Of a DNA stretch of 52,505 nt, positions 1 to 52,505 are shown piece by piece (positions within the stretch are counted from its first letter, which is position 1; each line of letters begins with the position of its first letter). The DNA comes from Candidatus Omnitrophota bacterium (GTDB lineage: Bacteria > Omnitrophota > Gorgyraeia > M55B152), in contig JAGYNU010000002.1 of the NCBI GenBank assembly GCA_018399975.1, positions 1-52,505 on the forward strand, read 5' to 3'. A program made the position numbers and the translations under genes. The notes beneath the pieces are model-generated. The model had not been told where the DNA came from. It did no database searches and was given only the letters and a program-made list of their open reading frames with translations.

Positions 1-3
1 TCA

Positions 4-258
4 TTAAATCAAATATTTATAATATAAAACTAAAGTTACAATTAATGTAAAAAATATTACAGCATTAGCAACTATTATAATAATATCATTTAAATGCATC
101 CCATAAATCATCCATAAAAGCACACCTATACTAAACTGAATCAATGTCCCTAAACTAACATCTTTAACAGACTTTGTTTTTACCATCTTAAATATCTGTG
201 GGACAAAACCAAACATAGTAAGTAAAGCCGCACCTGTTCCTACAAAATGCCATATCAT
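4..258 (-). CDS. SemiSWEET / PQ-loop small membrane transporter (84 aa)
   Basis: Three hydrophobic helices in 84 aa with a PQ motif in helix 1 (FGFVPQIFKMVKTK). GGAG lies 8 nt upstream of ATG 258. Confidence 0.55.
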   Translation of the reverse strand: MIWHFVGTGAALLTMFGFVPQIFKMVKTKSVKDVSLGTLIQFSIGVLLWMIYGMHLNDIIIIVANAVIFFTLIVTLVLYYKYLI

Positions 259-288
259 GATATAGCTCCTAACTTATTTAACTCTTAG

Positions 289-1326
289 TTAAAAAATCCC
301 CCGATTTTTTAAAACCCAATTTACAATTTTCTCCACACCTTCATCTACAGTTACCTCAGGCTCCCAATTAAGAATCTTTTTTAACTTATCTATATTGCTG
401 ATATAAACTTTCTGGTCACTTGGACGCCAGTCATCATAAGAAATATCGATTTTTTTACCAGTAATTTTTCCTATCTTATCTAAAAATTCCAATAAAGATG
501 CAGTATTTTCAGGACCTCCACCAATATTAAATACATGAGAACCTTTTAAATCGGATTCTATGAAACTATCAAATGCTTTAACCAAATCAGCAGCATATAA
601 AAGGTCTCTTACCTGCTTACCATCACCATATATGGTAATTGGTTTACCCAAAAGTGCAGCTATAACAAACCAAGCTACCCATCCCTGGTCTTCGAAACCA
701 TATTGATGCGTACCGTAAGTGCAACTCATACGAAAAGCTGCTGTCTTCATACCATATATATGCCCGTATTCCTGGACATAAATGTCTCCGGTAAATTTCG
801 AAGCTCCATAAGGAGTATGTCCCGTTAAATCTATACCTAAATCTTCGGGTATCCCTCTTATATTTTTATAAACATATCTTTTATCTTTTTCCTCCAGTTT
901 TATCTTATCTACATTCTCACCGTACACCTTATTAGTAGAACAGTATACAAACGCAGCATCAGGTGAAACATTTCTTACACATTCCAAAACATTTAATGTC
1001 CCATAAGCATTAATCGAAAAATCCTCTCTGGGGTCTCTTACAGAAGACGGCACTCCCGGCTGTCCTGCAGTATGAATAACCGCATCTACTCCATCCCCTA
1101 AAGCACCTAAAACATCATCTTTGTTTCTTACATCTCCTTTAATAAGCTTTATATTTTTATACTGCTTTAAATAATTCCAGTTAAACTCAACACTTTCTTT
1201 ATTGTAACCAAAAAGTTTAGACCGCATTAAGTTATCTAAAACTATAACCTCATCTCCCTTTTTAGCATAATATTCAGCAGTATGGGAACCTACCATTCCA
1301 GCTCCACCAGTAACCAATATTTTCAT
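289..1326 (-). CDS. NAD-dependent sugar epimerase/dehydratase (extended SDR)
   Basis: Rossmann motif VTGGAGMVGSH and catalytic YGASK. ATG 1326 (MKILVTGG) is preceded by GGGGAG. The track start 1341 is an upstream TTG. Confidence 0.85.
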   Translation of the reverse strand: MKILVTGGAGMVGSHTAEYYAKKGDEVIVLDNLMRSKLFGYNKESVEFNWNYLKQYKNIKLIKGDVRNKDDVLGALGDGVDAVIHTAGQPGVPSSVRDPREDFSINAYGTLNVLECVRNVSPDAAFVYCSTNKVYGENVDKIKLEEKDKRYVYKNIRGIPEDLGIDLTGHTPYGASKFTGDIYVQEYGHIYGMKTAAFRMSCTYGTHQYGFEDQGWVAWFVIAALLGKPITIYGDGKQVRDLLYAADLVKAFDSFIESDLKGSHVFNIGGGPENTASLLEFLDKIGKITGKKIDISYDDWRPSDQKVYISNIDKLKKILNWEPEVTVDEGVEKIVNWVLKNRGIF

Positions 1327-1343
1327 ATTACTCCCCTTCAATT

Positions 1344-1380
1344 AGCTCATAGCTCTTGGCTCATAGTTCTTAGTTCATAG
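1344..1380. repeat. Tandem heptamer array AGCTCAT/AGCTCTT/GGCTCAT/AGTTCTT/AGTTCAT
   Basis: Five in-phase 7-mers read directly from the sequence. The same words recur at 49885-49907. Confidence 0.8.
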
Positions 1381-1432
1381 TAAAAAAGATCTCTATTTAA
1401 TTTTTGATTTTACTTTTGCCATCAGCTACGAA

Positions 1433-2623
1433 CTATAAGCTAAAAGCTAATTTTAACACTCTGACAACATACTCTATTTGTTCTTTTTTTATACCAGGAA
1501 ACATAGGTAATGAAAGTATTTCCAAAGCAATTTTTTCACTCACAGGAAAATCTTTTTCTTTATATTTTAATTCGCTATATGCTTTTTGCAAATGTAACGG
1601 AATAGGATAATGAATAATAGCGCTTATATTATTATCATTTAATTTTTCAATTACTTTACTACGTTTATTATCTTTAATCCTAACCCCATACACATGATAT
1701 ACATGTTTAGCATAATCTTTTTCAATAGGAGTTATTATTTCATCAATATCACATAATAAACTATTGTAATATTCTGCATTATTTCTGCGCAGTTCGTTCC
1801 ATTTATCTAATTTTTTAAGTTTAGCTTTAAGTATCACAGCCTGGACTGTATCTAACCTGGAATTATAACCTATCTCCACATGATGATACTTATCTTTCCT
1901 GCCATAATTTCTTAATCTATATAATCTATCTCTTAACTCTTTATTATTAGTAACTACCATTCCAGCATCACCAAAAGCAGCTAAATTCTTAGTAGGATAA
2001 AAACTAAAACATCCCACATCCCCAAAACTCCCAACCTTACGTCCATCATTTATCGTCTCTCGTCCATCATTTTTCTTATTCGTGTCGATTCGTGATTTTG
2101 AATTAGTGTTGATTCGCGTAGGTCGATAGACCGCCCCATGCGCCTGTGCACAATCTTCGATTATTTTAATATTATATTTATCTGAAATATCTAATATTGG
2201 CTGCATATCAACAGGATTACCGTATAAATGAACCACCATAATAGCTTTAGTCTTATCGGTAATTTTATCCTCAATCAAATCAGGATTAATATTATAAGTA
2301 TCTTCTTCTATATCACAAAAAACAGGCTTAGCTCCTGTATAAGAAATAGCTAACGATGAAGCTATATAGGTAAACGCAGGCACTATTACTTCGTCTCCAG
2401 CTCCTATATTCAACGCTTTTAAAGCCAGAAACAAAGCATCTGTCCCAGAATTAACACCAACTCCATAATCAACACCGCAATATTCTGCAAATTCATTTTC
2501 GAATTCCTCTACTTCTTTACCTAAAATAAAATTACCTTTTTTGAAAACTTTCTGTAAATTGGTATCAATTTCATCTCTTATCTCTTTATATTGAATGCTT
2601 AAATCCAAAAATGGCACTTCCAT
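1433..2623 (-). CDS. DegT/DnrJ/EryC1/StrS-family PLP-dependent sugar aminotransferase, with atypical in-frame insertion
   Basis: Family-typical N-terminus MEVPFLDL, then GVNSGTDAL, AQAHGA and SFYPTKNL. ATG 2623 has an AAGGA upstream. An extra ~27 aa is encoded at 2046-2126. Confidence 0.85.
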   Translation of the reverse strand: MEVPFLDLSIQYKEIRDEIDTNLQKVFKKGNFILGKEVEEFENEFAEYCGVDYGVGVNSGTDALFLALKALNIGAGDEVIVPAFTYIASSLAISYTGAKPVFCDIEEDTYNINPDLIEDKITDKTKAIMVVHLYGNPVDMQPILDISDKYNIKIIEDCAQAHGAVYRPTRINTNSKSRIDTNKKNDGRETINDGRKVGSFGDVGCFSFYPTKNLAAFGDAGMVVTNNKELRDRLYRLRNYGRKDKYHHVEIGYNSRLDTVQAVILKAKLKKLDKWNELRRNNAEYYNSLLCDIDEIITPIEKDYAKHVYHVYGVRIKDNKRSKVIEKLNDNNISAIIHYPIPLHLQKAYSELKYKEKDFPVSEKIALEILSLPMFPGIKKEQIEYVVRVLKLAFSL

Positions 2624-2685
2624 AATTCTGCTTTCCTTTCTATACAATAATATTTTAGATTATAAATAAAACTTTAAGATATGTA

Positions 2686-3762
2686 CTAAACACTAACTAC
2701 ATTCTTTACTACAGTTAAAACTTCTTTAGGCTTTATTTCATTTATGCACCTATTATCATTATTACATTTAGGCATTTTAAATCTATGATAACATGGCCTG
2801 CATGGAAGCGATTTAGAAATTACCACATTATCATTATTAGCAGGATATGGACCATAAACTTTTTCATCTACGGGCCCAAAGATAGATATTGTTTTGATTC
2901 CACACCCGACTCCCACATGTAAAGGATATCCGTCATTACAAATTAACAAATTGCATTTTTCTAAAAGGGCAGCAAAGGTCAAAAGATCGATTCCACCTGC
3001 TAAATTATATACATTTTCTATATTATCTAAATAACTTATTACACCGTCACAAATCTTTTTTTCGTCATCCAAGCCAAATAAAATAATACGAGCATTAAGC
3101 TCTTTAACTAAACTATCTATAATTTCAGCAAAATATCTTGCAGGCCAATATTCATAACCAACATTACTACCGCAACTTACTCCACCTGCAGGAGCAATCC
3201 CTATTAACAATTTATTATCTTCTATACCCTTATCTTTTAAAATATTTTCAGCTTTATTTTTGTTATCTTCCGGAATATGAAGTTTAATTAAACCAACCTT
3301 TACTGTTATCCCAAGATATTTAAGCAACTTTAAATAATATTCAGCTACATGACTATCCCTATATCCATCGATGGCAATCTTAATACTTAAAAAAGTCCCC
3401 TTGTTTTTATAATTATATCCTATCCTCGTTCTAATACCTATTAACATAAGAAGAAAACTGTACCACCTTTCTAAAGACAAATCAAAAACCACATTATACT
3501 TATCTTTCTTTATAGACTTTAATAAATTTACTATTTCTTTAACATATCTAACTTTGGGATGCCTACAGATAGCCTTGAATTTCTCTCTTTCATAAACATA
3601 AATATTATCGATATCTAAATTTGCTTCTAAAAGAGGTTTAGCTTTTTTATTACACAAAAATCCAATTTTAGACTTTGGATAAGCCTCTTTTAAAACCTGA
3701 ATCATAGGGGTAGTCAATAAAACATCCCCAACACCAAAAAAATTAATAATTAGAAAATTCAT
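2686..3762 (-). CDS. Glycosyltransferase family 9 (heptosyltransferase-like)
   Basis: N-terminus MNFLIINFFGVGDVLLTTP and C-terminal DGYPLHVGVGCG resemble the GT9 fold. The start is uncertain: ATG 3762 versus GTG 3804, neither with an SD. Confidence 0.65.
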   Translation of the reverse strand: MNFLIINFFGVGDVLLTTPMIQVLKEAYPKSKIGFLCNKKAKPLLEANLDIDNIYVYEREKFKAICRHPKVRYVKEIVNLLKSIKKDKYNVVFDLSLERWYSFLLMLIGIRTRIGYNYKNKGTFLSIKIAIDGYRDSHVAEYYLKLLKYLGITVKVGLIKLHIPEDNKNKAENILKDKGIEDNKLLIGIAPAGGVSCGSNVGYEYWPARYFAEIIDSLVKELNARIILFGLDDEKKICDGVISYLDNIENVYNLAGGIDLLTFAALLEKCNLLICNDGYPLHVGVGCGIKTISIFGPVDEKVYGPYPANNDNVVISKSLPCRPCYHRFKMPKCNNDNRCINEIKPKEVLTVVKNVVSV

Positions 3763-3866
3763 TTTTAAAAATAGATTTTCTTTAGGATAAGTAGATAAAT
3801 ACACCCAAGAAATTATATCTCAGCCTACTCGAATTGAAATCCATTATATCATTTAACTTAAAATGG

Positions 3867-4089
3867 AACCCCACGGGGCAAGCCCTGTGAAATATACTTT
3901 TGTATTTCACGGGGCAAGCCCGTGGTACCTTTATGTACCCGTCTTCGCCAAACACTTATTGTGTTTGGCTTCGCCGAGGTTATCCGCCAACACATTTAGG
4001 TGGCTCCTTCATTTGGTGACATCTCGCCGAAGCATAACTTTCGCATTCATCCACGGGGAAACCCGTGGTTTTCTGCGAAGGCGGATAAA
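3867..4089. repeat. 223-bp multi-hairpin interspersed element, copy A
   Basis: Near-identical to 16247-16469. Shorter derivatives lie at 45643-45830 and 46160-46202. It is GC-rich relative to its surroundings and ends 5 nt from the stop codon at 4095. Confidence 0.9.
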
Positions 4090-4094
4090 AATAT

Positions 4095-4955
4095 CTAATC
4101 TACAAAAAAATCATAAAACAAAAACCACTGTTCCGGATATTTGTAAATATAATTTTCCATAGTATGGATGTATTTTTGAGTTAAAATACTTATTTTTTTA
4201 CTTTTGTCTTTTTCAGCGATTTGTTCGGGATAAACAGGCCGTTCAAATACCAAATCAAATCCATTGTTTTTACGAATCATATAAGCCGAAACTACAGCAG
4301 AATTTGTTTGTATACTCAATACTGCAGGCCCTCTTGGAACTATAACAGTCTTTCCAAAAAATTTTGCTTTAATTCCTGTACCCCCATAGCGCCTATCTGC
4401 TAACAAAGCTACAATTTGGTTAGATATTAACCTTTTATAACACTGTTTATAAGCTCTCCCTACTGGAATAACATTAATTTTCTTTTGGGTCCTTTGTTTT
4501 AAAAAAAAACTTTCAACAGCCTGCCTAGTATGAGGCATAGCAACTGCATTAAACGGATATCCTAACAAAGGCAATACTACTCCACCTAATTCCCAACAAC
4601 CTACATGTCCAGTCAAAGCTATTACTCCACCTTTTTTTAAAGCTTCATCAATATATTTTAAATTTTTTACTCTTATATACTTATCTACAAACTCTTTATC
4701 TATTTTAGAAAATCTGCAAAAATCGACAAGGCTCTTGGCAAAATTTTCAAATATTTTTACAACTAACAGCCTCTTTTCTCTTTTAATAAATTTTCCTTCG
4801 AATATCCGAGTTAAATTACTAAAAACAATATTACGTGCTCTATAAGCTAACAGATAATAGATATAAGAAACTATTTTGGAAAATCTATAAATAAGCCTTA
4901 AAGGTAAATTTACAGACAGGAATTTGCAAAATTTGTATATAACTAAACCAAACAT
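4095..4955 (-). CDS. Lysophospholipid / lipid A (LpxL-HtrB-like) acyltransferase
   Basis: N-terminal TM segment, an H-x4-E acyltransferase motif (GHVGCWELGG) and family-like length of 286 aa. Confidence 0.65.
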   Translation of the reverse strand: MFGLVIYKFCKFLSVNLPLRLIYRFSKIVSYIYYLLAYRARNIVFSNLTRIFEGKFIKREKRLLVVKIFENFAKSLVDFCRFSKIDKEFVDKYIRVKNLKYIDEALKKGGVIALTGHVGCWELGGVVLPLLGYPFNAVAMPHTRQAVESFFLKQRTQKKINVIPVGRAYKQCYKRLISNQIVALLADRRYGGTGIKAKFFGKTVIVPRGPAVLSIQTNSAVVSAYMIRKNNGFDLVFERPVYPEQIAEKDKSKKISILTQKYIHTMENYIYKYPEQWFLFYDFFVD

Positions 4956-4962
4956 TTATCAA

Positions 4963-6084
4963 TTAATTTTGAGTTAAACTACAAATTAAATCAGTAATTT
5001 TAAGGCTCGAATCAATAATTTTGTTTTTATTAATTGTATCTTTTATATGATTATACTGATCTTTGTTAATTAATAATTCCTTAACTAATACAGCTGTCCC
5101 TTCAGGAGTATCTGCTTTTAAAGCCATGCCTTTTTCCAGTAAAAATTTTGCATTATTTTTTTCCTGTCCAGGAATGGGATTAAAAATAACCATTGGTAAT
5201 CCCTTTGCTATGGCTTCTGAAGTTGTTATACCTCCAGGTTTTGTCACTAAAATACTTGTTATCTGCATTAATTTTTCTATATGATCAAAGTATTCAAAAA
5301 CATTTGTTTGATGCGAAAAAGATTTTCTCTTCTTAATCAAATATTTATAAAGTTTATTATTTATACCAGTTATAACAACTACTTGAAAATCTAAGTCAAG
5401 TTTATCTATATAAAAAACTATTTTTTTGATAGGGCCTAACCCTTGACTTCCTCCCATTATTAGAATTATAGGTTTTTTTTGGTTTAAACCATAAACCGAA
5501 TATAAATTTTCACGATTATCTGCCTTTAAAAATTCAGGAACTATGGGTATGCCGTATATTTTTATTTTTTCTTTAGATATTCCTTCTTTTACCAAGCGTA
5601 ACCTTGCTTTTTCACTAGCAACAATATAAAAATCCACATTGGAATATAACCAAAAAGAATGTGGATAATAATCTGTAAGTACAGCAACTAAAGGTAAATC
5701 TGGTAAATATGAATTCTTATAATTCGAAACCAAACCACATGGAAAAGCCTGCGTACAAACTACTACATCTGGATTGTATTCTTTCATTAATGAATTTAAT
5801 TTAATAGAATTATACTTGTGAATAAGCTCTTTAAATTTTTGAGATTTTTTAACTATATTGGGATTATCATATAAATATTCCCAAACTTCTGGCGTTTTTC
5901 TTATTAACGAAAGATAAGAATTATATATTATTTTACTCGCAACCGGGTTAATATAATTGAAACTATCAAGTGTAAGAACATCTACATTGGGTGAATTTAA
6001 TTTAATAGTTTGTTCAATAGCTTGAGCAGCCCTAAAATGACCTGAATACTGATTAATATAAAAAATAAGAATTTTAGAACTCAT
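4963..6084 (-). CDS. MGDG-synthase-like / GT28 diacylglycerol glycosyltransferase
   Basis: N-terminal MGDG-synthase-type region (ILIFYINQYSGHFRAA) plus a GT28 C-terminal region (IMGGSQGLGP, KPGGITTSEA). Confidence 0.7.
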   Translation of the reverse strand: MSSKILIFYINQYSGHFRAAQAIEQTIKLNSPNVDVLTLDSFNYINPVASKIIYNSYLSLIRKTPEVWEYLYDNPNIVKKSQKFKELIHKYNSIKLNSLMKEYNPDVVVCTQAFPCGLVSNYKNSYLPDLPLVAVLTDYYPHSFWLYSNVDFYIVASEKARLRLVKEGISKEKIKIYGIPIVPEFLKADNRENLYSVYGLNQKKPIILIMGGSQGLGPIKKIVFYIDKLDLDFQVVVITGINNKLYKYLIKKRKSFSHQTNVFEYFDHIEKLMQITSILVTKPGGITTSEAIAKGLPMVIFNPIPGQEKNNAKFLLEKGMALKADTPEGTAVLVKELLINKDQYNHIKDTINKNKIIDSSLKITDLICSLTQN

Positions 6085-6093
6085 TGTATAAGA

Positions 6094-7260
6094 CTAAGAT
6101 ATAGAGGAAAGGAATTTCTGTATTCGATTAGTAGCTTCTTTCAGTTTTTTTAAATTGGATGCATAAGAAACCCTTACAAATTTATCACCTTCAATCCCTC
6201 CAAAAGCAATTCCCGGAATTACAGCTACTTTCTGCTCTTTTACCAAATCTTTAGCAAAATCCACTGAATTATTATAAGACCCACTTATATCAGGATATAA
6301 GTAAAATGACCCATAAGGCTCCTGGCATTTTAAACCCATTTCATTAAACCTTTTTACCAAAAAATTTTTTCGTTTGGTATATTCTTTAACCATATACTCT
6401 ACCGAACTTTTAGAATGTTTTAATGCTTCTACTGCTGCAAGTTGACTCATAATAGGAGCGCACAACATATTATACTGATGTATTTTAGTCATTGCTGAAA
6501 TAACTTTCTCTGGTCCACATGCATAACCTACACGCCATCCAGTCATAGCATAAGCTTTAGAAAAACCATTTAAATACACAGTTCTATCCTTCATATTTTT
6601 AATAAAAGGAAAAGGAACATGTTTAAATTTATAACTAAGGCGGTCATATATCTCATCGCTAATTACAACAATGTTATATTTTTCTACTATTTTAGCAATA
6701 CTTTTAAGTTCTTCTTCATTATATGAAACACCTGTAGGATTTGATGGATAGTTAAAAATAAAAGCCTTTATATTTTTTTCTCTTTTACATATTTTTTCTA
6801 ATTGTGTTGAAGTAAATTTGAATTCCTTATCAGATTTCGTATTTAATAAAACAGGAATACCTCCTGCTAACTCTGTAAGAGGCTGATAAGAAACATATGA
6901 AGGCGTAGGAATTAAAACTTTATCGCCTGGCTCAATCAACGCCCTTATAACTAAATCTAAACCTTGACTTACTCCAGATGTAATTAAGATTTCCTTATCA
7001 GGATTATATTGTAACCCATAAGAATTGTTTAAAAATTCAGAAATTTCAACACGCAATTCCAACAATCCTTTATTAGAAGTATAAGAAGTGTATCCCTTTT
7101 CTAAGGAAAAAATAGAATACTCGCAAATATTCCATGGAGTTGTAAAATCAGGTTCTCCCACTCCTAAAGAAATAACACCTTCCATGCCTATAACAAGATC
7201 AAAAAACTCTCTTATCCCTGATGGTGCTATATTTTCAACTTTCTTATTTATTTTTATCAT
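6094..7260 (-). CDS. Class I/II PLP-dependent aminotransferase
   Basis: Motifs NYPSNPTG and SKAYAMTGWRVGY (PLP lysine); 388 aa. Confidence 0.85.
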   Translation of the reverse strand: MIKINKKVENIAPSGIREFFDLVIGMEGVISLGVGEPDFTTPWNICEYSIFSLEKGYTSYTSNKGLLELRVEISEFLNNSYGLQYNPDKEILITSGVSQGLDLVIRALIEPGDKVLIPTPSYVSYQPLTELAGGIPVLLNTKSDKEFKFTSTQLEKICKREKNIKAFIFNYPSNPTGVSYNEEELKSIAKIVEKYNIVVISDEIYDRLSYKFKHVPFPFIKNMKDRTVYLNGFSKAYAMTGWRVGYACGPEKVISAMTKIHQYNMLCAPIMSQLAAVEALKHSKSSVEYMVKEYTKRKNFLVKRFNEMGLKCQEPYGSFYLYPDISGSYNNSVDFAKDLVKEQKVAVIPGIAFGGIEGDKFVRVSYASNLKKLKEATNRIQKFLSSIS

Positions 7261-7274
7261 AATTCTTATAAAAT

Positions 7275-7760
7275 TTAATATGTTATTGCTATTCGTTTAT
7301 CTCTTTCTACCTGTTCTAAAATATCTCCGTCTTCTTTATATTTCTTTAATAAAATATGAGTAACTGTTCCACTAACACCTTCCATAGGAGCCAACTTTTC
7401 CGCCACAAAATTAGATATAGTATGTATATCTTTTCCACAAACTGTAAGTAACAAATCATAAGTTCCAGAAAGTAAATAACAACTTACAACTTCAGGAAAT
7501 CTATAAATCTTCTCCGCTAAATAATCAAATCCTTTATTTTTTTGCGGAACCACATTAACTTCGATTAAAGCTCTTATTTCTTCTGAATCCGATTTCAATA
7601 AGTCTTTATTTATAACTGTCTTATATCTTACAATGACCCCAGCTTCTTCATATTTTTTAATAGCTTTCTTGATTCTATCTACCTTTTTATCAGTAACTTT
7701 AGCTATATCTTCAGGCGTCATTTTAGCATTCTGTTCTAATAACTCTAATATTTCATCCAT
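7275..7760 (-). CDS. Lrp/AsnC-family transcriptional regulator
   Basis: N-terminal HTH (LELLEQNAKMTPEDIAKVTD) and a C-terminal AsnC-type domain. A strong GGGAGG SD precedes ATG 7760. Confidence 0.75.
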   Translation of the reverse strand: MDEILELLEQNAKMTPEDIAKVTDKKVDRIKKAIKKYEEAGVIVRYKTVINKDLLKSDSEEIRALIEVNVVPQKNKGFDYLAEKIYRFPEVVSCYLLSGTYDLLLTVCGKDIHTISNFVAEKLAPMEGVSGTVTHILLKKYKEDGDILEQVERDKRIAITY

Positions 7761-7800
7761 TATAAAACCTCCCTTAATTTACTCACTTCGTTTGTAAATA

Positions 7801-7922
7801 CGCAGATTGGCACAGATTTTTAAAACACCACACAAGATTAGCACAGATAAATGATCAAGATACAATTATTTAATATTCAAACTAATACTTTTATTTGGTC
7901 ATTGTAATTTGGTTATTCTCAT
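7801..7922. repeat. ~125-bp conserved repeat core, copy I (CACAGAT words ... ATTCTCATG)
   Basis: Aligns with 17089-17229 and 27921-28050 with only a few substitutions or small indels. A partial copy lies at 41840-41890. Confidence 0.9.
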
Positions 7923-8185
7923 GTCCTATGTCCTAGGTCCTATGTCCTAGGTCCTATGTCTTGCTACTTGCTACTTGCTACTTGTTACTTGTTACTTGCT
8001 ACTTGTTACTTGCTACTTGTTACTTGTTACCTGTTACCTGTTACCTGTAACCTGTAGCTTGTAGCTTGTTTTTCGTCATTCGTCATTCGCCTGCCTGCCG
8101 GCAGGCAGGGATTTCGTCATTTGTTTGTTACTTGTTACTTGTTACCTGTTACCTGTAACCTGTAGCTTGCAGCTTGTAGCTTGTA
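7922..8185. repeat. Phase-locked tandem heptamer arrays (TGTCCTA > CTACTTG > TTACCTG > TAGCTTG), split by TCGTCAT words and a palindrome
   Basis: 21 consecutive in-phase 7-mers at 7922-8068. A second array lies at 8123-8185. The region ends 10 nt before the stop codon at 8196. Confidence 0.9.
8090..8109. repeat. 20-bp perfect palindrome CCTGCCTGCCGGCAGGCAGG
   Basis: A second full copy lies at 17124-17143. Left-half copies lie at 17075-17088 and 27907-27920. It is absent from otherwise identical flanks at 28190-28200 and 41955-41965. Confidence 0.9.
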
Positions 8186-8195
8186 TACTCTGTTT

Positions 8196-8438
8196 TTAGT
8201 CAGGTGTATCTATAATTGCCAAATTATTTCCAACAACTACCTTTTCTCCTTCCTCGACACAACGCTCAAGAAGAACTCCTGCAATAGGACTAGTTATGCT
8301 ATAAGTATTCTCCGCAGAACTTATTTCTATTAAATCATCCCCTATTTCTATTTCTTCATCCTCTTCAAAATACCAGTAAGTAACAATGCCCTCTACTATT
8401 TCATCATTTATAGGAGAAAAACGAATTTCTTCCTCCAT
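8196..8438 (-). CDS. Lipoyl/biotinyl-attachment-like domain protein lacking the modifiable lysine (80 aa)
   Basis: The sequence EGIVTYWYF..IGDDLIEISSAENTYSITSPIAGVL..GEKVVVGNNLAIID aligns to the lipoyl-domain pattern, with E in place of the lipoyl-lysine. AAAGGAGA SD is present and the start is coupled to the mdh stop. Confidence 0.6.
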   Translation of the reverse strand: MEEEIRFSPINDEIVEGIVTYWYFEEDEEIEIGDDLIEISSAENTYSITSPIAGVLLERCVEEGEKVVVGNNLAIIDTPD

Positions 8439-8439
8439 A

Positions 8440-9369
8440 TTAATCTCCTTTTAAATTCTTTATTTTTTCTTTATAATCTTGAGCTATATTTAAAAATTTA
8501 TTTTTTTCTTCTAAAGATAAATCCAATTCAATTATCTTCTCAATACCTTTATTGCTTAAAACAACAGGAACCCCTAAACATACATCATCTACTTTATATT
8601 CACCTTTTAATACAACAGAACAAGGTATTACTTGTGAAGTCTCACTTTTAATTAACTCGATTATTTTTGAAACTCCTGCCGAAGGGCCAAAAAAGGCACT
8701 ATTACCTTTATATAACGACACTAACCTTGCTCCTGTAGCAGCAGTATCATTAAAAACCTTTTCTATATTCTCTTCAGGCATTATATCATTTATATTCTTT
8801 GCTTTAAACTTAATGTATTTTGGTAGGCAAATCATAGATTTGCCATGTTCTCCAATAACCATGCTTTCCATAAGTGAAGAAGGTAAATTTGCTCTCTGCT
8901 TAGATACTATGTAAGACAGACGCCCAGAATCCAACACACCCGCCATTCCTATTATTTTAAACCTATCGAATCCACTATATTTATATGCAAAATAGGTCAT
9001 TATATCTACTGGATTAGTTACTACAATTATTATACTATTTATATCATACTTTACTATATTTTTAATTATTTTTTTAATAACATTTTTATTATTATAAGCT
9101 AAATCATCTCTAGTCATGCCTGATTTTCTGGCGCTTCCTGCAGTAATAACTATAATATCAGATTCCTTACATAAACTAAAATCATCTGTGCCTATTATTT
9201 TAGCATCCAATTTATATATGCAAGCTGCATGAGATATATCTTCAGCTTTAGCTTTTGCTAAATCTTTATCGATATCCAATATCACAACATTATCAGACAA
9301 TTTTTGAAATACTAAACGGTCTGCTATTTGTCCCCCAACATGTCCTGCACCAATAATCGACACCTTCAT
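8440..9369 (-). CDS. mdh: Malate dehydrogenase (LDH-like family)
   Basis: GAGHVGG dinucleotide fold. The substrate loop GSARKSGMTRDDL carries Arg (MDH type) rather than Gln (LDH type). Confidence 0.8.
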   Translation of the reverse strand: MKVSIIGAGHVGGQIADRLVFQKLSDNVVILDIDKDLAKAKAEDISHAACIYKLDAKIIGTDDFSLCKESDIIVITAGSARKSGMTRDDLAYNNKNVIKKIIKNIVKYDINSIIIVVTNPVDIMTYFAYKYSGFDRFKIIGMAGVLDSGRLSYIVSKQRANLPSSLMESMVIGEHGKSMICLPKYIKFKAKNINDIMPEENIEKVFNDTAATGARLVSLYKGNSAFFGPSAGVSKIIELIKSETSQVIPCSVVLKGEYKVDDVCLGVPVVLSNKGIEKIIELDLSLEEKNKFLNIAQDYKEKIKNLKGD

Positions 9370-9425
9370 GTTCTCATCCTTTTTATTTATCTTTTGTTCC
9401 TCTCTTTTATTTCAGACATCAGACT

Positions 9426-9453
9426 TCTGTTATCTGTCTTCTGTTATCTGTCT
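9426..9453. repeat. Heptamer array TCTGTTA/TCTGTCT x4 overlapping the 3' end of the dehydrogenase gene
   Basis: Four in-phase 7-mers. The stop codon at 9430-9432 and the last ~7 codons lie inside the array. Confidence 0.8.
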
Positions 9454-10521
9454 TATTATCGCATCTGCCATTTGTGAAGTTCCTACAGCAGAAGGGTCAT
9501 CTCTATTAAGTTTTAAATCATAAGTAACATTTTTACCTTCTTGAATAACTTCTGAAACAGCGTTTTCTAAATTATTAGCTGCTTTATCTTCTCCTATATA
9601 TCTTAACATAAGCATGCTTGATAAAATCATAGCTGAAGGGTTAACTTTATTTTTTCCTGCATACTTAGGCGCACTACCATGCGTAGCTTCAAATACTGCA
9701 ATATCATCCCCTATATTAGCTCCAGGCGTAACCCCAAGGCCTCCGACCAATCCTGCACAAAGATCAGAAATTATATCCCCATAAAGATTAGGAAGAACTA
9801 AAACATCGTAAAGTTCAGGTTTCTGCACAAGTTGCATACTCATATTATCAACAATTCTATCTGTGAATTCTATCTTATCTTTATAATCCTTGGCAATTTT
9901 TCTATAAGTTTCCAAAAACAAACCATCTGAAAACTTCATTATGTTTGCTTTGTGAACTGCTGTAATTTTTTTACGTTTATTTTTTATAGCATATTTAAAT
10001 GCAAAATCTATTATTTTACTAGAACCGTATTCAGATATGGGCTTTATGCTTATCCCAGAATCACTTCTTATTTGTTCACCATTAAGCTTATGAATATAAT
10101 CTATTAAACTTTTAGTTTCGGTGCTATGTACAGGAAATTCAATACCAGCATATAAATCCTCGGTATTCTCTCTAATAACGATTAAATCTACTGCACTATA
10201 ATGTGACTTAACTCCTTTATATAACTTACAGGGCCTAACACAAGCATAAAGATTTAATTCCTTTCTAATCTTTACATTAACAGACCTAAAGCCTTCCCCT
10301 ACAGGGGTAGTAACTGGCCCTTTCAATGCTATCTTATATTTATTAATTAAATCTAAAGTAGAATCGGGTAACGGCGTTTTATACTTTTCCATAGCATCAG
10401 CCCCTGCTTCTGCAATATGCCAATTAATAGTTACCCCTGTAGCTTCGACACATCTTTTAGCAGCTTCTGATACTTCAGGGCCTACGCCATCTCCGGGGAT
10501 AAAAACTATATCATAATTCAT
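9430..10521 (-). CDS. Isocitrate / homoisocitrate / isopropylmalate-family (beta-decarboxylating) dehydrogenase
   Basis: Motifs IPGDGVGPEV, LYACVRPC, IVRENTEDLYAG and NLYGDIISD. There is a 4-nt overlap with the upstream gene. Confidence 0.85.
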   Translation of the reverse strand: MNYDIVFIPGDGVGPEVSEAAKRCVEATGVTINWHIAEAGADAMEKYKTPLPDSTLDLINKYKIALKGPVTTPVGEGFRSVNVKIRKELNLYACVRPCKLYKGVKSHYSAVDLIVIRENTEDLYAGIEFPVHSTETKSLIDYIHKLNGEQIRSDSGISIKPISEYGSSKIIDFAFKYAIKNKRKKITAVHKANIMKFSDGLFLETYRKIAKDYKDKIEFTDRIVDNMSMQLVQKPELYDVLVLPNLYGDIISDLCAGLVGGLGVTPGANIGDDIAVFEATHGSAPKYAGKNKVNPSAMILSSMLMLRYIGEDKAANNLENAVSEVIQEGKNVTYDLKLNRDDPSAVGTSQMADAIIRQITEDR

Positions 10522-11015
10522 AACCTTAATCCTTTGTTTCTCTTATAATACTTTATTACTCCCTCTACAAGTAAAAATTTTTTCACAAGCTCTGGTATAA
10601 AATTAATTGGAATTTCAATATCTTTTGTTTTATTTTTAAGTTTATTGTTATCAATATCCAAGATCAATTTATCACCCTGGCCTATTCTATCAGTATTACA
10701 TTCAATTACGAAAACTCCTAAATTAATACAATTCCTGTAAAATATTCTTGCAAAAGATTTTGCAATCACAGCACTTATTCCTGCAGTTTTTATAACCAAA
10801 GGGGCTTGTTCTCTAGACGAACCACAACCAAAATCTCTTCCTGCTACGATAAAATCACTCTGTTCAATTTCATCGTAAAAACCGGGCCTTATATCCTCCA
10901 TTATATGTTTACTTAATTCTAAAGGATCTGTAATACCAAATTTGTATCTTCCTGATATTATATAATCAGTATTTATATAATCACCAAATTTATGGGCTTT
11001 ACCTTCAAATTCCAT
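10518..11015 (-). CDS. Aconitase-family dehydratase small subunit (LeuD/HacB-like)
   Basis: 165-aa swivel domain with GCGSSREQAP. It sits directly after the large subunit. Confidence 0.85.
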   Translation of the reverse strand: MEFEGKAHKFGDYINTDYIISGRYKFGITDPLELSKHIMEDIRPGFYDEIEQSDFIVAGRDFGCGSSREQAPLVIKTAGISAVIAKSFARIFYRNCINLGVFVIECNTDRIGQGDKLILDIDNNKLKNKTKDIEIPINFIPELVKKFLLVEGVIKYYKRNKGLRL

Positions 11016-11026
11016 ATGTTATCTTT

Positions 11027-12310
11027 CTATTTATAGATTTCTCTTGGGTCTGATATTTTACCTTTTATACTCGAATATGCTGCCGTTGCTGGCGATGCCA
11101 AATAAATATATGAATCAGGATTCCCCATTCTTCCTTTAAAATTTCGATTTGCAGTAGAAAGCACATTTTCCCCTTTTGCAGGAACTCCACTATGCGTTCC
11201 AACACACGGGCCACATCCCGGAGTTATTACACATCCTCCGGCTCTGACTAAAATATTAATAATACCTTCTTTTATGGCCTTTATATAAATATCTTTTGAT
11301 GCAGGTGCTATAATTAAACGAGTTTCTGCATTAACTTTCTGATTTTCTAAAATCTTAGAAGCAATCCTTAAATCTTCTAACCTACCATTAGTACACGTGC
11401 CTATAAATACCTGATCTATTTTAGTTCCTAAAACTTTAGTAACCTCACAAGTATTATCAACTCTGTGAGGCTTGGCAATCTGAGGAACTATTTTTTCTAA
11501 ATCAATATCTATTTCTTTCCAATAAGTTGCATCAGAATCTGGATAACAGTCTTTAAATTCACTTTTAGTAAAATGTTTATTTAACCTTTCGCGTTTATTT
11601 AACCATTCAAAAGTTATATCATCAGGCATAAAAATACCAGCTTTAGCCCCGACTTCAACACTCATATTACTTACAGTAAATCTTGCATCCATACTTAAGG
11701 TATTAACTCCTTTTCCATGATATTCCAAACATTTATAAGTGCATCCATCGGCTTTCAACATACCCGCAATATAAAGCACTAAGTCTTTGGCATAAACTCC
11801 TTTAGGTAACTTATTATGCAAATTAATTTTTATGCTTTCAGGGACTTTAAACCAATTTTTGCCTCCTGAAGATAAAATTAAAGCAATATCTGTAGAACCC
11901 ATACCAGTTGCAAAAGCCCCAAATGCCCCTAAAGTACAAGTATGAGAATCCGCACCGCAAATTAATTGTCCAGGCAATACATCTGCTTGGTTAGCGATAA
12001 CTTCATGACAAACACCTTCTCCAATATCATGACAAACTAAATTATATTGCTTACAAAATTTCCTCATTTTATCATGCACACGGGAAATAGATTGGCTGGG
12101 GCTAGGCGCACTATGATCTATTACCATATGATATTTTGGAAACGGATTCTTATTCTGGCCTTCATTAAAAGCATTAAAACTGTCTATCACTAAAGTACTA
12201 GTGCCATCCTGACTATAACAAAAATCTACATCGCAAACAGCTACATCTAAAGCTTTTAAACTTAAATTTGCATGATTAGATAAGATTTTCTCAGCTATAG
12301 TTTTTCCCAT
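11027..12310 (-). CDS. Aconitase-family dehydratase large subunit (LeuC/HacA-like)
   Basis: Motifs DHSAPS, GADSHT, GTCTNGR and PGCGPCVG (Fe-S cysteines). ATG 12310 (MGKTIAEKIL) overlaps the upstream stop as TAATG. The track start is over-extended. Confidence 0.85.
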   Translation of the reverse strand: MGKTIAEKILSNHANLSLKALDVAVCDVDFCYSQDGTSTLVIDSFNAFNEGQNKNPFPKYHMVIDHSAPSPSQSISRVHDKMRKFCKQYNLVCHDIGEGVCHEVIANQADVLPGQLICGADSHTCTLGAFGAFATGMGSTDIALILSSGGKNWFKVPESIKINLHNKLPKGVYAKDLVLYIAGMLKADGCTYKCLEYHGKGVNTLSMDARFTVSNMSVEVGAKAGIFMPDDITFEWLNKRERLNKHFTKSEFKDCYPDSDATYWKEIDIDLEKIVPQIAKPHRVDNTCEVTKVLGTKIDQVFIGTCTNGRLEDLRIASKILENQKVNAETRLIIAPASKDIYIKAIKEGIINILVRAGGCVITPGCGPCVGTHSGVPAKGENVLSTANRNFKGRMGNPDSYIYLASPATAAYSSIKGKISDPREIYK

Positions 12311-13476
12311 TATTTGCCTCGACTTAACCATTCATTAATTCTATCAACACCTTTATTTATTTGTTCGATAGAAGTCGCAAAACTCATTCTTACAAAACCC
12401 TCACATCCAAAAGCAATACCTGGAATTACAGCAACATTTTTTTCATCAAGTAATTTTTGAGCAAAATCCAAAGAGTCATTGGAATACTTTGATATGTCAC
12501 AAAATATGTAAAAACCACCTTGAGGTTTAAAAACACCCAATTTAGGAATTTTTTTTAATTTTGAATACATTAGTTTACGTCTTTCATCAAATTTCCTCAC
12601 CATTTGTGAAATTTCACTACCAGGTTTACTTAATGCAGCTAAAGCCGCCATTTGACTAATTGAACATGGATTAGAAGTAGAATGACTCTGTAAATTTGCT
12701 ATGCTTTGAACTATTTTTTCTGTAGCAGCAAGATATCCTATTCTCCAACCAGTCATTGCATATGTCTTTGAAACTCCTCCGATTAATATAATCCTATCTT
12801 TTAAATTTTTATCTAAAGATATTATAGAATTCACTTTATCTTTATAATATAACTGATCATAAATCTCATCAGATATAATATAAATATTATTAGATTTAAG
12901 AACCGAAATTAAATCTAATAAATCTTGTTTTGAATATATGCTACCTGTAGGATTTAAAGGAGAATTTAAAATAAACGCTTTTGTATCTTTATCAATAGCT
13001 TTTTTTAATTGAATACTATTTATTTTAAATTCATTTCGGCGTGATGTTTTAACTATAACAGGTTCTGCCTCAGCTAACTTTACCATTTCAGGATAACTAA
13101 CCCAATAAGGAGCTGGTATTATTACTTTATCGCCAGCAGAACATATAACCTGAAGAACATTATATAAACAATGTTTAGCTCCACATCCAATAACAATCTG
13201 ATTAGGAGAATATCTAACGCCCTTCGAATTTAACAAATACTTACAAACAGCTTGCTTTAATTCAAGGATACCAGTGCTGGGAGTATATTTAGTAAAACCG
13301 TTTCTTATAGCTTTTATAGCACTTTGTTTAATATAATCAGGTGTATCAAAATCAGGCTCTCCCGCAGCAAAGTTTACTATATCCTTGCCTTCTTGCTCCA
13401 TTTGTTTTGCTTTAGCTGTAATAGCTAAAGTTGAAGAAGGTTTAATTTTCTTAACCCGAGGAGCTAAATCAAACAT
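12310..13476 (-). CDS. Aspartate/aromatic-type class I aminotransferase
   Basis: Motifs GEPDFDTP, NSPLNPTG and SKTYAMTGWRIGY; 388 aa. Confidence 0.85.
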   Translation of the reverse strand: MFDLAPRVKKIKPSSTLAITAKAKQMEQEGKDIVNFAAGEPDFDTPDYIKQSAIKAIRNGFTKYTPSTGILELKQAVCKYLLNSKGVRYSPNQIVIGCGAKHCLYNVLQVICSAGDKVIIPAPYWVSYPEMVKLAEAEPVIVKTSRRNEFKINSIQLKKAIDKDTKAFILNSPLNPTGSIYSKQDLLDLISVLKSNNIYIISDEIYDQLYYKDKVNSIISLDKNLKDRIILIGGVSKTYAMTGWRIGYLAATEKIVQSIANLQSHSTSNPCSISQMAALAALSKPGSEISQMVRKFDERRKLMYSKLKKIPKLGVFKPQGGFYIFCDISKYSNDSLDFAQKLLDEKNVAVIPGIAFGCEGFVRMSFATSIEQINKGVDRINEWLSRGK

Positions 13477-13590
13477 TATAATATATCTCCCTTTATAAAA
13501 AACGTTTATCTTTTAATCCACGGTTAGATATAAAATTTGGCAAGAATTTATACTGTTCATTAAAAAGAAAAGCCAATAACTTTAATAAAA

Positions 13591-14097
13591 TTACTTTTGT
13601 TTCTTGAAAAAGCCTCTTAAACCGCCTACAAAACCCTTTTTATCTTCTTCTTTTTTTTCTTCTTTTTTTTCCTTGTCTTTTTCTTCTTTTATATCTGGTT
13701 TTGATTTACTTTTTTTATCTTTCGGTTTCACAACTTTTTCTTTTTTTTCTACTAACTCTAAAATAGCCATAGCAGCATTATCACCATTCCGATATCCACT
13801 TTTCACAATTCTAGTATAACCACCACTACGTTTTTTAAATCTAGGAGCTACTTCATCAAATAAAATTTTTAACAAATTCTTATCAGGTATAATCTTAGAT
13901 GCTGTCCTTACTGCACTCAAATTGTTTTTTTTACCTAAAGTGATTAATTTATCGACTATAGGGCGTGTTTTTTTTGCCCTTGATAAGGTAGTAACAATTC
14001 TTTCATTTTCTATAACAGAACTAGCAATGCTAATAAAAGTAGCTTTAGTGTGTGTTCTCGACCTATTAATTTTATTTTTCTTTTTTCTATGTCGCAT
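13591..14097 (-). CDS. rplQ: 50S ribosomal protein L17 with ~48-aa Lys/Glu-rich C-terminal tail
   Basis: The uL17 core runs MRHRKKKNKINRSRTH ... GDNAAMAILELV. The gene follows rpoA. Confidence 0.95.
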   Translation of the reverse strand: MRHRKKKNKINRSRTHTKATFISIASSVIENERIVTTLSRAKKTRPIVDKLITLGKKNNLSAVRTASKIIPDKNLLKILFDEVAPRFKKRSGGYTRIVKSGYRNGDNAAMAILELVEKKEKVVKPKDKKSKSKPDIKEEKDKEKKEEKKEEDKKGFVGGLRGFFKKQK

Positions 14098-14112
14098 AAT
14101 ATCCTCTATCTT

Positions 14113-15105
14113 TTATTCTTCTTCAGCTTCCTCTATTATTAAATTCTCATCAATATCCATTCCCAAAGATAAATTCATATCTTGTAAAATCTTTTTTATC
14201 TCTTCTAATGATTTCTTACCAAAATTCTTGTAACCTAACATTTCTCTTTCTGTCCTCTGAACTAATTCTCCAATTTTTCTAATATTGGACTGTTCTAAGC
14301 AATTTGAACTTCTAACAGATAGTTCTAAATCAGTTATAGGAGTATTCAATTTCTTTTTGAGTTCTTCTAACTCCTCATCTTCTTCTATATCTTCCTCAGG
14401 TAATCTTCCAAAGCCAACGAATATATCCAAATACCGCTGCAAAATATTGGAAGCATAAAGCAAAGCATGCTTAGGAGAAATACTACCATCTGTAAATATC
14501 TGCAACGTAAGCTTATCATATTCCGTAATTTGATGCACTCTGGTATTTTCAACTTTATAATTAACTTTTCTAACAGGGCTAAAAACCGAATCCACAGTAA
14601 TTATCCCAATGGCATCTTCTTCTTTTGCATTATCCTCTGCAGTAACATATCCCCTGCCTTTCCCAACTGTTAATTCTAACTTAAACTTAGTTTTTTTAGA
14701 CAATGTTGCAATATGTTGGTCAGGATTAATTAATTCTACAGTTTCATCTAATTGAATATCCTTACCAGTAACTGGACCTTTTTTATCTACATCTATATAT
14801 ATTATTTTTGGCGTTTGAGAATGGCAACGTAAAACAAGTTGTTTTAAATTCAATAAGATTTCGCTAACTTCTTCAACTACTCCAGGTATAGTAGCAAATT
14901 CATGCACTGCTTTATCAAGCTTAACTGCTGTCACAGCACTTCCCTCTATGCTTGACAATAACACTCGTCTTAAAGAGTTACCTATCGTAGTCCCAAAACC
15001 TCTTTCAAAAGGTTCCGCCGTAAATTCTCCAAAAGTCTCAGTATATGTATCTTCATTACAAACAACCCTTTTGGGCATTTCTAAATCTTTCCATCTAATT
15101 CCCAT
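14113..15105 (-). CDS. rpoA: DNA-directed RNA polymerase subunit alpha
   Basis: Motifs [20 protein letters not shown] and the C-terminal domain [10 protein letters not shown]; alpha-operon position. Confidence 0.95.
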
Positions 15106-15157
15106 TTTACCCTCCTATAAAATTTTACACTCTAATAATAAAATGTCGGGTATATAA

Positions 15158-15784
15158 CTATTTCGAATACAACTCTACAATAAGCTGTTCTTCCACAGAA
15201 AACGGTATATCTTCTCTTTGAGGTAATCTATTTATAATACCAATATTATTTTTTTTATCTACTGTAATCCAATCAGGAACATCTCTATCCTCGAAAACTT
15301 CAAGTTCTTTTTTTAATTTTTTTAATGCTTCTTTATTGTAATTAATTTTGATTTCATCTTCTGCATTTATAGTATAAGAAGAAATATCTACACGATGTCC
15401 ATTCACGGTAACATTACCATGATTTACTATCTGCCTGGCATGTTTCCTTGAAGTGGCAAATCCCATTCGTAAAACAACATTATCTAAACGTCTTTCTAAT
15501 AGCTGCAGTAAAATCTCACCTGTTACTCCTTTAGATCTGTCTGCTTTTTTAAAATAATTCCGAAATTGTTTTTCCATAATACCATATACTGCACGAACTT
15601 TTTGTTTTTCTCTTAGCTGAACAGCATAATCTGATGAACGATGTCTCCTGCGTCCATGTTCTCCAGGGCGAAAATCTCTATTCTCCATAGCACATTTTGC
15701 AGTATAACATCGACTACCTTTAAGAAACAATTTCTCACCTTCACGCCTACATATCTTACAACTTGGTCCAGTATATCTAGCCAT
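15158..15784 (-). CDS. rpsD: 30S ribosomal protein S4
   Basis: N-terminus MARYTGPSCKICRREGEKLFLKG and the S4 domain. Confidence 0.95.
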   Translation of the reverse strand: MARYTGPSCKICRREGEKLFLKGSRCYTAKCAMENRDFRPGEHGRRRHRSSDYAVQLREKQKVRAVYGIMEKQFRNYFKKADRSKGVTGEILLQLLERRLDNVVLRMGFATSRKHARQIVNHGNVTVNGHRVDISSYTINAEDEIKINYNKEALKKLKKELEVFEDRDVPDWITVDKKNNIGIINRLPQREDIPFSVEEQLIVELYSK

Positions 15785-15809
15785 ATTTATTCCTCCAACA
15801 AATTTTTAT

Positions 15810-16208
15810 CTAAACTTTCCTTTTTTTAGGTAACCTGCATCCGTTATGAGGAGAAGGAGTTACATCTTTTATAGACTCTACTTTTAAACCAGATGATTGA
15901 AATGTTCTTATAGCAGTTTCTCTTCCGGAGCCAGGTCCTTTTACTAAAATATCTATCCTTTTTAATCCATAAGGCCTAATCTTCTTAATAACATCTCTGA
16001 CTGCAATTTGAGCAGCAAACGGAGTAGACTTTCTAGAACCTTTAAAACCTACAGAGCCGCTACTACTCCAAACCAAAGTATTTCCTTTATCATCAGTTAA
16101 AGTAACTATCGTATTATTAAAGGTAGTTTGTATATAAGCAAATCCTTTATCTACCTTTTTTATAATTTTCTTTTTTTTGCCTTTCTTTGATTTTTTAGGC
16201 TTAGCCAT
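15810..16208 (-). CDS. rpsK: 30S ribosomal protein S11
   Basis: Motifs [15 protein letters not shown] and [11 protein letters not shown]. Confidence 0.95.
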
Positions 16209-16246
16209 ACGAATTTCCTCCCAATAAAAATTCTAAAAAATAATGA

Positions 16247-16469
16247 AACCCCACGGAGCAAACCCTGTGAAATATACTTTTGTATTTCACGGGGCAAGCC
16301 CGTGATACCTTTATGTACCCGTCTTCGCCAAACACTTATTGCGTTTGGCTTCGCCGAGGTTATCCGCCAACATATTCAGGTGGCTCCTTCATTTGGTGAT
16401 ATCTCGCCGAAGCATAACTTTCGCATTCATCCATGGGTAAACCCGTGGTTTTCTGCGAAGGCGGATAAA
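16247..16469. repeat. 223-bp multi-hairpin interspersed element, copy B (between rpsM and rpsK)
   Basis: Same length and orientation as copy A with scattered substitutions. It ends 6 nt from the rpsM stop at 16476. Confidence 0.9.
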
Positions 16470-16475
16470 TTATAA

Positions 16476-16853
16476 CTACTTCTTTTTACCCTTTTTAGAA
16501 CCAACAGTACGTTTGGGCCCTTTACGTGTTCTAGCATTAGTTTGAGTCTGTTGCCCACGCACAGGAAGCCCTTTTATATGCCTTAGTCCTCTATAAGACC
16601 TTATATCCTTTAATCTACGTATATTCTCTTGTGTTTCTCTTTTTAAATCGCCTTCAATTTTATAATCCTTTTGTATAACCGCAGTAATTCGAGAAACTTC
16701 TTGGTCATCTAATTTATCTGCCAATTTTCGAAAATCTATATTGGCTTTCTTTAATATATCTCTTGCTGCATTCTTACCAAGACCGTAAATATAGGTCAAA
16801 GCAATTTCTATATGCTTATCTTTAGGCACATCAACACCTGCTATTCTAGGCAT
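16476..16853 (-). CDS. rpsM: 30S ribosomal protein S13
   Basis: N-terminus [32 protein letters not shown] 7 nt upstream. Confidence 0.95.
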
Positions 16854-16868
16854 TACTTACTCCTTTTT

Positions 16869-16945
16869 TAATGAGAACATAACTTAGCGAACAAAGTGAA
16901 GCTAAGTTATTTGTTCGAATTAAATCCGCCATTTTTTGTGGCGGA
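16869..16945. repeat. Leader hairpin module (TAATGAG - bulged 12-14-bp hairpin - GAATTAAATCCGCC-loop-GGCGGA), copy at the rpsM 5' region
   Basis: Stem GAACATAACTTAGC / GCTAAGTTAT(TT)GTTC. The same architecture with different stems is found at 22645-22716, 41211-41288, 41299-41381 and 45544-45597. Confidence 0.8.
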
Positions 16946-17088
16946 GGCTATCTACTTCGTTTGTTTTTTAGATCAATTAGGTCAATCAGACTTCAGACAA
17001 CAGAGAACAGACAACAGATATCAAACTTCGTATCACAGAATTATGCATTTGCTTGTTTCGTCATCCATCATTCGCCTGCCTGCCGGCA

Positions 17089-17229
17089 AACACAGATTAT
17101 CACAGATTTTTAAAAGCTACACACCTGCCTGCCGGCAGGCAGGGATTATCACAGATTAATGATCAAGATACAATTATTTAATATTCAAACTAATACTTTT
17201 ATTTGGTTATTGTAATTTGTCATTCTCAT
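17089..17229. repeat. ~125-bp conserved repeat core, copy II (carries the 20-bp palindrome at 17124-17143)
   Basis: Aligns to copies I and III, except that an internal segment is replaced by GCTACACA plus the palindrome. Confidence 0.85.
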
Positions 17230-17420
17230 GTCCTATGTCCTATGTCCTATGTCCTAGGTCCTATGTCCTATGTCCTACTATGTCCTAGGTCCTATGTCTT
17301 GTTACTTGTTACTTGTTACTTGTTACCTGCTACCTGTTACCTGCGACTTGTAGCTTGTAGCCTGTAGCCTGTAGCCTGTAACTTGTAGCCTGCAACTTGC
17401 AGCCTGTAGCTTGTAGCTTG
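17229..17420. repeat. Tandem heptamer array, 27 units with one 3-nt slip
   Basis: Direct reading. It has the same order of word families as 7922-8068 and 28050-28178. It ends 2 nt from the rpmJ stop codon. Confidence 0.9.
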
Positions 17421-17422
17421 TT

Positions 17423-17536
17423 CTATCCTTGTCTCTGTTTATGCTTAGGATTAATACAAATAACTCTAACTACACCTTTACGCTTTATTATTTTACAATT
17501 ATCACACATTTTTTTAACAGAAGCTTTTACTTTCAT
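17423..17536 (-). CDS. rpmJ: 50S ribosomal protein L36 (37 aa, zinc type)
   Basis: Hand translation gives [37 protein letters not shown]. It is too short for the ORF track. It occupies the canonical position between infA and rpsM. Confidence 0.9.
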
Positions 17537-17558
17537 TATAAAAACACCATCTTTTAAA

Positions 17559-17777
17559 TTATTTTTTTCTATATACTATACGCCCTTTAGTTAAATCATA
17601 TGGAGAAAGTTCTAAAGTTACCTTGTCTCCAGGAAGAATCTTAATATAATGCATACGCATTCTGCCTGAAATATGGGCAAGAACTTTATGTCCATTTTCC
17701 AGCTCTACATTGAACATAGTATTAGGTAGAGCTTCTAAAACTGTTCCTTCTACTTTAATAGGTTCTTCTTTAGTCAT
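17559..17777 (-). CDS. infA: Translation initiation factor IF-1
   Basis: Sequence [33 protein letters not shown]. Confidence 0.95.
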
Positions 17778-17806
17778 AAAATTTATTTTTTATATGCATT
17801 TATTCT

Positions 17807-18556
17807 TTAATGAATCTGGCTTAAAATCTCCGGACCTTTATTTGAAAGATAAACTGTATGTTCAAAATGAGCACTTGGTAAATTGTCTTTAGTTACAGTA
17901 GTCCATCCATCCTTTAAAATTTCTACTTCCCAAGTACCCATATTAACCATTACTTCAATAGCAAATATCATCCCTGGTTTTAAAACTAAACCTCTACCAG
18001 GTTTCCCAAAATTAGGTATTTGCGGATCTTCATGAAGCTCTATTCCAACTCCATGTCCTACAAATTGTCTTACTACCGAATATCCATTTGCTTCAGCATG
18101 TTTTTGTATCTGATGTGATATATCAGATATTTTACCCCCAACTTGAAATTTTTCTATGGCTTTAAACAAGCATTCCTTCGTAACAGAAACCAACCTCTTT
18201 TTTTTCTCAGAAGCTTTAGGCATAGAAAAAGTGAAAGCCGAATCAGAAAAAAAACCATTTAAGTTAACTCCCGCATCGATACTTACAATATCTGTATCTT
18301 TAATCTTTGTATCAGAAGGAATACCATGTATTACAACCTCATTTAAAGAAACACAAATGCCAGCTGGATATCCTCTATAATTTTTAAAAGCAGGTTTACC
18401 ACCATTAGACAATATATAATCTTCTGCTATTTTTGAAAGAACGCTTGTTTTTACTCCAACTCTTATATTTTCCTTAATTTCTTTTAATGTCTTTGCTAAC
18501 AAAACTGAAGATTTTCTTATTTGCTCAATTTCTCTATTAGTTTTTATATATATCAT
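17807..18556 (-). CDS. map: Type I methionine aminopeptidase
   Basis: Metal-ligand context VIHGIP, DAGV, GHGVG and EHTV. Confidence 0.9.
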   Translation of the reverse strand: MIYIKTNREIEQIRKSSVLLAKTLKEIKENIRVGVKTSVLSKIAEDYILSNGGKPAFKNYRGYPAGICVSLNEVVIHGIPSDTKIKDTDIVSIDAGVNLNGFFSDSAFTFSMPKASEKKKRLVSVTKECLFKAIEKFQVGGKISDISHQIQKHAEANGYSVVRQFVGHGVGIELHEDPQIPNFGKPGRGLVLKPGMIFAIEVMVNMGTWEVEILKDGWTTVTKDNLPSAHFEHTVYLSNKGPEILSQIH

Positions 18557-18575
18557 ATAATTAAAGTAATTAAAG

Positions 18576-19235
18576 TTATCTGACTAAATTTCTTTTTTCT
18601 AATATTTTTTCTACTTCTAAAAAAACTTTACTCGCTTTTTTATTTCCATCTAATTCTTCTACTATATTTTTATTATTATAATAATCCAATAAAGGTTCTA
18701 TTTGCTTTTTATAAACTTTTAATCGTTGCTTTACTACTTCCGGTTTGTCATCATCACGCTGTATTAAATCTGAGTTGCACTTATCACATTTACCTTCAAT
18801 TCGAGGTTTTCTATTAACTATATGATAATTGGCCCCGCATTTACTACAAATTCTTCTTCCAGATAACCTTTGTATAGCTACCTCATCAGATGTATTAAAA
18901 TATAAAACTAACTCTATAGGTTTACCAAATGATTTCAGTTCTTTATCTAATCCAATAGCCTGATTTTCGGTGCGAGGAAAACCGTCTAATATAAAATTTT
19001 GCCCAATATTATCTTCTTTCAACTTACTAATTAAAATATTTATAACAATTTCATCAGGAACTAATTCTCCTCGCTTCATATAATTTTCGGCTTCTTTTCC
19101 AATCTTCGTACTTTTTCTCACTGCTTCTCTTAGAAGCTGCCCTGTAGAAACATGGAAAACCTTAAAATTTTCCGAAATTATCTCTGCTTGTGTTCCTTTT
19201 CCAGCACCAGGTGGACCTAATAAAATTAAACGCAT
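18576..19235 (-). CDS. adk: Adenylate kinase (zinc-lid type)
   Basis: N-terminus MRLILLGPPGAGKGTQ and lid cysteines CSKCG..CDKCN. ATG 19235; the track start runs into the repeat array. Confidence 0.9.
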   Translation of the reverse strand: MRLILLGPPGAGKGTQAEIISENFKVFHVSTGQLLREAVRKSTKIGKEAENYMKRGELVPDEIVINILISKLKEDNIGQNFILDGFPRTENQAIGLDKELKSFGKPIELVLYFNTSDEVAIQRLSGRRICSKCGANYHIVNRKPRIEGKCDKCNSDLIQRDDDKPEVVKQRLKVYKKQIEPLLDYYNNKNIVEELDGNKKASKVFLEVEKILEKRNLVR

Positions 19236-19241
19236 AATCTT

Positions 19242-19321
19242 AAGTATCAAGTAGCAAGCAACAAGTATCAAGTAAGAAATTGTTTATACCAACTTGTTAC
19301 TTGTTACCTGAAACTTGTTAC
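19242..19321. repeat. Two heptamer-word blocks in opposite orientation (AAGTATC/AAGTAGC... then CTTGTTA/CTTGTTACC...)
   Basis: Read directly from the sequence. The blocks are partially complementary and sit in the secY-adk spacer. Confidence 0.7.
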
Positions 19322-19342
19322 AGTTTTTGTTTATATAATTAT

Positions 19343-20689
19343 CTATCTTCTTCCTCTAATTCTTCCTTTTTTCATAAAACCTTCATAATGCCTCATTAAA
19401 AGCTGAGATTCTATTTGCCTCATTGTATCAAGCAAAACACCAACTACAATAAGTATAGCAGTGCCTCCAAAAAATGAAGCTACCAAATATGGTATCTTTA
19501 ACCAACCACTTATAAGATCCGGCAACAAAGCTATAATAGACAAAAATATTGCCCCTGCTAAAGTAATTCTAGTCATTATAAAATCCAAATGGTTAGCAGT
19601 AGACCTCCCCGACCTAACTCCTGGAATAAAACCACCATATTGTTTCATATTATCAGCTATATCCTGGGGATTAAAAGTAATAGCAGTATAAAAATAACAA
19701 AAGAATATAATTAAACCCGTATATAAAATAGAATATAATACTCCTCTTCCGCTTAACGAAGTAGCTATCGCCTGAATTATAGGATGCGGAATCAAACCAG
19801 CAATAGTGGCTGGAAATAAAATAATAGATTGAGCAAAAATAATAGGGATAACACCCGCTTGATTAACTCTCAACGGTATATATGTGCTTTGCCCTCCATA
19901 TACTTTTCTTCCAATAACTCTTTTAGCATATTGAACTGGAATTTTTCTCTGGCCTTGTGTAATTATAATTACACCAACTATAACACCTATAAGCATAGCA
20001 GCCATAAAAATTAAAGTTAAAGGTTCGATTTGACTACGCTGAGGATCTAAAGGAGACAATAAAGCAAATAACTGATAACCAGCAGCTGGAATTCTGGAAA
20101 TTATTCCAGCTGTAATTATCAAAGAAATACCATTACCAATACCATATTCTGTAATTTGCTCTCCTAACCACATAATAAAAAGTGTACCTGTAGTTAATGT
20201 TATCATAGTCAATAACCTAAACCCTAAACCGGGATGTAAAACAATTTGCAAATTCTCGAATCTTGCAGGATTTTCTAACCACATACTTATAAAAAACGAC
20301 TGTACTAAACATAAAAATAACGTAGCATACCTAGTATATTGCGTAATTTTCCTGCGTCCTTCTTCTCCCTCTTTGGCTAATTTTTCTAATGCAGGAATAA
20401 CTGCTGTTAAAAGCTGCATAATAATTGACGCAGAAATGTAAGGCATAATACCTAAACCAAAAATAGCCGCCCGCTTCATAGCTCCACCAGCAAACATATT
20501 TATAATACCAAACAGTGTTCCGCCTTGAGTTTGAGCTAATCTGTCAAAAAATTGAGCTAATGCCTGCGTATTTATGCCTGGAAGAGGAATATAAGAACCT
20601 ACTCTGTAAACTGCCAGCAAACCCAAAGTAAAAAGTATCTTTTTCTTTAAATCTTGTATTTTAAATGCATTTAAAAGTGCTTGTATCAT
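19343..20689 (-). CDS. secY: Preprotein translocase subunit SecY
   Basis: 448 aa, about ten TM segments, and GIMPYISASII. It follows rplO. Confidence 0.95.
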   Translation of the reverse strand: MIQALLNAFKIQDLKKKILFTLGLLAVYRVGSYIPLPGINTQALAQFFDRLAQTQGGTLFGIINMFAGGAMKRAAIFGLGIMPYISASIIMQLLTAVIPALEKLAKEGEEGRRKITQYTRYATLFLCLVQSFFISMWLENPARFENLQIVLHPGLGFRLLTMITLTTGTLFIMWLGEQITEYGIGNGISLIITAGIISRIPAAGYQLFALLSPLDPQRSQIEPLTLIFMAAMLIGVIVGVIIITQGQRKIPVQYAKRVIGRKVYGGQSTYIPLRVNQAGVIPIIFAQSIILFPATIAGLIPHPIIQAIATSLSGRGVLYSILYTGLIIFFCYFYTAITFNPQDIADNMKQYGGFIPGVRSGRSTANHLDFIMTRITLAGAIFLSIIALLPDLISGWLKIPYLVASFFGGTAILIVVGVLLDTMRQIESQLLMRHYEGFMKKGRIRGRR

Positions 20690-20707
20690 AACTAATTTAA
20701 TTTTTTA

Positions 20708-21160
20708 TCAATTATTACGTAATATTACTACTTCTCCACCGGCTTTTTCTATTTTTTCCTTAGCAGATTTAGAAAATTTATGCGCTTCTATTTTTAACTT
20801 CTTTTCTATTTCACCAGACGCTAATATTTTTACCGGTACAGATTTTTTCTTAATAATACCTTTTTCTTTTAATTTATCTAAGGTAATATGTTCATTATCT
20901 TTAAAATTAGACAATTTACTTAAGTTAACAATCTGATATTCTTTTGAAAGGAAATTATTAAATCCTCTTTTAGGAATTCTTCTTATTAAAGGCATTTGTC
21001 CGCCTTCAAAACCTAATCTTTTTTTTCTTCCGGAACGAGATTTTTCTCCTTTATGCCCTCTCCCTGAAGTTTTTCCCCTTCCAGACCCTATTCCGCGCCC
21101 TAATTTTCTTTTTTTTCTATTTGGATTCGGGCTCTTTTTCAATACGTTTTTTATCTGCAT
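20708..21160 (-). CDS. rplO: 50S ribosomal protein L15
   Basis: Sequence [22 protein letters not shown]. Confidence 0.95.
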
Positions 21161-21686
21161 AATCTTTACCTTTTTTTCTAATTTGAACTACTTCAGGAGA
21201 TTTTAAAGACTTTAATCCTTCTACTGCAGCTTTTAAAATATTAAGAGAATTACTTGAACCAAATGATTTGGTAAGTATATCTTTAATTCCTACAGATTCA
21301 CAAACAGCTCTTACAGGGCCACCTGCAACTACTCCAGTACCTTCAGAAGCAGGTCTTAATAAAACTCTCGCTGAACCAAATTTACCTACTACTTCATGCG
21401 GTATAGTATTTTTACTTATCGAAATAGTAAACATATTCCTGCGTGCACGAATTAAAGCTTTTTTAATAGCTCCAGAAACTTCATTTGCTTTACCATAGCC
21501 ATATCCAACTTTATTAATCTCATCGCCTACTACAACAAGAGAAGTAAAAGAAAACCTCCTTCCTCCTTTTACAACAGTAGAAACTCTATTAACATCTACT
21601 ACTTTTTCTACTAAAGTTTCTTTTTGTTCCTCTTCTTTTTTTTGAATTTCTTCATCAACTTTTCTTTTTTCTTTTTCTCCATTCAT
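21117..21686 (-). CDS. rpsE: 30S ribosomal protein S5 (Lys/Glu-rich N-terminal extension)
   Basis: Motifs [16 protein letters not shown] and [13 protein letters not shown]. It overlaps rplO by 44 nt. Confidence 0.95.
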
Positions 21687-21701
21687 ATTGACCTTTCCTA
21701 T

Positions 21702-22064
21702 TTAAAAATCCAATCCATTTTCCCTGGCAGCATCTGCTAAACTCTTTATTCGACCATGATAACTAAATCTACCTCTATCAAATTTAACTTTTTTAATGCC
21801 CTTTTCTTTACTTTTATCAGCAATCAATTTGCCAAGAAAAACAGCAGCTTTTTTATTCCCGCCATACTTATTATGACTCTTAAATTGTTTTTCTAATGTG
21901 GAAGCAGATAATATTGTTTTACCAGAAACATCATCAATAAGCTGGACATACAAATTATTTAAACTTCTATAAACAGATAATCTGGGTTTATCAGAAACTC
22001 CAAAAATCTTTTTTCTCACTCTACTTTTTCTCTTTTCCCTACGTTCCTTAATTTTTTTCTCCAT
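21702..22064 (-). CDS. rplR: 50S ribosomal protein L18
   Basis: Motifs [19 protein letters not shown] and [27 protein letters not shown] 22064 has a GAGGA SD; ATG 22076 has none. Confidence 0.9.
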
Positions 22065-22082
22065 AATTATCCTCATTACTAA

Positions 22083-22622
22083 CTAAGCAATTGCTTTACC
22101 AACTTTTCTCCTAACTCTTTCGTTTTCATACCTGATACCTTTACCTTTATAAGGTTCAGGTTTATAAAATTCTCTTATTTCAGCCGCAACTTCTCCAACT
22201 TTAGCCTTATCAATACCAGAGATTATCAACTCTTTATTCTCTCCAATCTTAATCTCAATATCTTTAGGAATATTATAATTAATCGGATGAGAAAAACCTA
22301 ATTGCAATTCAAGAATTTTCCCTTTAACCTGAGATCTAAAACCTACTCCTTCAATAATTAACTTTTTCTCATAGCCCTCTTTTACACCTAATATCATATT
22401 TTGTATAAGCGATCGAACTAAACCATGTAAAGACCTTACATTCTTTGATTCACTTTTTCTTTCTACTATAATGCTTTTATCATTTTTATCTACCGATATT
22501 TTAGTATTAGGTATCTTATACTCAAGTTCACCCTTTGGGCCTTTAACGGCAATCATCCTTCCATTTATTTTTACTTCCACACCATCTAAAATTTCAATTG
22601 GTTTTTTTCCTACTCTAGACAT
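22083..22622 (-). CDS. rplF: 50S ribosomal protein L6
   Basis: N-terminus MSRVGKKPIEI. AAGGAG SD upstream of ATG 22622. The track start is over-extended into the leader module. Confidence 0.95.
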   Translation of the reverse strand: MSRVGKKPIEILDGVEVKINGRMIAVKGPKGELEYKIPNTKISVDKNDKSIIVERKSESKNVRSLHGLVRSLIQNMILGVKEGYEKKLIIEGVGFRSQVKGKILELQLGFSHPINYNIPKDIEIKIGENKELIISGIDKAKVGEVAAEIREFYKPEPYKGKGIRYENERVRRKVGKAIA

Positions 22623-22644
22623 CCCTATTTCTCCTTTAATGTTC

Positions 22645-22716
22645 AATGAGGTCATAATTTACGGAATTTTGTCGTAAATTATATGACCAAATTAATCCGC
22701 CAATTTTTATGGCGGA
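22645..22716. repeat. Leader hairpin module, copy at the rplF 5' region
   Basis: AATGAG, then stem GGTCATAATTTACG / CGTAAATTAT(AT)GACC, then AAATTAATCCGCC-loop-GGCGGA. Confidence 0.8.
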
Positions 22717-22881
22717 TGCTATCTACTTCGTTTGTTTTTTAGGTCAATTAGAGCAATTAGAAATTTTTCCCTTTCTATTTTTCCCTTTCGGCTTTCAGCT
22801 ATGAGCTTTTAACTATGAACTAAGAGCTCATTTATTTTTGTGGCGGAAGCTAAAAACCCATTTATCCTTATAACGAATAAT

Positions 22882-23280
22882 TTACCAAATATAACAAACT
22901 ACTTCTCCACCAATACCCATTGACCTTGCCTTTTCTCCGCTCAAAACTCCTTTAGAAGTTGTCAATACACACGTTCCTAATCCATTTAAAACCTTCGGTA
23001 TCTCTGAAGAATTTTTATAAACCCTTAAACCAGGTTTGGAAATTCTTTTTATTCCAGAAATAAAATTATCCCCATTTGAATCATAACGTAAATATACACG
23101 CAACTTTCCACTTTTATTATCTTTTATCTCACGAAAATCTTTTATAAATCCCTCTTGTTTAAATATCTGGATTATTTCTTTAAGCAAATTAGATTTATCT
23201 ATTTCAACTACCTTTTTACCTCTTTGAATGCCATTTCTTATTACAGTTAAACCATCTGCTATAAAATCTGACCTTGCCAT
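22882..23280 (-). CDS. rpsH: 30S ribosomal protein S8
   Basis: Motifs DFIADGLTVIRNG and GGEVVCYIW. Confidence 0.95.
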   Translation of the reverse strand: MARSDFIADGLTVIRNGIQRGKKVVEIDKSNLLKEIIQIFKQEGFIKDFREIKDNKSGKLRVYLRYDSNGDNFISGIKRISKPGLRVYKNSSEIPKVLNGLGTCVLTTSKGVLSGEKARSMGIGGEVVCYIW

Positions 23281-23309
23281 TAAAAGCTCCTTGTCTTTTT
23301 AATACAAAA

Positions 23310-23495
23310 TTACCAACTTGCTTTACGTATGCCAGGAATTAGCCCTTTCGATGCTAATTCTCTAAAACAGATACGGCATAATTTAAATTTTCTCATATAT
23401 CCACGTGACCTTCCACAAATTTGGCATCTATTATACTCTCTGACTTTAAATTTTTGTTCTTTTTGTGATTTTTCTATTAGTGCTTTTTTAGCCAT
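23310..23495 (-). CDS. rpsZ: 30S ribosomal protein S14, zinc-binding type Z (61 aa)
   Basis: N-terminus [33 protein letters not shown] with a second CRIC. ATG 23495; the track ORF is over-extended into rplE. Confidence 0.9.
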
Positions 23496-23499
23496 TAAA

Positions 23500-24051
23500 C
23501 TACACCTTCCTTTTTTTAAAGGGCATACCAAATTCTTTAAGTAATGCAAAAGATTCTTCATCACTATTAGAATCTATTGTAAAAACAATATCCATTCCTT
23601 GTGTCCTTTTAATTTCATCATAATCTAACTCCGGAAATACAGTTTGTTCAGATAAACCCATACTATAATTACCGTATCCATCGAAAGAGGTTGTCTTTAC
23701 TCCTCGGAAATCACGGATACGAGGTAATGTAACATTAACTAAACGATCTAAAAATTCATACATTCGCTCCTTACGTAAAGTAACTTTACAACCAACTGGA
23801 TTTCCTTTACGAATGCCAAAATTAGAAACAGCTTTTTTAGCTTTCGTAACAACAGGCCTCTGCCCTGTTATTTTAGAAAGCTCAGACATCGCTGTTTCTA
23901 AAAAACTTTTATCTTTAGAAGCATCACCTATACGCATATTCACAACTATCTTTTTTAACACAGCAACCTGATGGACATTATTATATTTAAATTCATTCAT
24001 CAAATTACCAACTATTTTTTTATCATATAAATCATGTAATCTGCTTTTCAT
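23500..24051 (-). CDS. rplE: 50S ribosomal protein L5
   Basis: Motifs [23 protein letters not shown] and [10 protein letters not shown]. Confidence 0.95.
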
Positions 24052-24052
24052 T

Positions 24053-24364
24053 TTAAATCACTTCTTTACACTTTTGACAAATTCTTATTTTACTACCATC
24101 TTTTAAAACTTTATAACCTATTCTTGTAGGGCTCTTACATTTTGCGCAATAAGGCATTAAATTAGAAAGATGTATAGGATTTTCTTTTGCAATTATTCCA
24201 CCTGGCCTATCTTGCTTAGTTTGTTTCATATGTTTTTTCACTATATTAATCTTTTCTACAATTGCTTTATTCTGAGCAGGAAAAATTTTTAAAACTTTAC
24301 CTGTCCTCCCTTTATCTTTACCACCAATAACAAAAACCATATCATTTTTCTTAATCCGATTCAT
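24053..24364 (-). CDS. rplX: 50S ribosomal protein L24 (CxxC...CxxC C-terminus)
   Basis: KOW motif [15 protein letters not shown]. Confidence 0.95.
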
Positions 24365-24367
24365 AAC

Positions 24368-24736
24368 TTATATTACCTCCGGGGCTAATGATATTATTTT
24401 CATGAAATTTTTATTTCTAAGTTCACGAGCCACTGGTCCAAAAACCCTGGTTCCCCTTGGATTATTTTGGTTATCTATCATAACTATAGCATTATTATCA
24501 AATCGCACATAAGACCCATCCTCACGTGATATATTTCGACAGGTACGAACTATAACTCCTTTTACAACTTCCCCTTTTTTAATAGTAGAATCTGGAGAGG
24601 TTTCTTTTACGGTTAATTTAATAACCTCGCCTATCTTCGAATATTTACGTGCTGATACTCCTAACGGACTTATACATACAGCCTTTTTAACCCCTGTATT
24701 ATCAGCTACTTCCAGTTTTGTTTCCCGCCTAATCAT
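24368..24736 (-). CDS. rplN: 50S ribosomal protein L14
   Basis: N-terminus [18 protein letters not shown] and [11 protein letters not shown]. Confidence 0.95.
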
Positions 24737-24756
24737 ATTGCTTCTCCATATGTAAT

Positions 24757-25020
24757 CTAAGATTTATTTATTTTTTCTACTAGACGCCACCTTTTTTCTT
24801 TAGAAAGCGGCCTAGTCTCATCTATTATAACTTCATCTCCTTCTTTGAGTTCATTATTCTCATCATGAACTTTAAATTTATTAGCTTTTTTGATAACTCT
24901 CTTATAAAAAGGATGTTGTGTAGTCCTATATACTTGGACCACAGCTGTTTTATCCATCTTAGCACTAACTACTACACCTTTTCTTCTTTTTCTCTTATTC
25001 CTCTTGTTTGATTTTTCCAT
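24757..25020 (-). CDS. rpsQ: 30S ribosomal protein S17
   Basis: Motifs [14 protein letters not shown] and [13 protein letters not shown]. It overlaps rpmC by 26 nt. Confidence 0.9.
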
Positions 25021-25207
25021 TATCTTTCTTTTCCTTTAATATAGTTTTTATACGTGCTATATCTTTTTTTATCTGTTTTATCCTATTAGGATTTTCTATT
25101 CTGGATATTCTATTAGTAACTCTTAAATTATAAAGCTCTTGTTTAAGCTCTAAATATTTATGGTTTACTTCCTGTTTTGATAAGTTTCTAATTTCTAAAG
25201 GTTTCAT
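24995..25207 (-). CDS. rpmC: 50S ribosomal protein L29
   Basis: Sequence [12 protein letters not shown]. It sits between rplP and rpsQ. Confidence 0.9.
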
Positions 25208-25226
25208 TGTCGTTCTCTTTCATTAA

Positions 25227-25640
25227 CTAATGTAATCTACCCACAAACTTAGTTCTAATGGGTAATTTATGTGCAGCCAAACGCATAGATTCCCTAGCAA
25301 ACTGCTTTGGAACTCCTCCTATTTCAAATAAAATACGCCCTTTTTTTACTACAGCAACCCAATGATCCAAAGAACCTTTTCCTTTTCCCATTCTAGTTTC
25401 AGCAGGTTTTTTAGTAACTGGTTTATCAGGAAAAATACGAATCCATACTTTTCCGCCTCTATGTACATGTCTTCGCAAAGCAACTCTAGCTGATTCAATT
25501 TGCGTATTTTTAATCCATCCACTTTCTAAAGCCTGTAAGCCATATTCACCAAAAGATACCCTCGAACCTTCGGTAGCTAATCCTTTTCTACGACCTCGTT
25601 GGGCTTTTCTAAATTTGACTCTTTTCGGCATTAAAGGCAT
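25227..25640 (-). CDS. rplP: 50S ribosomal protein L16
   Basis: Motifs [14 protein letters not shown] and ETRMGKGKG. Confidence 0.95.
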
Positions 25641-25655
25641 TTTTACTCAACTCCC

Positions 25656-26330
25656 TTAATTTATCTTTTCATCTTCATTATTCTTATTTAACACCTCATA
25701 CGGAGATAATACATCCCCATGATAAACCCATACCTTAACTCCAATTGTTCCAGCAGTAGTGTTAGATTCACTAAATCCATAATCAATATCAGCACGAATC
25801 GTCTGTAATGGAATTTTACCTTCCTTATAAACTTCTTTTCTTGACATTTCAGCACCATTTAACCTGCCTGCACATGATATCTTTATACCTTTAACTCCTC
25901 CTTCCATAGCTAGCTGAATACTTTTTTTCATAGCTCTCCTAAAATTAACACGTTTGACGAGCTGAAAAGCTATATTATCAGCTATAAGTTGCGCATCTAC
26001 TGATGGATTTTTAATTTCTTTTATATCTATAAAAATCTGATTGCCTACTTTATCTTGCAATTCATCTCGCAAAGCATCAATACTGGTTCCACGCCTACCA
26101 ATTACTACTCCTGGACGAGAACTATAAATAGTTACTTTTACTCTTTCCCCTGCCCTTTCAATTTCTATATTTGAAATACCTGCATACGATAAACTTTTCT
26201 TTATATGTTTTCTTATAATAAAGTCTTCATATAAAAGATCGGCAAACTTTTCTTTACTTGCATACCAGTTAGACTTCCAATTTTTTATATATCCTAACCT
26301 AAAACTATATGGATGTACTTTTTGTCCCAT
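25656..26330 (-). CDS. rpsC: 30S ribosomal protein S3
   Basis: N-terminus MGQKVHPYSFRLG and the KH domain. Confidence 0.95.
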   Translation of the reverse strand: MGQKVHPYSFRLGYIKNWKSNWYASKEKFADLLYEDFIIRKHIKKSLSYAGISNIEIERAGERVKVTIYSSRPGVVIGRRGTSIDALRDELQDKVGNQIFIDIKEIKNPSVDAQLIADNIAFQLVKRVNFRRAMKKSIQLAMEGGVKGIKISCAGRLNGAEMSRKEVYKEGKIPLQTIRADIDYGFSESNTTAGTIGVKVWVYHGDVLSPYEVLNKNNEDEKIN

Positions 26331-26338
26331 ACCAACTC

Positions 26339-26674
26339 CTATTTTTTTACATCTAATTTTACCGTTATATGAGTAGTTCTTTTTCTAATCATAACTGCTC
26401 TACCCATAGCTGCTGGTCTAAATCTCTTATAAACAGGGCCTTGATCAGCTTTTATTTCTGAAATATACAAACCCTTGATTTCAGATTCACTTCTATTTTG
26501 AGCATTAGCTACTGCAGAATTGAGAATTTTCAATACAATACCAGCTGCTTTTTTATTTAAATTGCTTAAAATAGCTACAGCTTCATCAACATTTTTTCCT
26601 CTTACAATATCAATAACTTCCCTGGTTTTAAAAGGTGAAATCCTTATATATTTTCCTATTGCCTTAGAAATCAT
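26339..26674 (-). CDS. rplV: 50S ribosomal protein L22
   Basis: Motifs RISPFKTREVIDIVRGK and GPVYKRFRPAAMGRA. Confidence 0.95.
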   Translation of the reverse strand: MISKAIGKYIRISPFKTREVIDIVRGKNVDEAVAILSNLNKKAAGIVLKILNSAVANAQNRSESEIKGLYISEIKADQGPVYKRFRPAAMGRAVMIRKRTTHITVKLDVKK

Positions 26675-26703
26675 TTTTTTCCTTTGATTAAAATACTCAA
26701 CAA

Positions 26704-26988
26704 TTATGTTTTTGCAGTAACTCTAGCCGTTGGACCTCCATGCTTTCTAAATGTTCTAGTAGGAGCAAATTCCCCTAACTTATGACCAACCATATTTTCG
26801 GTTACATAAACTGTGATAAATTCTTTACCATTATGTACTGCAAAGGTATGTCCTACAAATTCTGGAATAACAGTAGAACGTCTAGACCAAGTCTTTATAG
26901 GTTTATTTTGACTACCTTTTTTTGTTTTTTCAACTTTCTTTAATAATGTCTCATCTACAAAAGGACCTTTTTTAACTGATCTTCCCAT
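26704..26988 (-). CDS. rpsS: 30S ribosomal protein S19
   Basis: N-terminus [12 protein letters not shown] and [14 protein letters not shown] 26988; the track start 26997 is a TTG. Confidence 0.95.
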
Positions 26989-27003
26989 TATATACAAACT
27001 CCT

Positions 27004-27828
27004 TTATTTTCTTCTCTTCACAATGTATTTATCAGAATATCTCTTCTTTTTACGAGTTTTTAACCCTTTAGTAATTTTGCCCCAAGGAGTAGTTGGATGT
27101 CTTCCTCCAGACGATTTTCCTTCGCCTCCTCCCATAGGATGGTCTATAGGATTTTTAGCAACTCCTCTCGTAGAAGGCCTTCGTCCTTTATACCTGGAAG
27201 CTCCAGCTTTTCCCTTAGATATCATTCTATATTCCGCATTACCTACTTCACCTACAGTAGCATAACAATCTAAACTAACTTTTCTAATTTCCCCCGAAGG
27301 TAATCTTACATGTGCAAAATCACCTTCCTTGGCCATTATCGTAGCATAAGCTCCTGCAGACTTAACAGCTTTACCTCCCTGTTTTTTTAAAAACTCTAAA
27401 TTATGTATAGGAGTCCCTGAAGGTATACGTCTTAAAGGTAAAGAATTCCCAATCTCAAGAGAAACATTTTCTCCGCTAACTACTTTATCCCCAGTTTTTA
27501 AACCTTTAGGCTGAATAATATATCTTTTTTCACCATCCTTATATTTCAACAGTGCAATGTGGCTTGAACGATTAGGATCATATTCAATAGCTATAACTTC
27601 AGCTTCCATATCATACTTATCTCTTTTATAATCTATTATACGGATTTTCCGTTTATGTCCACCACCTCTATGGTGCACTGTAATATGGCCATATCCATCA
27701 CGACCATCTATTCTCTTTTTTGATATTGTCAAAGACTTTTCAGGTTTCTTCTTTGTAATCTCACTAAAATTTGAAGAACTTTTAAATCTGCTACCAGATG
27801 TTGTCGGTTTATATTTTTTAATTCCCAT
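27004..27828 (-). CDS. rplB: 50S ribosomal protein L2
   Basis: Motifs HHRGGGHKR and [12 protein letters not shown]. Confidence 0.95.
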
Positions 27829-27920
27829 TTTATCTCACTTTGTTTGATAGAACACAGATTAAAGTTTACAGATTACAATAAAAGACTTTCTAATATCTGT
27901 CTTCCGCCTGCCTGCCGGCA

Positions 27921-28050
27921 AACACAGATTATCACAGATTTTTAAAACACCACACAAGACTAGCACAGATTAATGATCAAGATACAATTATTTAATATTC
28001 AAACTAATACTTTTGTTTGGTTATTGTAATTTGTTATTTGTCATTCTCAT
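27921..28050. repeat. ~125-bp conserved repeat core, copy III
   Basis: Aligns to copies I and II. It is preceded by the half-palindrome at 27907-27920. Confidence 0.9.
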
Positions 28051-28384
28051 GTTCTAGGTCCTATGTCCTAGGTCCTAGGTCCTATGTCCTATGTCTTGCT
28101 ACTTGTTACTTGTTACCTGTTACCTGCTACTTGCAGCCTGCAGTTTGTAGCTTGCAGCCTGCAGCTTGTAGCTTGCAATTCGTCATTCGTCATTCTGATT
28201 TCGTCATTTGTTTGTAACTTGCAATTTGCAATTTGTTTGTAATTTGTTATTTGTCATTTGTAATTTACTTGTATCTTGTATCTTGTATCTTGTTACTTGT
28301 ATCTTGCCTGCCCCGTAGCACCCGCAGGGTTGGTACGGAGTTTTCTGTTTTCTGTTTTCTGTCTTCTGTTTTCTGTTTTCTGTC
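28050..28384. repeat. Heptamer arrays (TGTCCTA > CTACTTG > TTACCTG > CAGCCTG > TCGTCAT words > TGCAATT/TGTAATT/TGTATCT), one GC hairpin (28311-28340), then a TTCTGTT array abutting the rplW stop
   Basis: The 7-nt period is readable over more than 250 nt. This is the spacer between rplW and rplB. Confidence 0.9.
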
Positions 28385-28669
28385 TTATGTTACATCTATA
28401 GTATGTCCTTTTTCTAAAGTTACTATTGCCTTTTTCCAATCTCGTCTTTTTCCTTCTTTAAAACGCACTCTTCTCTTTTTGCCATACATATTTATAGTAT
28501 TAACATTTTTCACTTTAACAGAATATATTTTTTCGACAGCTTCCTTTACCTGTATTTTATTAGCAAATTTCTGGATAACAAAAAGGTATTGATTGTCCTG
28601 TAGCATTCGAGTCCCCTTCTCAGTTCTCATCATGCTAAATAAAATATCATAACAATCTTCTTTCTTCAT
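28385..28669 (-). CDS. rplW: 50S ribosomal protein L23
   Basis: Motifs TEKGTRMLQDNQYLFVIQKFANK and WKKAIVTL. Confidence 0.95.
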   Translation of the reverse strand: MKKEDCYDILFSMMRTEKGTRMLQDNQYLFVIQKFANKIQVKEAVEKIYSVKVKNVNTINMYGKKRRVRFKEGKRRDWKKAIVTLEKGHTIDVT

Positions 28670-28685
28670 GATTTTCTCACCGATT

Positions 28686-29318
28686 TTAATACTTCAAATA
28701 TTTAGTCAATTCAGATAAAGCCGATTTAGTAATCACTAAATTTTTATTTTTTAATACATCATAGCAATTAATATCAAATACTTGCTTTAAAGTTAAATTT
28801 TCAATATTTCTACAAGCAAGCTTTAAATTTTCGTCTATATCATTTACAACTAACAAAATTGTATTATCTATAACTTTCAATTTGCTTAATATAGAAAAAA
28901 TTAATTTAGTCTTTGGCTTATCTATTTTTAACTCATCAATTATTTTAATTTCATTATCTGCCGATTTAGCATTCAATCCTGATTTCAACGCTATTTTCTT
29001 CATTTTTTTAGGCATTTTGTAAGAAAAATCTCTTGGTTTAGGTCCGAAAGTAATACCTCCTCCTATCCAAAGCGGAGAACGTATGCTACCTGCTCTAGCC
29101 CTACCAGTTCCTTTTTGAGCCCACGGTTTACGGCCTCCTCCACTGGTATCAGAACGTGTTTTAGTGCTTGCATTACCTTGTCTTTTACGCGATTCATACA
29201 TAAGTACAGCCTGGCGTAATAATGGATAATTTATTTCACCATCAAATATCTTTTCATTTAATTCAACTTTGCTTTTAGTTTTTCCACTACCATTATGTAA
29301 ATCTTTCTGTTTACTCAT
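28686..29318 (-). CDS. rplD: 50S ribosomal protein L4
   Basis: Sequence SGGGRKPWAQKGTGRARAGSIRSPLW. Confidence 0.95.
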   Translation of the reverse strand: MSKQKDLHNGSGKTKSKVELNEKIFDGEINYPLLRQAVLMYESRKRQGNASTKTRSDTSGGGRKPWAQKGTGRARAGSIRSPLWIGGGITFGPKPRDFSYKMPKKMKKIALKSGLNAKSADNEIKIIDELKIDKPKTKLIFSILSKLKVIDNTILLVVNDIDENLKLACRNIENLTLKQVFDINCYDVLKNKNLVITKSALSELTKYLKY

Positions 29319-30019
29319 TTTTTATCATTTCTTTTTTTATAAGATTCTCTTATTACCAAATATGATTTATTGCTTCCAGGAACACAACCCTTAACAATCA
29401 TAATATTTTCTTTTTCATTTACTTTAAGTATTCTAATGTTTTTTACAGTCGTTATTTTTCCACCCATTCTACCAGCCATATTCTTACCTTTAACAACTCT
29501 TGAAGGATCGGCGCTCGCTCCAATAGAACCAGGAGCTCTATAAGAACGCGAGCCGTGGCTTTTAGGCCCTATACTCCATCCCCATTTTTTTACTCCTCCC
29601 TGGAAGCCCTTGCCTTTAGAGATTCCTGTTATATCAACAAAATCCCCGTTATCAAATATATTTACTTTTACTTCATCCCCTACTTTTAATGATTTGTTTT
29701 GCTCTACTTTTTTCTTATTATCCTTTTCTTTCTTGCCATCACTTTCTTTTTCCTTTATAAACATATTCCCACGAATCTCTTTTAAAAACCTCTTTGGTTC
29801 TATCTTATTATTTTTAAATTCTTTTCTTTGAGGCTTATTTACATTTTTTTCTGAAACATTATCAAAGCCCAACTGCAAAGCTGAATATCCATTTCTATCT
29901 TCAGTTTGTATAGCCGTCACCTTGCAAGGACCGGCTTCAATAACCGTTATAGGAACTATATTCCCGTTGTTATCAAAAATGCGAGTCATACCTAATTTTT
30001 TACCTAAAATACTTTTCAT
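29315..30019 (-). CDS. rplC: 50S ribosomal protein L3 (with Lys/Glu-rich internal insertion)
   Basis: Motifs LGKKLGMTRIF and GKGFQGGVKKWGW. Confidence 0.95.
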   Translation of the reverse strand: MKSILGKKLGMTRIFDNNGNIVPITVIEAGPCKVTAIQTEDRNGYSALQLGFDNVSEKNVNKPQRKEFKNNKIEPKRFLKEIRGNMFIKEKESDGKKEKDNKKKVEQNKSLKVGDEVKVNIFDNGDFVDITGISKGKGFQGGVKKWGWSIGPKSHGSRSYRAPGSIGASADPSRVVKGKNMAGRMGGKITTVKNIRILKVNEKENIMIVKGCVPGSNKSYLVIRESYKKRNDKK

Positions 30020-30056
30020 ACTAATTTTCCTATTATAATATTACCAAACTAAAAAT

Positions 30057-30359
30057 TTATTTTATTTCTACTTCCACTCCTGCAGGCAAATCCAATTTCT
30101 TCAATGAATCTACAGTTTTTGCAGTAGGATTAATTATATCAATTAATCTTTTATGAGTGCGTATTTCGAATTGCTCTCTAGATTTTTTATTAACTACTGG
30201 AGACTTTAATACAGTAAATATTTCATTTTTCGTAGGTAAAGGTATAGGTCCAGCTATTTTTGCACCAGTCCTTCTTACAGTATTAGAAATCTCTTCTGCC
30301 GATTGATCTAACAATCTATGGTCAAAAGCTTTTAAACTTATTCGAATTTTATCTTTCAT
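30057..30359 (-). CDS. rpsJ: 30S ribosomal protein S10
   Basis: N-terminus [20 protein letters not shown] and [12 protein letters not shown] 30359; the track start overlaps fusA. Confidence 0.95.
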
Positions 30360-30399
30360 TTCAAAATACCATCCTCTTAATATATACAAATATAAACTT

Positions 30400-32466
30400 T
30401 TAATCCAGCAACTTCTTAGCAATATTATCTGGAACTTCTCTATAATAAGCAGGCTCCATCATATAAGTAGCACGGCCCTGAGTTAACGACCTTAATGCAT
30501 TAGTATACCCAAACATTTCAGCTAAAGGAACAACCGCTCTAATATACTTGACATCTTTTTTTTGTTCAATCGAACTTACATGTGCCCTACGTGAACTTAA
30601 ATCATTTATTATGTCCCCCATATATTTATCCGGAGTAACTACTTCTAAATCCATGATAGGTTCTAAAATTATTGATTTTGTTTTTCGCAATCCATCAGTA
30701 AAAGCTTTACTGGCTGCAGTCTTAAAAGCAATATCAGAAGAATCAACAGGATGATGTGAACCATCTATTAACTCAGCACGGATATCGGTTACTGGATAAC
30801 CTAATAAAACACCATTATTTGCAGCAGACATTACTCCAGATTTTATGCTCTTAATAAATTCCTTAGGTATAACACCTCCTTTGGTATTATCTTTAAATTC
30901 AATACCGCTACCATGTTTTAAAGGAACTAATCTAAATACTACATGCCCATATTGGCCTCTACCCCCACTTTGTTGAACAAATTTACATTCTGCATCAACT
31001 TCTTTTTTAATAGTCTCTTTATATGCTACTCTCGGATTACCAACATTAGCATCAACATTAAATTCTCTAAGCATTCTATCAATTAATATTTCTAAATGTA
31101 ATTCTCCCATGCCAGATATCAAAGTCTGACCTATTTCTTCGTCATAAAAAACTTTAAAAGATGGATCTTCTTCAGAAAATTTATGTAAAGCTTCCGAAAG
31201 TTTTTCTCTATCTTTTTTTGAATTCGGTTCGATTGCCATAGAAACAACTGGTTCTGGAAAATGTATGCTTTCTAAAATTATTGGACTGCCTTCACTGCAA
31301 ATCGTATCCCCTGTATTAGTTTTTTTTAAGCCTACTGCTGCTGCTATATCTCCAGCAAAAACACTATCTCTAATTTCCTGTTTATCTGCATGCATTTGGA
31401 CAATTTTCCCTATACGTTCCTTGATATGTTTATTACTATTGTATACATAACTTCCTGATTTTAATATACCTGAATACACTCTAAAAAAAGTTAATTTACC
31501 AACATATGGATCAGTCATTATTTTAAATGCCAAACTACAAAATTTACCTTCATCTTCCGGATGACGTTCTTCTTTATCTTCAGTATTTGGATTAATACCA
31601 AAAACTGCAGGAACATCCAAAGGAGAAGGCAAATAATCAGTAACAGCATCTATAAGCAGCTGTACCCCTATATTTTTTAAACTTGAACCACATAGCACAG
31701 GAACTATATCATTTTTAAGAGTAGCTTTTCTTATACCTTTTTTTATCTCTTGTATACTAATTTTCTCACCATGTACATATTTTTCCATGAGAGTATCATC
31801 ATTTTCGCTTATTTTTTCAATCATATAGTTTCTATAATTTTCAGCTTTTTTTAATAAATCTCCTGGAATATTTTCTTCTCGATAATTTTTCTGTTTTAAT
31901 TCTGTATCGAAAATAAAAGCTTTCATATTTAATAAATCTACTACCCCTTTAAATTTATCTTCACTACCTATAGGAATCTGTAATGGTACAGGTTGAACAA
32001 ATAGCTTTTCTTCTATTTCTTTAACCACATTATAAAAATCACTTCCTATCCTATCTAATTTGTTTACAAAAACTATCCTTGGAACATGATACTCATCAGC
32101 CTGTCTCCAAACTGTTTCACTTTGAGGTTCCACTCCCCCTACCCCACATAATACTACTATAGCACCATCTAAAACCTTTAGGGACCTTTCAACCTCAACA
32201 GTAAAATCAATATGTCCTGGTGTATCGATTATATTAATTCTGTTATCTTTCCAAAAACAGGTTGTGCTAGCAGCTGTAATAGTTATACCCCTCTCTTGCT
32301 CTTGCTTCATCCAATCCATGGTAGCTGTTCCTTCATCAACTTCGCCCATTTTATATACACGGCCTGTATAATATAAAATTCTTTCGGTAGTAGTAGTCTT
32401 ACCTGCATCGATGTGTGCAACTATCCCTATATTACGTATCTTATCCAAAGCTATTTTTCTTTCCAT
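30400..32466 (-). CDS. fusA: Elongation factor G (canonical, str-operon copy)
   Basis: Motifs [23 protein letters not shown] and NKLD. Preferred start is ATG 32466 ([14 protein letters not shown]). An alternative in-frame ATG lies at 32517. Neither has a clear SD. Confidence 0.93.
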
Positions 32467-32554
32467 TTTTTTTAGTATCTTTTTTTTTGGTTTATTTATT
32501 CCTGCAGCTAATTGCATAATATCAATCTATCTATTCTTCTATAATTATTTTCTT

Positions 32555-33025
32555 TTACCAATTATAATGAGCAAAAGCTTTATTTGCTTCTGCCATTTTA
32601 TGAGTTATCTGTTTCTTTTTAACAGCATCGCCTTCCATATTATAAGCTGCTAAAATTTCATTTACTAACTTGGAAGTTATTGACTTCCCTTTTTTCTGTC
32701 TAGCAAATTCTTTTATCCACCTTAAAGCAAGAGTAGTCCCACGAATATCATTAACTTCTACAGGAACTTGATAATTCGCCCCACCTATTCTCCGAGATTT
32801 TACTTCAACCTTAGGTTTTATATTATCTATAGCTATCTGAAAAACTTCCAATTCATTCTTTTGGGTTTGCTTTTTTATAATACCGAAAACATCATAAACA
32901 ATATCCTGTGCCAAAGACTTCTTACCATTAGACATTATCATATTGATAAATTTAGATACCAATTTATTGTTATATTTAACATCTGGCTTTATTTTCCCTT
33001 TAACAGCTGAATTTTTATTCTTCAT
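32555..33025 (-). CDS. rpsG: 30S ribosomal protein S7
   Basis: Motifs VEVKSRRIGGANYQVPVEV and MAEANKAFAHY. Confidence 0.95.
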   Translation of the reverse strand: MKNKNSAVKGKIKPDVKYNNKLVSKFINMIMSNGKKSLAQDIVYDVFGIIKKQTQKNELEVFQIAIDNIKPKVEVKSRRIGGANYQVPVEVNDIRGTTLALRWIKEFARQKKGKSITSKLVNEILAAYNMEGDAVKKKQITHKMAEANKAFAHYNW

Positions 33026-33049
33026 TTTTAAATCATCCTTTTATATATA

Positions 33050-33421
33050 TTAAGATGCTCTCTTTGTTCCGTATTTCGAACGTCCCTGCTTTCTATCAGT
33101 TACACCTGCAGTATCTAAAGTACCCCTCACAACATGATATCTTACCCCAGGCAAATCTTTAACACGCCCTCCTCTTACCATAACAATAGAATGTTCTTGT
33201 AAGTTATGTCCCTCTCCCGGGATATAACCAGTTACTTCATATCCCGTGGTTAACCTAATTCTGGCTACTTTTCTTAAAGCAGAGTTAGGTTTTTTAGGCG
33301 TCTGAGTTTTAACCTGTAGGCAAACTCCTCTACGTTGAGGACAAGATTGCAATGCAGGAGATTTTGTTTTTTTTCTAAATTTTTTTCTTCCTTGCCGAAT
33401 TAACTGATTAATAGTTGGCAT
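33050..33421 (-). CDS. rpsL: 30S ribosomal protein S12
   Basis: N-terminus [13 protein letters not shown] and [15 protein letters not shown]. Confidence 0.95.
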
Positions 33422-33436
33422 ATTTCTTTACTCCTA

Positions 33437-36400
33437 TTATTTATCATTTACTGTTTCTTTTTCTTGCTCATTATTAGAATCTTTCTGTTTTTCAATTTCT
33501 CCTATTAACGAAGAAACATCTTTCTTTACCTTAATTTCACGATTTTGCCTAAATCCTGTCCCTGCAGGAATTAAATGTCCCATTATAACATTTTCTTTAA
33601 GTCCATACAAGTTATCAGTTTTACCACTTGCAGCTGCATCCGTTAAAACTCTTGTTGTTTCCTGAAAACTAGCTGCAGATATAAAACTTTCTGTAGTCAA
33701 AGACGCTTTGGTAATTCCTAATAATAAAGGAGACGCGCTAGCCGGTTTCCCCTTATTTTCTCTAACTTTTTGATTTTCTTCTTTAAAACAAAATTTATCG
33801 ATATGTTGTCCAGGTAAAAAATCAGTATCTCCAGGGTCTTCTATCTTAACCTTTCTAAGCATTTGTTTTATAATTAACTCAATATGTTTATCATTTATTT
33901 TAACACCTTGTAATCTATAAACTTCTTGAACTTGATCTAATAAATATTTCTGCAATTCTTTTTCACCGCGTATGTTAAGGATATCATCAGGAACTATTGG
34001 ACCATCGGTTAAACGGTCCCCACTTGAAACCTTATCGCCTTTATATACATTTAAATGTTTTCCATGTGGAACCAAATACTCCTTTTTCATTCCAGAAGGC
34101 GATTGAATTATAACCCTTCTTTGCCCACGTTTAGCACTACCAAATTCCACTACACCATCGATTTCACTAATTACTGCGGGGTTTTTTGGCTTTCGGGCTT
34201 CAAACAGTTCTGCAACCCTTGGTAATCCTCCTGTAATATCTCTAGTTTTGGTAACTTTTCTAGGAGTTTTTGCCAAGATAGTCCCAGCTTTAACTTTTTG
34301 ATTTTCCTTTACTGCGATATGAGCTCCAGCTGGTAATGGATAAATAGCCACAACATTATTCTTTTTATCCAAAATTAATATCTGCGGATGGAAATCCACA
34401 GAATGTTCTATAATAACTTGTCCAGTTATACCTGTAGCCTCATCAATTTCTCTATGAGAGGTCTTACCATCAACAATATCCTCAAATTCTATCTTACCTT
34501 CTACTTCTGTTAGTATAGGAGACGAATAAGGATCCCATTCTACAAACTTATCACCTTTTTGAACTTTATCTGACTCTTTTACATTTAAAAATGCACCTTG
34601 TGGAATAACATGTCGTTCTAATTCAATGCCTTCTTCATCATTTATACTAATTTGAGAATTTCGATTAAGAACTATAAACTTTTTCTTTGAAACAGAAACT
34701 ATTCTTAATCCATGAAATACTATTTTCCCATCATGCTTAGATTCTATAAAAGATTGCTCCACAATTCTACTAGCAGTTCCTCCAATATGAAAAGTTCTCA
34801 TAGTTAACTGAGTACCAGGCTCTCCAATTGACTGAGCAGCAATTACACCTACAGCCTCTCCTGCTTCTACAAGACGACCATTTGATAAACTAGTACCATA
34901 ACATTTCGAACAAACGCCCCTTGAAGCTTCACAGGTTAGAACACTTCTAATTTTTATTTTTTCGATACCTAATTCCTGAATCCTATTTGCTTTCTTCTCT
35001 GTTATAACTTCACCCGATTTTACTATTACTTCATCTGAAACAACATCAACTATGTTATCAGCAGCAACTCTACCTACAATTCTTTCCTTTAAACTTACTA
35101 CTATTTCATCACCTTCCACGATGGCTTCTACATAAATGCCATTTAAAGTGCCGCAATCTTCCTCAGTAACAATAACATCTTGTGCAACATCGACTAAACG
35201 TCTTGTTAAATAACCTGAGTCAGCTGTTTTTAAAGCCGTATCAGCTAATCCTTTTCTACCCCCATGAGATGAAATAAAATATTCTAATGAAGTTAATCCC
35301 TCTCTAAAACTCGAAATAACAGGACTTTCTATAATTTCTCCTGAAGGTTTAGCCATTAAACCTCTCATACCTACTAATTGTCGAATTTGTTGTTTAGAAC
35401 CCCTTGCTCCTGAATCAGCCATCATAAATAAAGGATTAAATTTATCTAAATGTTTAAAAACTGAATCGGAAACCTGTTCTGTAACATGAGTCCATATATC
35501 TACTATTTTATTATAACGCTCCCCTGCCGTTATTATCCCTTGCTCGTAAGATTTCTCAACTTCGCCAACTTTTTTATAAGCTTCCGTTACAAGTTCTTCT
35601 TTATCTTCTGGAATAACTAAATCACTAATAGACAAAGAAGCTCCTGAATAAGTAGCTTCTTTAAAACCTTTTTCTTTAACTTTATCCAATAATTTAACAA
35701 CCGCATCATATCCAAATTCTTCATAACAGTTTTTTATTACATCAGATAAAGCTGATTTATTTAACAATTTGTTAACAAAATTCATTTCTTTAGGCAAAAT
35801 ATCATTAAAAAGTACTTTACCAACAGTTGTTTCAATTAATTCAGAATTTATTCTTACTTTTATACTTGCATGCATATGTACTGCTCCATCTTCATATGCA
35901 GAAATGACTTCAGCAGTGTTAGAAAACATTTTACCTTCGCCTTTAACACCTTTTCTCATCTTCGTAAGATAATACAAACCAAGCACTATATCCTGCGTTG
36001 GAGAAACAATCGGACCTCCATGAGCAGGAGAAAATATGTTGTTACTGGATAACATCATTAATCTGGCTTCCATTTTAGCTTCAGCAGATAAAGGAACATG
36101 TACAGCCATTTGGTCACCATCAAAATCTGCATTAAAAGGCGTGCAAACCAATGGATGCACTTTTATAGCTTTACCTTCTACTAAAATAGGCTGAAATGCT
36201 TGTATTCCTAATCTATGTAAAGTAGGTGCACGATTCAATAATACTGGATGCCCCTTAATAACCTCATCTAATATATCCCATACTTCTACTTCTGTACGTT
36301 CTACCATTTTCCGAGCGCTTTTAATAGTATGGACATGCCCTCTCTTCTTTAATTCCTTTATAATAAAAGGCTCAAATAATTCTAAAGCAATTCTTTTTGG

Positions 36401-39400
36401 CAAACCACATTGATGCAATTGCAATTCCGGCCCAATGACTATAACGCTCCTACCAGAATAATCTACTCTTTTACCTAATAGATTTTGTCTAAATCTACCT
36501 TGTTTACCTTTAAGCATTTCACTTAAAGATTTTAGAGGCCTATTACCTGCCCCCATAACGGGACGGCCATGTCTTCCATTATCAAACAAAGCATCAACAG
36601 CTTCCTGTAACATCCTTTTTTCATTTCTAATTATTATCTCAGGAGCATTAAGTTCCATTAATTTCTTTAGGCGGTTATTTCTATTAATCACTCTTCTATA
36701 CAAATCATTTAAATCACTAGTAGCAAATCTCCCTCCATCTAAAGGAACTAAAGGCCTTAAATCCGGAGGGATAACAGGAATAACGTCCATAACCATCCAA
36801 GATGGTTCATTCCCTGACTTTTTAAAAGATTCTACAATTCTTAATCTTTTCAATACTTTTTTTCTAACTTGTTTACCACGTTTTCTCTTAGCTTTACTAT
36901 GCAAATCAGTTGCTAATTCATTTAAATCTAAATTCCCCAACAATTCTCTTATAGCTTCTGCTCCCATTTTAGCAGTAAAGCTTTTACTATATTTAGCCTT
37001 TGCCTCTCTATATTTGTTTTCTGATAATAAATCTCCTGTTTTAAAAGGACTATCTCCCGGGTCTATTACACAATACTCCTCGTAATAAATAACCCGTTCT
37101 AATTGTCTCATACTCATGCCTAATAAAGCTCCCATTCTAGAAGGCATAGTCTTAAAAAACCATATATGAGAAACAGGAGAAGCAAGTTCTATATGCCCCA
37201 TCCTTTTCCTTCTGACATCAGATGTGGTAACTTCAACCCCGCATCTGTCGCATATTATCCCTTTATTTTTTATTCTCTTATATTTTCCACAATAACATTC
37301 CCAGTCTTTGGTAGGACCAAAAATCCTTTCGCAAAATAAGCCTCCTTTTTCTGTTTTTAATGTTCTATAATTAATAGTTTCTGGTTTTGTTACTTCACCA
37401 TGAGACCAAGATCGAATCACATCAGAAGAAGCTATATTTATACGTATAGAATTAAAATCACCATCTTTTGATATAGAATCTTTGTCAAAATCTTGCTCTG
37501 TACGAATATCTAAAGCCAAACCCATAAGTTCTTTAATCAATACATTAAAAGATTCAGGTGTCCCTGTTTGCAAAGAACAATCGCCTTTTACAATATTCTC
37601 GTATATACGAGTGCGTCCTTTAACATCATCACTCTTAACTGTCAATAACTCCTGTAACATATAAGCAGCACCATAAGCTTCAAGTGCCCATACCTCCATT
37701 TCCCCGAATCTCTGCCCTCCGTATTGAGCTCTACCTCCTAAAGGCTGCTGTGTAACCAAAGAATAAGGGCCAATAGAACGAGCATGAATCTTTTCATCAG
37801 CTAAATGTATTAACTTCAATACATACATATAACCAACGGTTATTTTCTGGTCAAAAGGCTGTCCTGTTAAACCATCATAAAGTATAATTCTTCCATCTTC
37901 TGGCAACCCAGCCTTTCTTAACAATTCTTTTATTTCTTCTTCATTAATACCTCCAAAAACAGGCGTAGCTACATATTTATTTAATATCTCAGCTGCCCAT
38001 CCTAAATGAGTTTCTAAAACCTGTCCTATATTCATACGCGAAGGAACCCCTAACGGATTTAAAACCATATCAACTGGAGTTCCATCTGGTAAAAATGGCA
38101 TATCTTCTTCAGGCAATATTCTGGCAACAACCCCCTTATTGCCATGTCTACCAGCCATTTTATCTCCCACAGACAGCTTTCGTTTACTTGCTATATAAAC
38201 AACCACCCGTTTTATAACCCCTGGTGGTAATTCATCTGCTTTTTTCACCTTATCTATTTGTCTTTCTTGTTCATAAGTCAAATCATCTATTTGATCATTA
38301 AATAATCTTAAAACTTTCTCGATTTCTTCATTTATATCATCATTTTTTAATTCAATTTCATCTACATCACAATTGACTAATTTTTTAATATCAGTTTTAG
38401 TTATTTTCTTTCCCTTTTCAATAATAGGCTTACCTGTATTAATATCAAGTAAATCAGCAGCTAATGTATGGCCTTCTATTATTTCCCCTACTCTACTAAT
38501 TTTCCCCTTTAAAATATCATCAATTTTACCTTGATATTCTTCTTCAATTTCTTTTATACGAGCTCTTTCTTTAGACCTTTGAGATTTAGTGCGAGCAGGC
38601 TCCTTTCTGGAAAAAACTTTTGTATCTATAACGATACCTTCTACACCAGAAGGAACTTTTAAAGAAGCATCGCGTATATCTCCAGCTTTTTCGCCAAAAA
38701 TAGCTCTTAACAATTTTTCTTCTGGAGTAAGTTCTGTCTCCACCTTAGGAGTAATTTTCCCTACCAAAACATCTCCTGACTCTACTTTAGCTCCTACCCT
38801 AATAATCCCATCTTCATGTAAATCTTTTAAAGCTTCTTCTCCTACATTAGGAATATCTCTAGTAATCTCCTCTGCCCCTAATCTAGTATCTCTAGCTTCA
38901 ATCTCAAATTCTTCAATATGAACAGAAGTATAAACATCATCTTTAACTAACCGTGAACTAACTAAAATAGCATCTTCAAAATTATGTCCATGCCAAGACA
39001 TAAAAGCTACTAAAACATTTTTACCTAAAGCAATTTCTCCTTCTTTTGTAGCAGGTCCATCTGCTAATATATCTCCTTTTTTTACCTTAGCCCCAATAGA
39101 TGTCACTGACCTTTGATTAATACAAGTATTGGCATTAGAACGTTTAAATTTTTTTAGTTTATAATCTGTAGAACCAACTGTTATAGTACTACCATCTATA
39201 TAATTTACATTACCAGAATTTTTAGCTATAATTAAAGCTCCTGAATCTCTTCCAACTTTTTCCTCCATGCCGGTTCCAACCAATGGTGGTTCAGGAAATA
39301 ATAACGGAACAGCTTGACGTTGCATATTAGCTCCCATAAGAGCACGGTTTGTATCATCATGTTCTAAAAAAGGAATCAAACTGGCATCAACGCTAACAAT

Positions 39401-41194
39401 CTGTCTGGGAGAAACATCTATATAATCTATTTCTTTAGGAGATACACTAATAACATCCTGTTTATACCTACATTTTACTTGTTTATCCAAAAATTTTCCC
39501 TTATTATCTAACCTTGCATTGGCTTGAGCTATAATTTTGTTATCTTCTATATCAGCAGTTAAATACTCAACCTTTTTTGTAACTATACCTTTTTCAACCT
39601 TTCTATAAGGAGATTCCAAAAAACCCAATCTGTTAACTTTAGAAAATGTAGTTAAAGTTGTAATTAAACCAATATTAGGGCCTTCTGGAGTTTCAATAGG
39701 ACAAATCCTTCCATAATGCGAATGGTGAACATCACGGACTTCAAAACCAGCTCTTTCTCGGCTTAACCCCCCTGGGCCTAATGCACTAAGTCTACGTTTA
39801 TGTGTAGTCTCAGCTAAAGGATTAGTCTGATCCATAAATTGTGACAATCTACCTCTACCAAAAAAATCTCTAATTACCGATGATACTAACTTTGTATTAA
39901 CCAAGTTTTGAGGCATCATAGTCTCAGTATCATATATATTCATTCTCTCCCTAGCAGAACGAGCTACTCTCGCTAAACCTACCTGTATTTGATTAGCTAA
40001 AAGTTCGCCAACTGTCCTTATTCTCCTATTACCTAAATGGTCAATATCATCTACTTCTCCCTCTCCTCTTCTTAAATTCAAAAGATATTTTACAGCTTCA
40101 ATTATTACTTTTTTATCTAATTCTCTTTTATCATCAGAAAAATTTGTATTAAATTTTCGATTAATAATAAACCATCCAACTTTGCTCATATCATACCTTT
40201 TGGAGTCAAAAAACATTCTATTTAACAAAGATTTGGCATTTTCTTCAGTAGGAGGGTCTCCTGGGCGAAGCTTTCTATACAATGCCAACAAGGCTTCTGT
40301 TTGATTTTTGGTATTATCTTTCTCAAAGGAATTTCTAATTTCAACAAAATCATTACTAACTAATTTTATTTGCTTAACTTTTACATTTTTTAACTTGTTT
40401 CTAATCAACTTATTGGTAATTTTAGTTAATGCCGGAACAACTATCTTCTCCTTCTTTTCACCATTTTTATCCTCTAATATTGTTTCTTTAATAGGTTCTG
40501 CAAGCACTTTATCTAAATATTTTTTCCATTGTGAACTCCTCTTTATACTTACATTTTCTATTCCGCATATCTCTTTTAAAATATCTTGATCAGTCGAATA
40601 CCCAAGAGCACGCAAAAATGTAGTAAAAACAAATTTACGCCTTCTATCAATATAAACATTTAATCTATTTGATTTATCAAATTCAAATTCTATCCATCCG
40701 CCTCTATAAGGTATAATACGAGCAGAAAATATACTTTTCCCTCTAATTCTAGTTGTTTCACCAAATGACACTCCAGGAGATCTATGTAATTGATTAACAA
40801 CGACTCTATCATCGCCATTTATAATAAAATTACCTTCTTCGGTCATTAATGGCAAATCTCCAAAATAAACTTCTTGTTCTTTAATTTCTTTATCAGAACG
40901 TAATCTTATTTTTGCTTTTAAAGCACCTGCATAAGAAAAACTTCTTTCCCTAGCTTCTTCTTCACTATATTTAGACCTATCTATAGTGTAACTAATAAAT
41001 TCTAAAATATATTTACCATCAAAACTCTCTATGGGAAAAATATATTCAAAAATAGCCTGTAAACTTTTATTTTCCCTTTTCGTTTTAGGAACATCAAACT
41101 GTAAAAAATCCTCATATGACTCCACCTGAGTTGCAACTAAATTTGGCAAGCTAAAAACTTCTTTTGTTTTACCAAAATTTAGTCTTGTAATCAT
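33437..41194 (-). CDS. rpoBC: Fused DNA-directed RNA polymerase beta-beta' subunit (2585 aa)
   Basis: One uninterrupted 7758-nt ORF. Residues 1 to ~1234 carry beta motifs ([27 protein letters not shown]). Residues from ~1247 carry beta' motifs (zinc [14 protein letters not shown], catalytic [12 protein letters not shown]). The linker [12 protein letters not shown] is encoded at ~37455-37495. AAGGAGAGG SD precedes ATG 41194. Confidence 0.9.
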
Positions 41195-41210
41195 AATTAA
41201 TCCTCTCCTT

Positions 41211-41511
41211 TAATGAGACCATGATTTACACGACTATAAGGAGTGTAAATCATATGGTCGAATTAAATCCGCCAATGTTTGTGGCGGATATAGCCCACTA
41301 ATGAACACATGATTTAGAGAGTTCAAGCGAATCTAAATCATATGTGTGAATTGAATCCGCCGTAGCTTTAGCGTAGGCGGAAGTTCATAATTTACGGAAA
41401 TCCTGTCCGCCAATGTTTGTGACGAAAGCATATAACTTAGCGAATCCTTCGATTTTACTCAGGATAAACAAAGTGAAGCTAAGTTATATGACCGAATTTT
41501 ACCCGCCAAAG
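41211..41511. repeat. Four tandem leader hairpin modules (two full, one truncated, one long-loop) in the rplL-rpoBC spacer
   Basis: Module positions are 41211-41288, 41299-41381, 41385-41428 and 41429-41511. Each has a bulged hairpin with its own stem sequence plus a CCGCC-loop-GGCGG hairpin. Confidence 0.8.
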
Positions 41512-41712
41512 CTAAGCACGAAAAAAAGTAGATTAGCGTAGGCGAAAAACACTGAACCCTTTTAGGGTGAAGTGTCAAAAGATATATAAAACCAAAGATA
41601 CTTCGCTTTCCAAGCTCAGTATCCCTACCCGCCAATGTTTATGGCTGGAATCCCCACGTTTAGATTTCAAAAAAAAACTGTGTTTCTATGTTCTATGTCT
41701 GTTTTCTGTTTA

Positions 41713-41812
41713 CCCCATAGCATCCGAAGGATTGGTATAGGGTTATCTGCCATGAACCAGAGCAAAGCACGGTTCATGGTAACCCTAAACCGTACTACGT
41801 TCTGGTTTAGGG
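41713..41812. repeat. Cluster of three GC-rich hairpin modules
   Basis: 41713-41742 is a two-level hairpin, paralog 28311-28340. 41750-41779 is CCATGAACC/GGTTCATGG, paralog ~50192-50229. 41783-41812 is CCCTAAACC-GTACTACGTTCT-GGTTTAGGG, paralog 50229-50264. Confidence 0.8.
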
Positions 41813-41839
41813 CTGTTTTCTGTCTTCTGTTTACTTCGT

Positions 41840-42056
41840 AAACCACAGATTATCACAGATTTCTAAAACCACACAAGATTAGCACAGAAATTGAAACCTG
41901 CAGCCTGAAGTTTGCAGCATGTAGCTTGAAGCTTGCAGCTTGTTTCTTTTCGTCATTCGGATTTCGTCATTTGTCATTTGTTTTCTTTCTGTTTTCTGCC
42001 TGCCCCGTGAAATCTTATTTCTACGGGGTTATCTGTCTTCTGTCTTCTGAATAAAC
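41840..42056. repeat. Partial core, TGCAGC-type heptamers, TCGTCAT words, hairpin CCCCGT-N14-ACGGGG (42003-42028) and TCTGTCT units abutting the rplL stop
   Basis: Direct reading. The hairpin recurs as its exact reverse complement at 49998-50023. Confidence 0.85.
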
Positions 42057-42728
42057 TTACTTTAATTCTACTTTAGCACCTACGCTTTCAAGTTTAGATT
42101 TAACTTCTTCTGCTTCTTCTTTAGAAACTTGTTCTTTAATTGGTTTTGGTACAGATTCTACTAAATCTTTAGCTTCTTTAAGTCCTAAAGTAGTTATAGT
42201 TCTTATTTCTTTTATGACCTGAATCTTTTGCGAGCCCACCTCAGATAAAATTACATCAAAAATATCTTTTTCTTCTTCTTTTTCTGATTCAGCAACTCCT
42301 GTAGCACTTCCAGCGGCTGCCGGAGCTACTGCTGGGATAGCACTAACACCAAACTTTTTTTCTAATACTTTAACTAAATTGGAAAGTTCTATAACATTCA
42401 TTTTTTCAATAGAATTAACAATTTTTTCCATGTTTTCAGACATATCTATGTTTTCTTCTTCTACTTCTTGTTGAGTGTCATCTTTTTTCTCTTTTTCTGT
42501 GGTTTCAGCTTTTTTATCTTTTTTGGTATCAGATTCTTTTTTATCTGATTCTTTAATATTCTTATCCTCTTCTTTCTTACCTTTATCATCGATAGAGGAA
42601 TCTTTATCTTGTTTTTCGGTAGATTTCTTTGTTTTATCTGACACTTTTTCCTCTTTTTTCTTTTTTAGTTCTTTATCTTCGTTTTCTTTTGCTTTTTGCA
42701 CTTGTTTTGTTTCTTTTTCTTCAGCCAT
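42057..42728 (-). CDS. rplL: 50S ribosomal protein L7/L12 with ~95-aa Lys/Glu/Asp-rich N-terminal extension (223 aa)
   Basis: A canonical L12 sequence occupies the last ~128 aa ([29 protein letters not shown] ... [10 protein letters not shown] ... GAKVELK). A perfect AAAGGAGG SD precedes ATG 42728. No SD precedes the internal ATG 42443. Confidence 0.9.
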
Positions 42729-42752
42729 AGTTTCCTCCTTTAATAGCGAAAA

Positions 42753-43292
42753 TTATTTCTTTTCTTCTTTTATTTTTTTTATTTGAGACAAAATATAGAC
42801 TATTTTTCTTAATTGAATATCCAAAACATATACGAATTTTACAATAGGAGAATTAAGTGTCCCAACTATTTTAGACAATAAGATTTCTTTAGAAGGCAAT
42901 TTTGATAATTCTTCTATTTTTTTAACAGAATATATTTCTGCATCCAACCTCCCACCTTTTATTTCAAAAGAAGGATATTCATCGATAAAATTAACCAATA
43001 ACTTTGCTACTCTTATAGAATCACCTTCTCCAAAAATTAAAGCAATTGGGCCATCTACAAAAGAAAGCAACGGTTGATATTTTTCACTTGAAAAAGCTCT
43101 TTTGCAAATAGAGTTTTTAACAACCATTAATGTGCTTTTATTATGACGCAATCTATTTCTTAACTCTTCTTGTTCTACCACTCCTAAGTTGCTAAAACTA
43201 ACTATAAACAAATCTTTTACATCTTGACATGTATCTATTAACTCTTCGGTCATCCATTGTTTGCTTTTTCTTCCAATATTCTCTACTGGCAT
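42753..43292 (-). CDS. rplJ: 50S ribosomal protein L10
   Basis: L10-like sequence; position between rplA and rplL. Confidence 0.9.
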   Translation of the reverse strand: MPVENIGRKSKQWMTEELIDTCQDVKDLFIVSFSNLGVVEQEELRNRLRHNKSTLMVVKNSICKRAFSSEKYQPLLSFVDGPIALIFGEGDSIRVAKLLVNFIDEYPSFEIKGGRLDAEIYSVKKIEELSKLPSKEILLSKIVGTLNSPIVKFVYVLDIQLRKIVYILSQIKKIKEEKK

Positions 43293-43303
43293 AAATCTTC
43301 CTT

Positions 43304-43987
43304 TTAGCTAAGTTTAATTCTTATTCCAGGGCCCATAGAACTTGTTAAAACTATCTTTTTAATAAAACCTGCTTTAATCGAAGCAGGTTTATTTAATTGT
43401 ACTGCAGAAATCATAGCTTTAGCATTTTCAACAATCTGATTTTTATCGAATGAAAGTTTTCCTATGGTCACATGTATATTCCCCCCCGAATCCATTTTAA
43501 ACTCAATTTTACCTTTTTTAAGCTGCTGGATAGCATCAGATAAATTATCAGTAAGTGTACCTGCTTTAGGATTTGGCATCATTCCTCGAGGTCCTAAAAT
43601 TTTTCCCAAGCTACTTATATCTTTCATCATAGAAGGAACAGATACTGCAATATCAAAATCTAACCAACCTTCCTGAATCTTTTTAATTAATTCTTCGCCA
43701 CCTGCATCTATTGCCCCGGCTTTTTTAGATTCTTCCACCAAGTTATCCTTACAAAACGCTATAATTCTTAGTTCTTTTCCAGTTCCATGCGGTAAAACTA
43801 CTGTGCCTCTTACAATCTGGTCAGACTTTTTGGGGTCGGCATTCAAATTAAAACTCAATTCCAAAGTCTCATCAAATTTACAAGAAGGGAATTGTTTTAA
43901 AATATTAACTGCTTCCTCTATGTCATATGCCTTTTCAAAATCTATATCTTTAATACCCTCTATATATCGTCTACTATGTTTTGTCAT
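43304..43987 (-). CDS. rplA: 50S ribosomal protein L1
   Basis: Sequence DPKKSDQIVRGTVVLPHGTGK. ATG 43987 is preceded directly by heptamer repeats with no SD. Confidence 0.95.
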   Translation of the reverse strand: MTKHSRRYIEGIKDIDFEKAYDIEEAVNILKQFPSCKFDETLELSFNLNADPKKSDQIVRGTVVLPHGTGKELRIIAFCKDNLVEESKKAGAIDAGGEELIKKIQEGWLDFDIAVSVPSMMKDISSLGKILGPRGMMPNPKAGTLTDNLSDAIQQLKKGKIEFKMDSGGNIHVTIGKLSFDKNQIVENAKAMISAVQLNKPASIKAGFIKKIVLTSSMGPGIRIKLS

Positions 43988-43990
43988 ATT

Positions 43991-44153
43991 ACTGGTTTCT
44001 GGTTACTGGTTTCTGGTTTCTGGTTACTGGTTTCTGGTTACTGGTTACTGGTTTCTGGTTACTGGTTACTGGTTACTGGTTTCTGATTTCTGGTTTCTGG
44101 TTACTGGTTACTGGTTTCTGGTTTCTGGTTTCTGATTTCTGGTTTCTGGTTTC
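43991..44153. repeat. Tandem heptamer array ACTGGTT/TCTGGTT/TCTGATT (~23 units)
   Basis: Direct reading. It fills the whole rplK-rplA spacer and encodes the last 26 codons and the stop codon of the rplK ORF. Confidence 0.95.
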
Positions 44154-44585
44154 TATTATTTCTACCCCCATACTTCTAGCAGTTCCTTTAACTGTTTTAA
44201 TAGCAGATTCTAAATCTACCGCGTTTAAATCTTCCATTTTTTCCTTTGCTATCTTTTCTACCTGATTTTTAGTTAAACTGGCAACTTTTTCTTTATTAGG
44301 AACTCCAGAAGCTTTTGCTATACCACATTCTTTTTTTATCAAAACAGGGGTAGGAGGATTCTTAACTACAAAAGAAAAACTCCTATCTGCATAAATTTCT
44401 AATACAACAGGTAAAGTTAAACCCGGCCTATCTTTAGTTTGTTCATTGAATTGTTTGCAAAAATCCATTATTTTTACACCATATTGGCCTAAAGCAGGAC
44501 CAACAGGCGGCGCAGGATTCGCTTGCCCCCCTGGACAATAGAGCTTAAGTTTAGCCATTATTTTCTTTTTTTTCTTTTTAGCCAT
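44073..44585 (-). CDS. rplK: 50S ribosomal protein L11 with 26-aa repeat-encoded C-terminal tail
   Basis: Motifs [14 protein letters not shown] and [12 protein letters not shown], then [25 protein letters not shown] read from the heptamer array. Confidence 0.93.
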
Positions 44586-44692
44586 TTTATCTCACTCCGT
44601 TCGATAGAGTACAGATTACAGTTTACAGAAAACAGAATTCTATATTACACTAAATCCCAGGATTTTTTTATTTTTCTGTTATCTGTTATCTG

Positions 44693-45223
44693 TTAAATTT
44701 TTTCTACCTGCCAATATTCTAATTCCACAGGAGTAGACCTACCAAAAATCGATACAGAAACTCTTAATTTACCCTTTTCAGGTTCAATTTCTTCGATAGA
44801 ACCTGTAAAATTAGTAAATGGCCCATCTTTTATCCTAACTCCTTCTCCTGTTTCAAATTCTACTTTTGGGGTAGGTTTTTCTTTTTTCTCTTCTGTCTTT
44901 TTTAATATACCCTTAACTTCCTCTTCCTTTATTGAAACAGGACCTGCTCCATAGCCAACAAAACCTGTAACCCCAGGAATTCCTTTTATCAAATACCAAG
45001 TTTTCTCATCCATTTCTATGTTAACTAAAATATACCCTGGGAAAAATCTTCTTTCTGAAATTTTTTTCTCTCCATTTTTAACTTCAGATATTTTTTCTTT
45101 AGGAATAAAAACTTCCGAAATCTTATCTTCTATTTTATTTTGCTTAAATTTCTTTTCAATATGTGCTTTAACTTTTTCTTCTTGTCCTGTTAAAACATGT
45201 ATAATATACCATTTTTTTTCCAT
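44693..45223 (-). CDS. nusG: Transcription termination/antitermination factor NusG
   Basis: NGN domain WYIIHVLTGQEEKV and KOW GEGVRIKDGPFTNFTG. Its stop codon lies inside a TCTGTTA x3 array (44675-44695). Confidence 0.95.
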   Translation of the reverse strand: MEKKWYIIHVLTGQEEKVKAHIEKKFKQNKIEDKISEVFIPKEKISEVKNGEKKISERRFFPGYILVNIEMDEKTWYLIKGIPGVTGFVGYGAGPVSIKEEEVKGILKKTEEKKEKPTPKVEFETGEGVRIKDGPFTNFTGSIEEIEPEKGKLRVSVSIFGRSTPVELEYWQVEKI

Positions 45224-45261
45224 TAAAAAAGCCCCGTTATTTCACCTAAATTAAAGTGGAA

Positions 45262-45447
45262 TTATTTCAGCAAAAGGCCTATAAGCCTTGAAAAAAACAA
45301 ATCCACTAACCCTATATATACCGCCATTACAACTACAGTTACAATCACAACGATAGTTGAACCTACTAACTCATTTTTATTAGGCCAAGAAACTTTTTTA
45401 AGTTCTGCCTTAGTTTGCACCAAAAAAGTTTTAATTTTTGAAATCAT
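45262..45447 (-). CDS. secE: Preprotein translocase subunit SecE
   Basis: 61 aa. Contains ELKKVSWPNKNEL followed by a single TM. It sits upstream of nusG. Confidence 0.9.
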   Translation of the reverse strand: MISKIKTFLVQTKAELKKVSWPNKNELVGSTIVVIVTVVVMAVYIGLVDLFFSRLIGLLLK

Positions 45448-45466
45448 GACTATTTATATCTGACAG

Positions 45467-45541
45467 CAGGTGAGGCAGGACTTGAACCCGCAACCGTCGG
45501 ATTTGGAATCCGATGCTCTAGCCAAATTGAGCTACTCACCT
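45467..45541 (-). tRNA. trnW: tRNA-Trp (anticodon CCA)
   Basis: The reverse complement folds as a cloverleaf: acceptor AGGTGAG/CTCACCT, anticodon arm TCGGA-TTCCAAA-TCCGA, T-loop GGTTCAAGTCC. No encoded 3' CCA. Canonical position before secE. Confidence 0.9.
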
Positions 45542-45543
45542 TT

Positions 45544-45597
45544 TAATGAGTACATCATTTAGCAAATCTAAATAAAGCTAAATGATATGCACGAATT
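45544..45597. repeat. Leader hairpin module abutting the 5' end of tRNA-Trp
   Basis: TAATGAG, then stem GTACATCATTTAGC / GCTAAATGAT(AT)GCAC, then GAATT. It lacks the CCGCC hairpin. Confidence 0.75.
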
Positions 45598-45642
45598 TTA
45601 CTCACTACCTAATTTTCTTGATTTTTAGACAATTAAAAATAA

Positions 45643-45830
45643 AACCCCACGGGGCAAGCCCTGTGGTACCTTTATGTACCCGTCTTCGCCAAACACTTAT
45701 TGTGTTTGGCTTCGCCGAGGTTATCCGCCAACACATTTAGGTAGCTCTTTCATTTGGTAACATCTCGCCGAAGCATAACTTTCGCATTCATCCATGGGTA
45801 AACCCGTGGTTTTCTGCGAAGGCAGATAAA
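45643..45830. repeat. Multi-hairpin interspersed element, copy C (188 bp, internal 35-bp deletion)
   Basis: Collinear with copies A and B, but lacks the segment between the two CACGGGGCAAGCCC direct repeats. Confidence 0.9.
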
Positions 45831-45894
45831 ATTAGGTGCTAAGTTAATTAAACTAAAGACTTAAGTTTCTCACCATACTACCTAAATATAAGTT

Positions 45895-46050
45895 TTATTT
45901 AACTTTATCTTCCTTGTGTAATGTATGGCGTTTACAAAATTTACAATATTTCTTCAATTCAAGTTTACCTTTAGAAGTTGTTTTGTTTTTAGAAGAAAAA
46001 TAATTTCTGTTTTTACATTCTGTACATCTAAAACTGATTGCTATTCTCAT
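45895..46050 (-). CDS. rpmG: 50S ribosomal protein L33 (51 aa, zinc type)
   Basis: Hand translation gives [51 protein letters not shown]. It is too short for the ORF track. Canonical position between tuf and secE. Confidence 0.9.
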
Positions 46051-46074
46051 TTTATTAATATAAAACACTTTGAA

Positions 46075-46105
46075 AATGACCCGCTATTTAACTTAGCGGG
46101 TCATT
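46075..46105 (-). terminator. Candidate attenuator/terminator hairpin between tuf and rpmG
   Basis: Perfect 11-bp stem AATGACCCGCT / AGCGGGTCATT with a 9-nt loop. On the minus strand it is followed by TTCAAAGTGTTTTATATT. It lies 24 nt upstream of the rpmG start. Confidence 0.35.
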
Positions 46106-46159
46106 CTTAATCTACTATTACTAAATTAAAATTAAATTTTTTTAAATTATGTGGAATAG

Positions 46160-46202
46160 AACCCCACGGGTAAACCCGTGGTTTTCTGCGAAGGCGGATA
46201 AA
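46160..46202. repeat. Multi-hairpin interspersed element, mini copy D (43 bp)
   Basis: The left end AACCCCACGGG is joined directly to the right end TAAACCCGTGGTTTTCTGCGAAGGCGGATAAA. It abuts the tuf stop codon (46203) with zero spacing. Confidence 0.85.
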
Positions 46203-47405
46203 TTATTCTATTATCTCAGATATTACGCCAGCACCTACTGTTTTTCCACCTTCTCTTATAGCAAATCTGAGTTCTTTTTCCATAGCTATAGGTTCAATTA
46301 ATTCAGCATCTACATCAACATTATCCCCTGGCATAACCATCTCAACTGATTCAGGCAATTTCACTACACCAGTAACATCCGTAGTTCTAAAATAAAACTG
46401 AGGCCTATATCCATTAAAAAAAGGAGTATGCCTACCTCCTTCTTCTTTGCTTAATACATAAACTTTTGCTTTAAATTTAGTATGAGGGGTAATACTTCCA
46501 GGAGCTGCGATAACTTGACCTCTTTGTAATTCATCTTTTTCTACTCCTCTTAAAAGAATTCCTACATTATCTCCCGCTTGTCCATAATCTAAAGTTTTCT
46601 TAAACATTTCTACTCCGGTAACAACAGTTTTTCTAGGTTTATCCATTAATCCAACAACTTCAATTTCCTCTCCAACTTTCACTTTACCTCTTTCGACACG
46701 ACCGGTTCCAACTGTTCCCCTCCCGGTAATAGAAAAAACATCTTCTACTGCCATTAAAAATGGTTCATCAACACTACGTTTAGGTTCTGGAACATAATCG
46801 TCAATAGCTTTTACAAGTTCAACTATAGGACCGCATTTATCACAATCCTCTTTTCCACAACCACATTCCATAGCCTGAAGAGCACTCCCTTTTATAACTG
46901 GAGCATTGTCGCCATCAAATTCATATTTACTTAAAAGTTCTCTAACTTCTAATTCAACCAATTCCAATAATTCCTCATCATCTACTTGGTCAATTTTATT
47001 TAAAAATACTAATATAGCAGGAACTCCAACTTGGCGTGCCAATAATATATGTTCTCTCGTCTGAGGCATTGGCCCATCTGCAGCACTTACCACTAAAATA
47101 GCTCCATCCATCTGTGCGGCTCCAGTAATCATATTCTTAATATAATCAGCATGACCCGGACAATCTACATGAGCATAATGTCTTTTTTCAGTTTCATATT
47201 CTACATGGGCTATGGCTATGGTAATACCTCTTTCTCTTTCTTCAGGAGCTTTGTCAATCGAATCAAATGATCTTACCTCTGCAAAACCCTGCTTAGATAA
47301 AACCTCTGTCATAGCAGAAGTTAAAGTAGTTTTCCCATGGTCTACATGTCCAATCGTTCCGATATTTAAATGAGGTTTAGTCCTTTCATATCTTTCCTTT
47401 GCCAT
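46203..47405 (-). CDS. tuf: Elongation factor Tu
   Basis: Motifs [17 protein letters not shown] and NKID. AAGGGAGG SD upstream. Confidence 0.97.
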
Positions 47406-47484
47406 TTTGTCCTCCCTTATTTTTATTCAAACTATCATTACTACTTTGTTTTAAAAAATTAAAAAATCACAATATACCCTTTCT

Positions 47485-47557
47485 AGCTGCTGATGGGAAT
47501 TGAACCCATGGACCTCTTCCTTACCAAGGAAGCGCTCTACCCCTGAGCTACAGCAGC
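47485..47557 (-). tRNA. trnT: tRNA-Thr (anticodon GGU)
   Basis: The reverse complement is GCTGCTGTAGCTCAGGGGTAGAGCGCTTCCTTGGTAAGGAAG...TTCAATTCCCATCAGCAGCT. The anticodon loop is TTGGTAA. Canonical position upstream of tuf. Confidence 0.88.
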
Positions 47558-47620
47558 ATATAAGCTGATATAGTCAAAATCTCACAACTTTTTGTATTTA
47601 TTATGTATATAAGTTTTATT

Positions 47621-47648
47621 ATTATAAAATAAAAAATATATTTGTCAA
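47621..47648 (-). promoter_or_regulatory. Consensus sigma70-type promoter for tRNA-Thr-tuf
   Basis: On the minus strand, TTGACA (47648-47643) is followed by a 16-nt spacer and TATAAT (47626-47621). An A-rich tract lies upstream. The site is ~60 nt upstream of the tRNA-Thr 5' end. Confidence 0.6.
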
Positions 47649-47676
47649 GTATTTTTTTGTCTTTTTTTTAAAAAAA

Positions 47677-49719
47677 TCATTTTTCCTTTTGTTTTTTTGA
47701 CTCCATTATAACTTTTTCAGCCAAATTAGATGGTATTTGCTCATAATGTGAAAATTTCATTGAAAAAGTTCCCCTACCACCGGTTATCGACTTTAACTCA
47801 GAAGCATATTTAAGCATTTCACTTAAAGGCACTTTTGCATTTATAACCTGCGTTAAACCTTTAGCTTCCATACCCATTATGCGCCCACGCCTAGAATTCA
47901 AATCTTTATTTATTTGTCCCATAAAATCTTCCGCAACCATAATATTAACATCCATAATAGGCTCCAATAAAACTGGCTTTGCCTTTTTTACTCCATCTTT
48001 TAATGCCATGGCACCTGCAATCTGAAATGCCATATCAGAAGAATCTACACTATGATATGAACCATCATACAAAACAGCTTTAAAATCTACCAATGGATAA
48101 CCAGCAACAACTCCCTCTTGCATAGCATTTCTTACACCTTTTTCTACTGAAGGAATATATTGCCTTGGGATAGCTCCTCCAGTAATACTATCTTCAAACT
48201 CAAAACCTTTTCCTCTTTCTAAAGGAACTAATCTTAAGCACACATCACCATACTGTCCATGGCCACCTGATTGTTTTTTATATTTATGTTGAATTTCCAC
48301 TGTAGACATTATAGTCTCTTTATAAGGAACTTTGGGAGTTCCTAATTTTACATTTACTTTAAATCTTTGTTTTAATTTACTTGCAGTTATTTCAAGATGC
48401 AAATTCCCCATACCTGAAATCAATAATTCTTTAGTTTGTGAATCTCTTGAAACTTTAAAAGTCTTATCTTCTTTTGTTATCTTTTTTAAGGACTGTGAAA
48501 TCTTCTTTTCATCTTCGCGAGACTCTGGAGTAATAGAATAAGATAATACAGGTTCAGGAAATTTTATCTCTGGAAAAACTATTTCTTTTGAACCATCACA
48601 AAAAGTATCAGATACATCGGTATCCTTTAACTTTGCAACCGCTACAATACTTCCAGCAATAGCAGTCTCTAAAGGTTTTTGCTCTTTACCCTGTAGCAAA
48701 TACAACTGGCCTAATTTTTCCACTGAAGATTTATTGATATTTTTAACTTGAGAATTAGAATTTACCTTACCAGACAAAACTCTAAATATTGAAAGTTGGC
48801 CTATATAAGGATCTATCTGTGTTTTAAAAACCCTTGCATAAAAATCAAAATCTTCTTTATGCTCGATATCAACTTTTTCTAATTCCTCACTATCTGTATC
48901 TTTTTTAACAAAAGCTTGGCTTGCCTTAACTTCACTTGGAGATGGTAAAAATTGAATCATATACTCGGTAAACTTATTTATACAACTTTTATTACCTGCA
49001 GAACCAGAAAATATTGGAATTATCTTGTTTTCTGAAACTGCTTTTTTCAATCCTATAGTCAATTGTTGTGTTGTTAATTCTCCCTTTTCTAAATATTCTT
49101 CTAATAAATCATCTTGAGTTTCAGCAATCGCCTCTATTAACTCTTCTCGTGCAGAAGATATATCTATATCTAAATTAGTTTTAATTTCATTATCAAATAG
49201 AGGTTGAGAATTATGATAATCCTTACCAACTCCATCTGGAATATTAAAAAGTATACAATTTTTACCAAAGTTCTTTTTGATTTCATCAACAATAACTGAA
49301 AAATTTATATTATCTAAATCAAGCTTATTAATAAAAATAAACCTGGGTAAATTCCTTTCCTTTAAAAAAGACCACATTTTCTCGGTACCTATTTCTACTC
49401 CGCTAGTAGCATCTACCAGAAGTATTGCAGAATCAACTGCTTCTAAGCTTGCGATAACTTCACCTATAAACTCTAAATATCCAGGCGTATCAATCAAATT
49501 AATAGTATAGTCATTTTGCGTAAAAGAAAAAATAGAAGAGTTAATAGATATTGCCCTTTCTTGCTCTTCTTGGGTATAATCGCTTACCGAAGTTCCTTCC
49601 TCGGCTTTCCCTAATCTGTCAACAATTCCAAAATTATAAGCCAACATATCAGTTAGCAAAGTTTTACCAGCTCCTGTATGAGAAACCAAAGCAATATTTT
49701 TAATTTTATCAACCATCAT
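47677..49719 (-). CDS. EF-G paralog (EF-G II-like translational GTPase, 680 aa)
   Basis: Five-domain EF-G architecture with divergent G motifs: VSHTGAGKT, DTPGYLEF (Tyr in place of the catalytic His) and NKLD. GGAGG SD upstream. Confidence 0.85.
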   Translation of the reverse strand: MMVDKIKNIALVSHTGAGKTLLTDMLAYNFGIVDRLGKAEEGTSVSDYTQEEQERAISINSSIFSFTQNDYTINLIDTPGYLEFIGEVIASLEAVDSAILLVDATSGVEIGTEKMWSFLKERNLPRFIFINKLDLDNINFSVIVDEIKKNFGKNCILFNIPDGVGKDYHNSQPLFDNEIKTNLDIDISSAREELIEAIAETQDDLLEEYLEKGELTTQQLTIGLKKAVSENKIIPIFSGSAGNKSCINKFTEYMIQFLPSPSEVKASQAFVKKDTDSEELEKVDIEHKEDFDFYARVFKTQIDPYIGQLSIFRVLSGKVNSNSQVKNINKSSVEKLGQLYLLQGKEQKPLETAIAGSIVAVAKLKDTDVSDTFCDGSKEIVFPEIKFPEPVLSYSITPESREDEKKISQSLKKITKEDKTFKVSRDSQTKELLISGMGNLHLEITASKLKQRFKVNVKLGTPKVPYKETIMSTVEIQHKYKKQSGGHGQYGDVCLRLVPLERGKGFEFEDSITGGAIPRQYIPSVEKGVRNAMQEGVVAGYPLVDFKAVLYDGSYHSVDSSDMAFQIAGAMALKDGVKKAKPVLLEPIMDVNIMVAEDFMGQINKDLNSRRGRIMGMEAKGLTQVINAKVPLSEMLKYASELKSITGGRGTFSMKFSHYEQIPSNLAEKVIMESKKQKEK

Positions 49720-49860
49720 TTCAGTATAACCTCCTTCTTTAGCGTAAAGTATCTAATTAACTTTTTTTTACAATAGATATACATAACTTTAACTCCAATA
49801 AAATAACATAAATTAATACCAAAATCAAATATAATGTATTGTATATTAATTTCTAATTAC

Positions 49861-50300
49861 TAATTGACCTAATTGACCTAAATTAGCTCATAGCTCTTAG
49901 CTCATAGTAAAGAAAGAAACAAGAAAGATACAAGATACAAGAAAGATACAAGTAACAAGTCGCAGGTAACAGGTAGCAGGTAACAAGTAATAAGTTACCC
50001 CGTAGAAATAAGATTTCACGGGGCAAGCAAGATACAAGATGCAAGATACAAGAAAGATACAATAACCAAGATACAAGATACAAACAAATTACAATATACA
50101 ATAAACAAATTACAAATGACAAATTGACCTAATTACTTTAAAACAAGTAGAGAGTAGAAAGTAGGAAGTAGAGAGACAAGGACATAGCCCGTGAACCAGA
50201 GATTTATTTTATAAATCACGGTTCAGGGCTAGGGTGAACCGTACTTCGTTCTGGTTCCCCCTAGGACATAGGACATGAGAATTACAAATGACAAATCAAG
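49861..50300. repeat. Repeat island in the divergent spacer
   Basis: Contains AATTGACC words and AGCTCAT heptamers. The CTTGTTA/CCTGTTA families and TGTCCTA-ATTCTCATG appear here as reverse complements. Also contains hairpin 49998-50023, AGTAGAG heptamers (50146-50187) and two GC hairpins (50192-50264). Confidence 0.85.
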
Positions 50301-50399
50301 TTGCAAATTTTAAACTGGAATACGAAATTTAGAACTTGTAGCGTTAAGTAAATTTGTGTCAATTAGTTGTAATTAGTGTTAATTAGTGTGTTATGAATT

Positions 50400-51590
50400 A
50401 TGAATGATATGATATGTATTTTAGATATTGGGAGTTGGAACATAAAAGCAGTAGTGGTTCGATTATTTAATGGAGTCCAAGTACAGAAAGTGTATTTTAG
50501 CACTGCTAAGTCTATGGGTTTAGATCGTGGTAAAGTTACAAATTTGGATTATCTTTCTGATTCTGTAGAACAAGTTGTTTCAAATATTGAGATGCAGATG
50601 AAAATACGCATTTCAAAAGTTAATGTGTGTATAAGCGGAGATCACATAAAGGGTTATGATTCAAAAGGTATAATTACTATTTCTGAATTTGGTTCTGAGA
50701 TTAAACAAGTAGATGTAAAGAAAGCCATGGATTCGGCTAAATTACTTTCAGTTCCTATGGATAGAAGGATTTTGCATATTTATGAACAGGGTTTTGTAGT
50801 TGACGGGCAAACAGATGTTACTATGCCTGTAGGTATGTTTGGTAAAAAGTTGGAAGCTAATTTACATATAATTACTGCTTTGGAAAATAAAGTGCAGAGT
50901 ATTATTAAAGCTGTTAATAATGTTGGAATTCAAGTTGACAAAGTTTTATTTTCAGGATTTATGAATGTCTATGGGGTTTTATCAGAAAAGCAAAGGATAG
51001 AAGGTGCGGTTATTTTAGATATAGGAGCAGGGTCCAGTAGTATTACAGGGATTAAAGAAAATAATTTTTTTAAAACAAAAATTTTTGATTTTAGTAGCAT
51101 AAAATTAACAGAAAAAATAAAACAGGAGTTAAAAATTCCTTTTAAAGAAGCTGAATTAAAGAAAAAAGAACTTGTATCCTTTTATCCTAAGTCTAAGTTG
51201 GAAAAATCTATTTCTTTAAATAGAAATGACAGAGACATGATAGAAATTGTTTATAATTTTTTAAGCAAAGAGTTAAAACAGTTAAAAAATGAATTAGATA
51301 ACAAACTTTTGAATTTAGCCTCAGAAAATTTCATAGTTACTGGAGAAACAGCTTTGATGGGAGGCTTAATAGAGTTAATAGAAGATATTTTTAAAGTTAA
51401 AGCGAAAACAGCTAACCCTAAAATTGTGGATTTTGATAAGGATTTATTTTTAAATTTATGCCAATATTCAGCATGTGTGGGAGGAATAAATTTATCGCTT
51501 AAGCAAAGAAACATTAAGTATAATAAATCGTTTAGTAAAATTCACTTAACTTTTAATAAGATAAAAAATTTTTTAACAGAATATTTTTGA
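50400..51590 (+). CDS. ftsA: Cell division protein FtsA (actin-like ATPase)
   Basis: Motifs ILDIGSWNIKAVVV, RILHIYEQGFVVDGQ and VILDIGAGSSSITG. Short amphipathic C-terminus. Confidence 0.8.
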   Translation: MNDMICILDIGSWNIKAVVVRLFNGVQVQKVYFSTAKSMGLDRGKVTNLDYLSDSVEQVVSNIEMQMKIRISKVNVCISGDHIKGYDSKGIITISEFGSEIKQVDVKKAMDSAKLLSVPMDRRILHIYEQGFVVDGQTDVTMPVGMFGKKLEANLHIITALENKVQSIIKAVNNVGIQVDKVLFSGFMNVYGVLSEKQRIEGAVILDIGAGSSSITGIKENNFFKTKIFDFSSIKLTEKIKQELKIPFKEAELKKKELVSFYPKSKLEKSISLNRNDRDMIEIVYNFLSKELKQLKNELDNKLLNLASENFIVTGETALMGGLIELIEDIFKVKAKTANPKIVDFDKDLFLNLCQYSACVGGINLSLKQRNIKYNKSFSKIHLTFNKIKNFLTEYF

Positions 51591-51757
51591 AATACAGAAT
51601 ATAAAAAGAACGTTGAAAATAGAAGGGTTGCGTAGCTGGAAACGTTTAACGTAAGTCGTTGAACGGAAAATAATTGAAGATTTCTTACGCAACCGAAAGA
51701 CGAACTACGATTCAAGCTACGTAACCGAATAACGTTTTACGAAAGTTGCAGGGTAAA

Positions 51758-52505
51758 GTGATTAAGGTATTGCATATTATTACAGAGTTAGAATTGGGTG
51801 GTGCTCAAAAATTAACTTTGGATATATTAGAAAATTTAGATAGCAGTAGATTCAAATCTTACCTTTTAAGCTCGCCTAAAGGATGGTTAGTTGATGATGT
51901 AAGAAATTTAAAAAAAACAACAATTTTTTTAACTTCTTTTCTTAAAAGACAAATAAATCCGTTTTATGATTTAATAGCTTTTTTTGTTATTTATCTATAT
52001 ATATTAAAAAATAAAATAAGAATTGTCCATACTAATTCTTCAAAAGCAGGTATCTTAGGAAGATGGGCTGCTAAGTTGGCTGGAGTTACTGTTATAATAC
52101 ATACCTATCATGGCTTTGGTTTTAATCCTAAGCAGAAATGGATAGTTAGATATTTTTTTGTATTACTTGAAAAACTAACAGCAAAAGTTACTGATAAACT
52201 GATATTTGTATCAAAAAACAATAAAATAAAAGCAGAAAAATTAAAAATAGGAAATAAAAATAAGAATGTTTTAATTTATGGAGCTATAGAAAAAGAAAAG
52301 TTTTTACATAGGGTAATTGATTATAAAAGTGTAAAGAATGAATTAGGTATTGCAGAAAATAATAAAATAGTGGGTATGGTGGGGCCTTTAAAACCGCAGA
52401 AAGGGCCGTTAACTTTTATAAATATAGCAGCTAAGCTTCATTGTCAGTTTGCAAATGTAAAATTTGTTTTAATTGGCGAAGGTTATTTAAGATCAAAGGT
52501 TGAAA
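51758..52505 (+). CDS. Glycosyltransferase family 4 (5' partial, runs off the window)
   Basis: The frame is open from GTG 51758 to the window end with no stop, so it is absent from the ORF track. N-terminus (V)IKVLHIITELELGGAQK and HTNSSKAGILGRWAAK. Confidence 0.7.
   Translation, partial: MIKVLHIITELELGGAQKLTLDILENLDSSRFKSYLLSSPKGWLVDDVRNLKKTTIFLTSFLKRQINPFYDLIAFFVIYLYILKNKIRIVHTNSSKAGILGRWAAKLAGVTVIIHTYHGFGFNPKQKWIVRYFFVLLEKLTAKVTDKLIFVSKNNKIKAEKLKIGNKNKNVLIYGAIEKEKFLHRVIDYKSVKNELGIAENNKIVGMVGPLKPQKGPLTFINIAAKLHCQFANVKFVLIGEGYLRSKVE

Follow-up and report, generated by a model that had tools for sequence, protein, structure and literature searches.

Covarying hairpins at gene boundaries of Omnitrophota: a probable family of interspersed palindromic repeats

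The hairpin module found upstream of rpsM, rplF, rpoBC and tRNA-Trp in a contig of a Candidatus Omnitrophota bacterium (JAGYNU010000002.1 of assembly GCA_018399975.1; the whole stretch of 52,505 nucleotides analyzed here is referred to as the window) is probably the repeating unit of a family of interspersed palindromes that is specific to Omnitrophota, with an organization similar to that of REP/BIME elements or MITEs. The module is a hairpin with extensive covariation, its units are arranged head-to-head, and they form flush junctions with Shine-Dalgarno (SD) sequences or AUG codons, with stop codons and with tRNA ends. Among the sequences searched, the family is restricted to Omnitrophota, and its occupancy is patchy and non-orthologous between species. 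No description of such an element in Omnitrophota was found in Rfam or in the searchable literature, and the family is apparently undescribed.

Six hairpin copies in the window

The window (G+C content of 32%) carries on its minus strand, in this order, tRNA-Thr, tuf, tRNA-Trp, secE, nusG, rplKAJL, rpoBC, rpsLG, fusA and the S10-spc-alpha genes. NCBIfam profiles confirm uS13, uL6, uS11, uL2, L7/L12, SecE and EF-Tu, and show RpoB and RpoC as one fused protein of 2585 amino acids, which is 63–67% identical to RpoB and RpoC of an Omnitrophota contig from Hainich (L093). Position +1 of tRNA-Trp is 45541 according to both ARAGORN and Rfam, and the real start codon of rplF is the ATG at 22622, given that the uL6 profile begins at residue 13 of the longer rplF ORF. 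The search pattern for the module, AATTYRNNCAWATNAYTTAS-N(9-39)-STAARTNAT, matches the window six times, always on the minus strand, with 0.00 matches expected from shuffled sequences; the covariance model R1, run with filters off, recovers the same six copies and no further ones. These copies and the adjoining features are:

16868..16923, minus strand: type-A hairpin unit upstream of rpsM (R1 71.8 bits; −15.3 kcal/mol, z −5.0), with CTCATT at 16875–16870, the paired AA at 16869–16868, the SD GGAG at 16863–16860 and the ATG at 16853
16926..16944, minus strand: P1 (CCGCCA..TGGCGG), a small palindrome adjoining the rpsM unit on its 5' side, read from the sequence
22643..22695, minus strand: type-A hairpin unit upstream of rplF (pattern, R1 62.2 bits, folding), with CTCATT at 22650–22645, the SD GGAG at 22634–22631 and the ATG at 22622
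22697..22715, minus strand: P1 (CCGCCA..TGGCGG) 5' of the rplF unit, read from the sequence
41210..41266, minus strand: type-A hairpin unit directly upstream of the fused rpoBC (R1 70.5 bits; −19 kcal/mol, z −6.2), with CTCATT at 41217–41212, the SD GGAGAGG and the ATG at 41194
41269..41287, minus strand: P1 palindrome CCGCCACAAACATTGGCGG between the second and the first rpoBC-proximal units, read from the sequence
41298..41354, minus strand: second tandem unit upstream of rpoBC (R1 63.4 bits), with no SD or gene adjoining
41413..41506, minus strand: third, degenerate unit upstream of rpoBC (R1 27.8 bits), with a long loop insert and without CTCATT
45543..45599, minus strand: hairpin unit adjoining tRNA-Trp (R1 63.5 bits, folding), with CTCATT at 45550–45545 and AAA at 45544–45542, followed by tRNA position +1
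45466/7–45541, minus strand: tRNA-Trp with a CCA anticodon (ARAGORN and Rfam), its 5' end 3 nucleotides after CTCATT

The junctions read GTTCTCATTAAAAAAGGAGTAAGTAATG at rpsM, GGTCTCATTAAAGGAGAGGATTAATTATG at rpoBC, GACCTCATTGAACATTAAAGGAGAAATAGGGATG at rplF and GTACTCATTAAA, followed by AGGTGAG, at tRNA-Trp, exactly as quoted in the original prediction, and the stable hairpin described there is borne out by the folding energies of the window copies, which range from −15 to −22 kcal/mol (z-scores between −3.9 and −6.2). The accompanying claim that the module always ends at CTCATT next to an SD site or the tRNA is accurate for four of the six copies, but the copy at 41298–41354 ends TTCATTAG and then runs into the next repeat unit, and the one at 41413–41506 falls outside the rule altogether. 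In the tRNA-Trp copy, the two terminal pairs of the hairpin are not formed.

The surroundings of the units are mosaic. The rplF P1 together with about 50 nucleotides upstream of it is 88% identical to the rpsM spacer (repeat family D19), and the rpsM and rplF copies share 73 upstream nucleotides at this identity, with hairpins that differ. In the rpsM spacer, P1 and the TTTAATT that follows it have a terminator-like score, so that P1 may end or pause upstream transcription. For the conserved hairpin itself, the terminator reading was rejected because its stem is followed by A-rich or SD sequence, with no T run. An integron attC site was rejected as well: the consensus has no RYYYAAC...GTTRRRY cores, and the flanking genes are housekeeping genes. 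In an Rfam 15 scan of the window, two tRNAs alone passed the gathering threshold and the module had no match; permissive Rfam scans of two module regions returned chance-level matches only (E >1).

Structure, arrangement and distribution of the units

An alignment of 105 copies from the window and other genomes (A2) resolves each unit into a single imperfect hairpin of 55–75 nucleotides. At the foot, T-N-AAU pairs with AUU-N-A; above this helix lie a UC·UC 2x2 internal loop, 5 base pairs (one of them between the R of AATTCR and the Y of YTCATT), a bulge of 2 nucleotides (WA) on the 5' arm only, 9 further base pairs, another UC·UC loop and, at the distal end, a stem and loop that vary. Standard pairs occupy 95% of the stem cells, compared with 79–81% in shuffled alignments and 25–42% when the partners are slid by 1–3 columns, and 280–345 cells are changed on both sides, compared with 73–91 in the shuffles. 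The free stem positions employ three to five pair types each, for example, UA (38), AU (28) and CG (21) at columns 8:83, and GC (53), CG (31) and AU (15) at columns 16:75. Folding of single window copies independently predicts the same closing helix, and in the type-B variant of the unit, AAGTTC...TCACTTA, this helix shows a compensatory change of U:A to G:C. The AU-rich single strand that had been proposed to follow the hairpin is in fact mostly paired: CTCATT and the two bases after it find their partners in T-N-AATTC at the 5' foot and, given the pairing statistics and the independent folding, belong to the helix, leaving only 0–2 unpaired bases between the hairpin foot and the SD, AUG or tRNA.

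Among 150 model-aligned copies, G·T and T·G mismatches (18) are no commoner than A·C and C·A mismatches (27), and together they make up less than 2% of the stem cells. Selection on RNA alone should tolerate G·U and not A·C, which argues that the palindrome is kept as DNA. Judged by the generic criteria for structured cis-regulatory RNAs, the module has strong covariation but shows neither G·U tolerance nor a single orientation.

The second palindrome, P1, is located directly 5' of T-N-AATTC and varies in sequence and length, its 3' arm ending in GGG-R; an inverted repeat of at least 9 nucleotides that ends 2 nucleotides before AATTC is present in 46% of the units, compared with 3–7% at control offsets. 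At many loci, another unit in the inverted orientation lies beyond P1. Adjacent units less than about 260 nucleotides apart form 37 head-to-head pairs, in which the AATTC ends face P1 inwards and the CTCATT ends point outwards, along with 2 tail-to-tail and 16 tandem pairs, and the outer ends of the composite are inverted (AATGAG...CTCATT). Half elements, consisting of P1 and one unit, and tandem arrays are common; units and P1 often make up most of an intergenic spacer, and as many as six units cluster within 700 nucleotides of one locus (L094). In the divergent spacers of two loci (L048 and L084), each gene has its own outward-facing unit.

When one genome per species was scanned with the same pattern, matches were found in at least 117 loci, and R1 confirms 106 among the 117 matched loci listed. 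R1 locates 197 copies in 820 kb of the listed loci, and the total comes to about 200 copies in 870 kb; about 80 of the 197 have no match to the original pattern and therefore represent a less biased sample. About 75 Omnitrophota assemblies are represented among the listed loci, as counted by accession prefixes, which corresponds to approximately 75 species or more, and the core hairpin sequence is nearly invariant across them. By record title, nearly all listed matches come from Candidatus Omnitrophota MAGs and SAGs, with Ca. Velamenicoccus archaeovorus LiM (L084) and CP070780 (L036) represented by complete genomes; some bins titled ‘uncultured Planctomycetia’ are probably mislabeled. Nine listed loci titled as other phyla have no strong R1 match and were set aside as chance pattern matches. 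No copy was detected by R1 in 770 kb of S13-containing control loci from other bacteria, for which a metagenome scan with S13 supplied distant relatives only (at most 65% identity), none of them with the module; no exact match to the S13 protein of the window was on record.

Occupancy was estimated after the spacer that had recruited each locus was removed: copies are present in 32 of the 158 spacers of at least 120 nucleotides (about 20%) and in 1 of the 381 spacers shorter than 60 nucleotides, and they lie at about 6% of the gene junctions. This low occupancy implies that the element is not a general requirement for expression. The comparison with sites in relatives that the original prediction had called for shows presence/absence differences between species, where occupancy is non-orthologous. 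Contig L093 has units at rpoB|rpoC, rpsL|rpsG and rpsG|fusA, and the window has none at these sites, with a gene fusion at the first and spacers of 15–40 nucleotides at the other two; the orthologue of the window ORF at 7275–7760 is directly preceded by a unit in L012 and by none in the window or in L102. At the strain level there are only two candidates, each with a caveat. In a metatranscriptome contig 96% identical to Ca. Velamenicoccus, positions 138 and 284 of L084 are joined with ‘TA’ between them; exactly the inverted unit, P1 and the sense unit (AATGAAG...CTCATTC) are missing, the SD is intact, and the candidate empty site, TCA-TA-AAGG, has no clear duplication in this RNA-derived contig. 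Skipping of the palindrome by reverse transcriptase may have produced it, but a difference between the genomes is the likelier source, judging by the two added letters and a divergence of 4%. No RNA run was found for the window or for a Hainich locus, and the only one found for Ca. Velamenicoccus (X4), from a strain without the module at this site, contains no contig that resembles the module. The other candidate is the DNA contig X2, about 87% identical to the window, with one unit upstream of rpoBC compared with three in the window; it may be an assembly chimera, its hybrid hairpin containing a C·C mismatch.

Gene boundaries and the competing readings

Genomic context was counted with a crude ORF caller and ARAGORN. 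The outer (CTCATT) end of type-A units lies within 30 nucleotides of a co-oriented start in 67 cases, abuts the stop codon of a convergent gene in 26 and adjoins a tRNA end in five; the outer end of type-B units abuts a convergent stop in 14 of 21 cases, with a bias of type A towards starts and of type B towards stops (Fisher p = 1e-5). The overlap with convergent stops is exact, the stop being either a TTA that shares the last T of CTCATT or a TCA inside CTCATT, and type B usually builds a TAA stop with its own last T. The tRNA 5' ends are found at a distance of 0–3 nucleotides on the same strand, and the tRNA 3' ends at 0–2 nucleotides on the opposite one. Adjacency to an SD or start codon, as originally proposed, is indeed the commonest context across the phylum, but stops and tRNA ends are contacted too. 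In co-directional spacers, 84 copies are in the sense orientation and 54 of 138 (39%) are antisense to transcription.

Start codons form two classes by their distance from CTCATT, with almost no cases between them: 11–18 nucleotides for starts with an SD (61 cases, mode of 14) and 1–4 nucleotides for starts without one (about 25 cases). In L093, rpoB and rpoC are separate genes, and the spacer of 165 nucleotides between them runs from stop-TAA-GTGAAG (an inverted type-B unit) through P1 and a type-A unit to CTCATTAAA-ATG; this ATG begins RpoC, the N-terminus of which aligns with the fusion protein of the window. Both rpoC and rpsG of L093 lack an SD and start 3 nucleotides after CTCATT. Judging by N-terminal sequences, the module recurs before the same genes in different species, purH at three loci and ribH at two. 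Such sharp two-class spacing suggests selection on expression and not only tolerance of the element. The conservation of the core, the preference of type A for starts, the constrained spacing, the SD-less essential genes and the recurrence before purH and ribH together point to selection on expression acting in addition, as far as the sequences can tell. A purely selfish element inserted randomly into spacers would not give the core conservation, the start bias and the sharp spacing; compact spacers explain part of the adjacency to gene boundaries.

These features could be accommodated if the module were a vertically inherited RNA punctuation mark, cut at or near the hairpin foot or in P1 so as to free cistrons and tRNAs whose 5' end is shielded by the hairpin or whose leader is very short, the SD-less genes being leaderless or nearly so. 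A hairpin foot 0–2 nucleotides from the SD, AUG or tRNA +1, start codons at 11–18 nucleotides with an SD or 1–4 without and little between, the SD-less rpoC and rpsG of L093 at 3 nucleotides from CTCATT, the phylum-wide core and the enrichment of type A at starts would all follow from such a function. That reading is nonetheless rather unlikely: G·U is not preferred over A·C, the sites are non-orthologous between species, only about 6% of gene junctions and 20% of long spacers are occupied, and in the 39% of copies that are antisense in co-directional spacers, the RNA would have GA·GA instead of UC·UC loops. More broadly, it is a tentative possibility that the type-A hairpin serves as phylum-wide expression punctuation, either by site-specific RNA cleavage at its foot or by a transcription start inside it. 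The latter variant, in which the arms contain a weak −35-like YTTASN and a weak −10-like TAARTN and transcription would start in or just after CTCATT, so that mRNAs and tRNA precursors would have a very short leader or none, appears improbable. Such a start would explain why the SD, AUG or tRNA follows at once and why divergent spacers (L048, L084) provide each gene with its own outward-facing unit; in 110 of 165 copies, the −10-like hexamer has its T, its A and its final T (TAAGTT or TAAATT; 67% with the final T), and the hexamers are 13–17 nucleotides apart in 68% of the copies. The mode of this distance, however, is 15 and not 17 nucleotides, with 30% of the copies at 16–18 nucleotides and 25% at 19 or more, up to 76; the −35-like hexamer matches at only 3–4 of 6 positions, positions in both hexamers covary for base pairing that a promoter does not need, about a third of the copies face stop codons, others lie between rpoB and rpoC and inside ribosomal-protein operons, and a generic scan shows no enrichment of promoter-like sites. 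Separately, a −10 box for a leaderless start at the ATG was rejected on inspection of the sequence, positions −12 to −7 being TGCGCT-like with no A at −11.

Two further readings were considered. A protein-binding site in duplex DNA (an operator or the target of a nucleoid protein, for example), with the palindrome read double-stranded, agrees with the symmetric arrangement around P1 and with the lack of a strand-specific wobble signature; the arm-to-arm distance, however, varies from 10 to 76 nucleotides, and a fixed one-sided bulge of 2 nucleotides and mismatched UC·UC loops fit a folded single strand and not a dimer site, which makes this reading very improbable. Least credible is a Nus-factor antitermination or other regulatory site of the boxB-boxA kind, with the hairpin as boxB and GCUCAUUAA as a boxA variant (cf. 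GCUCUUUAA), despite the position of the window modules before rpoBC, ribosomal-protein genes and a tRNA. The boxA-like GCTCATTAA matches the E. coli boxA core at eight of nine bases, which counts in favor of such a site, but the ‘GC’ within the boxA candidate belongs to a paired and variable part of the stem (columns 75–76), CTCATT itself is paired, and copies precede many unrelated housekeeping genes and also occur in antisense. A single-stranded boxA with an invariant GCUCUUUA core was looked for and rejected, the bases concerned being paired and two of them variable.

An interspersed repeat family is the reading that we favor. Besides the mismatch counts, the antisense copies, the low occupancy of spacers, the non-orthologous sites, the two strain candidates and the mosaic structure point to an origin at the DNA level. 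The family would multiply and be lost as DNA, through insertion, duplication or recombination, and copies would survive only where no gene is damaged, that is, in these compact genomes, right up to the gene boundaries. Because many copies sit inside operons, for example, the ribosomal-protein operons of the window, they would be co-transcribed with their neighbors. A sense type-A unit would then place a stable hairpin immediately 5' of a ribosome-binding site or AUG, where it would most likely act as a protective or processing hairpin of the 5' end, and antisense units located right behind stop codons would serve as hairpins of the 3' end. The idea, raised at the outset, of a mobile module that targets AAAGGAG-like sequences in one orientation is nearer to the evidence than the processing idea and agrees with the family being interspersed, mosaic and variable in copy number; the target, however, is not specifically an SD, in that stops of convergent genes and tRNA 3' ends are abutted as well. 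No target-site duplication could be established: the flanking T-N-A triplets often match (TAA/TAA), but several pairs differ, and TAA is the commonest flanking triplet anyway. No transposase or RAYT domain was found in ten neighboring ORFs, all of them ordinary genes, nor was a transposase found bracketed by inverted units at the loci analyzed, where only one minus/plus pair of units is more than 300 nucleotides apart. The conservation of the core across about 75 species is unusual for REPs or MITEs and counts against the repeat reading, as do the differing biases of types A and B, the two-class spacing and the recurrence before purH and ribH.

Relation to known elements and implications

Several known systems share parts of this organization. 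The ends of IS200/IS605 elements contain subterminal hairpins that are recognized as single-stranded DNA by Y1 transposases, and, like the module, these are imperfect hairpins with a conserved bulge and flanking bases and a strand asymmetry. Unlike the case of IS200/IS605, there is no tnpA or tnpB near the module and no defined cleavage tetranucleotide, and the units stand head-to-head on either side of a palindrome instead of marking both termini of an element with a gene inside. Hairpins that act as 5' stabilizers or insulators and intercistronic RNase III sites are exemplified by the early mRNA of phage T7 and by engineered Csy4 sites; they resemble the module in the location of a hairpin directly 5' of a ribosome-binding site, between cistrons, but the module also occurs in antisense and beside stops, and its cleavage is only putative. 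The Correia (nemis) elements of Neisseria and MITEs are similarly small and non-coding, with inverted ends and a location close to genes, and likewise form long hairpins; they are co-transcribed, as the module would be, and present or absent between strains, for which the module offers the two candidate cases. In contrast to these, no TA or other target duplication can be demonstrated for the module, each of its ‘terminal repeats’ is an independent, covarying hairpin with a variable loop, and it commonly occurs as half elements and tandem arrays. For bacterial MITEs, a general review is available (PMC10969869).

In organization, the module comes closest to REP/BIME and to hairpin-forming MITEs such as the Correia elements. 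Like REP/BIME, it consists of abundant, extragenic, imperfect palindromes with compensatory changes, comes in two types, A and B (cf. Y and Z), that alternate in orientation and form mosaic composites, and resides in transcribed spacers with a variable copy number. REPs as defined are gammaproteobacterial, mobilized by RAYTs and endowed with a GT(A/G)G head 5' of the palindrome (PMC2817692). The module has no such head, its 5' flank having the consensus GGG-R-T-N-AATTC with no GTAG or GTGG, and the ten neighboring ORFs include no RAYT gene. Moreover, its units of 55–75 nucleotides are longer than those of REP (about 21–40 nucleotides), are AT-rich and contain fixed internal loops and a bulge; the core is conserved throughout the phylum, as opposed to the species-specific REPs, and the preferred location is flush with gene starts, as opposed to after gene ends.

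Omnitrophota are an uncultured phylum of ultra-small and possibly predatory bacteria, and to our knowledge nothing is known about their gene-expression signals. The repeat family marks about 20% of the long spacers and hence a sizeable share of the gene boundaries in the phylum, including those inside core operons for ribosomal proteins and rpoB/rpoC and next to tRNAs; a rough extrapolation suggests copy numbers of the order of a hundred per genome. If the family is only a repeat, it provides a marker for binning and strain typing and is a source of annotation errors, given that the conserved TTATG gives rise to spurious starts upstream of the real ones, rplF of the window being a case in point. 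If the type-A hairpin does serve as expression punctuation, very short or absent leaders would be the standard in these bacteria, tRNA precursors would have leaders of 0–3 nucleotides, rpoC and rpsG of some species would rely on a hairpin instead of an SD, and the phylum would possess, on a repeat able to spread, a natural equivalent of engineered RNA insulators. A role in RNA processing may be the most interesting possibility, and judging by their sequences, the approximately 25 SD-less genes located directly after the hairpin stand out as unexplained. If the hairpin also sets mRNA 5' ends or the choice of the start codon, these genes would represent a new form of SD-less translation initiation.

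Gene starts and gene organization

In the window region 22622-22655 (minus strand), the longest rplF ORF begins at an ATG that lies within the 3' arm of the hairpin unit, in the conserved TTATG, while an SD precedes the start at 22622 and the L6 profile sets in at residue 13 of this ORF, so that the repeat can give rise to false upstream start codons in annotation. The rplL ORF (42057-42728, minus strand) consists of 223 amino acids, with the L7/L12 profile match limited to residues 96-223; either the protein has about 95 extra residues at its N-terminus, or its start was called too early.

The rpoB and rpoC genes of the window are fused in a single ORF of 2585 amino acids (33437-41194, minus strand), whereas in another Omnitrophota genome, on a Hainich contig (L093, 3-6219), they are unfused and separated by a pair of repeat units. 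Besides fusA (30400-32517), the window contains a second EF-G-like gene (47677-49719, minus strand; 680 amino acids), located upstream of tRNA-Thr and tuf.

Other repeats in the window

Tandem repeats of 7 nt (CTTGTTA, CCTGTAG, CTGGTTT and similar sequences) form long arrays that fill several spacers of the ribosomal protein operons; one array is in reverse complement relative to the others. A second repeat, roughly 250 nt long, is present in three copies with 71-90% mutual similarity and includes several GC-rich hairpins (CCACGGGTTTACCCGTGG, CCACGGGCTTGCCCCGTG); of the three copies, one is located immediately upstream of the hairpin unit that abuts tRNA-Trp and one in the rpsM/rpsK interval. 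No Rfam match was found for this repeat.

Tandem arrays and second repeat in the window
7881-8198, 7-nt array
17247-17428, 7-nt array
28037-28307, 7-nt array
41889-41993, 7-nt array
43941-44168, 7-nt array
49903-50120, 7-nt array, reverse complement
3830-4089, ~250-nt repeat
16210-16469, ~250-nt repeat
45571-45830, ~250-nt repeat
46164-46206, partial copy (first 43 nt of the ~250-nt repeat), directly after tuf

Units in other genomes

Among the loci matched by the unit pattern scan, one (L094, 4051-4743) carries a BIME-like cluster of six units that alternate in orientation over 700 nt, with no genes between them, and adjoins a gene for a HipA-like kinase. In a sub-variant of the unit, a small additional hairpin, CAGACGGCC-loop-GGCCTAYG, is inserted where the 2-nt bulge lies.

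Units with the additional hairpin
L093, 6760-6830
L069, 6314-6394
L096, 6235-6317
L094, 4185-4282
L113, 375-459

High-scoring units were also detected in contigs binned as WOR-3 (L027, JAGMEL010000084.1) and as a Methanobacteriota archaeon (L043, JAHIFK010000021.1). Both contigs are probably mis-binned Omnitrophota; the archaeal bin is noteworthy because one cultured member of the Omnitrophota preys on methanogens.
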